DNA of 37,764 bases. Source: Candidatus Parcubacteria bacterium. Its GTDB lineage: Bacteria > Patescibacteriota > Minisyncoccia > SW-4-49-11. The DNA lies in the NCBI GenBank assembly GCA_041177485.1, contig JBEDBC010000029.1, forward strand, positions 1-37,764. Reading direction: 5' to 3'. The notes under the pieces are model-generated. The model worked only from the letters and a program-made list of their open reading frames with translations. It ran no database searches and was not told the DNA's origin. The position numbers and the translations under genes are program-made. Every line of letters starts with the position of its first letter. Position 1 is the first letter of the stretch. This document shows positions 1 through 37,764 of the stretch, piece by piece.

Positions 1-132
1 ATCTTGGGCCATGCCTAGCTGTCTAGTTGGGTTAATTGCAACCAATACAATAGAGGCAAGGAGACCTATCAAGGCTGTTGCTAATAAAATTTCTAGGAGA
101 GTGAATCCTTTATAATTTTTAAAATTTTTCAT
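1..132 (-). CDS. type IV pilin / pseudopilin-like protein, N-terminal 44 codons only (gene runs off the window)
   Basis: Own translation of the minus strand from ATG at 132..130: MKNFKNYKGFTLLEILLATALIGLLASIVLVAINPTRQLGMAQD. KGFTLLE plus a hydrophobic helix is the prepilin cleavage/N-methylation motif. Absent from the ORF track because it is truncated. Confidence 0.7.
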   Translation of the reverse strand, partial: MKNFKNYKGFTLLEILLATALIGLLASIVLVAINPTRQLGMAQD

Positions 133-158
133 ATTTATATAATATTTTATATAGATTT

Positions 159-188
159 ACTGTATCATGTTTGACTTATATATGTCAA
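159..188 (-). promoter_or_regulatory. candidate sigma70-type promoter of the pilin gene, overlapping a TTTGAC-N8-GTCAAA palindrome (170..189)
   Basis: Minus strand reads TTGACA (188..183), an 18-nt spacer, then TACAGT (164..159). The -35 box is one arm of a perfect 6-bp inverted repeat, so it may also be an operator. Confidence 0.35.
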
Positions 189-194
189 ATTGAT

Positions 195-1175
195 TTATAA
201 ATTCAAACCTACTAGATCGGCTACTTTTTTCATAGTATTAGTGGCTATAAAGTTGGAATCTTTAGCTCCTTTAGCTAAGATTTCAGCTACATATTCTGGG
301 TTTTGCTCGAATTCTTGTCTACGCGTTCGCATTGGTTGGAAAAATTCCAGAATTGCCTCAGCTAATATTTCTTTAGCTTCTTTATAGGAAATTCTTCCCT
401 CTCTATACCTACTCTCCATAATTGCTAAGTTCTCTGGAGTGACTAGCAATCTATAAATTGACATTATATTACAGGTGTCTGGATCTTTGGGTTCATTGGG
501 AGCTTTAGAGTCGGTGGTAATTTTCATAACTTTAGCTCGAATTGAGTCTGCTGACTCAAAAATTTCAATTGTATTTTTGTAAGATTTGCTCATTTTCCTT
601 CCATCAAGTCCTTTGACTATGGCTGTATTTTCTTGGATATATGGTTTTGGAATGGTAAAAAATTGACCATATTGAGAGTTAAATTTTTTAGCTATAGTCT
701 GGGCAATCTCTAAATGTTGCTTTTGATCTTGTCCAACTGGGACTAAGTTAGAATTATATAAAAGTATATCTGCAGCCATAAGCACTGGATAGTCAAACAA
801 TCCCATATTAGCTTCTTTACCATTAGCTACTGCATCTTTATAGGCATGAGACCTCTCCAAATAGGCTACCGTGATTAGATTATTGAATATCCAAGTGAGT
901 TCAGTTAAGGCTTTGATATCGGATTGCAAAAAGATAGATGTTTTATTAAGGTCAAGTCCTAAGGATAAATAATCTAGGGCTATATCATAGGTGTATTCCC
1001 GCAAAGTTTTGGCGTCTTTGATACTATTAAGGGCGTGTAGGTTAGCTATAAATACGAGAACTTTATCAAAATCTGATTGCTGTGATAACTCTAACAATGG
1101 TTGCATAGAACCAAAATAGTTACCAATATGCAATTTACCGGTTGGTTTGATTCCAGTAAGACAAATAGTGTTCAT
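195..1175 (-). CDS. trpS: tryptophan--tRNA ligase
   Basis: 326 aa. N-terminal class I HIGH-type motif (TGKLHIGNYFG), KMSKS present verbatim (GRKMSKSYKN), and a length typical of bacterial TrpRS. Confidence 0.9.
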   Translation of the reverse strand: MNTICLTGIKPTGKLHIGNYFGSMQPLLELSQQSDFDKVLVFIANLHALNSIKDAKTLREYTYDIALDYLSLGLDLNKTSIFLQSDIKALTELTWIFNNLITVAYLERSHAYKDAVANGKEANMGLFDYPVLMAADILLYNSNLVPVGQDQKQHLEIAQTIAKKFNSQYGQFFTIPKPYIQENTAIVKGLDGRKMSKSYKNTIEIFESADSIRAKVMKITTDSKAPNEPKDPDTCNIMSIYRLLVTPENLAIMESRYREGRISYKEAKEILAEAILEFFQPMRTRRQEFEQNPEYVAEILAKGAKDSNFIATNTMKKVADLVGLNL

Positions 1176-1193
1176 AAAAACTTATAATTTAAT

Positions 1194-3617
1194 TTATTCT
1201 AACATACTATGGGTTCGATTCTCAATATCCGCTCTAACTTCTGCAACTGGTTTGGAGTAACGCTGCCTTGACTGAGTAATTACTCTTTGTTGTAGATATG
1301 CATCTGTCCTATCGGCAAAAATAACTTCCATATTAAAGGCTTTACTAGTCTTACCATTAATCATCAGGGTTATAACTGACTTCAAGTTATCTACTAATAC
1401 TAGGTCCTCAGCAGTATAATATGGTTGCATTCTCTGAGCTATTACCTCAGCATCATCCGAGCTTATACGGAAGCTAACTACTGTTCCAACATTTCCAAAG
1501 ACGGCATTGCGAATTCCATCAGATAATTGTCCTATATACTGATGAGCTAGAATTAGACATAATCTATATTTACGAGCTTCAGATAATATAGTAGAGATGC
1601 TATCTGTGGTAAAATTCTGAAACTCATCTAGATACAGATAAAAGTCTCGCCTTTGCTCTTCTGGGATTTCATTTCTCTTGAAAGCTGCCATTTGTAATTT
1701 GGAAACCAATAACATACCTAATAGATTACTATTCTGTTCCCCTAGACCACCTTTGGATAAATTTCCAATCAAAATTTTACCAGAATTCATAATATCTTGG
1801 AAGTCAAAAGATGAACGTGGCTGTCCAATTATGTTTCTGACCATTTCGTTTTCAATAAATCTACCTAATTTACTTAATAGATAACCAAGAGTATCCCCTG
1901 CTTGGGAACCTTTTTGGGTAGCTGGGAATTCCTTTTCCCAAAAATGCCTTATTACTGGATCATCAACTGTAAGTAAAACTTCTCGACGAAAAGCCTCATC
2001 AGTAAACATCAAAGGTATCTCTACTAAGGTTCTTGGGTTATTCACATCTGACATCAAGGCTGCCATTGCCATTCTCATATTATGTTCAAAAATTGGACCA
2101 ATCATACTAGGGTCCGAGACTAATTTATAAAAAATAGAAATCATTTCTTGAATCAAAAAGTCCTTCTCCTCATGGGTTCTAGCTTCTAGAATATTAAGTC
2201 CCATAGGGTAATTAGTGTCCGCTGGATTAAAATAAATTACATCATCCATACGGTGTGGAGGGATCATGCCTAAAACTTCAACCGCAAAGTCTCCATTGGG
2301 ATCAAGCAAAGCCAAGCCATGACCTGCCTGTAAATCCTCCTGAATCATTTTTTTCATCAAAGAGCTTTTACCTGTACCAGTCTGTCCTATTAAGTACATA
2401 TGACGACGCCTATCTTCAGCTTTAATTCTAACTTCTGACTCTTCTCCACGGTATACATTTTTACCTATCAAAAGTCCTTCTTTTGGCAAATCAACTGGAG
2501 GATGAGATGTCTTAGATGTGATCCAAGTAACTTTAGGGGTCTCTACCCCTACTGATGGGATATGATAAATACTAGTCAATTCTTCTGAGTTCAATAGCAT
2601 TGATTCTCTCTCAGAAAATAGTCTAAATATAAATGTATATATAAACTGTTTGATACTACTTAATGGATATTTTACCACCTTAAATTCATTCAGATCACCA
2701 TTGGCAAATTGAGCAAAAGCACCTTCTAATTGGTCGAATAATACATCAGCTCTCTGTTTATCTCTGGATATTGTTAATAATCTAATATTGGTGGCATAGG
2801 CAACCTTGGCAGTTTTTTGACTAATTTTTTCCATCATCAGAGACTCTTGTGGGAGCAATACTTTTGGCTCATTATCTTGTGTATTTTTATATTTAGTAGC
2901 CTCACCTAAAGTTTTGATAAATTGCTTATCTATACCTCCAAAAACATCATTATATGAATCCTTAAATGACTCACCTTTTTGCATTTTTTTTACCACTTTT
3001 TTACCGTTGTCACTCCAATTATCCGAGACCCTTTGAATAAGAATCTGTACCACCGCACTTTCATCTTCTTGGATTTTTGATAAAGCAGATGTAATGACGT
3101 TGAGAGGATTAGATTCCAACTCTTTATAAGTTCTGATTGGTAATATATAAGGTTTTTTTAATTTTAAGTAACCAGCCCTGATTTCTGCTCCTGGGACTAA
3201 TACATTATAATCTTGTATTCTTTTTAGCTCTGCCTCTGGATAAACTCCATGGATTTGCTTTTCAAAGATAGATTCATAACCTTTGGGTACACCTATATAA
3301 AAATTAATCTCATCTCTTTCGGTAGGACTCACAATTTCAAGCGATATATATGGGTTACCGTATCTAATTTTATTCAACCAACTCTCTAACTTTAGATAAG
3401 AAAAACCAGCATATACCTGTTCCATAATACTAATCAGGTCCTTCACATTAGCTTCCGGACTTGGTAAGTTACGAGGAACTACAATCTGATATTGAGTCAT
3501 AGACAATCCCCTATTAATTCTGCGCTTTTCCCAAAAAGGTTGGATAATAACTGTGGTAATAATGAATACCATAGCAGAGGCCCATATTATGAGAACAACA
3601 TATAAAAAGACTGTCAT
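1194..3617 (-). CDS. membrane-anchored P-loop ATPase of the VirD4/TraD/HerA-FtsK superfamily (coupling-protein-like)
   Basis: 807 aa. N-terminal TM helix, an approximately 370-aa domain of unknown function, then Walker A (GQTGTGKSS) and Walker B-like (FYLYLDEFQNF). C-terminal half resembles T4SS coupling proteins / DUF87 ATPases. Confidence 0.6.
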   Translation of the reverse strand: MTVFLYVVLIIWASAMVFIITTVIIQPFWEKRRINRGLSMTQYQIVVPRNLPSPEANVKDLISIMEQVYAGFSYLKLESWLNKIRYGNPYISLEIVSPTERDEINFYIGVPKGYESIFEKQIHGVYPEAELKRIQDYNVLVPGAEIRAGYLKLKKPYILPIRTYKELESNPLNVITSALSKIQEDESAVVQILIQRVSDNWSDNGKKVVKKMQKGESFKDSYNDVFGGIDKQFIKTLGEATKYKNTQDNEPKVLLPQESLMMEKISQKTAKVAYATNIRLLTISRDKQRADVLFDQLEGAFAQFANGDLNEFKVVKYPLSSIKQFIYTFIFRLFSERESMLLNSEELTSIYHIPSVGVETPKVTWITSKTSHPPVDLPKEGLLIGKNVYRGEESEVRIKAEDRRRHMYLIGQTGTGKSSLMKKMIQEDLQAGHGLALLDPNGDFAVEVLGMIPPHRMDDVIYFNPADTNYPMGLNILEARTHEEKDFLIQEMISIFYKLVSDPSMIGPIFEHNMRMAMAALMSDVNNPRTLVEIPLMFTDEAFRREVLLTVDDPVIRHFWEKEFPATQKGSQAGDTLGYLLSKLGRFIENEMVRNIIGQPRSSFDFQDIMNSGKILIGNLSKGGLGEQNSNLLGMLLVSKLQMAAFKRNEIPEEQRRDFYLYLDEFQNFTTDSISTILSEARKYRLCLILAHQYIGQLSDGIRNAVFGNVGTVVSFRISSDDAEVIAQRMQPYYTAEDLVLVDNLKSVITLMINGKTSKAFNMEVIFADRTDAYLQQRVITQSRQRYSKPVAEVRADIENRTHSMLE

Positions 3618-3635
3618 ATTGATTAATATTAATTT

Positions 3636-4106
3636 TTATTTATCATGCACATCAGGCAATAAGCCTTCCTGAACCAAAGTGGGATAGATTTGACTTAAGC
3701 TTTCCTCTAGTCTGTCTAGAGCCACATAATCTTCTATTGCTAAAAAAGCATGAATTACGTCCAAAAGATCTTTTCCCTTGGTTGTGATGAGCTTTACAGA
3801 AACCTCAACTCTATGTTCTTCTGGAATAGAGATTAGCCACCCATATTTTTCTTGTAATTTAGGTGATAGTACCTTTGTGGGATAATTATTTTGATAGAAA
3901 TTTTTCTGCACTTCCACTACCTGCCTAATATGTTGCTCCGCTTGAGAATATGACCCTTGCTCTACTGATGGCTGCTCTAATGGTTGCTTATAATTTTCTA
4001 TGTTTCTAGGCGTTTCAAAGCCTCTATCTATATTGTTATTTTCTATATTAGGCTGAGGTCGCTCTATAGTGGTGGAGTTTTCTGAATTATTGTGTATTTC
4101 TGGCAT
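3636..4106 (-). CDS. hypothetical protein (N-terminal low-complexity N/E/Q-rich region plus a C-terminal globular part)
   Basis: 156-aa ORF lying 18 nt upstream of the ATPase gene in the same operon. I recognise no family. Confidence 0.5.
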   Translation of the reverse strand: MPEIHNNSENSTTIERPQPNIENNNIDRGFETPRNIENYKQPLEQPSVEQGSYSQAEQHIRQVVEVQKNFYQNNYPTKVLSPKLQEKYGWLISIPEEHRVEVSVKLITTKGKDLLDVIHAFLAIEDYVALDRLEESLSQIYPTLVQEGLLPDVHDK

Positions 4107-4115
4107 ATATGTTGT

Positions 4116-5912
4116 TTAATATTTATCATTATAATATATGAGTATGGAATTACCTATAATATAATCTGGTCGCTGCCAACCTATCCACCAATACTCTTGA
4201 TAGTTAGGGTCTAATTTCTTTTTATAAAAAGAGTCCTGGAACATTGTAGCGCTAATTGCTGTATAACCGATTTTAGGGCCGTCATTTGATTTTATCGGGA
4301 TAAGATTGACATCTGGCAAATAATATTGGATATCAGCTGTACCAAAATAATCTATATATAGTGTATCAATATTTTTTTGTTTAGTCCAATTATTTAATCG
4401 TTTTAGGTCTTGTCCCCAATCTAGGTTAGAATCAGTGAATATTTGATAACCTTGATTTTGTCCAGCCAAAATATTGAGATATGATATATAGTTTGGATAA
4501 GCTATTAAAGAGGATCCAAGATACCAAATACCAAAAATTGATAATATTAGATTGGAAAACTTCAATGGAACCAAAAACCTTACAATTCCAATAGCTATCA
4601 AAATATAAGTTAAAATAACCGCTGGTAAAATATGTCTTATGCCCAAATTGAGATTTCCCCTCATACTTACTACCCAATATAATAGAACCATTAATATCAA
4701 GTTAATCTCATACGGATATTTTAATACGAATCCAAAGTCTAGCTTATAGGATTTAGTGTTTATAATTCTTGTGACACCTAGTATTATGATGGCGATAAAA
4801 ACGACAAATAGAGTTAGAGTAATTACTAGATGCTCTTTTAATAGATAAGTTAGTGGGAAATATTCAATAAAACTTTGATTAGTAAATTCACCTATCAAGA
4901 AAGTTGTATTTCCACCTCCTACTCTTTGAATGACCATAGCCTGACCTAACAAATACTGCCCAATATACTGTAGTCCCGGAGTTTGAATGATATTAGACAA
5001 GCTCTGTTTAGTAATTTGTGAGATTTGATTATCTTGAGGAAAAGAATCTTCTACTAATAGCAGCTGAGTGCCCACAGACATATTGCGCATAGCTATAAAG
5101 TATACTATATTTATTATCAAAATAACTCCCAAAGATACCAATATATAATCTTTGACTAATTTAAAACTATTAATGAATAATTTTTCGGTTTTCCAATATT
5201 TTGTAGCAACATATATAATTCCAGTTAGCCCTAAAACTGGGATTAGAAGAATAGTTGAAAACTTTGATAAAAATGCAAATCCTAAAGCTAATGTCAAAAA
5301 TAATATATTCTTTTTATTGGGAGATTTAAGATATCTAACCCATATATCAATTACAATCAAAAATGACAAACTAGCAACTAAATCAGTAGTCACTAACCTA
5401 CCATGAGCTATCACATTAGGAGAGAAGGCATACAATACAAGTGAAATAATAGCTATAGCCTTATTTTTTGTATGATAATTTACTGAGTACGCAATATAAA
5501 TTGCACCCAGTAATAAAATAAATATAGTTGGAAGTCTAGCCCACCAAATAATAGTATTAGCGTCATTACCTGCATTAAACAGAAAGGCGTACCCTATATC
5601 CCACTGTGCGTTCACTTTTTCATTCCAAGCTGATATGTTATCTGGGAACACAACCTCAAAGCCTGTAATTTTACTTCCGGCCCAAATAGAAGCTCCGGAT
5701 AAAAGCTTTAACAAAGGTGGATGCTCCGGGTTCAGTCTATAATCACCTTTAGACACATAAGAATAACCAGACGCTATATGAGGACTTTCATCCACGGTAA
5801 GAGAGTCCCCATAACTAGAAGTAAAAGCTACATATCCTAAAATAACTACAATCAAAAAGGTCACCACCCAAAGTGGCAGTTTGTTGTATAAATCTACAAT
5901 TCTTTTATACAT
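4116..5912 (-). CDS. GT39/ArnT-like (PMT_2) phospholipid-carrier-dependent glycosyltransferase, polytopic membrane protein
   Basis: 598 aa with more than 10 predicted TM helices. Has the N-terminal loop typical of GT-C/PMT_2 enzymes (DESPHIASGYSY...EHPPLLKLL) and a soluble C-terminal domain. Confidence 0.7.
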   Translation of the reverse strand: MYKRIVDLYNKLPLWVVTFLIVVILGYVAFTSSYGDSLTVDESPHIASGYSYVSKGDYRLNPEHPPLLKLLSGASIWAGSKITGFEVVFPDNISAWNEKVNAQWDIGYAFLFNAGNDANTIIWWARLPTIFILLLGAIYIAYSVNYHTKNKAIAIISLVLYAFSPNVIAHGRLVTTDLVASLSFLIVIDIWVRYLKSPNKKNILFLTLALGFAFLSKFSTILLIPVLGLTGIIYVATKYWKTEKLFINSFKLVKDYILVSLGVILIINIVYFIAMRNMSVGTQLLLVEDSFPQDNQISQITKQSLSNIIQTPGLQYIGQYLLGQAMVIQRVGGGNTTFLIGEFTNQSFIEYFPLTYLLKEHLVITLTLFVVFIAIIILGVTRIINTKSYKLDFGFVLKYPYEINLILMVLLYWVVSMRGNLNLGIRHILPAVILTYILIAIGIVRFLVPLKFSNLILSIFGIWYLGSSLIAYPNYISYLNILAGQNQGYQIFTDSNLDWGQDLKRLNNWTKQKNIDTLYIDYFGTADIQYYLPDVNLIPIKSNDGPKIGYTAISATMFQDSFYKKKLDPNYQEYWWIGWQRPDYIIGNSILIYYNDKY

Positions 5913-5915
5913 ATA

Positions 5916-6731
5916 TTATTTAAACTTATAGTAAACTCTATCTTTAATTCTCAAATCTATATACTCTAACCTAGATCTTTGATCTGGATTGAGCTGTGAT
6001 TTGAATACTTGTTTGAGCACCTCTACCTGATATAAAACGTCTGTATCTAAATCTAGCATAATATAATATCCCTGTTCTGTATAGACAAAGACCCTCACTA
6101 TAAAGTCTCCAGATTTCTGTTGAACTGCAATCTCGGAAATCTTAATCTCTTCTATTTTACTATATTCTTGCAAGATTGTCTTGATCCACTGAGCTTCTCT
6201 CGGAGACATGATGCTATCTCCTTTTGCCTTCAGAGTTAATCCACTGAGTCGGGCGATAGGATCAGGCTCTAATCTCAACCCAATATTGAGACCATCTTCA
6301 CTAATATTATAACAATTTTCATTCTCACACATAGTTAGTAATATTGTTCTAAAGCTAATTTCAAGATCTAATTCACGATTCAAGCTACGCTTTATAATAA
6401 TGCTTTTTATTTGAGGGAACTCTTTGAGTAAATATTGTTCTAATTTATCTGCACGCAATAAAAATATATTTTTATTATTATACCACCAATAATTTTGACT
6501 GTTGATTAAATCCTCAGATTTAGACTTAATTTCACGTTTTAAATTTTCATCTTCTACCCTGACATTAATCTCCACCAAATCTAAAACCGGGGAATAAGCT
6601 AAGTAAACAATACCAGCCATGAGAGCTAATATAACTATAATCTGTAAAAATAGAAGCAATCTATTCGGCTTAGATTTTGCTGGTTTGGATTTATATCGTC
6701 CATAAGTTTTGGGAATATAAGACTTTTTCAT
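5916..6731 (-). CDS. FtsQ-like cell-division protein (TM anchor plus POTRA-type domain)
   Basis: 271 aa. Basic N-terminus, a single TM helix, then a POTRA_FtsQ-like pattern (NIFLLRADKLEQYLLKEFPQIKSIIIKRSLNRELDLEISFR). Confidence 0.5.
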   Translation of the reverse strand: MKKSYIPKTYGRYKSKPAKSKPNRLLLFLQIIVILALMAGIVYLAYSPVLDLVEINVRVEDENLKREIKSKSEDLINSQNYWWYNNKNIFLLRADKLEQYLLKEFPQIKSIIIKRSLNRELDLEISFRTILLTMCENENCYNISEDGLNIGLRLEPDPIARLSGLTLKAKGDSIMSPREAQWIKTILQEYSKIEEIKISEIAVQQKSGDFIVRVFVYTEQGYYIMLDLDTDVLYQVEVLKQVFKSQLNPDQRSRLEYIDLRIKDRVYYKFK

Positions 6732-7120
6732 AAGGCATTACATCCTGAAGCTAAAGTCAAACCCTTAGCTTCCGCTTCTTCTTTAGTGTTAAAATAAATT
6801 TTATTCTCAGCTTTTATTCTATTTACCCCGCCACAGTGAGAGTAATAATAGCGTTTTCCGTTTTTACTAGCTATAATTTTAGCATTTACCTTCTGTTCTT
6901 CTTTTTCAGTTAAGGACTCTTGTGGCTTTGGAGTTTCTAGAACATTGTTAGAATTAAGACTTGATTTTATAGCTACAGCATCTGGATAAATAATTTGTAT
7001 TTCAGATTTTTTAGCATCATTAGACTGAACACTCCCTATAAAATAAGTACTCCCACCTATTAAAATAGCTGATAAAATCATCATGGGCACCTCTATTTGC
7101 TTGACAAATTTATGTTTCAT
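6728..7120 (-). CDS. membrane-anchored protein with a C-terminal Ada-like/'sunset' Cys motif domain
   Basis: 130 aa. N-terminal TM helix. C-terminus [37 protein letters not shown] resembles the YH-x-C...I...N...F-x-S-x-x-EA...G-x-x-x-C metal-binding module. 4-nt ATGA overlap with the FtsQ-like gene. Confidence 0.45.
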
Positions 7121-7129
7121 ATGTATTAT
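7101..7129 (+). promoter_or_regulatory. rpmA promoter
   Basis: TTGACA (7101..7106), 17-nt spacer, TATTAT (7124..7129). About 28 nt upstream of the rpmA ATG. Confidence 0.55.
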
Positions 7130-7157
7130 TATATCATATATAGTAATATTTTTCGAT

Positions 7158-7430
7158 ATGGCACATAGAAAAGCTGGTGGTTCTACCGCATTAGGAAGAG
7201 ATTCTCATCCAAAATACCTTGGAGTCAAGCTATATGCTGGACAAAAAGTTGAAAAGGGACAGATTATAATTCGTCAAAGAGGAACTAAATTCCATCCTGG
7301 GAAAAATGTAGCCCGTGGAGCAGACGACACACTATACTCAATTGCAAATGGAGTTGTTGAGTTTAAGAACACTAAAAAGACTGCATTCACAGGAAAAAGA
7401 AAGATTGTAAAAACCGTTTCAGTAGTATAA
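7158..7430 (+). CDS. rpmA: 50S ribosomal protein L27
   Basis: [24 protein letters not shown]... is the canonical L27 N-terminus. The track ORF (7083..) carries a spurious 25-codon hydrophobic extension, so I trimmed the start to ATG 7158. Confidence 0.95.
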
Positions 7431-7459
7431 ATTTACATTTAAACTAACACTACTCAAAA

Positions 7460-7482
7460 GACCCCAACAAAGGGGTTTTTTG
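7460..7482 (+). terminator. rho-independent terminator after rpmA
   Basis: ACCCC-aacaaa-GGGGT hairpin followed by TTTTTT. Confidence 0.6.
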
Positions 7483-7532
7483 ATATTTCAAATGTATGAT
7501 ATAATAAAAATACTATAATAAAATATATAAAA

Positions 7533-9152
7533 ATGAATTATACACCAAAAACAGCTTATATCTGCATGGAATTTGGATTATCTGATGATATCAAATTATA
7601 TACTGGAGGACTTGGTATCTTAGCTGGAGACACTATAAAAAGTTTTGCTGATTTAGGTCTTCCCGTTGTGGGTGTAGGTATATTATACAAACACGGCTAT
7701 TTAGACCAAACTTTAGATATAGAACAAGGACAAATTTCAAAACCCCAGGAATGGGATTACTCCAATAAGATTAATCTAATAGGAAAAACTACCATACCAC
7801 TTGCCAATGAAACAGTATCTGTAAATATATGGGAATATATTTATACATCATCAATATCTAATAAATCAGTATCTATTATTTTACTAGACACTGATTTACC
7901 AGAAAATTCAGCTGATTTCAGAGCAGTCTCGGATAAAGTTTACGCACCTGAGCCTGAAATATTCAGAAGACAGCTAATAGTTCTAGGGCTTGGAAGTAAA
8001 TATGCTCTAGATAGCCTTGGGTGTAAAGAAATTAACACATTTCACCTTAATGAAAGCCATAGTGCTCTGATATCATTAGTAATCGACCATCCGTCTTCTC
8101 AGGTAGTATTTACAACACATACCCCACTATTAGGCGGACATACTCGACTACCCATAGATTGGCTCAAGAATATCTGTACTGAAAAACAAGTACAAAACCT
8201 GCCCAAGGAATCCTTTGAAGACGAGCAAACCATTAACTTAACTAGACTAGCTTTAACCTTAGCAGATTACTCCAATGCAGTTTCATCGAAGCATCAAGAG
8301 GTCTCGCAAGCTATGTTCCCAGATCATAAGATAGACTATATAACCAACGGAATTCATAGTCCGACTTGGGTTTCTCAATCTATAGACCAAGTGCTACAGA
8401 ATTACTTCTCAGGGTGGAAAATGCATCCAGAGATCTTAAGATATATAGAGGGCATTCCTACCAGCGACATTCGCAAAGCTCACCAGGTAAATAAAGACAA
8501 TCTAGCTAATTACTTAAAAGAACAAGAAAATATTGATTTCTTACCAGATGCATTTACAATTGGATTTGCTAGACGTGCCACTGAATACAAAAGAGCAAAC
8601 CTAATATTCTCAGATATTGAAAGATTATCTAAACTTGCTGAAAAATATAAAGGAATTAATATCATATTCGCTGGAAAAGCCTATCATACTGACCTTGTAG
8701 GGTTTGATATAATTAAAAGAATCCTCAATACCGCAAAAGAGCACAACAACCAATACCTCAAAATAATTTACCTGCCAAACTATAGTATGGAAATGTCCAA
8801 ATTACTAATCAGTGGTGTAGATGTGTGGCTAAATACACCCCGAATTTCCTATGAAGCTTCTGGTACAAGTGGGATGAAGGCTTCTCTTAATGGAGTACTT
8901 AATATTTCCACCTATGATGGATGGTGGCCAGAAAGCGGAATTCATAACATAAATGGTTGGACAATATCAGGCCACGATGAATATCAAGAGATCAATAGTA
9001 TGTATGACAATATAGACAATGCCATGAACACCTTTTATAACAATAGAGAAAAGTTTACAAAAATGCAAAGGTCAGCCATATCATTAATCGGGAGCTACTA
9101 TAACACCCATCGTATGGTCTTAGAATATATAAGAAAGGGTTACAAAAGCTAA
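7533..9152 (+). CDS. glgP: alpha-glucan (glycogen/maltodextrin) phosphorylase, short GT35 form
   Basis: 539 aa. N-terminus YICMEFGL...GGLGILAGD and the PLP-lysine motif EASGTSGMKASLNG are diagnostic of the alpha-glucan phosphorylase family. Confidence 0.85.
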   Translation: MNYTPKTAYICMEFGLSDDIKLYTGGLGILAGDTIKSFADLGLPVVGVGILYKHGYLDQTLDIEQGQISKPQEWDYSNKINLIGKTTIPLANETVSVNIWEYIYTSSISNKSVSIILLDTDLPENSADFRAVSDKVYAPEPEIFRRQLIVLGLGSKYALDSLGCKEINTFHLNESHSALISLVIDHPSSQVVFTTHTPLLGGHTRLPIDWLKNICTEKQVQNLPKESFEDEQTINLTRLALTLADYSNAVSSKHQEVSQAMFPDHKIDYITNGIHSPTWVSQSIDQVLQNYFSGWKMHPEILRYIEGIPTSDIRKAHQVNKDNLANYLKEQENIDFLPDAFTIGFARRATEYKRANLIFSDIERLSKLAEKYKGINIIFAGKAYHTDLVGFDIIKRILNTAKEHNNQYLKIIYLPNYSMEMSKLLISGVDVWLNTPRISYEASGTSGMKASLNGVLNISTYDGWWPESGIHNINGWTISGHDEYQEINSMYDNIDNAMNTFYNNREKFTKMQRSAISLIGSYYNTHRMVLEYIRKGYKS

Positions 9153-9157
9153 ATAAC

Positions 9158-10252
9158 TTAGGTCTCTCTCTCTTTTAATAAAATTTCCAATTGTATGTTG
9201 GTATTTTGAACATGAATAAAAGCTTCATAAGGGGAAGTGAAAGAGATATGCTGTTTCTTATTGTAATTATCATAACCTAGATAATAGAAGAAATCTCTGT
9301 TCATACTATAAAATAGATTACGCATTAATGGGTCATCATCTATGGTATCTACTTCCGCGTGCTCCTTCCCCACCATATAGGTTGCATATTCCCAAAGACG
9401 AAAGACTGCTTTCTCTAAATTACTATACCGAGACCAGTTACGCTCTTCCTGTATACGTATCGTGGGGTTTTTCTTTGATCTAGTTTGTGTAATTTGAGCC
9501 CTGGTAGAAGTCAAAGCTATTTCTAAAGAAGTTGACTTGGTCATCAAATCAATATCTATATGGTTTTTGACATTCATAAGATCAAAATAATGACTATAAG
9601 TATACCAGTGAATACTGATTTCAGATTGTTCAATTTCCCTAATCCAAGTTACTCTCCCCCCTCTAAAGCGACGAAAAGATTTTAATGAAGTTGCCATAGT
9701 ACCACCTTTACGCTCATTCACAACTGAGATAAAATTATTTATATTTAAGGTAGTAAAAACTTTCTCTAGCGGTAATTGTCTATATATAATTGGTAAATAT
9801 ACACTATCCGGACTATAGTTAAGATGAGTCTGTAAGCGTTCAACGGTGCCCGTAATTTCGTCTTTCCACCAATCAAAATAATACATACTAAGATGACTAC
9901 TTCCCCAATAAGCATCTGGGATAATATATAAGAGCTTATTCTCTAACATTTTATGTAAAACATCCAAAAATTCTGGGTATTCTTTAGCGGCTATGTCTAA
10001 AAAGTGACCAGTTATAATAATTGAAACTTTGATATTTTGCTTGTATAAAAACTTGAATAAAGGAATATAAATCTGATTAAACTCTCTCTCCCAAATAGCC
10101 TCACTTTGTAGTTTATTCACAAAAGGTAATTTAGGGTTTTTGAGTACATCAACTAAAGATTTAGAGGTATAAGAAAACATCAAGGACAGAGATATTAAAA
10201 CAGGATATTCTTGAGGAATAGAAATAAAGTTTAGATTTTCTTTACTACTCAT
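9158..10252 (-). CDS. hypothetical protein, possibly a divergent GH57-like glycogen-metabolism partner
   Basis: 364 aa, translationally coupled (ATGA overlap) to the glycogen-synthase-like GT. Loose resemblance to the GH57 N-terminal layout (W-E-x-x-x-x-x-Y-x-PL...; ...Y-x-x-x-H-L), but I cannot find the canonical HQP or catalytic Glu/Asp motifs. Confidence 0.3.
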   Translation of the reverse strand: MSSKENLNFISIPQEYPVLISLSLMFSYTSKSLVDVLKNPKLPFVNKLQSEAIWEREFNQIYIPLFKFLYKQNIKVSIIITGHFLDIAAKEYPEFLDVLHKMLENKLLYIIPDAYWGSSHLSMYYFDWWKDEITGTVERLQTHLNYSPDSVYLPIIYRQLPLEKVFTTLNINNFISVVNERKGGTMATSLKSFRRFRGGRVTWIREIEQSEISIHWYTYSHYFDLMNVKNHIDIDLMTKSTSLEIALTSTRAQITQTRSKKNPTIRIQEERNWSRYSNLEKAVFRLWEYATYMVGKEHAEVDTIDDDPLMRNLFYSMNRDFFYYLGYDNYNKKQHISFTSPYEAFIHVQNTNIQLEILLKERET

Positions 10253-11517
10253 ATTTTATCAATTAATCCCAATAATTTAGCAACCTCTTTTGGCCAATTA
10301 TGCTGAGATAGATCTTCTTGTTGTCTTTTTAACAGTTCTATTCTAGCCTCTTTACTCTGAATGAAGTGCAAAATACTATTAGCAAAAGCCTCAATATCAT
10401 AATAAGCAAAAGTAGGGGTAGATGGGACAACACTAATAAAACCACTGGTCTCCGAGGCAATAGTTGGCACCCCTGATCTAATAGCCTCCAGAGCCGTCAA
10501 TCCAAAAGGCTCATTTGGAGACGGCATCACAAATAACTGACTAGTCTTATAGAGTTGTTTTTTATCATCACTATTCACCCAACCTGTAAATAAAATATTT
10601 TTTTCTAACTTTCTTTTCGCTACATGCTCCACAATTTCTGGTAACAAATTCCCCTCTGTAGAACCATCTCCTGCAATAATAAAAGTCACCTGTGGGTCAA
10701 TCTGAAGGACTCTCACCGCTGTTTCTAATAAGAAAAACAATCCCTTCTGACCTACTACCCTACCTACGAACAAAACGTTTTTACCCTTATCTAAGTGTTC
10801 AAAACCAATTTTCTCTGGCTCAAAACTAATATCATTATAAATCGGATAAATTTTTTCAGCTGGAAGATTATAATCTTCTACCAAGACCTGCTTTGACACA
10901 TCAGACACTACCGCCACCTTATCAGCTCGATAAAAACCTTTTTTCTCAAGCTCGTATAAAGCTTTAGCTGTGTGATCATTGTTATGTATATAGCCACCCG
11001 ACCTATCTACCTCACTAGAGTTAATATGATAGTAAAATGGAGTTTTGACACCATGATGCAATAGTAGAAAATGTGCTGGGATGGACATCCAATCCATACC
11101 ATAAATTACGTCAAATTCTTGTCCATTTTGCGTCAACCAATCGTAAACTGCGCAGGCATAAGCTCTAGTTAGAACTGGAGTATGATTGGGGTATAAAGTT
11201 TCTTTTTTATTATTCCCTTTACTATACAGTAATGGCCAACGAACATACTGTTTTTTGCCCTTAGGGACAAACTCTTTTAAAGTGAAGTCTTCTAATCCAG
11301 GTATTATATTATCTGTTTTAGCATACTTTTTGACCTCTTTTTCAAGTGAAATAATATCCTTAATATGATCAGCATTATGTGGCACTAATACCGTCACCTT
11401 AGCCCCCTGATTTTTGAGCTCATCTACTAGGCTTCTTACCAAAACTCCCAATCCCCCCTCCATCAAAGGGAGTATTTCCCAAGATAAAATTAGGATTCTT
11501 TTGGGAGCTTGAGGCAT
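10249..11517 (-). CDS. GT4/GT5 glycosyltransferase, glycogen-synthase-like
   Basis: 422 aa. N-terminus ILILSWEILPLMEGGLGVLV and C-terminal E-x7-E region (MPSPNEPFGLTALEAIRSGVP) are typical of retaining GT-B glycogen/starch-synthase-like enzymes. Context includes glgP. Confidence 0.7.
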   Translation of the reverse strand: MPQAPKRILILSWEILPLMEGGLGVLVRSLVDELKNQGAKVTVLVPHNADHIKDIISLEKEVKKYAKTDNIIPGLEDFTLKEFVPKGKKQYVRWPLLYSKGNNKKETLYPNHTPVLTRAYACAVYDWLTQNGQEFDVIYGMDWMSIPAHFLLLHHGVKTPFYYHINSSEVDRSGGYIHNNDHTAKALYELEKKGFYRADKVAVVSDVSKQVLVEDYNLPAEKIYPIYNDISFEPEKIGFEHLDKGKNVLFVGRVVGQKGLFFLLETAVRVLQIDPQVTFIIAGDGSTEGNLLPEIVEHVAKRKLEKNILFTGWVNSDDKKQLYKTSQLFVMPSPNEPFGLTALEAIRSGVPTIASETSGFISVVPSTPTFAYYDIEAFANSILHFIQSKEARIELLKRQQEDLSQHNWPKEVAKLLGLIDKI

Positions 11518-11687
11518 ATTTATGTATAATATTATATTTGTTACATTATAGCATAAAAATAAAATAATTCACAATTTGAACTTGTAAGATGGAGAGTTTT
11601 ATATTTCTATACTCCCTTGGGGGATACAAATTTCAAACTACAATCAACCCCCATTCAGCTAGGAGCCCCACTACGAAAGTGAAAATA

Positions 11688-14564
11688 CTAATCTATAACT
11701 TGAATTGAGACGGTAATTATGTCTTGTTCTAATTTGAAAGTTTGGGTATTCTCTAGTCCTTCTAGTGTTTGGAATTGCCACTCTATTACTCCGACTGGTT
11801 GACTGATAGTGTCTTGATATTTTTGGATTAGAGTTTTTATATCTTCTGTAGCCTGTATAGTGAGTTTGATATTTTGCTCTTTTGATAATTTGGAGTTTTT
11901 GCGGGTAATTTGTAGGTTTCGAATTAACTCTCTGACTAATCCTTCTTCTTTGAGCTGAGGGGTGATTGTATCATCTAGACTCAACACTAGTCCTTGATAT
12001 TCAATCTTATTGTCTGAAACTTTTTGGAATAAGACTTCTTTGACATTAATCTCGGTCTTGATAATCTCTTGCATCCAAGGCTCTAAATCTAGACCTTCTA
12101 TACCCATCGATTGTAAGGGTTGTCTGACTTTGATGGCTGAGACTTCTCTTAACTTGAATCCTTGCTCGAGAATTCCTTTGACTTGCTCTACCTTTTCTAA
12201 TAATTTATTGTCTATCTCTACCTCATATTCTGGATAAGTGCTCAAGTGAATTGACTCTACTACTTGCTGGTTCTGACTGACTACTAACTCTTGATATAAA
12301 TATTCTGTAATAAATGGAGCAAAAGGAGCTAGGAGATGAATTAATCTCACAAAATTATTATACAGAGACTGTAAAAATTCTATGTCCCCATTGGCAAAGT
12401 CTGTTCTAGCAGTACGAATATACCATTTTGAGATGTCATCCATACAAGCCTTTATCTCACGAGTAGCTTGTGGTATACGATAATTATCTAGAGCCTGATT
12501 AACTTCAACTATGGTTTTATTCACTCTGGTGTATAACCATTGATTCTTGGGGTTTTGTGGCTGATGTTCACCAAATTCTGGTTTCCAATCTCCAAAATTA
12601 GCATAGGTCACCAAAAAGCTATACATATTCCAAAGTGGCAATAGATACTCTTGAGTAATAATCTTGACAGTTTTGGCTGAGACTGTGGTATCCTCTCCAG
12701 CTGCAATCGGAGTGGAGAAAAAGTTCAACCTCATAGCATCTGCTCCAAATTGGTCAATTAAATCGATTGGATTGGCATAGTTTTTCTTACTTTTGGATAA
12801 TTTTTGACCATCGTCTGCTAATACAAGACCATTTACAATTACATTTTTGTAACTTGGCCTATCAAATAAAGCCGTAGATAGGGCTAATAGAGAATAAAAC
12901 CAACCTCTAGTCTGATCTACTCCCTCAGCAATATATTCAGCTGGGAATTTAGCCTCAAATATTTCCTTATTCTCAAAAGGGTAATGAAATCTAGCAAAGG
13001 GCATAGCTCCAGAGTCGTACCAGACATCTAATACATCTGGAATTCGCCTATATTCTTCCCCTTCTAGACTAAAGACAATATCATCTACATAGGGGCGATG
13101 AGGGTCGGTGATTGTAACTCCTGATAACTCCTCTAACTCAGCAAAAGATCCGATAATCTTGGTCTTACCTGATTCTGATTTCCAAACTGGAAGCGGAGTC
13201 CCCCAATATCTAGTTCGGGAGATTCCCCAATCTTTGATTTCTCTGAGCCAATTTCCGAATCTACCTTCTTTGATATGTTCTGGGATCCAATTTATACCAT
13301 CATTATGAGTAGCCAATCTGTCTCTAAGAGTACTCATCGCTACATACCAAGAGGTAATTGGTTTATAAATAAGAGGGGTATTGGTTCGCCAACACATTGG
13401 TAAATCATGCTCATAATCCTCTACTTTGAATAATTTATTAGCTTGCTTTAAGTCTTCAATAATATATTTATTGGCCTTACGATAGAACATCCCGGCATAA
13501 GTAGAAATCATATCCGTAAAATCTCCTTGATCATTTAACACGTCTACCGAGACTATACCAACCTTTTGAAAAATTTCATTATCCTCCGCTCCATAAGGGG
13601 CTAGATGTACAATTCCAGTTCCTGAATCGGTAGTTACATAATCACCCTCATAAATTACAAAAGCATTTTCTTTATCTAAAAAGTAATCAAATAAAGGCTT
13701 ATAAGTCTTACCTAATAAATCTTGTCCTTTATATTCAGCTAGTACGGTGTACTCTTCCCCAAAAATACTCTGAGCTAAATCTCGAGCCACTATGTATTGT
13801 TCTTCTGTATTAGGGATAGAAACTTTGATATAGTCAATTTGCTTATTGACCGCTAAGGCAAAGTTAGTCGGCAATGTCCAAGGAGTAGTAGTCCAAGCTA
13901 ATACAAAAGTATTCGGGCTATCTGTGAGCTCAAATTTGATTGTAACAGCCGGGTCAATTTGTTTTTTATAACCTCCTAGAGCAACCTCAGCATTGGAAAG
14001 AGTTGTCCCTGCTCGAGTGGAAAAAGGCACTACTTTGAAGCCCTCATATAATAATCCCTTCTGATATAACTCAGACAAACTCCACCAAATTGATTCAATA
14101 TAATTAGCGTCCATAGTGGCATATTCCTCATCCGAATTAGTGAGTCGTCCGATTTTATACTCCAGTTCAATAATTCCCTCACGATGAGCTGAGACTGATT
14201 TCCGACAAAGTTGATTGAATTTATCTATACCATAATCTTCGATATCTTTTTTCTGCTGAAAGCCTAGTTTTTTTTCAATTTCATACTCTACTGGGATACC
14301 CTGACAATCCCAACCAAGACTGCGAGTAACTCGATAACCTTTCATAGTCCAAAGTCTTGGCATAATATCCTTGAGAGCAAAGGTCAACATATGCCCTGCA
14401 TGAGGTTCTCCATTAGCGGTAATTGGGCCATCATAAAAAGTTTTGGTTTTATCTGCTGGTCTGGTGTCAATAGACTTCTGGAGAATATTTTCTACTTTCC
14501 AAAATTCTAAAGTTTGTTTTTCTAATTCAGCAAAAGATACATTAAAGGGAGGTTTTTTGAACAT
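11688..14564 (-). CDS. ileS: isoleucine--tRNA ligase (type 2, eukaryote/archaeal-like)
   Basis: 958 aa. Has FYDGPITANGEPHAGHML (HIGH region), GWDCQGIPVEYEIEKKLG, KLSKSKKN (KMSKS) and a CP1 editing-domain-sized insert. Confidence 0.92.
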   Translation of the reverse strand: MFKKPPFNVSFAELEKQTLEFWKVENILQKSIDTRPADKTKTFYDGPITANGEPHAGHMLTFALKDIMPRLWTMKGYRVTRSLGWDCQGIPVEYEIEKKLGFQQKKDIEDYGIDKFNQLCRKSVSAHREGIIELEYKIGRLTNSDEEYATMDANYIESIWWSLSELYQKGLLYEGFKVVPFSTRAGTTLSNAEVALGGYKKQIDPAVTIKFELTDSPNTFVLAWTTTPWTLPTNFALAVNKQIDYIKVSIPNTEEQYIVARDLAQSIFGEEYTVLAEYKGQDLLGKTYKPLFDYFLDKENAFVIYEGDYVTTDSGTGIVHLAPYGAEDNEIFQKVGIVSVDVLNDQGDFTDMISTYAGMFYRKANKYIIEDLKQANKLFKVEDYEHDLPMCWRTNTPLIYKPITSWYVAMSTLRDRLATHNDGINWIPEHIKEGRFGNWLREIKDWGISRTRYWGTPLPVWKSESGKTKIIGSFAELEELSGVTITDPHRPYVDDIVFSLEGEEYRRIPDVLDVWYDSGAMPFARFHYPFENKEIFEAKFPAEYIAEGVDQTRGWFYSLLALSTALFDRPSYKNVIVNGLVLADDGQKLSKSKKNYANPIDLIDQFGADAMRLNFFSTPIAAGEDTTVSAKTVKIITQEYLLPLWNMYSFLVTYANFGDWKPEFGEHQPQNPKNQWLYTRVNKTIVEVNQALDNYRIPQATREIKACMDDISKWYIRTARTDFANGDIEFLQSLYNNFVRLIHLLAPFAPFITEYLYQELVVSQNQQVVESIHLSTYPEYEVEIDNKLLEKVEQVKGILEQGFKLREVSAIKVRQPLQSMGIEGLDLEPWMQEIIKTEINVKEVLFQKVSDNKIEYQGLVLSLDDTITPQLKEEGLVRELIRNLQITRKNSKLSKEQNIKLTIQATEDIKTLIQKYQDTISQPVGVIEWQFQTLEGLENTQTFKLEQDIITVSIQVID

Positions 14565-14815
14565 ATCGTTTTATTATATAACTAATCTATTATTAATATG
14601 TAGTTTAGCATAAGTCAGTATAGTATTCAAGATAAAACCAGTATTATGTACTAGATATAAATAATGTCTTTCGTGTTCTATAAATTTCTTTCGAGCATTG
14701 TATTGTCAAATACACAGTGAGAAAAAATTTGATAGAACTACAGAAAGACCCGATACTAGGATACATATAATATTACTTCCTTTTCAATTCACCTAAAAAA
14801 GTATATAATGTTATC

Positions 14816-14950
14816 AAGCCTTCAGAATGGGGTTGCGAAAAATTGAAACCCACCTTGACTTACAGGGAAAAATATATTATTTTCCGATGTTTATATAAAG
14901 GGATTCAGACGCAGTATGAAAATACACCGCCCCTGCATTGAGGGCTTTTT
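14816..14950 (+). ncRNA. candidate small RNA (promoter-to-terminator unit without a convincing ORF)
   Basis: TTTCAA-16-TATAAT (-10 at 14804..14809) lies upstream. Internal GGGTT/AACCC hairpin (about 14829..14851). Weak terminator GCCC...GGGC plus TTTTT at 14929..14950. Only 12-23-codon ORFs inside. Confidence 0.2.
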
Positions 14951-14958
14951 ATATTGAG

Positions 14959-14993
14959 AAAATAAAAAAGCCGAGCTACAGGGTAGTCGGGCT
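14959..14993 (-). terminator. rho-independent terminator of the 56-aa Cys-rich gene
   Basis: Roughly 10-bp bulged GC-rich hairpin (14969..14993) followed on the minus strand by TTTTTTATTTT. Confidence 0.6.
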
Positions 14994-15012
14994 TTGAAAA
15001 GAAACAGTTTGC

Positions 15013-15183
15013 TCAAGGCAAACTGTATACACATGTTGGTAACTCCTGACTATCATCTGAAAAGAATCCCTCCATCTCTTTACGTAATGCTCTTCTTTGA
15101 GCGGCACACTCACCCTCAGGACATTGACACCATTCCCCACCTCCTTCGCCATTGAAAGTGCAAGTATGTGGAATTGTGGACAT
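15013..15183 (-). CDS. 56-aa cysteine-rich small protein (unannotated, below the ORF-track size cutoff)
   Basis: Own translation: MSTIPHTCTFNGEGGGEWCQCPEGECAAQRRALRKEMEGFFSDDSQELPTCVYSLP. Framed by a perfect consensus promoter and an intrinsic terminator. Locally higher G+C than the flanks. Confidence 0.55.
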   Translation of the reverse strand: MSTIPHTCTFNGEGGGEWCQCPEGECAAQRRALRKEMEGFFSDDSQELPTCVYSLP

Positions 15184-15211
15184 TGAAGTCAATCCAATCA
15201 GAACATTCCCA

Positions 15212-15239
15212 ATTATACTACGCTCAATAAATCTGTCAA
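15212..15239 (-). promoter_or_regulatory. consensus sigma70 promoter of the Cys-rich small gene
   Basis: Minus strand reads TTGACA (15239..15234), a 16-nt spacer, then TATAAT (15217..15212). About 28 nt upstream of ATG 15183. Confidence 0.7.
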
Positions 15240-15252
15240 GACTAGTTAAATT

Positions 15253-15281
15253 TTGTTTCCTTTCAAGCTATATGATATAAT
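15253..15281 (+). promoter_or_regulatory. rfbC promoter with extended -10
   Basis: TTGTTT (15253..15258), 17-nt spacer, TGaTATAAT (-10 at 15276..15281). Only 8 nt separate the -10 box from ATG 15290, implying a leaderless or near-leaderless mRNA. Confidence 0.6.
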
Positions 15282-15289
15282 TATTATAT

Positions 15290-15838
15290 ATGAAAATTAT
15301 ACAAACTAAAATTAAGGATTTATTAATTATAGAGCCTCAAGTTTTTGAGGATAGTCGTGGTTATTTTGTGGAAACCTATAATCAGTCTAAATTTGAGGCT
15401 CATGGTCTTGATTATACTTTTATTCAAGATAATCAATCATTCTCTCAATATGGGACTATTCGAGGACTACACTTTCAAACTGGAGATTATGCCCAAGCGA
15501 AATTGGTCCGCGCTGTACAGGGAAAAGTTTTAGATGTAGCTGTGGATTTGAGGAAAAATTCTCCCACTCTTGGGCAATATGTGGCAGTAGAATTATCTGA
15601 TAAGAACTTTAGACAATTACTAATTCCCAGAGGCTTTGCTCATGGGTTTGCTGTTATTTCTAAGACGGCAATTTTTACTTATAAATGTGATAATGTATAT
15701 AATAAAGATGCAGAAGCTGGGATTTTATTCTCCGATGAGACTCTTAATATTGATTGGAGCATTCCAGCTGAGAATCAAATTATCTCAGACAAAGATCAAA
15801 ACTGGCCAACTTTAGTAGAATATTTAGCAAAAATATGA
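15290..15838 (+). CDS. rfbC: dTDP-4-dehydrorhamnose 3,5-epimerase
   Basis: 182 aa. FEDSRGYFVETY, RGLHFQ and PRGFAHGF are hallmark RmlC cupin motifs. Confidence 0.9.
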   Translation: MKIIQTKIKDLLIIEPQVFEDSRGYFVETYNQSKFEAHGLDYTFIQDNQSFSQYGTIRGLHFQTGDYAQAKLVRAVQGKVLDVAVDLRKNSPTLGQYVAVELSDKNFRQLLIPRGFAHGFAVISKTAIFTYKCDNVYNKDAEAGILFSDETLNIDWSIPAENQIISDKDQNWPTLVEYLAKI

Positions 15839-16671
15839 TTCTAATCACCGGAGCAAACGGACAATTAGGGCAAGTTTTCAGGACCATTCTATCTACTGAA
15901 GATGCTATTTTCAAAGGCAGGGAGCTAGATATAACAGATATTGAAGCTTTGCGTGAATTTACCTCCAAGAATAATATTAAGACTATTATCAATACGGCTG
16001 CCTATACTGCAGTGGACTTAGCTGAGACAGAATCAGCACTAGCCTTTCATATCAATAGCCTTGGTGCTCGTAATTTAGCTTTGATTAGTAAAGAGTTTCA
16101 AATCAAACTAATTCATATCTCTACTGACTATGTCTTTGATGGGACTAATTATAAACCTTATAATGAACAAGATATCACTAATCCGATGTCAGTGTATGGA
16201 CAATCCAAATTAGAGGGAGAAAAGGCCGTGCTAGAATTATCTTACTCAGCCTATATTATTCGTACTTCTTGGCTTTATTCTGGTTTTGGGAAGAATTTTT
16301 TGACTAATATTACTAGATTAGCTCAAGAGCGAGACAGCCTATCTATTGTAGCTGACCAAATTGGGACTCCAACTTATGCTCCAGATTTAGCAAGAGCAAT
16401 TTTAGAATTAATTCCTAATTTACAACCTCATAACAAACAAATTTTACACTACTCCAATCAGGGAGTGGCTTCTTGGTATGATTTTGCTTATGAGATTATA
16501 AATTTACAAAATATAAATTGTAAATTAACACCAATCCCAACCACGGCCTATCCAACTCCAGCCACTCGTCCTTATTATTCTGTCTTAGATAAAACTTTAG
16601 TTTCTAATTTACTACAATCCCCCATTCCACATTGGAAGGCTAGCTTACTTAGACATCTCTCGAGTCAATAA
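15835..16671 (+). CDS. rfbD: dTDP-4-dehydrorhamnose reductase
   Basis: 278 aa. ILITGANGQLG Rossmann motif, STDYVFDG and YGQSKLEGE (the Y-x-x-x-K catalytic pair). ATGA overlap with rfbC. Confidence 0.9.
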   Translation: MILITGANGQLGQVFRTILSTEDAIFKGRELDITDIEALREFTSKNNIKTIINTAAYTAVDLAETESALAFHINSLGARNLALISKEFQIKLIHISTDYVFDGTNYKPYNEQDITNPMSVYGQSKLEGEKAVLELSYSAYIIRTSWLYSGFGKNFLTNITRLAQERDSLSIVADQIGTPTYAPDLARAILELIPNLQPHNKQILHYSNQGVASWYDFAYEIINLQNINCKLTPIPTTAYPTPATRPYYSVLDKTLVSNLLQSPIPHWKASLLRHLSSQ

Positions 16672-17194
16672 AACTTTTAATTTGCTCTAATCGCTCCTCT
16701 ACACTACCTCTAGCGATACAATATTGCTCCGAAGATAGCCACAAATTGAGATGATCTTCCAACACCTGAGCTACTTCTTTCTGGGATTGAGGGTTGGCTC
16801 TCAAATATTCAGGCTCTGCTGGAAATTCTACCGGCAAATAAATAATACAATCATATTGTAATAATCTCTCCCTAATCAGAGCCTTATATAAGTCTAGATC
16901 AGTCGTAGACATTGAACTTGAGACTACTGCATAGCCAAGATAATCTAAGACCGACCTATCGGTGATAAATCCCTGCTCCCAAAGAGAATTTTCTTTGTCT
17001 AATTGATTTAGCAATAGGTGTTTTTGAAAAATTGCTCTTATGTCTGAAGGTAATAATTCAAAATCTTTCACTCCGTTATCTTCCCAAAATGTCCTCACCG
17101 TGCGCTGTAACACCGGCAAATCATATTCTGAGGCCAGAGGTTCAACCAAAGTGCTTTTACCTGTACCATGAGCGCCAGTTAAAATGATTTTCAT
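16649..17194 (-). CDS. small P-loop NTPase (AAA_28 / NadR-kinase-like)
   Basis: 181 aa. Walker A at the N-terminus (LTGAHGTGKST). Size and layout resemble stand-alone AAA_28 ATPases. Its 3' end overlaps rfbD convergently by 23 nt. Confidence 0.55.
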   Translation of the reverse strand: MKIILTGAHGTGKSTLVEPLASEYDLPVLQRTVRTFWEDNGVKDFELLPSDIRAIFQKHLLLNQLDKENSLWEQGFITDRSVLDYLGYAVVSSSMSTTDLDLYKALIRERLLQYDCIIYLPVEFPAEPEYLRANPQSQKEVAQVLEDHLNLWLSSEQYCIARGSVEERLEQIKSFIDSRDV

Positions 17195-17235
17195 ATTTTT
17201 ATGTTATAATATTAGTATAATTAATTATAACACAT

Positions 17236-18135
17236 ATGAATATTGGAATTATTGGACTTGGAAGGATGGGTATGGCAATTGCTAAAAGAGCCATTCAACA
17301 TAATCATACTGTATCTGGATTTGCTCCATCAGCTGAAACTAGAGAACTAGCAGCAACTTTTGGAGTTACTCCTTATGAATCTGTGCAAGATTTGATAGCT
17401 AATTTACCAGCTCCTAGAACTATCTGGCTCATGGTCCCAGCTGGAGAAATCACCAGATCAACTATAGCTATTTTAGCTGAGACTTTAGAAGCTGGAGATA
17501 CCGTAATTGACGGTGGTAATAGTTATTTTAAAGATTCTCAAGCTCAAGCAGAACTATTGGAGACCAAGTCAATTAATTTTATTGATGTAGGAACAAGTGG
17601 TGGTCTCAAAGGGGAGCAGATTGGATTTTCACTTATGATAGGTGGGCAAGAAGAATTAGTAAACTCCTACAATTCCCTCTGGGAGGCTCTGGCAGCTCCC
17701 AACGCTTACGCTTATATGGGAGCAGCTGGATCAGGACATTTTGTCAAAATGGTACACAATGGTGTTGAATATGGAATCATGCAAGCTATGGCTGAGGGGT
17801 TTGAACTAGTCAAAAGTGGCCCTTATTCTAATTTGGATTTGCAAGAAGTATCTAAAGTGTGGAAAAATGGGTCTATAATTAGGTCTTTCCTGATGGATTT
17901 GGCTTATGAAGCTTTCCAAAAAGATGCCAACCTTGACTCTTTAACTGACTATGTAGATGATAATGGCATGGGTAGATGGACAGTAGATACAGCAATTGAA
18001 CATGCTATACCAGCTCCAGTGATTACGGATGCAGTATTCGCAAGATTTCGCTCCAGACAAAAAGAATCATTTGCGGGAAAAACACTGGCTGCTCTCAGAA
18101 ATGAATTCGGAGGACATGAGGTTAAAAAGAAATAG
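17236..18135 (+). CDS. gnd: 6-phosphogluconate dehydrogenase (decarboxylating), short approximately 300-aa form
   Basis: IGIIGLGRMG Rossmann motif. GGNSYF and GSGHFVKMVHNGVEYGIMQAMAEG match the 6PGDH signature region. Confidence 0.85.
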   Translation: MNIGIIGLGRMGMAIAKRAIQHNHTVSGFAPSAETRELAATFGVTPYESVQDLIANLPAPRTIWLMVPAGEITRSTIAILAETLEAGDTVIDGGNSYFKDSQAQAELLETKSINFIDVGTSGGLKGEQIGFSLMIGGQEELVNSYNSLWEALAAPNAYAYMGAAGSGHFVKMVHNGVEYGIMQAMAEGFELVKSGPYSNLDLQEVSKVWKNGSIIRSFLMDLAYEAFQKDANLDSLTDYVDDNGMGRWTVDTAIEHAIPAPVITDAVFARFRSRQKESFAGKTLAALRNEFGGHEVKKK

Positions 18136-18143
18136 TCTCTAAA

Positions 18144-18686
18144 TTAGAGACTATATTCTTTTTGTAAATCGTTATACAATTGATTTTGATTATATATATC
18201 TTTAAGCTGATCTTCACTAACAGGGAAGTCAAAACAGTCCTGCGTATACCCATCTAAATTTTTACATGAATCTTTGATATTAGTATAAAAAGCAATTGCA
18301 ACTTCAGATTGAGTCATATTATCTAAATCAATAGCTATAATTTGTACAGATTGAGTAAAGGCTTGTGACTCAAAAATTAAATATTGTTTATTTTTTTCCT
18401 TTTTACTCAGTCTGTACTCAGATTGAGTACAGGGAGACTCACTTGAACACTCTCTTAGAGTTAGTTTTTTTTCACCAAAACCAAATTCACATTTAACTCC
18501 GGTCAAATCAGTTGTAGTACAACCTTCTCCTACTAAGCTAGCTTTTATAACCTCAGTACGAGGGCTAAAAATAACAAAGATGGTAGTAAAAACAACTACA
18601 ACTATCACCGCTATAATGTTGCGGGATAATCTTTGGCCACCTAAAGATTTGGTAGCGAATTTATCTAAATCTATTCGATCGGACAT
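18144..18686 (-). CDS. membrane-anchored/exported cysteine-rich hypothetical protein
   Basis: 180 aa. One TM helix (IIAVIVVVVFTTIFVIF) followed by an extracytoplasmic part with 8 Cys. 16-nt overlap with the upstream glutaredoxin-like gene. Confidence 0.5.
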   Translation of the reverse strand: MSDRIDLDKFATKSLGGQRLSRNIIAVIVVVVFTTIFVIFSPRTEVIKASLVGEGCTTTDLTGVKCEFGFGEKKLTLRECSSESPCTQSEYRLSKKEKNKQYLIFESQAFTQSVQIIAIDLDNMTQSEVAIAFYTNIKDSCKNLDGYTQDCFDFPVSEDQLKDIYNQNQLYNDLQKEYSL

Positions 18687-18961
18687 ACTTTTGGACTATT
18701 TTCAGGCGTACTAGAAGTTTCTTTTGTACCATAAGTATCTCTAAGATAGTTGATTATTACATCAGACTCATATAACATCACACCCTTTTCTTGGTCAACT
18801 AAAAACGGGACTTGTGGCTTATCTCCTAACTTTAACATTATTTCTCTCTGGGATGAGCCGGTCTTAGAAATACGACAAATAAAATCCAGTTCTAATTCAT
18901 TAAGTACCATACGTACTTTTTGACAAAAAGGACAATCTTCTCTTTGATATAGTTCTAACAT
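18671..18961 (-). CDS. glutaredoxin-like / GST-N-type thioredoxin-fold protein
   Basis: 96 aa. CPFC active-site motif at residues 10-13 and a VPFL...G cis-Pro region typical of glutaredoxins. Confidence 0.7.
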   Translation of the reverse strand: MLELYQREDCPFCQKVRMVLNELELDFICRISKTGSSQREIMLKLGDKPQVPFLVDQEKGVMLYESDVIINYLRDTYGTKETSSTPENSPKVCPIE

Positions 18962-19000
18962 ATATTTTAGCTTAATTTGATAATAACTATATTATAGCAT

Positions 19001-19034
19001 AAAAAGAAAAAGACCTCACCAGTTAGCGAGGTCT
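19001..19034 (-). terminator. rho-independent terminator
   Basis: AGACCTC / GAGGTCT 7-bp stem (19011..19034) followed on the minus strand by TTTTCTTTTT. The stem includes the stop codon of ORF 19023..19289. Confidence 0.6.
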
Positions 19035-19289
19035 AGATAAAAAATTAGGCTTATAATATTTACTCTGCAGTAAAATATCTGCTGCTTTTTTATCAGGTTG
19101 ATCCTGAAATGTAATTAAATTGTCATCATAAAGAGCAACTGCCCGCCAATACATACATATTACTGAACCTTGTACCCAATCATGAGAAAGCATAATTAAA
19201 ACAACAAAGATACTATCCTTATACCATAATTTATATTTTCTGTCTATATATAATTCCCATACAATAGAAAAAGAGACCAGCATAAGCAC
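19023..19289 (-). CDS. hypothetical protein (start uncertain)
   Basis: 88-aa ORF with a GTG start, but its first codons lie inside the loop of the upstream terminator hairpin (19272..19297). A shorter product from Met33 is possible. No family recognised. Confidence 0.3.
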   Translation of the reverse strand: MLMLVSFSIVWELYIDRKYKLWYKDSIFVVLIMLSHDWVQGSVICMYWRAVALYDDNLITFQDQPDKKAADILLQSKYYKPNFLSRPR

Positions 19290-19297
19290 AGGTCTCT
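19262..19297 (-). terminator. rho-independent terminator of gene 19313..19600
   Basis: AGAGACC / GGTCTCT 7-bp stem with a 12-nt loop, followed on the minus strand by TTTTTCT. Confidence 0.55.
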
Positions 19298-19312
19298 GGG
19301 GATTGGGGATGT

Positions 19313-19600
19313 CTATGCCCCAAAAATTTTGACATGGAGGCGGGTACTTTTACTGCCCGTATATGGCTTTTTCTTTTTTGGGGCATTGACAAGAGCTTCT
19401 TGTTTGCTAAGCTCTTGTGCCCTAACTAAAACCCATTGCACTAAATCTACAGGGCAATATACGATATTAATCTCGTCGACCCTATCAAAAGGAACTATAT
19501 GTCCTACACAAGACTCGCTACATTGACGTTTTCTCCAGTATCCTTTTTTTCTCGATGAATTCCAAGTAGGTCGATCTAAAAGAATAGAACTAGTAGTCAT
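19313..19600 (-). CDS. hypothetical basic small protein
   Basis: 95-aa ORF with its own TTGACA-17-TGtTATATA promoter and a terminator. No family recognised. Confidence 0.45.
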   Translation of the reverse strand: MTTSSILLDRPTWNSSRKKGYWRKRQCSESCVGHIVPFDRVDEINIVYCPVDLVQWVLVRAQELSKQEALVNAPKKKKPYTGSKSTRLHVKIFGA

Positions 19601-19624
19601 CTACTTTAAGCAGATTCAATACCT

Positions 19625-19653
19625 TATATAACATATTCCCAAACATTTGTCAA
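19625..19653 (-). promoter_or_regulatory. sigma70 promoter with extended -10
   Basis: Minus strand reads TTGACA (19653..19648), a 17-nt spacer, then TGtTATATA (-10 at 19630..19625). Confidence 0.65.
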
Positions 19654-19682
19654 TTATTAAATACAAAATATAATTTTGAAAC

Positions 19683-19711
19683 AAAAAAGCCCCTGCTCAT
19701 AGAGCGTGGGC
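19683..19711 (-). terminator. terminator downstream of the GGPP synthase gene
   Basis: GCCCctGCTC-atag-GAGCgtGGGC hairpin followed on the minus strand by TTTTTT. Confidence 0.55.
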
Positions 19712-19724
19712 TGAGAAAGTTGAG

Positions 19725-20576
19725 TCAGTTGTCCCGACTCGTTATGTAATCAGCCAAAGCCAATAGTGGTTTTGCTCTTTCATCCCAAGGAGCTAATGCC
19801 TCCTTAGCCTTTAGTATCAACGCCTTGGCCCGCTGTCGAGACCCATCAAGCCCAAATAACTTGGGATATGTTGTCTTATCAGCAGTCAAATCCTTGCCGG
19901 CGGTTTTGACAAATATATCGCTAATGGCATTAAAATCGAGAATATCGTCAGTAATTTGGAAAGCTAGACAAATACAACTAGCATACACTCTCAGAGCCTC
20001 CACCATATCGTTGTTTGCACCTCCAATAATGGCTCCACTGACCACACTAGCCTGTAAAAGTGCTCCAGTCTTATGAATATGGATGTACTCAAGTGTATCA
20101 ATGTCTACCTCATTGCCTTCACATTCCAAACCCACCACCTGGCCACCCATTAGCCCCCTAGCACCAGAGGCAAGCGAAAGCTCACCAACTACAGCAAGCA
20201 ATCGCTCGGCTGGAACATCAGTACTATTTAAAGCCACCATCTCAAAGGCTCTGGCGAACAGAGTATTGCCGGCTAGAATTGCATTAGCCTCACCATATAC
20301 CTTATGGTTAGTGGGTCGGCCACGACGCAAGTCAGAATTATCTATTGGGGGTAGGTCGTCGTGTATCAGCGACATTGTATGAATCATCTCAATTGCCACA
20401 GCCGTGGGCATGGCTAGAGTAGGATTCCCTCCAGCTAGCTCACAAGCTGCCAAGCAAAGAATCGGCCGAAGTCTCTTACCACCAGCCAGTAGTGAATAAC
20501 TCATCGCTTCCCTGAGTTTTTCGGGAAACTCGGTTTTTGTACCTAGCGAGGTGTCAAGGGCTTCCTCCACCTGCAA
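19725..20576 (-). CDS. crtE: geranylgeranyl diphosphate synthase, cyanobacterial/plastid type; possibly N-terminally truncated or pseudogenised
   Basis: 283 aa. Contains LLAGGKRLRPILCLAACEL, EMIHTMSLIHDDLP (first Asp-rich motif), HKTGALL, FQITDDILD (second Asp-rich motif), KTAGKDL and a C-terminus LLALADYITSRDN. The open frame begins at TTG. The homologous frame continues upstream to ATG 20645 but is interrupted by TAA at 20615..20613. G+C is clearly higher than the rest of the window. Confidence 0.8.
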   Translation of the reverse strand: MQVEEALDTSLGTKTEFPEKLREAMSYSLLAGGKRLRPILCLAACELAGGNPTLAMPTAVAIEMIHTMSLIHDDLPPIDNSDLRRGRPTNHKVYGEANAILAGNTLFARAFEMVALNSTDVPAERLLAVVGELSLASGARGLMGGQVVGLECEGNEVDIDTLEYIHIHKTGALLQASVVSGAIIGGANNDMVEALRVYASCICLAFQITDDILDFNAISDIFVKTAGKDLTADKTTYPKLFGLDGSRQRAKALILKAKEALAPWDERAKPLLALADYITSRDN

Positions 20577-20750
20577 CCGAGTTGTTTCTAGATAAGTGGC
20601 GAAATTAAATTGTTAATTTTGTTGAGCCAGTTTTTTCTGAGCCATAGTAAAGAGCTCCCTCTCGCCTGAGCGAGAATAGATTGACCCTAAACTTATAACA
20701 CAGTCTCCACTTTTTGTCTATGCTGGGGTTTCGTCTCGCTGGGTTGTGCT

Positions 20751-20926
20751 TTTCGTAGGGGCGACCTTTGTTCTAAAAATTCCCCTCTTGAGGGGTAGAT
20801 TTCTGCTATGTTTATATAGCGGGAAGACGGGGTGGAGTGTTTTTGGGCTATTTATAAATACTTTATTCCACCCCGTCAGGAAAGCCTGCCACCCCTCAAG
20901 AGGGGAATTAGCTCATCATCGCCCCC
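20751..20926. repeat. GC-rich nested-palindrome repeat, copy R1 (full length)
   Basis: Three nested inverted repeats. Outer pair: GGGGCGACC (about 20757) and ATCGCCCCCC (20917..20926). A and A' arms: AATTCCCCTCTTGAGGGGT (20778..20796) and CACCCCTCAAGAGGGGAATT (20890..20909). B and B' arms: GACGGGGTGGAGT (20827..20839) and ATTCCACCCCGTC (20866..20878). Near-identical copies occur at 27016.. and 31141... Confidence 0.9.
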
Positions 20927-20983
20927 CTTTCTCATTGAATAAAATCCCATACTTTGCTATAATTAGCTTAATATATAGCTTAA

Positions 20984-20989
20984 TATAAT
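20984..20989 (+). promoter_or_regulatory. -10 box (TATAAT) 6 nt upstream of the valS start codon
   Basis: TATAAT at 20984..20989, then caaact, then ATG 20996. No Shine-Dalgarno sequence, consistent with a leaderless transcript. Confidence 0.4.
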
Positions 20990-20995
20990 CAAACT

Positions 20996-23365
20996 ATGCC
21001 TCTTGCATCCAAATACGAAATTACTGAACGCGAAGCTCATTGGCGGGACTTCTGGGCTAAACAAAATATCTATGCCTTTGATGAGAATTCTGATAAGCCA
21101 ATTTTCTCAGTAGACACTCCCCCACCTTATGTTTCAGCGGATCACTTACATCCTGGGCATATTATGAGTTATTCTCAAGCTGAATTTGTAGTCAGATTCA
21201 AGCGAATGCAAGGCTATAATGTCTTTTATCCGATGGGGTTTGATGATAATGGACTCCCAACCGAGCGACATGTAGAAAAAAAATATAAAATAAAAAATAA
21301 AGATTCTATTAGCAGATCCGAATTTGTAAAATTATGTCTGGCAGAAACTCAAAAAGGCATACAAACCTATCGCAACCTTTGGTCACTCCTAGGAATTTCT
21401 GTAGATTGGTCTAAGACTTATTCTTCCATCAATACTCACTCTCAGAAAATCTCCCAATGGTCATTTTTAGATTTATATAAGAAGGGTCTCCTCACACAGA
21501 GAGAAGAACCTATTATGTGGGATATTAGCTTCCAGTCAGCTCTAGCCCAGACCGATTTAGAAGACTCCGAGCAAGACTCCCACTTGAATGACATCATTTT
21601 TACCTCCCAGGAATCAGGAGAGCAACTCATTATTGCCACCACTAGACCGGAACTTTTACCAGCAGCGGTAGCTTTATTCTTCCACCCTGAAGATAGTCGT
21701 TATCAGCATCTAATTGGAACTAGGGCTATTACTCCAATCTCTGGACATACTGTACCAATACTCACTGATGAGACTGTAGACAAAGACTTTGGAACTGGCT
21801 TGATGATGGTTTGTACTTGGGGAGATAGTGAGGATATTGCTAAATGGAAAAAATATAATCTTGAGACTAGATTGATTTTTAATCAAAAAGGGATTTTGAA
21901 TGAGATGGCTGGTAATTATGTTGGTGGACATATTAGCAAATTAAGACAATTAATTTTAGAAGATCTAAAAAAGCAGAATTTACTCGTCAAACAAACTCCT
22001 ATCACCCATACCGTCCAAGTCTCAGAGAGGTCAGGTACTCCGATAGAATTTATCTTGACCAAACAATGGTTTATCAATGTAGTAGAGCATAAAGAGGAAT
22101 TATTAGAGCAAGGTAAAAAATTAAATTGGTATCCAAAGCGAATGTTCTCCATTTATGCTGATTGGGTAAGTTCACTCAAATGGGATTGGTGTATTTCTAG
22201 ACAAAGATATTATGGAGTTCCAATTCCAGTCTGGTATCACAAACAAACTGGAGAGATTATACTACCCCAAGAAGACGAATTGCCCGTAGACCCAACCGAA
22301 TATACTCCTCGTGGGTATAAGGCTGAAGATTTAATTCCTGAGCAAGATGTACTAGATACTTGGATGACTTCCTCTATGTCGCCTGAAATTGGGGCTAGTC
22401 TCGTATCAAACCCTGAGCTGAGTGGTAAATTATTTCCATCTAGCCTAAGACCCCAGGCCTTTGAGATTATTCGAACTTGGCTATTTTATACAGTCACTAA
22501 AGCCTATTTTCATCATAATAAACTACCTTTCAACGATGTGATGATATCTGGACACGGCCTAGACAATCAAGGGCGTAAAATTAGCAAAAGACTAGGAAAT
22601 TTCACCCCACCAGAGCAGACTATTGCCAACTATGGAGCTGATGCTATGAGATATTGGGCTACTGGGACAACTCTGGGAGAAAACATCCGATTCAATGAAG
22701 AAGAAATCAAAAAAGGTAAGAAAACTGTCAACAAACTATTTAATGTTGGTAAATTTGCTGAATTACATCTACAAAACTTTACTTTGCTAGAACAATCTCC
22801 AGAATTAGAGCTAATAGACAAGTGGATACTAGCAGAACTTAATCAAACCATTACTCTTGCTACTGAGAGCTTTACGCAGTATGAGTATTACAAAGCTAGA
22901 ACGGCAATTGACCAATTATTCTGGAATAAATTCACTGATTATTATCTAGAGCTTATCAAGTATCGACTGTATGATGAAACCCCAGAAGGTCAAAAATCCC
23001 GCTTAGCGGCACAATATACTCTGTATGTATATATTGAGAATTTACTCAAATTATATGCTCCAATTCTACCATTTATCACCGAAGAGCTGTATCAAGGGCT
23101 ATTCCTAGACAATAATACTCAAAATACCAGCATACATATCTCCAATTGGCCAAAGAGCAATACAGCTTGGCAACTATCTGAAGATGAGAATAACATAATG
23201 ACAGATATACTATCCGTAGTAGAAGCCGTACGAGCTTATAAATCACAAAATAGTATATCACTTGGTAAAGAAATAGATACCTTCACCTATACTTCTACCC
23301 AAGATTTAAGCAATTATGAAAACTTTTTAGCCAAGGCTCTCAGAGTTGGCAAATTGATGAAGTAG
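20996..23365 (+). CDS. valS: valine--tRNA ligase (short, archaeal-like form)
   Basis: 789 aa. PPPYVSADHLHPGHIMSY (HIGH region), GFDDNGLPTE, WCISRQRYYGVPIPVW and GRKISKRLGN (KMSKS-like). Confidence 0.9.
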   Translation: MPLASKYEITEREAHWRDFWAKQNIYAFDENSDKPIFSVDTPPPYVSADHLHPGHIMSYSQAEFVVRFKRMQGYNVFYPMGFDDNGLPTERHVEKKYKIKNKDSISRSEFVKLCLAETQKGIQTYRNLWSLLGISVDWSKTYSSINTHSQKISQWSFLDLYKKGLLTQREEPIMWDISFQSALAQTDLEDSEQDSHLNDIIFTSQESGEQLIIATTRPELLPAAVALFFHPEDSRYQHLIGTRAITPISGHTVPILTDETVDKDFGTGLMMVCTWGDSEDIAKWKKYNLETRLIFNQKGILNEMAGNYVGGHISKLRQLILEDLKKQNLLVKQTPITHTVQVSERSGTPIEFILTKQWFINVVEHKEELLEQGKKLNWYPKRMFSIYADWVSSLKWDWCISRQRYYGVPIPVWYHKQTGEIILPQEDELPVDPTEYTPRGYKAEDLIPEQDVLDTWMTSSMSPEIGASLVSNPELSGKLFPSSLRPQAFEIIRTWLFYTVTKAYFHHNKLPFNDVMISGHGLDNQGRKISKRLGNFTPPEQTIANYGADAMRYWATGTTLGENIRFNEEEIKKGKKTVNKLFNVGKFAELHLQNFTLLEQSPELELIDKWILAELNQTITLATESFTQYEYYKARTAIDQLFWNKFTDYYLELIKYRLYDETPEGQKSRLAAQYTLYVYIENLLKLYAPILPFITEELYQGLFLDNNTQNTSIHISNWPKSNTAWQLSEDENNIMTDILSVVEAVRAYKSQNSISLGKEIDTFTYTSTQDLSNYENFLAKALRVGKLMK

Positions 23366-23455
23366 TAATATAAACTTTGTAGTGGAGAGTTTTGTACTAT
23401 TGTCTCTATCTGGAGAGGGGGGCAGTTTATATAACTTTTCCCTATGATTAAAACA

Positions 23456-23484
23456 CGAAAAAGCACTGACCAATGATCAGTGCT
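23456..23484 (-). terminator. terminator of the tRNA transcription unit
   Basis: AGCACTGA / TCAGTGCT 8-bp stem with a 7-nt loop, followed on the minus strand by TTTTTC. Confidence 0.55.
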
Positions 23485-23521
23485 AATAGCAATAAATTTT
23501 GGAGGGACAGATCCCTCGGAA

Positions 23522-23666
23522 TGGGAGTGATGGGATTTGAACCCACGACCTTTGGTTTTAGATTCAAGACATATAGATTGGGACTACACATCTCTTATGA
23601 AAATGGTTAGAGTTTAAAAGGCGCCTCTCTAACCCCAAGATGCAACCAAACAACACCTACACCCCC
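23522..23666 (-). tRNA. aberrant 145-nt tRNA-like gene (canonical acceptor, D and T arms; about 70 nt of extra sequence in the anticodon/variable region); identity unresolved, possibly Leu(UAG)-like
   Basis: - Acceptor stem: 5' GGGGGTG pairs with 3' CACTCCC (one G.U), with discriminator A.
- D arm: GGTG-TTGTTTGGTTG-CATC, a long class-II-like D loop with GG.
- T arm: GTGGG-TTCAAAT-CCCAT.
- Between them lie 92 nt instead of about 22. These include TTGGG...CCCAA, which could be the anticodon stem, and an 8-bp hairpin GGTTAGAG-N14-CTCTAACC. Confidence 0.45.
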
Positions 23667-23676
23667 TAGAGGGAAA

Positions 23677-23748
23677 CGACGGGAGAGTGATTCGAACCCT
23701 CGACCTCCTGCGAGTCATGCAGGCGCTCTACCACTGAGCTATCCCGCC
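23677..23748 (-). tRNA. tRNA-Val(GAC)-like, with non-canonical positions
   Basis: Cloverleaf: GGCGGGA-TA-GCTC-AGTGGTA-GAGC-G-CCTGC-ATGACTC-GCAGG-AGGTC-GAGGG-TTCGAAT-CACTC-TCCCGTC-G. Anticodon GAC. Oddities are U at position 37, a G52-A62 mismatch and discriminator G. No encoded CCA. Confidence 0.65.
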
Positions 23749-23762
23749 GTGAACCGTATATT

Positions 23763-23790
23763 ATTATACACACTTTATAAAATTAATCAA
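23763..23790 (-). promoter_or_regulatory. promoter of the tRNA unit
   Basis: Minus strand reads TTGATT (23790..23785), a 16-nt spacer, then TATAAT (23768..23763). About 15 nt upstream of the tRNA 5' end. Confidence 0.6.
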
Positions 23791-23810
23791 GAGCTGAGGT
23801 GAGAATAAAT

Positions 23811-23844
23811 AAAAAATTCCTCCCAACCCATGAGCAGGCGGGAG
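23811..23844 (-). terminator. terminator of small gene 23866..24141
   Basis: CTCCC...GGGAG hairpin followed on the minus strand by AATTTTTT. The sequence is paralogous to the terminator at 24570..24602. Confidence 0.5.
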
Positions 23845-23865
23845 TAGGTTGTAGATGAAGAAGCG

Positions 23866-24141
23866 TTAGGAAGGAGTCGGCCTAGATACGAGAAAATTTG
23901 TGTTTCTTGTATCTTGGGATGTTGGGGTTGTCTCAGAAAGAATTGTACAGGCTTGCTTGAGTACAGGGTACCGAGCGAACAATTGATTCAAAACTTTAAC
24001 GCTTTGATTTTCTCTTTGACTAATGTTAATAAAAACTTCAGCTACGCAGTGATTGAGTACTGCACGATTCCAATCCGAAGAAGATTGAGTATAGGCTTCA
24101 TAAGCTAGAGATGTTGCAGCAACTAAATCAATGATTTCCAT
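23866..24141 (-). CDS. orphan small protein (91 aa)
   Basis: I trimmed the ORF to ATG 24141 (MEIIDLVAATS...). It has its own TTGCAG-17-TGtTATAAA promoter and a terminator. No family recognised. Confidence 0.45.
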   Translation of the reverse strand: MEIIDLVAATSLAYEAYTQSSSDWNRAVLNHCVAEVFINISQRENQSVKVLNQLFARYPVLKQACTILSETTPTSQDTRNTNFLVSRPTPS

Positions 24142-24169
24142 TCTGAGCACCTAATGAAAGGACATTATT

Positions 24170-24198
24170 TTTATAACATATAATATTTTATTCTGCAA
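24170..24198 (-). promoter_or_regulatory. sigma70 promoter with extended -10
   Basis: Minus strand reads TTGCAG (24198..24193), a 17-nt spacer, then TGtTATAAA (-10 at 24175..24170). Confidence 0.6.
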
Positions 24199-24199
24199 G

Positions 24200-24234
24200 A
24201 AAAACCCCTCCAGACATATTACTGGAGGGGTTTT
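24200..24234. terminator. bidirectional-type terminator hairpin
   Basis: CCCCTCCAG-N8-CTGGAGGGG, a perfect 9-bp stem, flanked by an A-run on the left and a T-run on the right. It terminates minus-strand gene 24279..24506. Confidence 0.65.
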
Positions 24235-24278
24235 ATACTTTTAGATTTAACTAAAGTAAAACCTAAAGTTGTAATGAT

Positions 24279-24506
24279 TTAATGCTCTGCATCTGTAAGA
24301 TATAATTTATATCCATATTGACCATATCTTCTATGATGTTTCTCTATTGTATTTTTTTGATTCTTTAATGAGTAATAGAGTTTTTGGAGTTCAAATTTAT
24401 TTTTAATATCTTGATTAACTCTTAACATCTTATCCAATAACTCTATTATCCGCAGTAGTTTCCAATTAATGTGGCTTCTCAGCTTTGGAGATTGATTAGA
24501 AGTCAT
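24279..24506 (-). CDS. orphan small basic protein (75 aa)
   Basis: I trimmed the ORF from its TTG start to ATG 24506 (MTSNQSPKL...). TGtTAATAT lies 5 nt upstream of the ATG, which suggests a leaderless mRNA. Confidence 0.45.
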   Translation of the reverse strand: MTSNQSPKLRSHINWKLLRIIELLDKMLRVNQDIKNKFELQKLYYSLKNQKNTIEKHHRRYGQYGYKLYLTDAEH

Positions 24507-24511
24507 GAGTA

Positions 24512-24520
24512 ATATTAACA
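24512..24520 (-). promoter_or_regulatory. extended -10 element (TGtTAATAT) abutting the start codon
   Basis: Minus strand reads TGT (24520..24518) then TAATAT (24517..24512). 5 nt separate it from ATG 24506. Confidence 0.45.
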
Positions 24521-24569
24521 AAGATCAATATAATCTAATCATAAATTTACATTACTTGCAAATCTAAAT

Positions 24570-24602
24570 AAAAATCCTCCCAAACCATGACCTGGCGGGA
24601 GG
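24570..24602 (-). terminator. terminator of small gene 24622..24867
   Basis: CCTCCC-N15-GGGAGG hairpin followed on the minus strand by ATTTTTAT. Confidence 0.55.
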
Positions 24603-24621
24603 AAGTTGAAGAGATTGAGAA

Positions 24622-24867
24622 TTATGACAAAGTACCTATCAACCTCTTTTGTGATTCAAGTACCGGAAGTGGATATCTCCTATCCGATAGATTTTCCTTA
24701 TACTGAGTGATGTTAGGCTGATGATGTTGTAACAATTTTAGCAAAGTACTTAATTCGTTTTTATCTTGCTGCCTAAGTCCTTCTTCTTCCAATCTTTGTG
24801 GAATAATATTTAAAAGATTTAAGAGTCTATCAGAATCAAAGAAAATCCTTTTTACCGTCTGAGCCAT
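24622..24867 (-). CDS. orphan small protein (81 aa)
   Basis: I trimmed the ORF from its TTG start to ATG 24867 (MAQTVKRIFF...). AAGG lies about 9 nt upstream. It has its own TTGCCA-17-TATAAA promoter. Confidence 0.45.
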   Translation of the reverse strand: MAQTVKRIFFDSDRLLNLLNIIPQRLEEEGLRQQDKNELSTLLKLLQHHQPNITQYKENLSDRRYPLPVLESQKRLIGTLS

Positions 24868-24895
24868 TAGATGTACCTTGATTTGGGACAAATAA

Positions 24896-24924
24896 TTTAT
24901 ACCCTAAAATTAAATTTTTGGCAA
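24896..24924 (-). promoter_or_regulatory. sigma70 promoter
   Basis: Minus strand reads TTGCCA (24924..24919), a 17-nt spacer, then TATAAA (24901..24896). Confidence 0.55.
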
Positions 24925-24953
24925 GTGTTGGTGGGATAAGTTTACATTTGTAT

Positions 24954-25298
24954 TTCGTAGGGGCGACCTTACAGTCGCCTGTAAGTCCTCCTCAGCCGTC
25001 GCAAATAGGATTTGCTCCTATGAAACCTCACGGTTTCCCAACCTTCCTCCACGGGAAAACTACCGTTTTTCCGACCCCTTTCCCGTGACACCCACCTCCT
25101 AAATAAATATAGGAGGAACTTAAAGTCGCCCCAAGGGAGGACAAAATAACTGTCCCTCGCTGGCGAGGGTGGCACGGAGTGCCGGGTGTGGACTGAGTTT
25201 TTAATTCATAATTTCAAATTATTCCACCCCGTCAAGAAAATAGTAATCCACCCCCCCCTTCGGGGACTCCCTCCAAAGGGAGAAAATAAACCTCAAAC
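24954..25298. repeat. composite GC-rich hairpin-dense repeat block, copy R3
   Basis: - Starts with TTCGTAGGGGCGACC, the same 5' module as R1 and R4.
- Contains module GGAGGACAAAATAACTGTCCCTCGCTGGCGAGGGTG (25136..25171), which is the reverse complement (34/36) of 27241..27276.
- Contains a 33-nt exact direct copy of 27322..27354 at 25202..25234.
- Carries many short GC hairpins. Confidence 0.85.
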
Positions 25299-26069
25299 CT
25301 ACTTTTCGTTTCCAAAGTAGTACAATCTATACCCCCACATCCAATATCCCACTCCAGCCAATACCAGCCACCAAAACCCAAGCCAAGCTGAGATCCCAAT
25401 CCAAAAGCTCAAGCTCCAGAAACCAGACAAACTAAGCCAATAACTAATATTATTAGCTATTTGTTTGTGATTTAGGAATAGAAGATAAAATCCAGCAAAG
25501 GAGATAATACTAGTCACCATCCAACCAAAGAAATTCATCAAAGGCACTCCATAATACCAACCCTGAATTTCCCACACCCAAAAACCTAAAGCCGTGGCCC
25601 CTGGATCAAGAATCAAATCAAAAGTCGTCATCAAAATAGCTCCAATGATAGTGTTGAGCCAAACTTTCTTGATTTGTAGCCTACTCACCAATACCAAACT
25701 AAAGAAAAAAATTGGCACCCAAGATAAACTCACTGTCCAAGGTACTAACCCGAAGACTTTAAGATTGCCAAGCACCTCACCATATACAAAATTACTATAT
25801 GGCCAACCGGTAGCGATAGCAAAAGATTCTATCAGAAGTGGATAGCTGAATATAATTAGTATTTTCCACCAATCTTGCCTCAAATCAAACCACTTAGATA
25901 GTCCGTATAATATGGGAAAAGCAATCAAAACATTAGTCACCTGCGAGATGGCTTGGAATATCCAAAAAGGAAAAGGTAAGGCTTCTGGCCTCAAACTAAA
26001 ATATACTACAAAGAATCCACTCAGGATTAAGATAATGGCTGGAATAATTAGTAATAATTTTTTCTGCAT
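25299..26069 (-). CDS. cruF: CruF-family carotenoid 1,2-hydratase-like membrane protein (DUF422 / 'carotenoid biosynthesis protein')
   Basis: 256 aa with about 7 TM helices. Motifs LILDPGATALGFWVWE and YYGVPLMNFFGWM match my recollection of the PF04240/CruF family. Adjacent to a lyeJ-like prenyltransferase and a CrtI-family desaturase. Confidence 0.7.
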   Translation of the reverse strand: MQKKLLLIIPAIILILSGFFVVYFSLRPEALPFPFWIFQAISQVTNVLIAFPILYGLSKWFDLRQDWWKILIIFSYPLLIESFAIATGWPYSNFVYGEVLGNLKVFGLVPWTVSLSWVPIFFFSLVLVSRLQIKKVWLNTIIGAILMTTFDLILDPGATALGFWVWEIQGWYYGVPLMNFFGWMVTSIISFAGFYLLFLNHKQIANNISYWLSLSGFWSLSFWIGISAWLGFWWLVLAGVGYWMWGYRLYYFGNEK

Positions 26070-26103
26070 ATATGATATACTTAGATTATATAATTATATC
26101 ACA

Positions 26104-26943
26104 ATGAGTATTGCTAAACTATTACAAATTTCCAGACCCAGATTTTGGATTTATCTCTTGGGGCCTTATTTGATTGGGAGTATTCTTGGCTTTGACCCGA
26201 TGCAAATTATCTGGCAATGGCAATTTTGGCTTGGATTTGTATATTTTAACCTACCTGCTAATCTTTTGATTTATGGAGTCAATGATATTTTTGATTATGA
26301 GACTGACAAACTCAATCCAAAAAAACAAAATTATGAAGCCCTAGTCACTCCGGCTGAGCATATTTCTCTTTGGACTTGGATTATACTTACTAATATTCCT
26401 TTTATTCTAGCTATATATTTGCTAAACCCTTTGACTTTATTTGGTTGGCTTGGATTTATTATCTTGGGGGTGCAATATTCAGCTTGGCCAATTCGGGCTA
26501 AGGCGAAGCCATTTTTGGATTCTATTTTTAATATTTTATATATTTTTCCTGGAGTAATTGGATATACTCTCTTAGCTAATAAACTCAATCTAGACTGGAA
26601 ATTATTATTAAGTGCTGGATTATGGACTATGGCTATGCATACTTATTCAGCTATCCCAGATATTGAGGCTGATAGGGCGAGCCATACCACCACTATTGCA
26701 ACTGTACTGGGAGCTAAGTTGACCTTGGTGTATTGTTTTATCTGCTATACTCTAGCTGGAATTTTGTTAGCTCAATTTAGCACCCCACTTGGGATTATAA
26801 TTGCTATTGTATATGGATTTATGATTGGCTTTAGTTGGTCTCAAAATACCGCTAAAATATTCAGATTATACACCTATTTCCCAGCCTTAAACACAGTAAT
26901 TGGCTTGCTTTTATTCTGGAGCATAGTGATTTGGTATAGGTAG
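26104..26943 (+). CDS. lyeJ: UbiA-family prenyltransferase, lycopene elongase/hydratase (LyeJ)-like
   Basis: I trimmed the track ORF 25912.. to ATG 26104. 279 aa. SRPRFWIYLLGPYL, LPANLLIYGVNDIFDYETDKLNPKK (Asp-rich motif), YSAWPIRAKAKPFLDS and MHTYSAIPDIEADR match motifs I recall from haloarchaeal lycopene elongase. Confidence 0.7.
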   Translation: MSIAKLLQISRPRFWIYLLGPYLIGSILGFDPMQIIWQWQFWLGFVYFNLPANLLIYGVNDIFDYETDKLNPKKQNYEALVTPAEHISLWTWIILTNIPFILAIYLLNPLTLFGWLGFIILGVQYSAWPIRAKAKPFLDSIFNILYIFPGVIGYTLLANKLNLDWKLLLSAGLWTMAMHTYSAIPDIEADRASHTTTIATVLGAKLTLVYCFICYTLAGILLAQFSTPLGIIIAIVYGFMIGFSWSQNTAKIFRLYTYFPALNTVIGLLLFWSIVIWYR

Positions 26944-27015
26944 TTTATTATGTTATAAATCTCTTTTAGGGCTTTTAGTCCCTCCTATTATTTCTTTTAA
27001 AGAGATATTAGGAGG

Positions 27016-27392
27016 GGGGGCGATCTTTGTTCTAAAAATTCCCCTCTTGAGGGGTGGATTCATGCTATGTTTATATAGAAGGGAGACGGGGTGGAGTGTT
27101 TTAAATCTATTTATAAATACTCCACCCCGTCAGGCAAGCCTGACCACCCCTCAAGAGGGGAATTTAGCTCAGTCCCTAAACTAGACAGAGTAGACTTTGA
27201 TATATATATTTTGCCTATCCACACCCGTCGACTTCGTCTACACCCTCGCCAGCGAGGGACAGTTTTATTGTCCTCCTTTGGAGGAGGTGGCACCTTAGGT
27301 GACGGAGGAGGACAAAATATATAATTCATAATTTCAAATTATTCCACCCCGTCAGGCAAGCCTGCCACCCCTCAAGAGGGGAATTTAGCTCA
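27016..27392. repeat. GC-rich nested-palindrome repeat, copy R2 (full unit 27016..27175) plus extension modules and a half unit (27341..27392)
   Basis: A arm at 27037..27057, B at 27085..27097, B' at 27121..27131, A' at 27145..27165. These are followed by module CACCCTCGCCAGCGAGGGACAGTTTTATTGTCCTCC (27241..27276), the TTGTCCTCC...GGAGGACAA inverted repeat, and a second B'-A' half ending 3 nt from the crtI-family stop codon. Confidence 0.9.
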
Positions 27393-27394
27393 AT

Positions 27395-28897
27395 CTAACT
27401 CTCTCCTCTCAGTGGGCTGTCTTGTTTGATTTTAGCTATTCTTTTATAGACCATCTCAGCACTAATTAGTTGGATGGGTACTCCAATTCCTGGATTGGTT
27501 CCTGCTCCGACATAGTATAGATTTTTGACTTTTTTGGAATAATTATTAGGTCTAAATATTGCAGTTTGATTAATAGTATGAGCAAGCCCAAGAGCTGTAC
27601 CCTGATAGGCATTATAATCTTGCTTAAAGTCTTTGACACTATATAGTCTTTTATAAATAATTCTCTGTTGCAAGTTTGGGATATTCATCTCCTCTTGCAT
27701 AATGGTAAGCACCTTATCAGCATAGGCTTCTAATTGCTCCTCGGTATACTCGAGTCCAGCTGCAATCGGAACAAGTACAAATAAATTCTCATCAGTAGCT
27801 GGAGCAACACTAGGGTCGGTCTTGGATGGAGCACAGACATATAGAGACGGGTCTTCCGGCCACATTGGATCATCAAAAATTTGCTTGAAGTTTGTCCTCC
27901 AATCCTGAGAGAATAAGAGGTTATGATGTACTAGGCTATCCACTTTACCTTTGATTCCTAGATACATAATAAGTGCTGAAGGGGCTAGAACTTTTTTATC
28001 CCAATATTTCTCATCATATTGGCGATACTGGGATGGTAGCAGATTTAATTCGGTATGAGTCATATCGGCATTAGATACCACGATATCTGCTTTTACAATT
28101 TCTCTAGACTCAAGCTCTACACCTATCGCCTTACCATTTTTTACAATAATTTGTCTCGCTCCATTGCCACTGACCAAATTTACTCCATTTTTCTTGGCGA
28201 TATTGACCAGAGCTTCAGTAATTGTATACATACCACCTTGTGGGTAAAAAACACCCATATTAAAGTCAATATGATTCATAATACTATATAGAGCTGGAGT
28301 ATTATATGGAGAGCTACCCAGGAAAACTAGAGGGTATTGGAGAATTTTTTTGACTAAGTCATTTTTGAAATATTTGCTCACATAGGCATCCATATTACTA
28401 AAGACAGATAATTTGGAGCCTTCTATCATAGTTCTGAAGTTTATAAAGTCAAAGATAGAGTCATAATTTTTATACATAAATCCATCTTTGGCAATTTCAT
28501 ATTGCTGGCGGGCTTTATCTAAATATTCCCTGAGTCTGTCTCCAGCGCCTGGCTCTAAATCTTCCAAAACTGGGATATCTCGCTCTAGATCGGAGAACAT
28601 ATCGATAATTTTGTTATCATCTTTGAAAAATATCCGATAAGATGGCTCCAAGCGAATCAAGTCCAAGTGATCCTCTACCTTCTCCCCCATAAATTCAAAA
28701 AAATTCTCGAATACATCAGGCATCAGATACCAAGATGGCCCCATATCAAACTTGAATCCCTCAACCTCAAAGATATTAGCTCGTCCTCCTAAATTAGAGT
28801 TTTTCTCATATAGACTAACTTCATATCCTTTTTTGGCTAAGATACAAGCAGTGGCTAGCCCCCCAATTCCCCCACCGATAATAATTACTTTTTGCAT
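27395..28897 (-). CDS. crtI: phytoene desaturase-family FAD oxidoreductase (CrtI/CrtD type; by context possibly a carotenoid 3,4-desaturase)
   Basis: 500 aa. N-terminal FAD fold VIIIGGGIGGLATA...YEKNSNLGGR, FDMGPSWYLMPDVFE, and C-terminal YYVGAGTNPGIGVP are typical of the CrtI family. Confidence 0.85.
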   Translation of the reverse strand: MQKVIIIGGGIGGLATACILAKKGYEVSLYEKNSNLGGRANIFEVEGFKFDMGPSWYLMPDVFENFFEFMGEKVEDHLDLIRLEPSYRIFFKDDNKIIDMFSDLERDIPVLEDLEPGAGDRLREYLDKARQQYEIAKDGFMYKNYDSIFDFINFRTMIEGSKLSVFSNMDAYVSKYFKNDLVKKILQYPLVFLGSSPYNTPALYSIMNHIDFNMGVFYPQGGMYTITEALVNIAKKNGVNLVSGNGARQIIVKNGKAIGVELESREIVKADIVVSNADMTHTELNLLPSQYRQYDEKYWDKKVLAPSALIMYLGIKGKVDSLVHHNLLFSQDWRTNFKQIFDDPMWPEDPSLYVCAPSKTDPSVAPATDENLFVLVPIAAGLEYTEEQLEAYADKVLTIMQEEMNIPNLQQRIIYKRLYSVKDFKQDYNAYQGTALGLAHTINQTAIFRPNNYSKKVKNLYYVGAGTNPGIGVPIQLISAEMVYKRIAKIKQDSPLRGES

Positions 28898-28927
28898 ATT
28901 TGAAACAATTTAACTTAATTTACGTAT

Positions 28928-28936
28928 ATTATAACA
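28928..28936 (-). promoter_or_regulatory. extended -10 promoter element of the crtI-family gene
   Basis: Minus strand reads TGTTATAAT (28936..28928), about 30 nt upstream of ATG 28897. Confidence 0.5.
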
Positions 28937-28956
28937 TAAATTTAAGAGTAAAACTA

Positions 28957-28965
28957 TGCTATAAT
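28957..28965 (+). promoter_or_regulatory. extended -10 promoter element of the small membrane-protein gene
   Basis: TGcTATAAT (28957..28965). A GGAG lies just upstream of the ATG pair at 28985/28991. Confidence 0.5.
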
Positions 28966-28990
28966 ATATTTATCCTTTCTGGAGATGTTT

Positions 28991-29179
28991 ATGGATTGGA
29001 AGATTTTGCTAGGAGCTTCAATTATCTTGTTTATATCTACTGGAATAAGTTTCAGAGCACATCTACATACCCCTCTGAAAAGAAGAACTGAAGGAGGCTT
29101 TCAACCTTTTACTTTTTTTCTTCTATTAGCTTCGGGGGCCTTAATCGCCTCAATCTTGTTCTTTTTTTTTGATAATTAG
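28991..29179 (+). CDS. small two-TM membrane protein (62 aa; an alternative start at 28985 gives 64 aa)
   Basis: MDWKILLGASIILFISTGISF...FFLLLASGALIASILFFFF gives two hydrophobic helices. It has its own extended -10 promoter and a strong terminator, and is divergent from the crtI-family gene. Confidence 0.5.
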   Translation: MDWKILLGASIILFISTGISFRAHLHTPLKRRTEGGFQPFTFFLLLASGALIASILFFFFDN

Positions 29180-29202
29180 ATATCTTATCATCGCACACTA
29201 AA

Positions 29203-29238
29203 AGCCTCGGGGGACATCATCCACGAGGCTTGTTTTTT
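29203..29238 (+). terminator. rho-independent terminator
   Basis: AGCCTCG-N14-CGAGGCT stem followed by TGTTTTTT. Confidence 0.65.
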
Positions 29239-29285
29239 CATAAACAAAAAGATTTGGTTATATACATATAGTTAATAGCTTGCAT

Positions 29286-29315
29286 TTGCATAATTAGCTA
29301 ACTTTATGGTATATA
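29286..29315 (+). promoter_or_regulatory. sigma70 promoter with extended -10
   Basis: TTGCAT (29286..29291), 18-nt spacer, TGgTATATA (-10 at 29310..29315). Confidence 0.55.
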
Positions 29316-29343
29316 TAAAAAGCCTTTGTTTTCACTAAGTACA

Positions 29344-29499
29344 ATGAGTGATCAAACCTTCCAAAGAGCTAAGTACAAGATTGCAATTCATAAGAGTATA
29401 GGGAAATCTTGGCATACTGTATTCTCTACGATGGATGAGGCTGCTCAATCTTGGTTGGATTACCAAACACAAAAAAGCCCAACATCTATTGAAGAATGA
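29344..29499 (+). CDS. 51-aa small protein (unannotated; replaces antisense track ORF 29335..29541)
   Basis: Own translation: MSDQTFQRAKYKIAIHKSIGKSWHTVFSTMDEAAQSWLDYQTQKSPTSIEE. It has a plus-strand promoter upstream and a plus-strand terminator downstream. The sequence has the flavour of small beta-beta-alpha proteins, but this is not a confident family call. Confidence 0.5.
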   Translation: MSDQTFQRAKYKIAIHKSIGKSWHTVFSTMDEAAQSWLDYQTQKSPTSIEE

Positions 29500-29582
29500 T
29501 TCAATACAGTAAACCCAGGGGCATTTCCCTATGTATCTCACCCTATGAGATTATAGAAATTATGTGCCTAATTCAAAATATA

Positions 29583-29609
29583 TGAGATAGCTAGATCTAT
29601 CTCATTTTT
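29583..29609 (+). terminator. rho-independent terminator
   Basis: TGAGATAG-ctagat-CTATCTCA, a perfect 8-bp stem, followed by TTTTT. Confidence 0.65.
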
Positions 29610-29613
29610 ATAT

Positions 29614-29640
29614 AAAAGCACCCCGTACAGAGTACAGGGG
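29614..29640 (-). terminator. terminator of the 30099-to-29672 two-gene unit
   Basis: CCCCGTAC / GTAC(A)GGGG bulged stem followed on the minus strand by TGCTTTTATA. Confidence 0.5.
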
Positions 29641-29671
29641 GAATAAGGAATAAGGAATTATGAATTTAGGT

Positions 29672-29917
29672 TCAACGAAATTTAGAACGGATTGTTCGCA
29701 TCTTGCGTAGTAATACATACCACACACTAATTCGAAATCCATTAAGCTCTAATATTGCTATTTTATAATTGTTCTCCAGATTTAAAAAGTATCGATCAAA
29801 CTTGTCTGGATCTTCAGAATATAATCTATCCAAACTTAACAATCTACAATCCTCAATTTGTGACTTCAGATATCTAAACAGTTGTCTAATTTTGACAAAG
29901 TTAGATTGTGATTTCAT
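29672..29917 (-). CDS. orphan small protein (81 aa)
   Basis: ORF coupled by an ATGA overlap to the upstream small TM-protein gene. No family recognised. Confidence 0.45.
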   Translation of the reverse strand: MKSQSNFVKIRQLFRYLKSQIEDCRLLSLDRLYSEDPDKFDRYFLNLENNYKIAILELNGFRISVWYVLLRKMRTIRSKFR

Positions 29918-30099
29918 GTTAAAATTCTAACAATTGAGGAATTTTTATTGTCGTTTTTATCTTGTTGCCAAGCTAAAAGAGCTATACCAAGTCCTGACAC
30001 TAGTAAGAGCATTAATACACTAGCACATGCACCAATGAAACTGATTCTAGATTGTGGTTGAGGTTGATTCGACATAACAAGATAAATGTCGAGGTACAT
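29914..30099 (-). CDS. orphan small single-TM protein (61 aa; an alternative start at Met9, position 30075)
   Basis: Hydrophobic helix ISFIGACASVLMLLLVSGLGIALLAW. The promoter's -10 box ends only 4 nt before ATG 30099, so the internal start may be the one used. Confidence 0.45.
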   Translation of the reverse strand: MYLDIYLVMSNQPQPQSRISFIGACASVLMLLLVSGLGIALLAWQQDKNDNKNSSIVRILT

Positions 30100-30103
30100 A
30101 TTT

Positions 30104-30132
30104 TATATAACATATCTCTAAAAATAAGACAA
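30104..30132 (-). promoter_or_regulatory. sigma70 promoter with extended -10
   Basis: Minus strand reads TTGTCT (30132..30127), a 17-nt spacer, then TGtTATATA (-10 at 30109..30104). Confidence 0.6.
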
Positions 30133-30138
30133 GTAATT

Positions 30139-30166
30139 AAAAATCTGGCAACAGTGTGTGCCAGAT
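30139..30166 (-). terminator. rho-independent terminator
   Basis: ATCTGGCA-N8-TGCCAGAT, a perfect 8-bp stem, followed on the minus strand by TTTTT. Confidence 0.65.
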
Positions 30167-30176
30167 TTTAAAGTTA

Positions 30177-30359
30177 TTATTGACCAGACATAATATCTGG
30201 TGGATTATTTAGATGCAAAAGTTGGCTTCTCTCATTTTCTGCTCTTCTTCTATCCTTTTGTATTTGCATGATTCCACGCGTAATAACTCTACTCACAGTT
30301 GGATCCTGGAGAAATTTTTTAAACATAGTCCCAAAATCTGATGCTGGGTACTCCACCAT
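30177..30359 (-). CDS. orphan small protein (60 aa)
   Basis: I trimmed the track ORF from its GTG start at 30386 to ATG 30359 (MVEYPASDF...). AAGAGG lies 6 nt upstream. A TTGACA-16-TGaTAATAT promoter lies upstream. Confidence 0.5.
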   Translation of the reverse strand: MVEYPASDFGTMFKKFLQDPTVSRVITRGIMQIQKDRRRAENERSQLLHLNNPPDIMSGQ

Positions 30360-30387
30360 AAGACCTCTTAGAAGATAGGCAAACACA

Positions 30388-30415
30388 ATATTATCACAAC
30401 CATAAAATTTGTCAA
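30388..30415 (-). promoter_or_regulatory. sigma70 promoter with extended -10
   Basis: Minus strand reads TTGACA (30415..30410), a 16-nt spacer, then TGaTAATAT (-10 at 30393..30388). Confidence 0.65.
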
Positions 30416-30425
30416 GAGTATATAT

Positions 30426-30453
30426 GAAACCCCCCGCAGTTTACCTACGGGGG
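30426..30453 (-). terminator. candidate terminator
   Basis: CCCCCG-N11-CGGGGG stem followed on the minus strand by a weak T-run (TTTCAT). Confidence 0.4.
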
Positions 30454-30471
30454 CGATAAAAACACAAGACA

Positions 30472-30735
30472 TTATTGCCAACATGGACCCCATCTTTGAT
30501 ACCAATTCTTCTGCCTCATTAAATAGCATTTTGCCTTTGGGTTATCTGGTGATGGAAAAGTTGGAGCACTTAAAGATTTAATTATATTATTGACTATATG
30601 TGAATTTGAATTCGCCATAGTTGGAGTATAGACCATAAATCCTAACACTCCAACCAATAATAACACATATTTAAGCCTTGTCATTTTACTGACTCGGCGG
30701 GGAAGAAAACAATTTGAAAGATCATGATCTTCCAT
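30472..30735 (-). CDS. small secreted protein/peptide precursor (87 aa; start possibly Met18)
   Basis: Signal-peptide-like MTRLKYVLLLVGVLGFMVYTPTMA. The mature part ends in a W/K/R-rich segment bracketed by two Cys (KCYLMRQKNWYQRWGPCWQ). Confidence 0.5.
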   Translation of the reverse strand: MEDHDLSNCFLPRRVSKMTRLKYVLLLVGVLGFMVYTPTMANSNSHIVNNIIKSLSAPTFPSPDNPKAKCYLMRQKNWYQRWGPCWQ

Positions 30736-30761
30736 AAAATTTGACAGCAGAGGTCGACATA

Positions 30762-30790
30762 TTTATAACATATCTAAAAAACTTTGTAAA
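30762..30790 (-). promoter_or_regulatory. sigma70 promoter with extended -10
   Basis: Minus strand reads TTTACA (30790..30785), a 17-nt spacer, then TGtTATAAA (-10 at 30767..30762). Confidence 0.6.
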
Positions 30791-30809
30791 GTCTAATTTG
30801 ACAAATTAG

Positions 30810-31058
30810 ATGATTTTGGGTATTGTGAATGAGTCTTTTTGGGAGATTATTTTGCAAATTCAGGAGCTGGAAATTAGCATCAAAAGGATTCAAGCTAGAA
30901 TTAGATTTTTAAGAAAAAATATATTAAAAAATCATAATCTAAAAGTAAAAATTGAATCTTTGAAACAAAAAATCAATGATCTACTACAGTTAGAAGATGA
31001 CTGGCTAACAGTACATTATAGCGAAGCAAGGTATATCCATGAAAAAGCAAATCACTGA
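30810..31058 (+). CDS. orphan coiled-coil-like small protein (82 aa)
   Basis: Heptad-like charged/hydrophobic pattern (ELEISIKRIQARIRFLRKNILKNHNLKVKIESLKQKINDLLQLE). Followed by a strong terminator. Start and promoter are not well defined. Confidence 0.45.
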   Translation: MILGIVNESFWEIILQIQELEISIKRIQARIRFLRKNILKNHNLKVKIESLKQKINDLLQLEDDWLTVHYSEARYIHEKANH

Positions 31059-31061
31059 TCT

Positions 31062-31100
31062 AACCCCACCCCCGACTTTGGAGGTGGGGTTCTAAGTTTT
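31062..31100 (+). terminator. rho-independent terminator
   Basis: AACCCCACC-N12-GGTGGGGTT, a perfect 9-bp stem, followed by CTAAGTTTT. Confidence 0.6.
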
Positions 31101-31140
31101 ATGTAGAGGAGGTTAAAATTAAGTTTAATCTGTGATAGTA

Positions 31141-31320
31141 GGGGGAAACCTTTCAGTCGCCTGTGTTTTTTACTAAAATTCCCCTCTTGAGGGGTGGATT
31201 CCTGTTATGGTTATATAGCGGGGAGACGGGGTGGAGTGTTTTTATATTATTTATAAATACTGTATTCCACCCCGGCCTACGGGAACCCTCTTGAGGGGAA
31301 TTTAGATCAGTCCACACCCT
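31141..31320. repeat. GC-rich nested-palindrome repeat, copy R4
   Basis: - 5' module GGGGGAAACCTTTCAGTCGCCTGT.
- A arm AAATTCCCCTCTTGAGGGGTGG (31177..31198).
- B arm GACGGGGTGGAGT (31225..31237).
- B' arm ATTCCACCCCG (31264..31274).
- Variant A' arm CCCTCTTGAGGGGAATTT (31286..31303).
- 3' tail CAGTCCACACCC, shared with R3.
- Abuts the murI stop codon. Confidence 0.9.
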
Positions 31321-31321
31321 C

Positions 31322-32011
31322 CTACCTATATTCTCTATGTCTCTCTAGATAATCTACTAGTCTCTTGGATATATATTGGCTGGGGTCTATGACTTGTGGG
31401 GTTTGGAATATATCTTGAATTTGTTTGGATACATAGCCATAATGAGTGCAGGCGAGTATTATATAATCGGGTTTAGTTTGAATTTGTTTGGATAAATTTT
31501 GTAATATTTTGACTGATTGGGTATAAGTATTATCCTCACTATATATATCTTTTTCTATACTATCTGCTAAGTTGGGGCAGGCCAGATAATCTAAGTTATA
31601 ATTAAACTGAGCTAAATACTCCTGATAAAATTGAGTCTGTATGGTAGCATTAGTGGCTAAAAGTAAACCTTTTTGATATTTTAATCCACTAAACTCATCT
31701 AAATATTCTCTCAAAGGCACTGTTACTCCTAATACTTTTTTATGAGGATAGTTTTGTGGTAGCCAGGTTGATTGTATATACCTAATAGTACTCACTGAGG
31801 CGGTATTGCAGGCTAATACAACCAGACTACAATTTTGCTGAAATAATCTCTCCACTCCAGCCAAGACTATATATCTGATTTGCTCATTTGTTTTATCTCC
31901 TAATGGTAGAGACTCTCTGTCCTGATAGCAGATATATGGAATTTCTGAGATTTGCCCAAACATATCGGCGATTCGCTGACCGCCCAATCCTGTATCATAG
32001 AAGCCTATCAT
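31322..32011 (-). CDS. murI: glutamate racemase (Asp/Glu racemase family)
   Basis: 229 aa. YDTGLGG, LVVLACNTASV and IILACTHYGYV correspond to the two catalytic-Cys motifs of MurI. Confidence 0.75.
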   Translation of the reverse strand: MIGFYDTGLGGQRIADMFGQISEIPYICYQDRESLPLGDKTNEQIRYIVLAGVERLFQQNCSLVVLACNTASVSTIRYIQSTWLPQNYPHKKVLGVTVPLREYLDEFSGLKYQKGLLLATNATIQTQFYQEYLAQFNYNLDYLACPNLADSIEKDIYSEDNTYTQSVKILQNLSKQIQTKPDYIILACTHYGYVSKQIQDIFQTPQVIDPSQYISKRLVDYLERHREYR

Positions 32012-32895
32012 AGATTTTGCAAAACCTCTTGCATTATTTTATCAGCTTTAGTGCTATTAGGTTCGGGGTGAAACTCTAACTCCCTATCATCTACTTGAAT
32101 ACGATTATGAGGATTGGATTGGATGCTATTAGATTGAATTTTTTGTCTCTGAATTAATTTAGCTAATTTATCCCAAATATCAATGGAAAAATGGTTAAAA
32201 ATAAACTCCAGCCAAAATTTAATTGGATAAGGTTGCAGGTGACTCAAAATCGGGTATTCACGTGAGCTAGCATACTTTAGATGTTCTTGCCGCCATGGGT
32301 TAGCTAGCCAGAATTGTTGTAATAATTGCTGAGAACTTTCTCCAATAGCTATATAATCTGAATATAACTGGGCAGCATACAGAGTATGGTCTAATCTCTC
32401 CAAATTATTGGCAGTGATATAGTGATTGAGACAAAATCTATTTTCTTCTAGTTTCCCTGACCTTCGTATTCCAAGAATTTGAGTCACTATAGTCAGCCAA
32501 AATCTAGCAAACCACATTCGGTTGGGGTCGGTCACTATAAAAATATCTATATCACTACTTTTTTTGGCGTTCCCAGTACTAAAACTAGATGATCCAGCTA
32601 AAAATATACCCTTAATATAAGGGATACTAATAAGTAGCCGAGCATATTTAAGCACTCGCCTATATCTTCTTAGGCTCTCACGCCCTTTTTCTTGTCTAAG
32701 AGCCAACAGTTTATCAAAACCCTCTACAATACCATATAGGCCTTTTTCTTCTCTAATTTGGGGAATTTTATGTATTTCTACTAATAACTCTTCCGTTGTG
32801 TAAGATGTTCGAATTTGATAGCGATATATTTCCTCCAAAGTTAATAGCCTCTTCTGTGAGTAGGCATAAGCAAATGTTGGTAATAAGGGGTGCAT
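32008..32895 (-). CDS. nucleotidyltransferase-domain protein (Pol-beta-like NTase fold), function unknown
   Basis: 295 aa. GSSSFSTGNAKKSSDIDIFIVTD fits the G-S-x(n)-D-x-D minimal NTase motif. ATGA overlap with murI. Confidence 0.55.
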   Translation of the reverse strand: MHPLLPTFAYAYSQKRLLTLEEIYRYQIRTSYTTEELLVEIHKIPQIREEKGLYGIVEGFDKLLALRQEKGRESLRRYRRVLKYARLLISIPYIKGIFLAGSSSFSTGNAKKSSDIDIFIVTDPNRMWFARFWLTIVTQILGIRRSGKLEENRFCLNHYITANNLERLDHTLYAAQLYSDYIAIGESSQQLLQQFWLANPWRQEHLKYASSREYPILSHLQPYPIKFWLEFIFNHFSIDIWDKLAKLIQRQKIQSNSIQSNPHNRIQVDDRELEFHPEPNSTKADKIMQEVLQNL

Positions 32896-32911
32896 TGATT
32901 TTAAAATTAGT

Positions 32912-35755
32912 TTACAATAGAGGTTTTAGATACCTTCCTGTGTAGCTCTTAGGATTTTTTGCTATTTCCCTTGGAGTACCCTCTGCTACAACAGTTCCTC
33001 CTTTAGCTCCTCCTTCAGGACCAATATCTATAATATAGTCTGAACTTTTAATAATATCTAGATTATGCTCAATGATTAAAATTGTATTACCTTTATCTGC
33101 CAATTGATTCAATACTCTTAATAGCTTGGCTACATCCTCAAAATGAAGTCCCGTAGTTGGCTCATCTAATATATATATAGTCTTCCCTGTAGCTCTCTTG
33201 GATAGCTCTGTAGCTAATTTAATTCGTTGCGCTTCTCCTCCAGACAATTGTGGAGCTGGCTGTCCTAATTTCATATAGCCAAGCCCTACATCATAAAGAG
33301 TTGCTAGTTTATCTTTTAAGCTCGGAATAGATTTGAAAAATTCTAAGGCAGTCTCTACATCCATATCCAAAACGTCTGCAATACTCTTACCTTTATACAA
33401 AATTTGTAAAACTTCTTTGTTATATCTCTTGCCGTGACAATCTTCACAATCTACATAAATGTCTGGCAGGAAATTCATCTCTATTTTGAGTACACCATCC
33501 CCCTTACAAGTCTCACAGCGACCACCTTTGACATTAAAGCTAAATCTACCAGTCTGATAACCTTTTAATTGTGCTTCTGGAGTTTTAGCAAATAAATCCC
33601 TCACTACAGTGAATAAGCCTGTATATGTAGCTGGATTAGATCTTGGGGTGCGACCAATTGGAGATTGATCTATATTGACCATTTTGTCTATATTCTCAAG
33701 ACCTGTAATATCTTTGAATTTACCCGGTAAATCTTTAGCGCCATATCTAGTATGTGCGATATGTTTACACAGAATGTCTTGTATCAAGGTACTTTTACCA
33801 GATCCAGACACTCCAGTAATACAGACCATTTTACCTAGTGGGATAGCTACATCTATATTTTTAAGATTATTCTCAGCAGCACCTTTAATTGTAACAATCT
33901 GGTCATTACCTTTACGGTATTTTGTGGGTGGAATTATAGAGCGCCTACCAGAAAGATATTCAGCCGTAATTCCTTCTTGCTTGATAAAATCTTGTGGATG
34001 ACCCTGCGCAATAATTCTACCTCCGGCAGCTCCAGCTCCCGGTCCGACATCAATTACATAATCCGAAGCCCTAATAGTATCCTCATCATGCTCTACCACA
34101 ATCACAGTGTTCCCTAAATCTCTGAGATGTTGTAAAGTCTGTATAAGACGATTATTATCCCGCTGATGTAGACCAATAGATGGCTCGTCTAAAATATATA
34201 GCACTCCCATCAACCCTGAACCAATCTGAGTTGCTAGCCTAATTCGCTGAGCCTCTCCCCCAGATAGAGTATTGCTCGATCTATCCAAAGTCAGGTAATC
34301 TAGACCAACATTGAGTAGGAATTTGAGTCTGGATTGAATTTCTTTGAAAATTGGGGTGCTAATCGCTATGTCTCTTTCATTAAAATATTCTTTGTTATTC
34401 TGAACCTTTTCTATATGAACAGACAATTCATCAATACTCATATTCACTATCTGGTCAATAGTCTTATGTGCTACCTGTACCGCTAAAAACTGCTTTTTGA
34501 GTCTTTTTCCATTACAAGTAGGACAAATAGTATTGAGCATATATTTCTCAATCTCAGCTCGGATAAATTCCGAATCAGTTTCCTGATACCTTCTCAATAA
34601 ATTAGGAATAACCCCCTCATAAGTCCCCTCGACCGTATGGGAACCTGAACGAATTGGAACTTTTATAGGAGTCTCAGAACCATATAACACAAAATGTAAA
34701 TCCTCCGAACTTAAATTCTGTACTGGGGTTGTCAAGCTAATACCTTTCATCTCCGCTACAGTTTCCAAAACCTTCATATACCAACCGAAAGCTCCTTTTT
34801 GTTTACCTATACCCCAAGGCTTAATCGCCCCTTGATTAATAGTCAATCTTGGGTTAGGTATTACCAAGTCTGGAGAAATCTCTGGGGTGTATCCTAAGCC
34901 ATCACAAGTACCACAAGCGCCATGAGGACTATTAAAAGAAAAGTTTCTGGTCTCTAATTCCCCAAAACTCTCCCCCGAGTCCATGATGTATTTTTCACTC
35001 ATCAATTCATCCTGATAGATATTTTTATTCTTATCCAGAATTTCTGACACAATCAACATACCCTCACCTAATCTAAGAGCAATTTCTACTGAATCTAGCA
35101 CTCTAGCAGCTTCAAATCCTGATTGATCTAATAATCTATCTATAACTAACTCAATAGAATGTTTTTTTTGCTTATCTAAATTTAGCTCTAAAGCCTCTTC
35201 AGTCAAATAAATAATTCCATCTATCCGCACGCGCATAAATCCATCTTGAAAGGCCTTTTGAATAATTCCTTTATGCTCTCCCTTTTTATCCCTAATAATT
35301 GGAGATAAAATCATAATTTGCTTATCTTTGTATCTAGCAATATTTTCTGCCATTTGCTTAGCATCTTGCATGCGTATTAACTCCCCTGTCTCTGGATTAA
35401 ACGGAATTCCTACTCTAGCATACAATAGTCTCAAATAATCATAAATTTCTGTTACCGTACCAACTGTAGATCTTGGATTTCGGGATACACTTTTTTGGTC
35501 AATCGAAATGGCTGGAGACAAACCTTCTATTACATCCACATCTGGCTTATCCATCATACCCAAAAACTGTCTAGCATAGGCAGATAAGCTCTCTACATAC
35601 CTTCTCTGTCCCTCGGCATAAATCGTGTCAAAAGCCAAAGAAGATTTTCCCGATCCTGACAAACCAGTAATTACAACCAATTTATCTCTTGGAATAGTAA
35701 TATCTACATTCTTAAGATTATGCACTCTAGCTCCCTTGATTCTAATTTCATTCAT
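32912..35755 (-). CDS. uvrA: excinuclease ABC subunit A
   Basis: 947 aa. Two ABC ATPase modules ([10 protein letters not shown] and [10 protein letters not shown]; LSGGEAQR twice), Zn-finger CxxC pairs ([16 protein letters not shown]), and the canonical N-terminus [11 protein letters not shown]. Confidence 0.95.
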
Positions 35756-35758
35756 AGT

Positions 35759-37291
35759 TTATTTTTTAGAGTTAATCTTATTAGTACGTACCTTTGGAGT
35801 CACCCAAAAACCTAAATATTTACCAAAAAGCAATCTAGTCTGAGCTTCTATAGCTGGCAAGGCCCCCAATGTAATAGCAACTAATGGTATAAAAATCCAT
35901 TGTAAATACATAGTAGCACTTCGCCAACGAGAATAACTCTTAGGTCTAGGAGGTAAAAGTAAAACATTTATATAAGCAGTAATAATCAACCCCAAAAGAG
36001 TAATATTCATAATAATACTAGCATATCTAGGTAAATTATTAGAGAATACCGTAGACGTAAACTCGCTACCCCCAAACCAAATTGGGAACCAAATAAATAT
36101 AGCCAATATAAACGCAGAGGTTGCCCAAGTATAATGGCCCTCAATCATATTACCAATTCTGCGTATTTTGGGTCCCAGAGGGGCTTTAGAATTAATGGCA
36201 TAAGATCTCATAGTGGTGGCTAAATTTTCTATACCATATGCCCATCGTCGCATCTGCCGATATTGATTAAAAAAAGCTTGCATTGGACTATGCGCCTGAA
36301 CAGCATCCAATGATACTGGAAGGTGAATTGGAATTACACTATAATCACCGTTATAATAATCAACACATTTCCAATAAATTACCGAATCATCAGACACCAT
36401 ATTCACCGGCCAATAATTCACATCTACCAAGGTTTTGAAACTCATCGAATGACTAGAAAAAGTCACCATTCTATCAAACCTAACCGACTCCATCATATGC
36501 CAAAAACTAGAACTAATAGCCACCACCCTAGTAAAAGCTGGAGCATCCCAAATATTATTGTGATACATTGGCAAAGGCTGATAACTATGCCTATATGGAT
36601 TCTCAGCCTTCAAAAATTCATAGGTCAAAGCTGAAAAATATTTAGGATGACTAACAGTATCACTATCAAATACTGAAATAATAGTTTGGTCTATAGATAT
36701 ATTCTTCTGATCCAAATATTCTTTCATTTGCTGAGCAGCATAAGTAGCATTAGCCCCCTTAGCCTTCATTTCACCTTCTATACCATCAGGATGAATAGTT
36801 ACAATAAAATCTTGAAATACTCCACTAAATTTTTGCTTTAAGTAATCCTCCTTCTTCTGTCGAGAATCCCCTTCCCTCTCCTCAGTCGCCACCACTACAA
36901 TTATTTTATCCAAAGGATATTCCATCGTGGTTAAGGATTCAATACTCTGCGCTAAAACCTCTGGGGACTCGTCATAAGTCAAAAACATAACCACCTGTGT
37001 AATAGAATCAAATCCAGTTAAAGACCTTGCTTTCGACAACCAATCTAACTGTATATCCTTCTTCATTTGCCTATAAGCCACAATCAAGTGAGCACTCAGA
37101 TAAACTGCCTTGAATAGCCAATATAGATCAAATATCAAAACAAATAAAGCCACCTGAAAAGGCAAAACAAAAGAAAGCCCAATTAAAACCATAAAAGTAC
37201 CCCAAGCCAAAATAGCTGGCAACATTTCAAAGCATCTCTGCCATAATCTCTGTCGAGGATCAGTAGTTTTAGGGTCAGGATATATATACAT
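35759..37291 (-). CDS. membrane-embedded processive GT2 glycosyltransferase (cellulose/chitin/hyaluronan-synthase-like)
   Basis: 510 aa. TM helices at both ends, a GT-A core with D...DSD motifs (VFDSDT), and a Q-x-x-RW-type motif ([11 protein letters not shown]). Confidence 0.7.
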
Positions 37292-37293
37292 AA

Positions 37294-37674
37294 TTAACTA
37301 TTTATACTCAATACCAGCCATAAATATGCTATAAACAAACTTAATACAAGCACACTAGATCCAAATATCCAATATATTATTATATACTTAATTTTAGACT
37401 TAGTAAACCTATACTTATACTGCAAATACCAAATTGATAAGCCATTTATTATACTAAATGCAGTAGAATAAATCAAATACTGCCAAACATAATTAGCTGA
37501 ATCAATCACTGTAATCCCCTCATAAACATTAAACCTCAAGTTAATCAAGTCTCCAGCATATTGATTTTGTATTTTCAAAATAAAAAATAAAACAACCAAA
37601 CACATAGAAGCCACAGTAGAAAAATAACCCAAAGTTATCATTAATCTATCACTGTTTTTTAATATTTTAATCAT
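37294..37674 (-). CDS. hypothetical 4-TM membrane protein
   Basis: 126-aa hydrophobic ORF lying 2 nt upstream of the GT2 gene in the same operon. Confidence 0.45.
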   Translation of the reverse strand: MIKILKNSDRLMITLGYFSTVASMCLVVLFFILKIQNQYAGDLINLRFNVYEGITVIDSANYVWQYLIYSTAFSIINGLSIWYLQYKYRFTKSKIKYIIIYWIFGSSVLVLSLFIAYLWLVLSINS

Positions 37675-37764
37675 CTAATTCTAATTTGTAATCTTTGTAC
37701 TTGAAAACGATCCACTGTATTAGCTTTGTTTAGATTTTGTATAATATCAAATTCATATAATTTA

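Follow-up and report, generated by a model that had tools for sequence, protein, structure and literature searches.

Organisation of the crtE-like locus

The stretch of DNA analysed here (37,764 nt, referred to as the window) has a GC content of 35.9%. One ORF, crtE-like and located on the minus strand at 19725-20576, has 47.5% GC and a GC3 of 0.415, the top GC value among window ORFs (z = 3.8 for GC and 2.8 for GC3, against means of 35.1%, sd 3.0, and 0.288, sd 0.041, for the remaining 25 ORFs). The ancestral frame, 19725-20645, has 46.6% GC. The original prediction had placed a GC-rich island at 19.69-20.75 kb and proposed such a windowed comparison; the GC excess was recovered, but the right end lies further out, the GC-rich block spanning about 19672 to 20925 and including a 121-nt leader and a 159-nt repeat. 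The features of the locus are:

19601-19671, minus strand: native promoter block of a small Cys-motif ORF, conserved; left edge of the insertion site
19672-20925, unstranded: inserted cassette of 1254 nt, 46.7% GC, composed of terminator, crtE-like CDS, leader and repeat; absent in syntenic relatives (alignment A1 with L090, L091 and L092)
19689-19705, minus strand: intrinsic-terminator-like hairpin followed by six T, directly past the stop codon (z = -3.0)
19725-20576, minus strand: mechanical ORF from TTG, 283 aa, whose product would be without the first half of helix A
19725-20645, minus strand: ancestral full-length crtE-like frame, 306 codons plus stop, broken at codon 11 (intact alleles P0001-P0006 and P0511: 304-307 aa)
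20613-20615, minus strand: in-frame TAA, codon 11; TCA (Ser) in a 99.3%-identical allele, TAA also in JGI contig L093
20646-20766, minus strand: leader, 49.6% GC, with a Shine-Dalgarno-like GAGGGAG at 20655-20661, 9 nt ahead of the ATG
20767-20925, unstranded: MITE-like GC-rich interspersed element, 159 nt, present at the crtE site only in the window/L086/L093 lineage
20926-20995, plus strand: native ValRS promoter block (TTGAAT, 17 nt, TATAAT at 20935-20963), conserved; right edge of the insertion site
25299-28897, unstranded: native carotenoid cluster (CruF-like, UbiA/LyeJ-like prenyltransferase, bifunctional desaturase CrtID), found in relatives whether or not they carry the crtE cassette

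The frame is as originally described: the ORF list gives an open frame from TTG 20576, and upstream the same frame runs from ATG 20645 through AQKKLAQQN to the TAA at 20615-20613 and then QFNFATYLETTR. Public annotations (NCBI, JGI) start at GTG 20570 and give a 281-aa product. No Shine-Dalgarno-like motif is found upstream of TTG 20576, and the start is ATG in 25/25 other window ORFs; host genes do not carry such a motif, unlike the crtE leader with its GAGGGAG. As a separate observation that speaks against decay, bacteria are known to reinitiate translation past an early stop, and the 281-aa gene is the call made by public pipelines. Reassignment of the stop codon was rejected: no stop is used more often in the window than TAA, which terminates 13 of its 26 ORFs, and all conserved genes translate normally in table 11.

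Three syntenic relatives (L090, L091 and L092) have an empty site, with the same gene order and no crtE, and the cassette sits between two conserved back-to-back promoters. The repeat at which the island had been said to end directly is real (20767-20925), but the 121-nt leader lies between it and the ATG. Other window copies of this MITE-like repeat are found near 25.0-25.3, 27.0-27.4 and 31.15-31.3 kb; its motif recurs in L090, one of the relatives with an empty site, and none of the cyanobacterial loci has it. No integrase or transposase was found in or beside the cassette, the repeat analysis reported no direct repeats (target-site duplications) at its edges, and the promoter scan found no sigma-70-like promoter for the cassette itself. 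No homology was found between leader, 3' UTR or repeat and cyanobacterial loci, so a cyanobacterial origin of the untranslated regions cannot be shown. A viral origin or vehicle was rejected, with no relative in IMG/VR and INPHARED matches at 43% identity or less that are ispA-like.

A chimeric GC-rich block or cyanobacterial contamination, together with a sequencing error at the TAA, would fit the sharp-edged jump in composition and the abundance of cyanobacteria in the same sample type. However, at least five independent assemblies (ENA, Logan, JGI) place the gene at one and the same syntenic position, and no cyanobacterial sequence exceeds 70% nucleotide identity. The TAA is real, since it recurs in the independent JGI assembly, contig L093, which is 99.87% identical and has 25 other differences from the window. 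A chimeric assembly was rejected on these grounds, and we consider an artefact of any of these kinds extremely improbable.

The window ORF belongs with picocyanobacterial CrtE

The crtE-like ORF matched PF00348 with E = 9e-54. Outside its own clade, the top matches were CrtE proteins of Cyanobium, Synechococcus and Prochlorococcus, at 72-76% identity, in line with the similarity to cyanobacterial GGPPS noticed originally, and the top solved structures were cyanobacterial CrtE 7MY6 and 7MY7 (E = 1e-104). [quoted passage not shown] The predicted model gave TM 0.79-0.81 to 7MY7 and 7MXZ, with a pLDDT of only 73.9, low around the FARM loop. The window ORF is, as judged by sequence, a picocyanobacterial-type CrtE of the type-II GGPP synthase family.

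The CPR gene shares with cyanobacterial CrtE (S. elongatus/Synechocystis 7MY6, 7MY7, 7MY0; Synechococcus sp. PCC 7002 6SXL) the PF00348 fold, with 55-57% identity to the structures, a type-II FARM with its two-residue insertion preceded by Met and Ser chain-length-determining residues, the CxxxC motif CLAAC, the SARM and the IPP-binding residues. Unlike cyanobacterial CrtE, it resides in Patescibacteria. For its intact sister allele P0001, the score of 433.7 bits falls short of the NCBIfam CrtE equivalog cut-off of 460 (NF045685), and only the NCBIfam FPP-synthase subfamily cut-off is passed (342 vs 275). Further differences are an Asn at the equivalent of dimer-contact Asp121 in every CPR allele, allele-by-allele loss of Mg/water-network residues, an omega about 4 times higher and, in the window copy, the stop at codon 11.

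Catalytic residues are eroded throughout the CPR clade

Conservation was scored in two sets, one of 114 sequences from picocyanobacteria and one of 150 diverse representatives (mutual identity of 50% or less). All four positions named as conserved in the original prediction turned out to be so, each being invariant (100%) in the picocyanobacterial set: DNDD to DNSD is D104S (D in 95% of the diverse set), ILAGD to ILAGN is D127N (98%), VVDLE to VVGLE is D172G (98%) and ELGKTAGKD to IFVKTAGKD is G246V (G in 95%). A fifth change, G226C, had been missed; G is found there in 100% of picocyanobacterial and 99% of diverse sequences. The positions concerned, with the aspartate-rich motifs, are:

19908-19970, minus strand: region containing the intact SARM D233-D237 (sequence alignment)
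20130-20132, minus strand: G172, at the Asp of the GQxxD motif; equivalent to Asp166 of Synechococcus elongatus CrtE (SeCrtE)
20265-20267, minus strand: N127 (ILAGD to ILAGN), equivalent to SeCrtE Asp121; changed in every known CPR allele
20334-20336, minus strand: S104, equivalent to SeCrtE Asp98
20340-20360, minus strand: FARM DDLPPID, first aspartate-rich motif, intact here with Mg ligands D96 and D102 retained

In SeCrtE, Asp98 coordinates MgB via water, Asp166 forms a water bridge to MgA and Asp121 makes a hydrophilic dimer-interface contact with His89 (PMC9796789). The second-shell Mg/water-network set (SeCrtE Asp98, Gln163, Asp166 and Lys187) together with the invariant G226 and G246 is thus not complete in the window (S104, G172, C226, V246), where the ancestral residues are conserved at 95-100% among the 264 homologues. 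Two observations speak against decay. D127N lies not at the metal site but at the dimer interface, and Asn could still hydrogen-bond. Moreover, both Mg-ligand aspartates, the SARM and every basic residue for IPP binding are retained in the window allele.

Across 63 ultra-conserved columns, CPR alleles deviate at 3-8 and picocyanobacteria at 0-1. Four alleles (the window's, P0001, P0002 and P0511) have an intact set of FARM Mg ligands, SARM, KT motif and IPP-binding residues, whereas Mg ligands are lost in four alleles, P0003-P0005 (E96, Y102) and P0006 (Y96). The interface helix is changed from GDALLTRAF to GNTLFARAF in all CPR alleles, including the Asp121-His89 contact residue. Judged from these alignments, erosion of catalytic residues is a trait of the whole CPR clade and not of the window copy alone. 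The Mg2+/water-network residues would have been lost independently in different alleles, which suggests that most CPR alleles are probably poor or inactive as synthases.

The gene might instead still encode a working short-chain prenyl diphosphate synthase, translated in the window from TTG 20576 or GTG 20570, with changes that are tolerated or alter product length. The four alleles with intact metal- and substrate-binding motifs fit this reading, as do P0002, which deviates at just 3 of the 63 columns, the predicted fold (TM 0.8 to CrtE), the 281-aa gene called by NCBI and JGI and the FPP-synthase cut-off that is passed. Nevertheless, D172 and D104 (equivalents of Asp166, 98-100% conserved, and Asp98, 95-100%) are both lost in the window, and G226C and G246V affect glycines with 99% and 95% conservation in the diverse set. 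All 264 homologues and the solved structures have helix A, the restart codon is non-ATG and lacks a ribosome-binding-like motif where 25/25 ORFs start with ATG, and four other alleles are without Mg ligands. We therefore regard a working enzyme as rather unlikely. The restart product would be short of half of helix A, would carry S104, N127, G172, C226 and V246, and would be unlikely to make GGPP.

Selection and probable pseudogenisation

CPR crtE shows a dN/dS of 0.25-0.30 (about 0.3); the cyanobacterial median is 0.072, and the flanking genes range from 0.04 to 0.2. Polarised nonsynonymous changes comprise 68 GC-to-AT vs 23 AT-to-GC. Neutrality is rejected clade-wide (pN/pS 0.34, p ~1e-18), and one nonsense mutation was observed where about 21 would be expected under neutrality. 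In the P0003-P0005 clade, 17 nonsynonymous vs 13 synonymous changes followed the loss of the Mg ligands (p = 0.017); since selection is still acting there, simple decay does not describe the family.

One could propose that the family has become a non-catalytic, regulatory partner, as is the case for the small subunits of plant GGPPS and for the GGPPS recruiting protein (GRP). The fold and the remodelled interface helix would be kept to bind another prenyl diphosphate synthase (of the CPR bacterium or of its host) or a carotenoid enzyme, altering flux or chain length, and the window copy would be a recent loss of function. Consistent with this, the ORF is intact in 9/10 alleles with omega near 0.3 despite the loss of Mg ligands (D96E/D96Y, D102Y), the interface-helix change with its Asp121-His89 contact is common to all alleles, and the CxxxC motif, needed for pairing of large and small subunits (PMC9796789), is retained as CLAAC. 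Plants provide established examples of inactive homologues regulating active members of this enzyme family (PMC6651613); there, SSU-I and SSU-II/GRP (3KRA chains B/C, 5XN6 chain C) are cyanobacterial-type GGPPS homologues without catalytic competence that keep the fold; the CPR gene likewise keeps the first CxxxC. Unlike the plant GGPPS/GPPS small subunits, the CPR clade is not orthologous to them but branches with picocyanobacterial CrtE, lacks the second CxxxC, retains the SARM and is eroded in an allele-specific manner, as drift rather than a single adaptive shift predicts. Moreover, no partner subunit is encoded within the window, close relatives with the same carotenoid cluster do without the gene, it was lost again by nonsense mutation in the window population, and an omega of 0.3 fits equally well the slow loss of a weakly useful enzyme. 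A regulatory role thus appears improbable. A more specific version, in which a Patescibacteria episymbiont of picocyanobacteria keeps a catalytically disabled copy of its host's homodimeric GGPP synthase, its dimer interface remodelled, under purifying selection, as a modifier or poison subunit that would pair with an active synthase of its own or of the host and redirect isoprenoid flux to the symbiont's C50 carotenoid or lipid-carrier needs, seems to us very improbable. If a modifier subunit were nevertheless involved, it would be a bacterial parallel to the plant GGPPS small subunits.

The reading that we favour is erosion of an acquired enzyme, with loss of function in the window. For the tips leading to the window allele and P0001, the count was 5 nonsynonymous and 1 nonsense vs 1 synonymous change, a comparison resting on 7 changes in total (p = 0.05 vs omega 0.3). 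The original description of the gene as N-terminally truncated or decaying agrees with the TAA in L093, the TCA in the closest allele and the five altered, otherwise invariant residues. The TAA would have arisen in the window's population by a C-to-A change at Ser11 (TCA), and the window copy is, in our judgement, probably a young pseudogene.

Horizontal acquisition and spread by recombination

The best named matches of UvrA and ValRS are from Patescibacteria (55-61% identity), and a sister genome assembled from a metagenome bears the name Candidatus Parcubacteria bacterium. Acquisition of crtE from picocyanobacteria by Patescibacteria is supported by the contrast between this CPR host and the picocyanobacterial grouping of the gene, by the empty sites, by the deviant composition and by a dS lower than that of the flanks. 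The original prediction of a recent, not yet ameliorated horizontal acquisition is correct as to horizontal origin; "recent" and "unameliorated" overstate the case, since the event can be called recent only when set against the divergence from the relatives with an empty site. Sampled cyanobacterial genes reach at most about 70% identity at the nucleotide level and 76% at the protein level, and the ten alleles have diverged to 80% identity within the CPR clade. The gene is largely ameliorated: the closest genes from freshwater Cyanobium have a GC3 of 0.85-0.96, far above its own 0.40. That third codon positions are still ameliorating is unsupported: changes there comprise 47 GC-to-AT vs 43 AT-to-GC, with an implied equilibrium GC3 of about 0.40, above the host value of 0.29. 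We thus find it rather likely that the transfer is old-ish and lineage-specific, and that the gene has evolved under relaxed selection and was freshly pseudogenised here.

Empty-site genomes fall outside the filled clade in flanking-gene comparisons. The window and L086 are 99.3% identical over the cassette and only 60-86% past the stop codon. The dS of crtE is 0.2-0.45, compared with 0.5-1.5 in the flanks, the order being reversed for the pair L001-L087, and P0511 combines parts of other alleles in a three-way mosaic. At the sequence level, we take the spread of the cassette among CPR lineages by homologous recombination to be shown.

Known CPR alleles comprise the window and nine others, all nine intact at 304-307 aa and forming one clade. 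In a GTDB scan with P0001, all matches were cyanobacterial and none exceeded 75% identity, with the CPR allele in no species representative. Among the matches listed in the JGI metagenome scan, cyanobacterial genes reached at most 74%, and no additional CPR alleles or pseudogenised copies were present.

Carotenoid context and possible partners

CrtID of the native carotenoid cluster scored 648.7 against a cut-off of 640 in the NCBIfam profile search, in which the UbiA model PRK12875 was also passed. CrtI, LyeJ and CruF are kept in genomes without crtE, with CrtI 91-95% identical, which supports the view that crtE is dispensable.

Taken together, we hold it probable that a picocyanobacterial crtE cassette was acquired, spread, eroded and finally pseudogenised in the window population. 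The alignments show that the cassette of about 1.25 kb entered between the divergent ValRS and small-ORF promoters of one freshwater-type Patescibacteria sub-lineage in which a bacterioruberin-type carotenoid cluster was already present. There, crtE may have served as an accessory, dispensable GGPP source for the carotenoid pathway, and relaxed, non-zero purifying selection together with AT-biased mutation would have shaped its later evolution. The ten alleles could then be viewed as a small natural experiment in the erosion of an acquired enzyme under such a mutational bias, with second-shell and Mg-ligand residues going first while the ORF is still open.

The hosts of most CPR bacteria are, to our knowledge, unknown. 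A picocyanobacterial housekeeping gene exchanged among CPR populations would point to a physical association with picocyanobacteria, and crtE is in this respect a clue to the bacterium's partners; it does not represent a new kind of system. Genes of host origin carried by symbionts and parasites have been used in the same way to infer partners, for example in CPR-host transfer; here too a housekeeping gene has crossed phyla and its donor clade is identifiable. Evidence from fluorescence in situ hybridisation (CARD-FISH) is confined to other CPR classes (Gracilibacteria; PMC9166423).

The cassette would add the missing GGPP-supply step to the bacterioruberin-type sets of freshwater Patescibacteria, a step that appears to be optional and to be on its way out again. 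The set described for these bacteria (lyeJ, crtD and cruF; PMC9948471) is the same as that adjoining crtE at 25.3-28.9 kb. That study mentions neither a crtE nor a cyanobacterial xenolog, and the cassette is an add-on of one sub-lineage only. The bacterioruberin genes reported there are mostly scattered, whereas in the window they are clustered.

Composition and frame of the crtE-like gene

The window has a GC content of 35.9%. Among its 26 ORFs, the one at 19725-20576 (-) ranks first with 47.5% GC (GC3 0.415), compared to a mean of 35.1% (GC3 0.288) for the remaining 25. Its product is a polyprenyl synthetase (PF00348, E = 9e-54) whose nearest solved structures are those of cyanobacterial CrtE, 7MY6 and 7MY7 (E = 1e-104), and the predicted model of the 283-aa product resembles both (TM ~0.8). 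The original prediction of a GC-rich island carrying a cyanobacterial-type GGPP synthase gene is thus confirmed, as is the frame it described: TTG 20576 is the first codon of the ORF, the frame extends 5′ to ATG 20645, and TAA 20615-20613, codon 11 of the ATG 20645 frame, interrupts it. The public call of this gene starts at GTG 20570 (281 aa).

Other window genes are typical of Patescibacteria (CPR), including a 789-aa ValRS, an IleRS with DUF5915, UvrA, dTDP-rhamnose genes and a VirD4-like ATPase; for UvrA and ValRS, the top named matches come from Patescibacteria, with 55-61% identity. The ATPase (807 aa, 1194-3617 (-)) resembles VirD4/TraG/TrwB type IV coupling proteins (PF10412, PF12696) and might have a part in exchanging DNA or proteins with a host. 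Nine further crtE alleles are known (P0001-P0006, P0511 and two near-copies of P0006), all intact and of 304-307 aa. In four other cassette-bearing loci (L001, L004, L087 and L093) the gene occupies the same position, in the order ValRS, crtE, small ORF, Grx-like, hypothetical, 6PGD and onward.

Origin and insertion site

In a neighbour-joining tree, the seven CPR alleles included, with that of the window among them, formed one clade (100% bootstrap). This clade joined Synechococcus, Cyanobium, Prochlorococcus and the Paulinella chromatophore at 100%, apart from other cyanobacteria. The closest non-CPR sequences were from freshwater Cyanobium/Synechococcus, with 75-76% protein identity and at most 70% nucleotide identity.

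Three syntenic relatives, L091, L090 and L092 (ValRS 90, 88 and 85% identical to that of the window, respectively), keep the window gene order and the CruF/UbiA/CrtI cluster, but the space separating the small ORF from ValRS is empty. Alignment of filled and empty sites placed 1254 nt (46.7% GC) of the window between two conserved blocks:

19601-19671: conserved AT-rich promoter block, one edge of the insert
20926-20995: conserved AT-rich promoter block, other edge of the insert

The insert is composed of a terminator-like hairpin, the CDS, a 121-nt leader with a GAGGGAG motif 9 nt 5′ of the ATG, and a GC-rich interspersed repeat. Since flanking genes put the empty-site genomes outside the filled clade, a single gain of the cassette is the simplest history. 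Viral database searches found no viral copy of it, and no integrase was detected in or adjoining the cassette among window ORFs and by domain search.

The picocyanobacterial affiliation of a gene in a CPR host and the empty sites support the horizontal acquisition proposed originally, with three corrections. The transfer, first described as recent, is specific to a lineage yet not very recent; the gene, rather than being unameliorated, has largely undergone amelioration (GC3 0.40 versus 0.85-0.96 in the nearest Cyanobium genes); and residue erosion is clade-wide, as described below. The cassette is a fresh example of an already known phenomenon, and the finding is of value chiefly as a pointer to a picocyanobacterial partner of this CPR lineage.

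The native neighbour of the insertion site, a small ORF (19313-19600 (-), 95 aa) found in filled and empty genomes, is fast-evolving (35-39% identity among relatives) but retains an N-terminal RPxW...YW...CxxxCxGHI(V/I)PF and a C-terminal KIFG; it matched no Pfam or NCBIfam family. Variability of the locus is highest at 19.0-19.6 kb. Downstream of ValRS, L090 carries an inserted 1136-aa MmeI/Type ISP-like restriction-modification gene (12428-15838), at the place of tRNA-Val and small ORFs in the window. This is a further indication that the surroundings of ValRS form a hotspot for accessory DNA.

Erosion of conserved residues

Conservation was assessed in 114 picocyanobacterial sequences and in 150 diverse representatives of mutual identity ≤50%. 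Conservation of the ancestral residues at the substituted positions is 100% among the picocyanobacteria and 95-99% among the diverse representatives. All four substitutions noted originally (the DNSD, ILAGN, VVGLE and IFVK sites) are present, and G226C is a fifth. They are not specific to the window copy, however: catalytic residues have eroded throughout the CPR clade. At 63 near-invariant columns in 264 homologues, CPR alleles differ at 3-8 and picocyanobacteria at 0-1, and the intact allele P0001 scores 433.7, below the NCBI CrtE equivalog cut-off of 460.

Substitutions in CPR alleles, with roles mapped onto Synechococcus elongatus CrtE (SeCrtE; PMC9796789)
D127N: Asp121, dimer-interface partner of His89; all alleles
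D96E or D96Y: Asp90, ligand of two catalytic Mg2+; P0003-P0006
D102Y: Asp96, ligand of two catalytic Mg2+; P0003-P0005
D104S: Asp98, water-mediated MgB contact; window, P0001, P0002, P0511
D172G: Asp166, water bridge to MgA; window, P0001
Q169K: Gln163, water bridge to MgA; P0006
K247N: no role given; P0006
Q230H: no role given; P0004
G55V: no role given; P0003, P0004
G226C: no role given; window, P0001, P0511
G246V: no role given; window, P0001, P0511

Selection seems relaxed, with dN/dS of 0.25-0.30 in the CPR clade versus a median of 0.072 for cyanobacterial crtE pairs and 0.04-0.2 for neighbouring CPR genes. Polarised nonsynonymous changes comprise 68 GC-to-AT versus 23 AT-to-GC, the pattern that host mutation pressure should produce in a weakly constrained gene. 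Neutrality is nevertheless rejected by a whole-tree pN/pS of 0.34 (p ~1e-18). About 21 nonsense mutations are expected under neutrality versus one observed, and in the P0003-P0005 clade, where both Mg ligands were already lost, 17 nonsynonymous versus 13 synonymous changes occurred (p = 0.017). These substitution patterns argue that the gene family is not neutral. GC3 is 0.40-0.43 in all sequenced CPR alleles; third-position changes are balanced (47 GC-to-AT versus 43 AT-to-GC), so crtE GC3 seems to stall well above the 0.29 of the host.

The interrupted window copy

The window copy differs from that of L086, another cassette-bearing locus, by five nonsynonymous changes, of which three replace Glu with Lys through G-to-A, by one nonsense change (TCA to TAA) and by a single synonymous one. 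These fit neutrality, and the departure from an omega of 0.3 is only marginal (p = 0.05). Among the stop codons of the window, TAA is used most often. An assembly error is ruled out, because the TAA is shared by the JGI contig L093, in which 25 other positions over 20.8 kb differ from the window.

Translation restarted at TTG or GTG would probably not yield a functional protein: no ribosome-binding-like motif lies upstream, the start would be non-ATG whereas all other window ORFs use ATG, and half of helix A, present in all homologues and solved structures, would be lost. Recurrence of the TAA in L093, together with five changed conserved residues, supports the earlier reading of a truncated or decaying gene.

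Exchange of the cassette among CPR lineages

The genealogy of the cassette conflicts with that of its flanks on three counts. Identity between the window and L086 is 99.3% from the repeat through the stop codon and only 60-86% directly beyond it. Between the window and L001 or L004, dS is 0.2-0.4 for crtE and 0.5-1.5 for flanking genes. Conversely, L001 and L087 have near-identical flanks (dS 0.05-0.3) and a crtE dS of 0.35 (83% protein identity). As dS was obtained by the Nei-Gojobori method (NG86) and values for the AT-rich flanks are near saturation, only their ordering is trusted. P0511 is itself a mosaic of P0002-like, P0003-like and P0001-like segments. Homologous recombination has therefore exchanged the cassette within the CPR lineage.

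Carotenoid context

A bacterioruberin-type set is clustered at 25299-28897 and conserved in 7/7 related loci examined. Its three genes encode a bifunctional desaturase CrtID (648.7 bits, cut-off 640), a UbiA/LyeJ-like prenyltransferase (PRK12875, 258.6 bits, cut-off 205) and a CruF-like protein scoring under its own cut-off. The mechanical UbiA ORF (343 aa) overlaps CruF and relatives' call is 279 aa, so its real start probably lies close to 26.1 kb. No phytoene synthase (crtB) was detected among window ORFs of at least 110 aa. Such sets have been reported in freshwater Patescibacteria, with neither crtE nor a cyanobacterial source mentioned (PMC9948471).

Since the carotenoid set is well conserved in relatives without the cassette, crtE was probably gained to supply this pathway with GGPP on an optional basis and is probably now being lost again. 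Retention of an open frame under selection after loss of catalytic residues would suit a non-catalytic role, as in plant GGPPS small subunits (PMC6651613), which we consider improbable. Loss of an optional GGPP supply is the reading we prefer.

Start sites, repeats and variable stretches

The 25 host ORFs all start with ATG, and no Shine-Dalgarno-like motif was found upstream of them in the window. A TATAAT box lies 5-12 nt upstream of the ATG in many of them (e.g. 7513-7532, 11518-11537, 17216-17235 and 20976-20995), an indication that mRNAs of this CPR lineage are leaderless or have very short leaders. The crtE cassette, with its long leader and GAGGGAG motif, is the exception among window genes.

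The remaining GC peaks in the window are explained by a family of GC-rich (~45%) interspersed elements of 110-220 nt, resembling MITEs (miniature inverted-repeat transposable elements), with internal palindromes CCCCTCAAGAGGGG and CCACCCCGTC/GACGGGGTGG:

20767-20925: MITE-like element(s)
~25000-25300: MITE-like element(s)
27026-27385: MITE-like element(s)
31150-31300: MITE-like element(s)

They bracket the CruF/UbiA genes. Among the 92 loci compared, their core motif also occurs in L090 and is absent from cyanobacterial loci.

Finally, 2.4 kb of the window (28900-31320) has no ORF of at least 110 aa. In L001 and L091, CrtI and the racemase are separated by a Polysacc_synt flippase gene, of which tblastn detected no remnant in the window; 28900-31320 is therefore a variable region.

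Follow-up and report, generated by a model that had tools for sequence, protein, structure and literature searches.

The REP/REPIN-RAYT systems of Pseudomonas and E. coli are built from short GC-rich palindromes, dispersed and mostly intergenic, which form inverted doublets with a short spacer that fold into a single long hairpin; one small gene lies between inverted repeat copies, and target-site duplication is absent. The repeats analysed here share these properties, and differ in that the bracketed gene encodes a DUF559 protein (PD-(D/E)XK, Vsr-like) in place of an IS200-type HUH Y1 transposase, in that the unit comprises two hairpins and a box (45–60 nt) where a REP is a single 20–40-nt imperfect palindrome after GTAG, in that the family spans phyla with a near-identical core sequence, and in that full-length copies often lie in frame inside genes. 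A GTAG-hairpin module, separate and distinct from the unit, was also present in the window (the whole stretch of DNA analysed, 37,764 nt of contig JBEDBC010000029.1 from Candidatus Parcubacteria bacterium). BIMEs are likewise intergenic mosaics in which palindromic units of several types alternate in orientation, as seen here at 24957–25290 and 27014–27387, but BIME units are unrelated in sequence to those studied here, BIMEs have a different host range, and the DUF559 link is found here.

MITEs (Correia elements, Nezha) resemble the repeats in being small, non-coding and multicopy with terminal inverted repeats, in being plausible deletion derivatives of a gene-carrying element, and in having terminal units in common with that element (DUF559 was bracketed in 55 of the 80 loci described below). 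In contrast to MITEs, the repeats here show no target-site duplication, have a PD-(D/E)XK Vsr-like partner gene and no DDE transposase, and end in structured hairpins, not simple inverted repeats. IS200/IS605 elements are similar in their hairpin ends, in the absence of target duplications and in a plausible single-stranded DNA intermediate, but their ends are not mutual inverted repeats, and their enzyme is a Y1 HUH transposase. No match to a known family was obtained in Rfam, in phage and plasmid collections, or in the literature that could be searched.

Organisation of the repeats in the window

Three complete nested palindromes of ~135 bp each were located at 20777–20911, 27036–27166 and 31176–31304, with rearranged relatives at 24957–25290 and 27219–27387. 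Each palindrome is composed of one 45–60-nt unit present twice, in inverted orientation, and the unit reads hairpin 1 (TTCCCCTC-TT-GAGGGG), TG, a variable covarying hairpin 2, and the G-rich box GGGGTGGA, in which the hairpin-1 3′ arm recurs. The initial annotation had described nested A, B, B′ and A′ arms with a separate palindrome CAGGCAAGCCTG; the two-copy parse describes the sequence better, and CAGGCAAGCCTG corresponds to hairpin 2 in the unit on the minus strand.

A repeat search of the window returned a 109-nt direct-repeat family starting at 20767, 27026 and 31166 (83–87% identity), and arms AAATTCCCCTCTTGAGGGGTGG / CCACCCCTCAAGAGGGGAATTT of 21–22 nt that are perfectly complementary both within loci and between them. 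Alignment of the three doublets gave a mean column identity of 82%. The R1 covariance model, trained on units taken solely from other genomes and then run on the window, produced significant matches confined to seven positions (20777–20836(+), 20867–20911(−), 27036–27095(+), 27121–27166(−), 27343–27387(−), 31176–31235(+) and 31266–31304(−)), with E-values from 8e-6 to 5e-21. With repeat search, alignment and R1 matches in agreement, the repeat loci first noted by eye are real, as are the partial copies, in which the arm 25131–25171 is 93% complementary to 27241–27281; the third copy stands as a doublet, with the correction that its right unit is degenerate. The features were as follows.

20755–20776, plus strand: left outer module of doublet 1, GTAGGGGCGACC with linker TTTGTTCTAAA (sequence); the left-hand portion of the "GTAG + GGCGAC/GTCGCC hairpin" module, with a GGGGCGA complementary to ATCGCCCC at 20918–20927; this module type also adjoins units in Paceibacteria loci L012, L019 and L024
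20777–20836, plus strand: type-1 unit, hairpin 1 CCCCTC-TT-GAGGGG, long hairpin 2 CTGCTAT..ATAGCGG, box GGGGTGGA (R1 38.5 bits, E 6e-11)
20837–20866, no strand: centre of doublet 1, AT-rich, the unpaired loop of the long hairpin (sequence, folding)
20867–20911, minus strand: type-1 unit, short hairpin 2 CAGGCTTTCCTG (R1 59.8 bits, E 1.6e-18)
20918–20927, plus strand: right outer arm ATCGCCCCCC, pairing with 20759–20765 (sequence)
24957–24982, plus strand: complete GTAG-hairpin module GTAGGGGCGACC-TTACA-GTCGCCTGT, of REP-like form (sequence); recurs at 31138–31164 and in L019, L024 and L103
25146–25193, plus strand: type-3 variant unit of the same architecture, CCCTCGC-TGG-CGAGGG, TG, GCAC-GGA-GTGC, box GGGTGTGGAC (sequence; weak R1 match); inverted copy at 27219–27262 (93% over 41 nt)
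25221–25233, plus strand: lone box complement ATTCCACCCCGTC, left over from a type-1 unit on the minus strand (direct-repeat family D2)
25247–25289, minus strand: type-2-like variant unit TCCACCCCCC / CCTTCGGGG / ACTCCCTCCAAAGGGAG (R1 15.2 bits, E 0.011); this variant is paired with type-1 units in L003, L004, L090 and L093
27014–27035, plus strand: left outer module of doublet 2, GGGGGGGCGATC with TTTGTTCTAAA (sequence, alignment)
27036–27095, plus strand: type-1 unit, long hairpin 2 (R1 42.4 bits, E 2.3e-12)
27096–27120, no strand: centre of doublet 2, AT-rich (sequence, folding)
27121–27166, minus strand: type-1 unit, hairpin 2 CAGGCTTGCCTG (R1 57.7 bits, E 9e-18)
27219–27262, minus strand: type-3 unit (inverted-repeat search, sequence, covariance-model scan)
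27269–27314, plus strand: type-4 variant unit, CCTCC-TTTGG-AGGAGG, TG, GCACC-TTA-GGTGA, box GGAGGAGGACA (sequence; ~90% conserved in strain L201)
27343–27387, minus strand: solo type-1 unit, the window's top match to the cross-phylum model (R1 66.8 bits, E 5e-21); absent from L201
31138–31164, plus strand: GTAG-hairpin module variant GTAGGGGGAAACC-TTTCA-GTCGCCTGT (sequence; conserved in strain L202)
31176–31235, plus strand: type-1 unit, long hairpin 2 (R1 46.6 bits, E 8e-14); missing in strain L202
31236–31265, no strand: centre of doublet 3, AT-rich (sequence, folding)
31266–31304, minus strand: degenerate type-1 unit, hairpin-1 loop inverted and hairpin 2 shortened (R1 24 bits, E 8e-6)

Folded as single-stranded DNA, the three pairs of inverted repeats with their short spacers have REPIN geometry, each forming one long hairpin at −26 to −46 kcal/mol (z −6 to −12), and 0 of 200 shuffles were equally stable. 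The units have a GC content of 47–60% against ~35% for the contig, and every window copy is intergenic; higher GC and gene-boundary placement had both been claimed at the outset. Copies lie between divergent and between convergent genes, the majority at gene 3′ ends, and copy 1 is flanked by divergent gene starts. The gene names given in the initial annotation fit the Pfam domains and are plausible as putative assignments. The crtE region has an unusually high GC content of 49%.

Distribution across genomes and turnover between strains

A 19-mer of the unit was found in >118 stretches of species-representative genomes, against ~4 expected by chance, in Patescibacteria, Bacteroidota isolates, Bacillota, Thermotogota, Nitrospirota and others, including cultured Pedobacter, Flavobacterium and Parasediminibacterium isolates. 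Among the matches listed, single MAGs carried it on at least 5 to >15 contigs. The unit is scattered within single genomes as well as across phyla, in line with the dispersed family first suggested. Units in related loci also fall within coding sequence, where they occupy five of the six frames, and are found in both orientations.

In close strains whose flanking genes are 92–97% identical, the lyeJ-crtD spacer has no type-1 copies, and one unit and the centre are missing from the murI spacer. Comparison with sister genomes, which had been proposed as a way of finding empty sites, therefore showed copies missing at two window sites, but no precise empty site was found in close strains, the differences being replacements or rearrangements and not clean excisions. 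Strain presence and absence, inverted doublets and mosaics with other palindromic modules together bear out the proposal of a MITE-like or REP/BIME-like family. A further proposal, that the repeats are recombination scars from acquisition of the carotenoid genes, draws on the clustering of copies around crtE, cruF, the UbiA-family gene and the desaturase, and on the GC richness of the crtE region; it is contradicted by the presence of the unit in hundreds of unrelated contexts and several phyla, one copy adjoins murI, and a close strain has the carotenoid genes without type-1 copies, which leaves this origin extremely improbable.

Conserved structure of the unit

The unit architecture was kept in 125 of 135 genomic instances. 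The pairing of the arms was examined by covariance, as had been suggested, and compensatory changes were present in hairpin 2, with double-sided changes in 5 of 6 pairs (33 such cells); none of 500 shuffles reached the observed score. Hairpin 1 and the box differ between elements and match across the two ends of one element. The hairpin-2 loops were GNA triloops closed by C-G in 67 of ~110; such triloops are a signature of very stable DNA mini-hairpins, and this loop preference points to DNA hairpins.

A structured RNA or regulatory module maintained by host selection (for instance a terminator, an insulator, a small RNA or a stabiliser of mRNA), as opposed to mobile DNA, would also have a strong conserved structure with a covarying hairpin 2 and could lie at gene 3′ ends, as the majority of window copies do, and the predicted fold contains 153 G-U pairs on the unit strand versus 18 on the complement, although this excess may merely reflect a G+T-rich strand. 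Several results nevertheless speak against a structured RNA or terminator, which had been among the initial suggestions and is here considered clearly unlikely. Rfam matched only tRNA-Val across the whole window, with the best sub-threshold matches at chance level; the hairpins in the window are not followed by a T-run, so they lack the form of an intrinsic terminator; the genes around the copies are divergent in some cases (copy 1) and convergent in others; units lie in both orientations and within coding sequences; close strains differ in copies; and the GNA triloops favour DNA over RNA.

Association with DUF559 and proposed mechanism

Pfam searches identified DUF559 (PF04480) next to units, and this association occurs in many bacterial phyla. 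The statement that no transposase is recognisable is true within the window, but elsewhere the units bracket a DUF559 endonuclease gene. For 80 metagenomic loci picked by DUF559 protein similarity alone, using a query built from unit-associated proteins, a unit(+) was found ≤200 nt upstream of DUF559 in 62, an inverted unit(−) just downstream in 63, and units on both sides in 55, counts that hold for the sampled DUF559 subfamily (47–67% identity) and not for DUF559 proteins at large. Covariation of repeats and protein would follow from physical linkage by itself. The full element had a median span of 495 bp in these loci, and the bracketed gene encodes a predicted Vsr-like nuclease of 110–130 aa with a PD-(D/E)XK fold. 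Element termini read AA|TTCCCC...GGGGAA|TT, the flanks are mutually unrelated, and no target-site duplication was detected, there being no direct repeat beyond the terminal AA/TT in 53 full-length elements. Truncated DUF559 remnants adjoin units in L097 and L055. A DUF559 gene was absent from the window and from the Paceibacteria 8-kb stretches examined, and a cognate DUF559 enzyme in this organism is putative.

These counts also bear on whether the repeats are an ordinary REP/REPIN family moved by a RAYT (IS200-like Y1 transposase) encoded elsewhere, with DUF559 as a frequent bystander. The REPIN geometry of the doublets, the GTAG-plus-hairpin module beside units in the window and the missing target-site duplication, as in REPINs, would suit such a family, but the bracketed gene was DUF559 in 55–63 of the 80 loci and a Y1 transposase in none, the two-hairpin unit of 45–60 nt does not resemble REPs of 20–40 nt, and the window contains no RAYT, making this origin very unlikely.

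In 18 of the 80 DUF559 loci the element is read through in frame inside a host gene (HsdR, HsdS, DNA methyltransferases, type IIG/ISP enzymes, QueA or fumarase), no intron or intein being found around the insert, and one site of HsdS and one of HsdR were hit repeatedly, a recurrence as compatible with homing or with vertical descent as it is with transposition. Vsr-like/EDxHD homing endonuclease genes belong to a common protein clade with DUF559, in which the proven homing endonuclease I-Bth0305I sits (PMC3424549). Like other free-standing homing endonuclease genes they are small selfish nuclease genes, and insertion that recurs at one site of a conserved gene (HsdS, HsdR) may be a further likeness; the gene here, unlike those, lies outside an intron or intein, is bracketed by structured inverted repeats, and has gene-less repeat copies scattered to many sites. 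If the doublet were primary, a free-standing DUF559 homing gene would cut the centres of ORF-less doublets and copy itself in, the doublets having spread by other means. Besides the clade membership and the absence of target-site duplication, this would agree with the position of the DUF559 gene, always exactly that of the AT-rich centre of ORF-less doublets, and with a GIY-YIG domain beside DUF559 in one HsdR, as at a homing-gene hotspot. It does not explain how doublets and solo units came to lie at hundreds of unrelated sites, and the truncated DUF559 remnants suggest that full-length forms decay into ORF-less ones, not that ORF-less forms are invaded; such homing into pre-existing doublets was judged rather unlikely.

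The window repeats are instead probably non-autonomous, REPIN/MITE-like, ORF-less derivatives of a DUF559-associated element, for which a mobilising mechanism can be proposed. The unit and DUF559 family looks like a selfish element whose full-length form consists of two inverted units bracketing the DUF559 gene (~0.5 kb). Where the DNA is single-stranded or supercoiled, its ends would be extruded to form hairpins or a cruciform, to be recognised and nicked by the DUF559 nuclease, and the element would next be copied or moved with the target not duplicated. Gene-less doublets may have been mobilised in trans, or left behind once the gene was lost, and the copies in this contig would be passengers in intergenic spacers with quick turnover, which may incidentally influence transcription or mRNA stability.

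More tentatively, units and DUF559 may together constitute previously undescribed cross-phylum selfish DNA, in which a structured inverted-repeat element is mobilised without target duplication by a predicted Vsr-like PD-(D/E)XK nuclease in place of a DDE, HUH or serine/tyrosine enzyme; the element would be able to live as an in-frame domain in restriction-modification and housekeeping genes and would spawn REPIN-like gene-less doublets. If so, the large orphan DUF559 family would gain a function.

In form, the tolerance of palindromic repeats in frame within protein-coding genes resembles the Rickettsia palindromic elements (RPE), but the in-frame insert here can hold a whole endonuclease domain, and the family extends beyond one genus. 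In-frame palindromic repeats were seen in related loci outside the window, in the mod gene of L093, hsdS of L090 and the fumarase of L149, and the fumarase insertion places ~175 aa where ~7 linker residues would be, just before the HPNDxVN motif.

Organisation of the repeat units in the window

The GC-rich nested-palindrome repeats of the initial annotation were recovered by repeat search, by alignment of the three full copies (mean column identity 82%) and by a covariance model. Repeat search of the window returned a direct-repeat family of 109 nt at 20767, 27026 and 31166 (83–87% identity), arms of 21–22 nt that are perfectly complementary within and between loci, and an inverted pair of 41 nt (25131–25171 with 27241–27281). 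The copies are richer in GC than the host DNA, as had been noticed (47–60%, vs ~35% for the contig), and folding them as single-stranded DNA gave long nested hairpins (−26 to −46 kcal/mol, z −6 to −12). Their reported placement at gene boundaries held for every window copy, all being intergenic when set against the listed ORFs and Pfam matches, and the reported absence of transposase and integrase genes from the window extended to RAYT and DUF559 genes (PF04480, a Vsr-like PD-(D/E)XK nuclease family).

Spacers holding repeat copies in the window (ORF list and Pfam)
Polyprenyl synthase / ValRS: between divergent starts
CruF-type gene: downstream of its 3' end
UbiA-family prenyltransferase / CrtI/CrtD-type desaturase: between convergent ends
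Small ORF / Asp/Glu racemase gene: between the two

The common unit (type 1) consists of hairpin 1 (TTCCCCTC-TT-GAGGGG), TG(G), a copy-variable hairpin-2 stem and a box, (AC)GGGGTGGA, and this scheme was followed by 125 of 135 instances taken from 19-mer matches in species-representative genomes. A covariance model built solely from foreign-genome units, with none from the window, identified type-1 units at seven places in the window (E 8e-6 to 5e-21), the rest of which gave no significant match. Each supposed nested palindrome is therefore two tail-to-tail units around an AT-rich centre; the copies are palindromic as described, and the parse is corrected accordingly. The sequence CAGGCAAGCCTG, previously read as a separate palindrome, is hairpin 2 of the minus-strand unit. 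Doublet partners are unequal, with a long hairpin 2 in one unit and a short one in the other.

Conservation of arm pairing, which had been proposed as a check, was evident as compensatory change in hairpin 2: across 25 distinct units, two-sided changes were present in five of six pairs (33 such cells), and 0 of 500 shuffles equalled the observed covariation. In hairpin 2, most loops are GAA, GCA or GTA with a closing C-G pair. Loops of this kind match the d(GNA) mini-hairpins, which are very stable, and so speak for a DNA structure and not an RNA one. G-U pairs numbered 153 on the unit strand vs 18 on the other, a count not relied on because the unit strand is G+T-rich. Rfam scans, of the whole window at gathering threshold and of copy 1 under permissive settings, returned only tRNA-Val and chance-level matches, so that no known family matched the repeats; with the GNA loops favouring DNA, the structured-RNA proposal, including a regulatory RNA, fits poorly.

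At the rearranged window loci, variant units built on this scheme were found, in all of which the box repeats the 3' arm of hairpin 1.

Variant units at the rearranged window loci
CCCTCGC..CGAGGG-TG-hairpin-GGGTGTGGAC
CCTCC..AGGAGG-TG-hairpin-GGAGGAGGACA
CTCCCTCC..GGGAG, with box GGGGGGTGGA

The window also holds a distinct GTAG-plus-hairpin module, GTAGGGGCGACC-loop-GTCGCCTGT. This module, of REP-like form (GTAG with a GGCGAC/GTCGCC hairpin), lies at 20755–20766, 24957–24982, 27014–27025 and 31138–31164, and also adjoins units in four Paceibacteria loci (L012, L019, L024, L103); copies 1 and 2 have its left half alone, as if the doublet sat in its loop.

Distribution and turnover of the unit

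The 19-mer AATTCCCCTCTTGAGGGGT was scanned in GTDB with one genome per species and occurred in more than 118 stretches, where ~4 are expected by chance (our own estimate, 2 × 5.96e11 / 4^19); the family is dispersed across phyla, and not confined to the loci first noticed. Among the matches listed, Patescibacteria were represented by Paceibacteria, Saccharibacteria, Gracilibacteria and Peribacteria, and other taxa by Bacteroidota (including cultured Pedobacter, Flavobacterium and Parasediminibacterium), Bacillota, Thermotogaceae, Nitrospirota, Kapaibacteria/Ignavibacteria, Verrucomicrobiota, Chlamydiota, Desulfobulbaceae and others. The suggestion that the repeats are scars of carotenoid-gene acquisition fits poorly. 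The exact 19-mer had 0 matches in IMG/VR viral contigs, and the doublet had none by blastn in phage and plasmid collections. In a Kapaibacterium contig (L079, about 6080–6464), the heptamer ACGAATT forms a long tandem array directly after a unit.

Turnover of the unit between close strains is rapid. Three related strains were recovered via relatives of the desaturase CrtD (97%, 92% and 82% identity), and the type-1 unit was absent from the loci of all three. For the 97% strain, the spacer at murI (the Asp/Glu racemase gene) matches the window at ~90% on both sides and lacks ~105 bp, corresponding to the plus-strand unit and centre. For the 92% strain, the spacer between lyeJ (the UbiA-family gene) and crtD lacks ~270 bp containing the doublet, lacks the solo unit (27343–27387, minus strand) too, retains a type-4 variant unit at ~90% identity, and carries another palindromic module, inverted, at its opposite end. 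Clean empty sites were not found in the two strains compared, the differences being module replacement or inversion and presence/absence, not precise excision. Where the window has tRNA-Val/ValS next to the carotenoid cluster, the 92% strain (L201, 4975–9286) has a type I restriction-modification locus (hsdM, a RhuM-family gene and hsdS) after it. Synteny of this locus with the window ends exactly at the repeat-rich spacer.

The unit is the inverted terminal repeat of a DUF559 element

At several genomic loci, an ORF lies directly after a unit and ahead of inverted units, and this bracketed ORF was identified by Pfam as DUF559 (PF04480, E 1e-20 to 1e-24), for which the sole solved relative found by sequence was the Neisseria gonorrhoeae 'endonuclease-like protein' 3hrl. 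For a repeat-blind test of this link, four aligned DUF559 cores were used to query metagenome contigs. Of the 600 candidates, 562 passed confirmation. The unit model, run on the 80 best loci, gave 210 matches at E <= 1e-3 in 299 kb.

Units beside DUF559 in the 80 loci
Unit on the gene's strand, <=200 nt upstream: 62/80
Inverted unit just 3' of the gene: 63/80
Units on both sides: 55/80
Neither unit: 10/80, several of these cut by a contig end

DUF559 elements therefore end in the unit as an inverted terminal repeat, a link that, since the query came from unit-associated genes, is shown for a subfamily (47–67% identity) and not for every DUF559. The median length of the bracketed element is 495 bp, and its termini are AA|TTCCCC...GGGGAA|T(T/A), with flanks unrelated between elements; its two ends are matched in hairpin-1 and box variant, and usually differ in hairpin 2. 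No target-site duplication was present in 53 elements examined. A GACGGA repeat around one insert (L093), considered as a target duplication, did not generalise.

The main rival explanation is that DUF559 is a homing gene invading already existing doublets. In a published survey (PMC3424549), Vsr, DUF559 and DUF2726 fall in one group with the homing endonuclease I-Bth0305I; the DUF559 element has no intron or intein. For an element terminated by the units, the unit ends would act as extruded DNA hairpins, and DUF559 may be the enzyme recognising them.

Searching plasmids with DUF559 by tblastn gave three distant matches and no others. Plasmid CP101712.1 of Synechocystis sp. B12 (35250–35950) encodes a distant DUF559 (37% identity), annotated 'endonuclease domain-containing protein', that is flanked on both sides by inverted CCCCTCTCC-type hairpin-plus-box repeats different in sequence from the unit, which suggests that the bracketing pattern is general. 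A DUF1156 gene seems to be divided by this DUF559 into two annotated CDSs.

At 18 of the 80 loci the open frame extends hundreds of codons to either side of DUF559, and the host genes were identified by Pfam.

Host genes of in-frame DUF559 inserts, by locus
HsdS: L121, L122, L134, L135
HsdR: L138, L150, L151, L159; L148 (open frame on the downstream side only)
N6/N4 DNA methyltransferases: L125, L129, L131, L136; also L093 (type III mod)
Eco57I-type enzyme: L126, L127
Type ISP enzymes: L162, L199
Fumarase: L149
QueA, two different positions: L177 (both sides), L180 (downstream side only)

The unit is free of stop codons in five of six frames, the usual reading of the left unit being NSPLEGW... 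For the fumarase, residues 65–182 and 358–700 align to 11–121 and 129–467 of a solved class II fumarase, and ~175 aa (unit, DUF559, unit) therefore take the place of ~7 residues of the linker immediately preceding the HPNDxVN motif. In the HsdR of L150 (ORF 1499–5323), the DUF559 insert and a GIY-YIG domain lie between HSDR_N and the SWI2/SNF2 ATPase, placing two selfish-nuclease folds, unlike each other, at the same site. The two QueA (tRNA ribosyltransferase-isomerase) loci are on two contigs of one metagenome series.

Relation to known elements, and neighbouring genes

The closest system in behaviour is REPIN-RAYT, with inverted doublets, one gene bracketed by repeats and no target duplication, but the gene bracketed by units is not a Y1 transposase, and a true REP/RAYT reading fits poorly. 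The unit family also resembles BIMEs in its mosaics, Rickettsia palindromic elements in its in-frame inserts, and MITEs, from which it differs in having no target duplication and no DDE partner. The proposal of a MITE- or REP/BIME-like family thus holds for behaviour, and fails for the defining features (Y1 transposase, target duplication, DDE partner).

To our knowledge, DUF559 is a very large protein family without an assigned role, and full-text search of the accessible literature found no description of DUF559-associated flanking repeats. A structured inverted-repeat bracket with dispersed gene-less copies gives a direct, testable hypothesis for its function; RAYTs were tied to REPINs by like evidence. 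The DUF559-plus-unit element stands a fair chance of being a new class of selfish DNA. If confirmed, it would be a mobile element driven by a nicking enzyme of restriction-endonuclease fold, and would explain why HsdR, HsdS, DNA methyltransferases, QueA and fumarase can contain unusual inserted domains. Repeat-encoded peptides would no longer be annotated as N-termini or spurious small ORFs. Very small genomes of the candidate phyla radiation too carry repeat families in active turnover, which mark synteny breakpoints.

The short ValRS, IleRS, dTDP-rhamnose genes and TrwB-like ATPase of the window fit a candidate-phyla-radiation bacterium, and the closest named relatives of the desaturase are Patescibacteria. 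An archaeal source, with promoters of TATA-box type, and a cyanobacterial one were both rejected, since relatives of CrtD, like the genes carried, point to Patescibacteria. In JGI metagenome 3300045526 the contig is listed as Ga0466463_000015.

Carotenoid genes in the window
19725–20576: polyprenyl synthase
25299–26069: CruF-type Caroten_synth
25912–26943: UbiA-family prenyltransferase
27395–28897: CrtI/CrtD-type desaturase

This four-gene set resembles a bacterioruberin-type C50 route, and pigment synthesis in genomes so reduced is unexpected; desaturase relatives at 60–70% identity are numerous, some named Patescibacteria or Uhrbacteria. Within the polyprenyl synthase gene, GC reaches ~49% at 20001–20500 (~35% for the contig), which is not an inserted repeat because Pfam coverage is continuous; a foreign origin of the gene is possible. 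A perfect 13-bp hairpin at 24201–24234 (AAAACCCCTCCAG / CTGGAGGGGTTTT), with A and T runs on its sides, resembles an intrinsic terminator acting in both directions and has no relation to the unit family. The ValRS (20996–23365) has 789 aa, short among bacterial enzymes, and its gene adjoins a tRNA-Val(GAC) gene at 23676–23749.

Follow-up and report, generated by a model that had tools for sequence, protein, structure and literature searches.

The closest described counterpart of the locus analyzed here is the haloarchaeal bacterioruberin operon crtD(crtI)-lyeJ-cruF, which corresponds to c0507-c0505 in Haloarcula japonica and to HVO_2528-2526 in Haloferax volcanii. Bacterial C50 carotenoid pathways occur in Actinobacteria, for instance that of Arthrobacter for bacterioruberin and that of Corynebacterium, with CrtEb, for decaprenoxanthin. 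Likened by description, these pathways share with our locus bacterial synthesis via a UbiA-type lycopene elongase, but they operate in free-living bacteria whose isoprenoid pathways are complete, and the CrtEb systems add cyclases that are absent here. For the C50 carotenoids of Actinobacteria, a role in the cold adaptation of membranes has been proposed (PMC8709818).

Among CPR bacteria, lyeJ, crtD and cruF have already been reported in Patescibacteria of Lake Baikal (Haro-Moreno et al. 2023, PMC9948471), where they need not cluster together and where polyphyletic trees were obtained for both LyeJ and CrtD. Our locus has the phylum, the three genes and the freshwater setting in common with that report. 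The Baikal study drew on binned reads and a small number of MAGs, leaving crtB and crtE aside; what we add is that SW-4-49-11-like Paceibacteria have the three genes in tight linkage, within chromosomal surroundings that are conserved, and that the early genes are located, at crtE-crtB-recA. At least five further CPR-like lineages carry (crtE)-crtB-crtI/lyeJ cassettes (L022/L023, L033, L036/L042, L038 and L040, with many metagenome contigs), so the view of a preliminary description of this DNA, that pigment-tailoring genes are unexpected in such an organism, is not supported. A class-level survey of freshwater CPR bacteria found only C10-C20 isoprenoid steps outside Gracilibacteria, and no C5 pathway (PMC9166423), which speaks against a complete pathway in so far as one would need a supply of IPP/DMAPP.

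We analyzed a single stretch of 37,764 nucleotides (the window), which contains three adjacent carotenoid genes. It is quite probable, in our judgment, that this trio supplies the late steps of a bacterioruberin-type C50 carotenoid pathway that is complete and inherited with the chromosome in a clade of freshwater Paceibacteria (CPR). We defined a complete pathway as GGPP synthase, CrtB, desaturase, LyeJ and CruF within one genome. The trio is arranged as follows:

25299-26069, minus strand: cruF-like gene for a 256-aa membrane protein of the carotenoid hydratase family (PF04240)
26070-26103: divergent intergenic spacer of 34 bp that separates the start codon of cruF from that of lyeJ, read directly from the sequence
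26104-26943, plus strand: lyeJ-like gene for a 279-aa UbiA-family lycopene elongase/hydratase candidate (PF01040, NF009516)
27395-28897, minus strand: crtI-family FAD desaturase of the CrtID type, 500 aa (NF058655, TIGR02734)

HMM searches bore out the three adjacent families named in the preliminary description (PF04240, PF01040/NF009516 and TIGR02734/NF058655), and the 34 bp that it gave between the two start codons are correct. The 279-aa protein matches PF01040 (UbiA) at 71 bits and passes the NCBIfam model NF009516/PRK12875 (259 bits, cut-off 205), on which the LyeJ of the Halolamina operon scores 412 bits. Models for quinone, heme O and archaeal-lipid prenyltransferases (UbiA, MenA, MqnP, DGGGPS) give at most 43 bits, which sets the protein apart from all of these groups. 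The Asp-rich prenyltransferase motifs NDIFDYETD (residues 60-68) and DIEAD (residues 186-190) are present as described. The gene is linked to a CrtD/CrtI-type desaturase and to cruF, a linkage kept in the 12 clade loci compared, and its product is a candidate LyeJ-type enzyme that would add C5 units to lycopene and hydrate the 1,2 bond. An upstream ATG at 25912 was rejected as the lyeJ start because about 30 LyeJ homologues share the length of 279 aa.

The desaturase has an N-terminus (MQKVIIIGGGIGGL) of the FAD-binding fold, matches PF13450 and PF01593, and scores 499 bits on TIGR02734 (crtI_fam, cut-off 238). It passes NF058655, 'CrtID bifunctional phytoene desaturase/3,4-desaturase', marginally (648.7 bits vs 640); the haloarchaeal operon desaturase scores 729 bits on this model, and the desaturases of other CPR cassettes stay under the cut-off at 600-605 bits. 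No fewer than five other CPR-like lineages encode a single desaturase directly after crtB, to which it is 53-58% identical, and it is a predicted phytoene desaturase orthologue. Deletion of HVO_2528, a haloarchaeal member of the family, results in colourless cells (PMC7714787). Because of this phenotype, and because a CrtID-type enzyme is the sole desaturase in the crtB-crtI-lyeJ cassettes, we infer that such an enzyme would perform both the four-step phytoene desaturation and the 3,4-desaturation.

The 256-aa protein matches PF04240 (Caroten_synth) at 124 bits against a cut-off of 25, spanning positions 14-203 of the 209-position model. It falls below every curated equivalog cut-off (TIGR03460, 101.5 bits vs 154.7; NF041333, 84 (84.3) bits vs 300; NF045693, 59 vs 400). 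These cut-offs may be tuned to archaea, because the cruF of a colinear flavobacterial operon fails as well (106 and 102 bits). We treat the protein as a putative C50 2'',3''-hydratase with an uncertain product assignment, and the failed cut-offs make the exact end product of the pathway uncertain.

The three genes are colinear at haloarchaeal, nanohaloarchaeal and flavobacterial loci, where every window protein matches its counterpart. For the haloarchaeal operon the identities are 42-45%, 38-40% (LyeJ) and 29-33% (CruF), and the trio can be regarded, as the preliminary description did, as the counterpart of crtD-lyeJ-cruF. Both loci have the same three protein families, clustered genes and a single 'CrtID'-type desaturase, and the window LyeJ and desaturase pass the same NCBIfam models as their haloarchaeal (Halolamina) counterparts. 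The differences are in host and layout. The window genes belong to an AT-rich bacterial (CPR) host; cruF diverges from lyeJ, and lyeJ and crtID point toward each other, whereas the haloarchaeal operon is co-directional; lyeJ and crtID are separated by repeat elements here and by unrelated genes in relatives; the window CruF lies under the equivalog cut-offs; and the crtB of the window clade is at a distant locus adjoining recA.

With a CruF-like protein below its cut-offs and a CrtID that passes by only 9 bits, the product may differ from bacterioruberin. If the CruF-like and LyeJ-like proteins had diverged in specificity, a complete pathway could end in a C50 carotenoid like bisanhydrobacterioruberin, in a C45 intermediate or in a C40 carotenoid with 1,2-hydration, an alternative that we consider unlikely. 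The low identities of these two proteins to the haloarchaeal ones would fit it, as would the remaining CPR cassettes: the loci retrieved for them showed no cruF match except on the low-GC contig L057, so members of the phylum probably differ in their products. However, all three haloarchaeal functions have tightly linked counterparts in the window, LyeJ and CrtID score above the curated thresholds of the models matched by the haloarchaeal operon genes, and the archaeal C50-hydratase models give the CruF-like protein better scores than the model for gamma-carotene 1'-hydroxylase does, all of which argues for a bacterioruberin-type product.

Proteins 71-93% identical to the window LyeJ come from MAGs titled Paceibacteria, Parcubacteria or Minisyncoccia. 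The MAG ZE-Oct18-75 is classified as p__Patescibacteria; c__Paceibacteria; o__SW-4-49-11, with a size of 787 kb, a GC content of 34% and an estimated contamination of zero. The trio is present in at least 12 species-level MAGs in an unchanged chromosomal context, and the order IleRS...ValRS-cruF/lyeJ-crtI...UvrA, including the divergent back-to-back cruF/lyeJ layout, is preserved in the 12 clade loci compared. The flanking housekeeping proteins (ValRS, IleRS, UvrA) are 85-95% identical and syntenic among the compared clade MAGs, whose contigs include three with lengths of 425, 341 and 234 kb. At dN/dS values of 0.02-0.17 in the clade comparison (0.02-0.05 for the desaturase and 0.08-0.16 for the cruF-like gene), the trio is under strong purifying selection.

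One 71%-identical LyeJ homologue is on a contig binned as Cytophagales (L020), as might be seen if the window contig were mis-assigned or chimeric and the trio came from an ordinary pigmented bacterium outside the CPR. We regard this as extremely improbable, given that the trio is embedded in housekeeping genes that are syntenic across the Paceibacteria/Parcubacteria MAGs compared, that its composition matches the neighbouring genes and that ZE-Oct18-75 has no estimated contamination. The GC content is 0.36-0.38 for the three genes and likewise 0.36-0.38 for the housekeeping genes, in agreement with the host-like, AT-rich composition described earlier. Because the window contains no rRNA or ribosomal-protein marker, the assignment of the contig to a CPR genome goes via its syntenic relatives; judged by gene order and identity, these confirm the CPR host proposed in the preliminary description.

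That description had also noted the lack of crtB. A tblastn search of the window with a CPR CrtB query indeed returned nothing even at E<=10, and none of the clade loci has a crtB in the +-10 kb around its trio. From this it had suggested that the enzymes might tailor carotenoids or other polyprenyl lipids obtained from a host or partner cell, a reading under which the cell would have no phytoene synthase. A nonsense codon in the local CrtE-like gene and the general view of CPR bacteria as host-dependent for lipids (PMC9166423; PMC9948471) would agree with such a supply. We nevertheless consider it very unlikely, given the evidence from a second locus and from the desaturase, which is orthologous to enzymes directly after crtB in other CPR lineages. 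In the nearest relative, MAG JBEAQD01 (L011; identity to the window 95% for ValRS, 93% for LyeJ and 95% for CrtID), the genes for CrtB (RJB24_300) and for a GGPP synthase of type I (RJB24_301) share their locus-tag prefix with LyeJ (RJB24_183). They are on a contig other than that of LyeJ, in the order crtE-crtB-recA-...-LeuRS. A second MAG, JBMTTF01 (L013), very likely also has crtB and the trio, as its CrtB (MGA1049985.1) is 121 accession numbers from its LyeJ (MGA1050106.1). Four metagenome contigs (L078, L086, L091 and L101) physically join crtE-crtB-recA-LeuRS to orthologues of genes in the window:

6728-9152: anchor genes, namely a 130-aa ORF, a 115-aa ORF and a 539-aa glucan phosphorylase-like gene; not carotenoid genes

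The phosphorylase-like gene and the 115-aa ORF are 82-87% identical to those on the four contigs, which matches the housekeeping divergence within the trio clade (84-95%), and the 130-aa ORF is 58-70% identical. In the window, the site adjoining the phosphorylase gene is rearranged, with GH57-GT-IleRS in place of LeuRS...crtB. The presence of crtB and the trio in one genome depends on MAG binning in two cases; the link through contig synteny is indirect but does not rely on binning. CrtB is a full-length protein that scores 238 bits on PF00494, and the L123 copy carries the motifs DEIVD and DIGED. Five versions of CrtB are 80-85% identical, and crtE-crtB has diverged to a degree similar to that of the trio, which suggests that the two were co-inherited. 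By these comparisons we infer that the genome of the window itself carries crtE-crtB. The carotenoid pathway looks split between two loci, the trio and crtE-crtB beside recA, and apparently complete. It is an ordinary pigment pathway in an unusual host, a tiny-genome CPR bacterium of the Paceibacteria.

A second CrtE-like gene lies 5 kb from the trio:

19725-20645, minus strand: second CrtE-like prenyl-diphosphate synthase (NF045485, NF045685)

The preliminary description had called this sole local prenyl-diphosphate synthase damaged, which is partly right: its codon 11 (20613-20615) is TAA, as against TCA in the L011 orthologue, to which the gene is 91% identical. However, this is the only internal stop, the Asp-rich motifs DDLPPID and DDILD are intact, and a 283-aa ORF stays open from a TTG at 20576. 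This ORF scores 342 bits on the FPP-synthase subfamily model NF045485, above the cut-off of 275, and 423 bits on the CrtE GGPP-synthase model NF045685, below the cut-off of 460. The gene has a GC content of 0.475 and a GC3 of 0.415 (about 0.30 in neighbouring genes). Among the loci compared, L011 (91%) and L012 (68%) are the only ones besides the window to have it, and it is inserted there between the genes for glutaredoxin and ValRS. It is a redundant, recent, horizontally acquired copy.

In the proposed pathway, GGPP synthase and phytoene synthase of the second locus, directly upstream of recA, would form phytoene. The CrtID-type desaturase would convert phytoene into lycopene and probably introduce the 3,4 double bonds too. 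The LyeJ-type prenyltransferase would then attach a C5 unit to either end, with hydration, and the CruF-type protein would hydrate these units, so that bacterioruberin or a closely related hydroxylated C45/C50 carotenoid would result in the membrane. The pigment may serve in membrane stiffening or photoprotection.

The cassettes of other CPR-like hosts resemble the trio in their CrtID-type desaturase (52-59%) and LyeJ-type prenyltransferase (38-46%) and in having lyeJ convergent with the desaturase. They differ in that crtB, usually with crtE, is directly upstream of the desaturase, whereas the window clade has crtE-crtB elsewhere and also possesses cruF. In a tree, the window-clade LyeJ is nearer to a cruF-linked, GC-rich set with Acidobacteria-named proteins, at weak bootstrap values (12-50).

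Upstream of the desaturase, the preliminary description had pointed to a host-style promoter:

28928-28936, minus strand: extended -10-like TGTTATAAT, a consensus match only

The motif is there and lies 31 nt upstream of the desaturase ATG, but taken alone it is weak evidence because the window contains four copies against 1.3 expected by chance. The window also contains a family of GC-rich palindromic repeats:

20780-20907: family copy upstream of the crtE-like gene
24960-25295: element with a terminator-like hairpin, downstream of cruF
27026-27395: elements with terminator-like hairpins, filling the convergent lyeJ/crtID gap
31142-31312: family copy at the far edge of a variable small-ORF region upstream of crtID

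The three adjacent genes between positions 25299 and 28897, on which the preliminary description based its proposal of a C50 carotenoid tailoring set, were found as open reading frames with the following profile matches.

25299-26069, minus strand: cruF-like gene, 256 aa (PF04240, 124 bits)
26104-26943, plus strand: lyeJ-like gene, 279 aa (PF01040; NF009516/PRK12875, 259 bits against a cut-off of 205)
27395-28897, minus strand: CrtID-type desaturase gene, 500 aa (TIGR02734, 499 bits against 238)

The 256-aa protein thus hits the family expected of it. The prenyltransferase was read as a lycopene elongase rather than a quinone or archaeal-lipid enzyme, and this holds: the UbiA, MenA, MqnP, chlorophyll synthase and DGGGP synthase models score at most 43 bits, against the 259 of NF009516, and the Asp-rich motifs quoted for it are present. 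The desaturase barely clears NF058655 (648.7 against 640 bits), titled 'CrtID, bifunctional phytoene desaturase/3,4-desaturase'; a literature search on 'CrtID' gave nothing relevant, and what the model is based on is known from this NCBIfam title alone. Because the CruF-like protein falls under the cut-off of every CruF equivalog model, we treat it as a CruF family member of putative specificity. A flavobacterial cruF from a colinear operon likewise misses these cut-offs. The same models match the operon genes of the haloarchaeon Halolamina (NF009516, 412 bits; NF058655, 729 bits; CruF_Halo, 342 bits), and since the window prenyltransferase and desaturase pass the cut-offs, both are assigned by curated threshold to the haloarchaeal families. 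Identity to haloarchaeal counterparts is 42-45% for the desaturase, 38-40% for LyeJ and 29-33% for CruF. The arrangement differs, as the haloarchaeal loci in our scan are colinear (desaturase-lyeJ-cruF), usually with crtB close by, whereas cruF and lyeJ are divergent in the window, with the 34-bp spacer reported before. The promoter proposed for the desaturase fared less well: TGTTATAAT does lie 31 nt 5' of the ATG, but with four copies of this nonamer in the window, where 1.3 are expected, it amounts to no more than a hint of a promoter signal.

The window corresponds to JGI contig Ga0466463_000015. When a single genome was scanned for each GTDB species, 12 species-level MAGs proved to have a LyeJ 71-93% identical to that of the window. 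The titles of most read Candidatus Paceibacteria, Parcubacteria or Minisyncoccia, with two Candidatus Saccharibacteria, one 'uncultured bacterium' and one Cytophagales besides. The relative ZE-Oct18-75 has been classified as p__Patescibacteria; c__Paceibacteria; o__SW-4-49-11, with 787 kb, a GC content of 34% and an estimated contamination of zero (PMC9166423 supplement). The compared loci of this clade share one chromosomal context (IleRS-rmlCD-...-6PGD-...-ValRS-cruF/lyeJ-...-crtI-...-UvrA), and their housekeeping proteins are 84-95% identical to those of the window, in agreement with the CPR host assumed at the outset. The trio also has the host-like composition noted then, its GC of 0.36-0.38 equalling that of housekeeping genes. 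It is kept while the genes between and beside it differ among relatives (PIN toxin pairs, an M23 peptidase, NAD synthase, small ORFs), and pairwise dN/dS against the 12 relatives is 0.08-0.16 for cruF, 0.06-0.17 for lyeJ and 0.02-0.05 for crtID. The conserved context and low dN/dS argue that the trio is a resident of a CPR clade, passed on vertically and kept by purifying selection. In a neighbour-joining tree the window clade has a bootstrap of 100. It falls closer to a cruF-linked, GC-rich set (including Acidobacteria-named proteins) than to other CPR cassettes, but with a support of only 12-50, too low to trace its origin. The LyeJ homologue of the Cytophagales-binned contig L020 (10001-10825, 71% identical, GC 0.42), with neither cruF nor a desaturase within 10 kb, is either mis-binned or transferred.

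As already described, the window lacks a phytoene synthase gene: tblastn with CPR CrtB at E<=10 found neither crtB nor a remnant of it, including in the gene-poor stretches 23366-25298 and 28898-31321, where crtE-crtB would be expected by analogy with other CPR cassettes. Nor does any compared clade locus carry crtB within 10 kb either side of the trio. In other CPR-like lineages, (crtE)-crtB-crtI with a convergent lyeJ occurs in loci L022/L023, L033, L036/L042, L038 and L040 and in dozens of metagenome contigs; no cruF match was found in these cassettes, except on the low-GC contig L057. A CrtB profile search added proteins named at NCBI as Zambryskibacteria, Levybacteria, Minisyncoccia and Patescibacteria group. 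Because the desaturases of these crtB-bearing cassettes are 52-59% identical to that of the window, the latter is taken to be orthologous to a functioning phytoene desaturase. Six CrtB matches (P0128, P0141, P0145, P0146, P0159 and P0161) were rejected as the crtB of the clade; they belong to cassettes of other lineages or, in one case, to a proteobacterial hpnCDE locus. On five further metagenome contigs of low GC (0.23-0.36; L046 7980-8909, L049 7977-8879, L050, L069 and L120), crtB has neither a desaturase gene nor lyeJ in the fetched flanks; in small AT-rich genomes, carotenoid genes may often be divided between loci.

Three lines of evidence place the early genes of the window's lineage at a second locus. 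Four metagenome contigs (L078, L086, L091 and L101; GC 0.31-0.33) carry crtE-crtB-recA, two histidine phosphatase genes and LeuRS, followed by orthologues of window genes: the glucan phosphorylase-like gene at 7533-9152 (82-84% identity) and the ORFs at 7083-7430 (82-87%) and 6728-7120 (58-70%). The divergence of the two best-conserved of these equals that among trio-bearing genomes. This line is independent of binning, while the other two depend on it. The RecA of the block is identical to MEY2986070.1, on whose contig the order is crtE (353 aa)-crtB (286 aa)-recA-...-LeuRS. The NCBI entries for this CrtB (MEY2986071.1, RJB24_300), the GGPP synthase (MEY2986072.1, RJB24_301) and LeuRS (RJB24_296) share the locus-tag prefix RJB24 with the LyeJ of locus L011 (MEY2985954.1, RJB24_183; desaturase MEY2985955.1), so crtE-crtB and lyeJ are in one MAG, JBEAQD01. 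This is the nearest GTDB relative of the window (ValRS 95%, LyeJ 93%, CrtID 95%). In a second MAG, JBMTTF01 (locus L013), CrtB (MGA1049985.1; RecA MGA1049986.1) and LyeJ (MGA1050106.1; CrtID MGA1050107.1) are 121 accession numbers apart. CrtB is full length (PF00494, 238 bits), with both Asp-rich motifs in the copy on contig L123; across the five versions of the crtE-crtB-recA block it is 80-85% identical, a divergence that parallels that of the trio. Synteny, locus tags and accession proximity together suggest a pathway split over two loci that looks complete in the lineage. The preliminary idea that substrates come from a host or partner cell is not needed, given crtB and crtE in the same MAG as lyeJ in the nearest relative. 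Because GH57-GT-IleRS occupies the position beside the phosphorylase gene in the window, the crtE-crtB block probably lies elsewhere in that genome, its loss being less likely. The LeuRS of L086 (11467-14451), L101 (11430-14408) and L078 (6705-9683) has 993-995 aa, with a NUDIX domain inserted after the editing domain in L086; that of L123 and L091 has about 830 aa and no such insert.

The window holds one more prenyl-diphosphate synthase gene, CrtE-like, at 19725-20645 (minus strand), between the glutaredoxin and ValRS genes. It passes the FPP-synthase subfamily model (342 bits) and scores 423 against a cut-off of 460 on the CrtE GGPP-synthase model. Because its GC (0.475; neighbours about 0.37) and GC3 (0.415; about 0.30) deviate and, among the compared loci, it is confined to the window, L011 and L012, we take it for a recent horizontal acquisition, a second synthase that adds to the type I enzyme adjoining crtB. 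The earlier view of this gene as damaged is right as to codon 11, which is TAA in the window and TCA in L011, but no other stop interrupts the frame, and neither catalytic motif is affected. We read it as a redundant copy with an early nonsense mutation, in which translation may restart at TTG 20576; the stop could also be a sequencing error.

In the proposed pathway, the type I synthase would supply GGPP and CrtB would convert it to phytoene, judging by family. CrtID, by its family and as the sole desaturase in the cassettes, is predicted to yield lycopene and 3,4-dehydro forms. LyeJ, again by family, would add and hydrate a C5 unit at both ends and CruF, in the weakest step, would hydrate the added units, giving bacterioruberin or a near relative. 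Such a pigment might rigidify membranes in cold water and protect against light, roles that come from the Arthrobacter and haloarchaeal literature as cited in PMC9948471. A class-level survey of freshwater CPR reported only the C10-C20 isoprenoid steps outside Gracilibacteria, and neither the MEP nor the MVA pathway in freshwater Paceibacteria (PMC9166423). On a further reading, which seems rather unlikely, the cell would encode every pathway enzyme yet be unable to form C5 units, and would make the C50 pigment from host-scavenged IPP/DMAPP or prenyl diphosphates. In a weaker variant, the window strain would have lost crtB and be losing crtE through the nonsense codon, so that the late steps would remain as an orphan.

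GC-rich palindromic repeats, located by core matches, border these genes.

20780-20907: beside the crtE-like gene
24960-25295: at the 3' end of cruF
27026-27395: in the gap between lyeJ and crtID
31142-31312: in the variable region upstream of crtID

The family cores are TTCCCCTCTTGAGGGGTGG, GACGGGGTGGAGTGTTTT, and CCCTCGCCAGCGAGGG followed by a T-run; the first two have six matches each in the window, against about zero expected, all at these four sites. Copies are present in several clade loci (L006-L021). The repeats look like MITE/REP-type elements, with some of the hairpins similar to intrinsic terminators. Rfam and tRNA scans of the window assigned the elements to no Rfam family and returned only tRNA-Val (23676-23749). 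Apart from this tRNA, 28898-31321 (2.4 kb) and 23366-25298 (1.9 kb) hold only ORFs of 60-95 aa, unusual for stretches of that size in a dense CPR genome; their counterparts in relatives hold PIN toxin-antitoxin pairs, an M23 peptidase or NAD synthase.

The general view of CPR bacteria is that they lack lipid biosynthesis. That a route to a membrane-spanning C50 carotenoid is conserved, under selection and apparently complete suggests that some of them devote resources to a membrane or photoprotective chemistry of their own, as was pointed out earlier for Lake Baikal Patescibacteria (PMC9948471). Carotenoid genes in CPR are in fact already known, because three sources precede us. Haro-Moreno et al. 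(2023; PMC9948471) reported lyeJ, crtD and cruF in those bacteria, in non-clustered arrangements and with polyphyletic trees, and discussed cold adaptation, so such genes are not unexpected in CPR as first supposed. Chiriac et al. (2022; PMC9166423) apparently count crtB and crtI as 'Light' genes of several CPR classes, at class level only, and the JGI annotation of some clade proteins reads 'lycopene elongase/hydratase'. Our additions are modest: the two-locus architecture with crtE-crtB adjoining recA; its contrast with the crtB-crtI-lyeJ cassettes, giving at least two cassette architectures among CPR lineages; the CrtE-like gene, redundant and with a nonsense codon; a recurring neighbourhood with DNA-repair genes; and a pathway for which host supply is unnecessary.

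Carotenoid genes repeatedly adjoin DNA-repair genes in several CPR lineages. Directly upstream of recA lies crtE-crtB on L078, L086, L091, L101 and L123, the crtB-crtI-lyeJ cassette of L033 (10001-13242) is flanked by uvrB-uvrA and uvrC, and the trio of the window clade is a few kb from uvrA (window 32912-35755). This neighbourhood could be a light/UV-protection gene set of surface-water episymbionts, its genes perhaps sharing a response to light or UV. The window also encodes, with no relation to the pigment genes, an 807-aa VirD4/TrwB-type coupling protein of type IV secretion (1194-3617, minus strand), which fits the conjugation-like machinery described in CPR.
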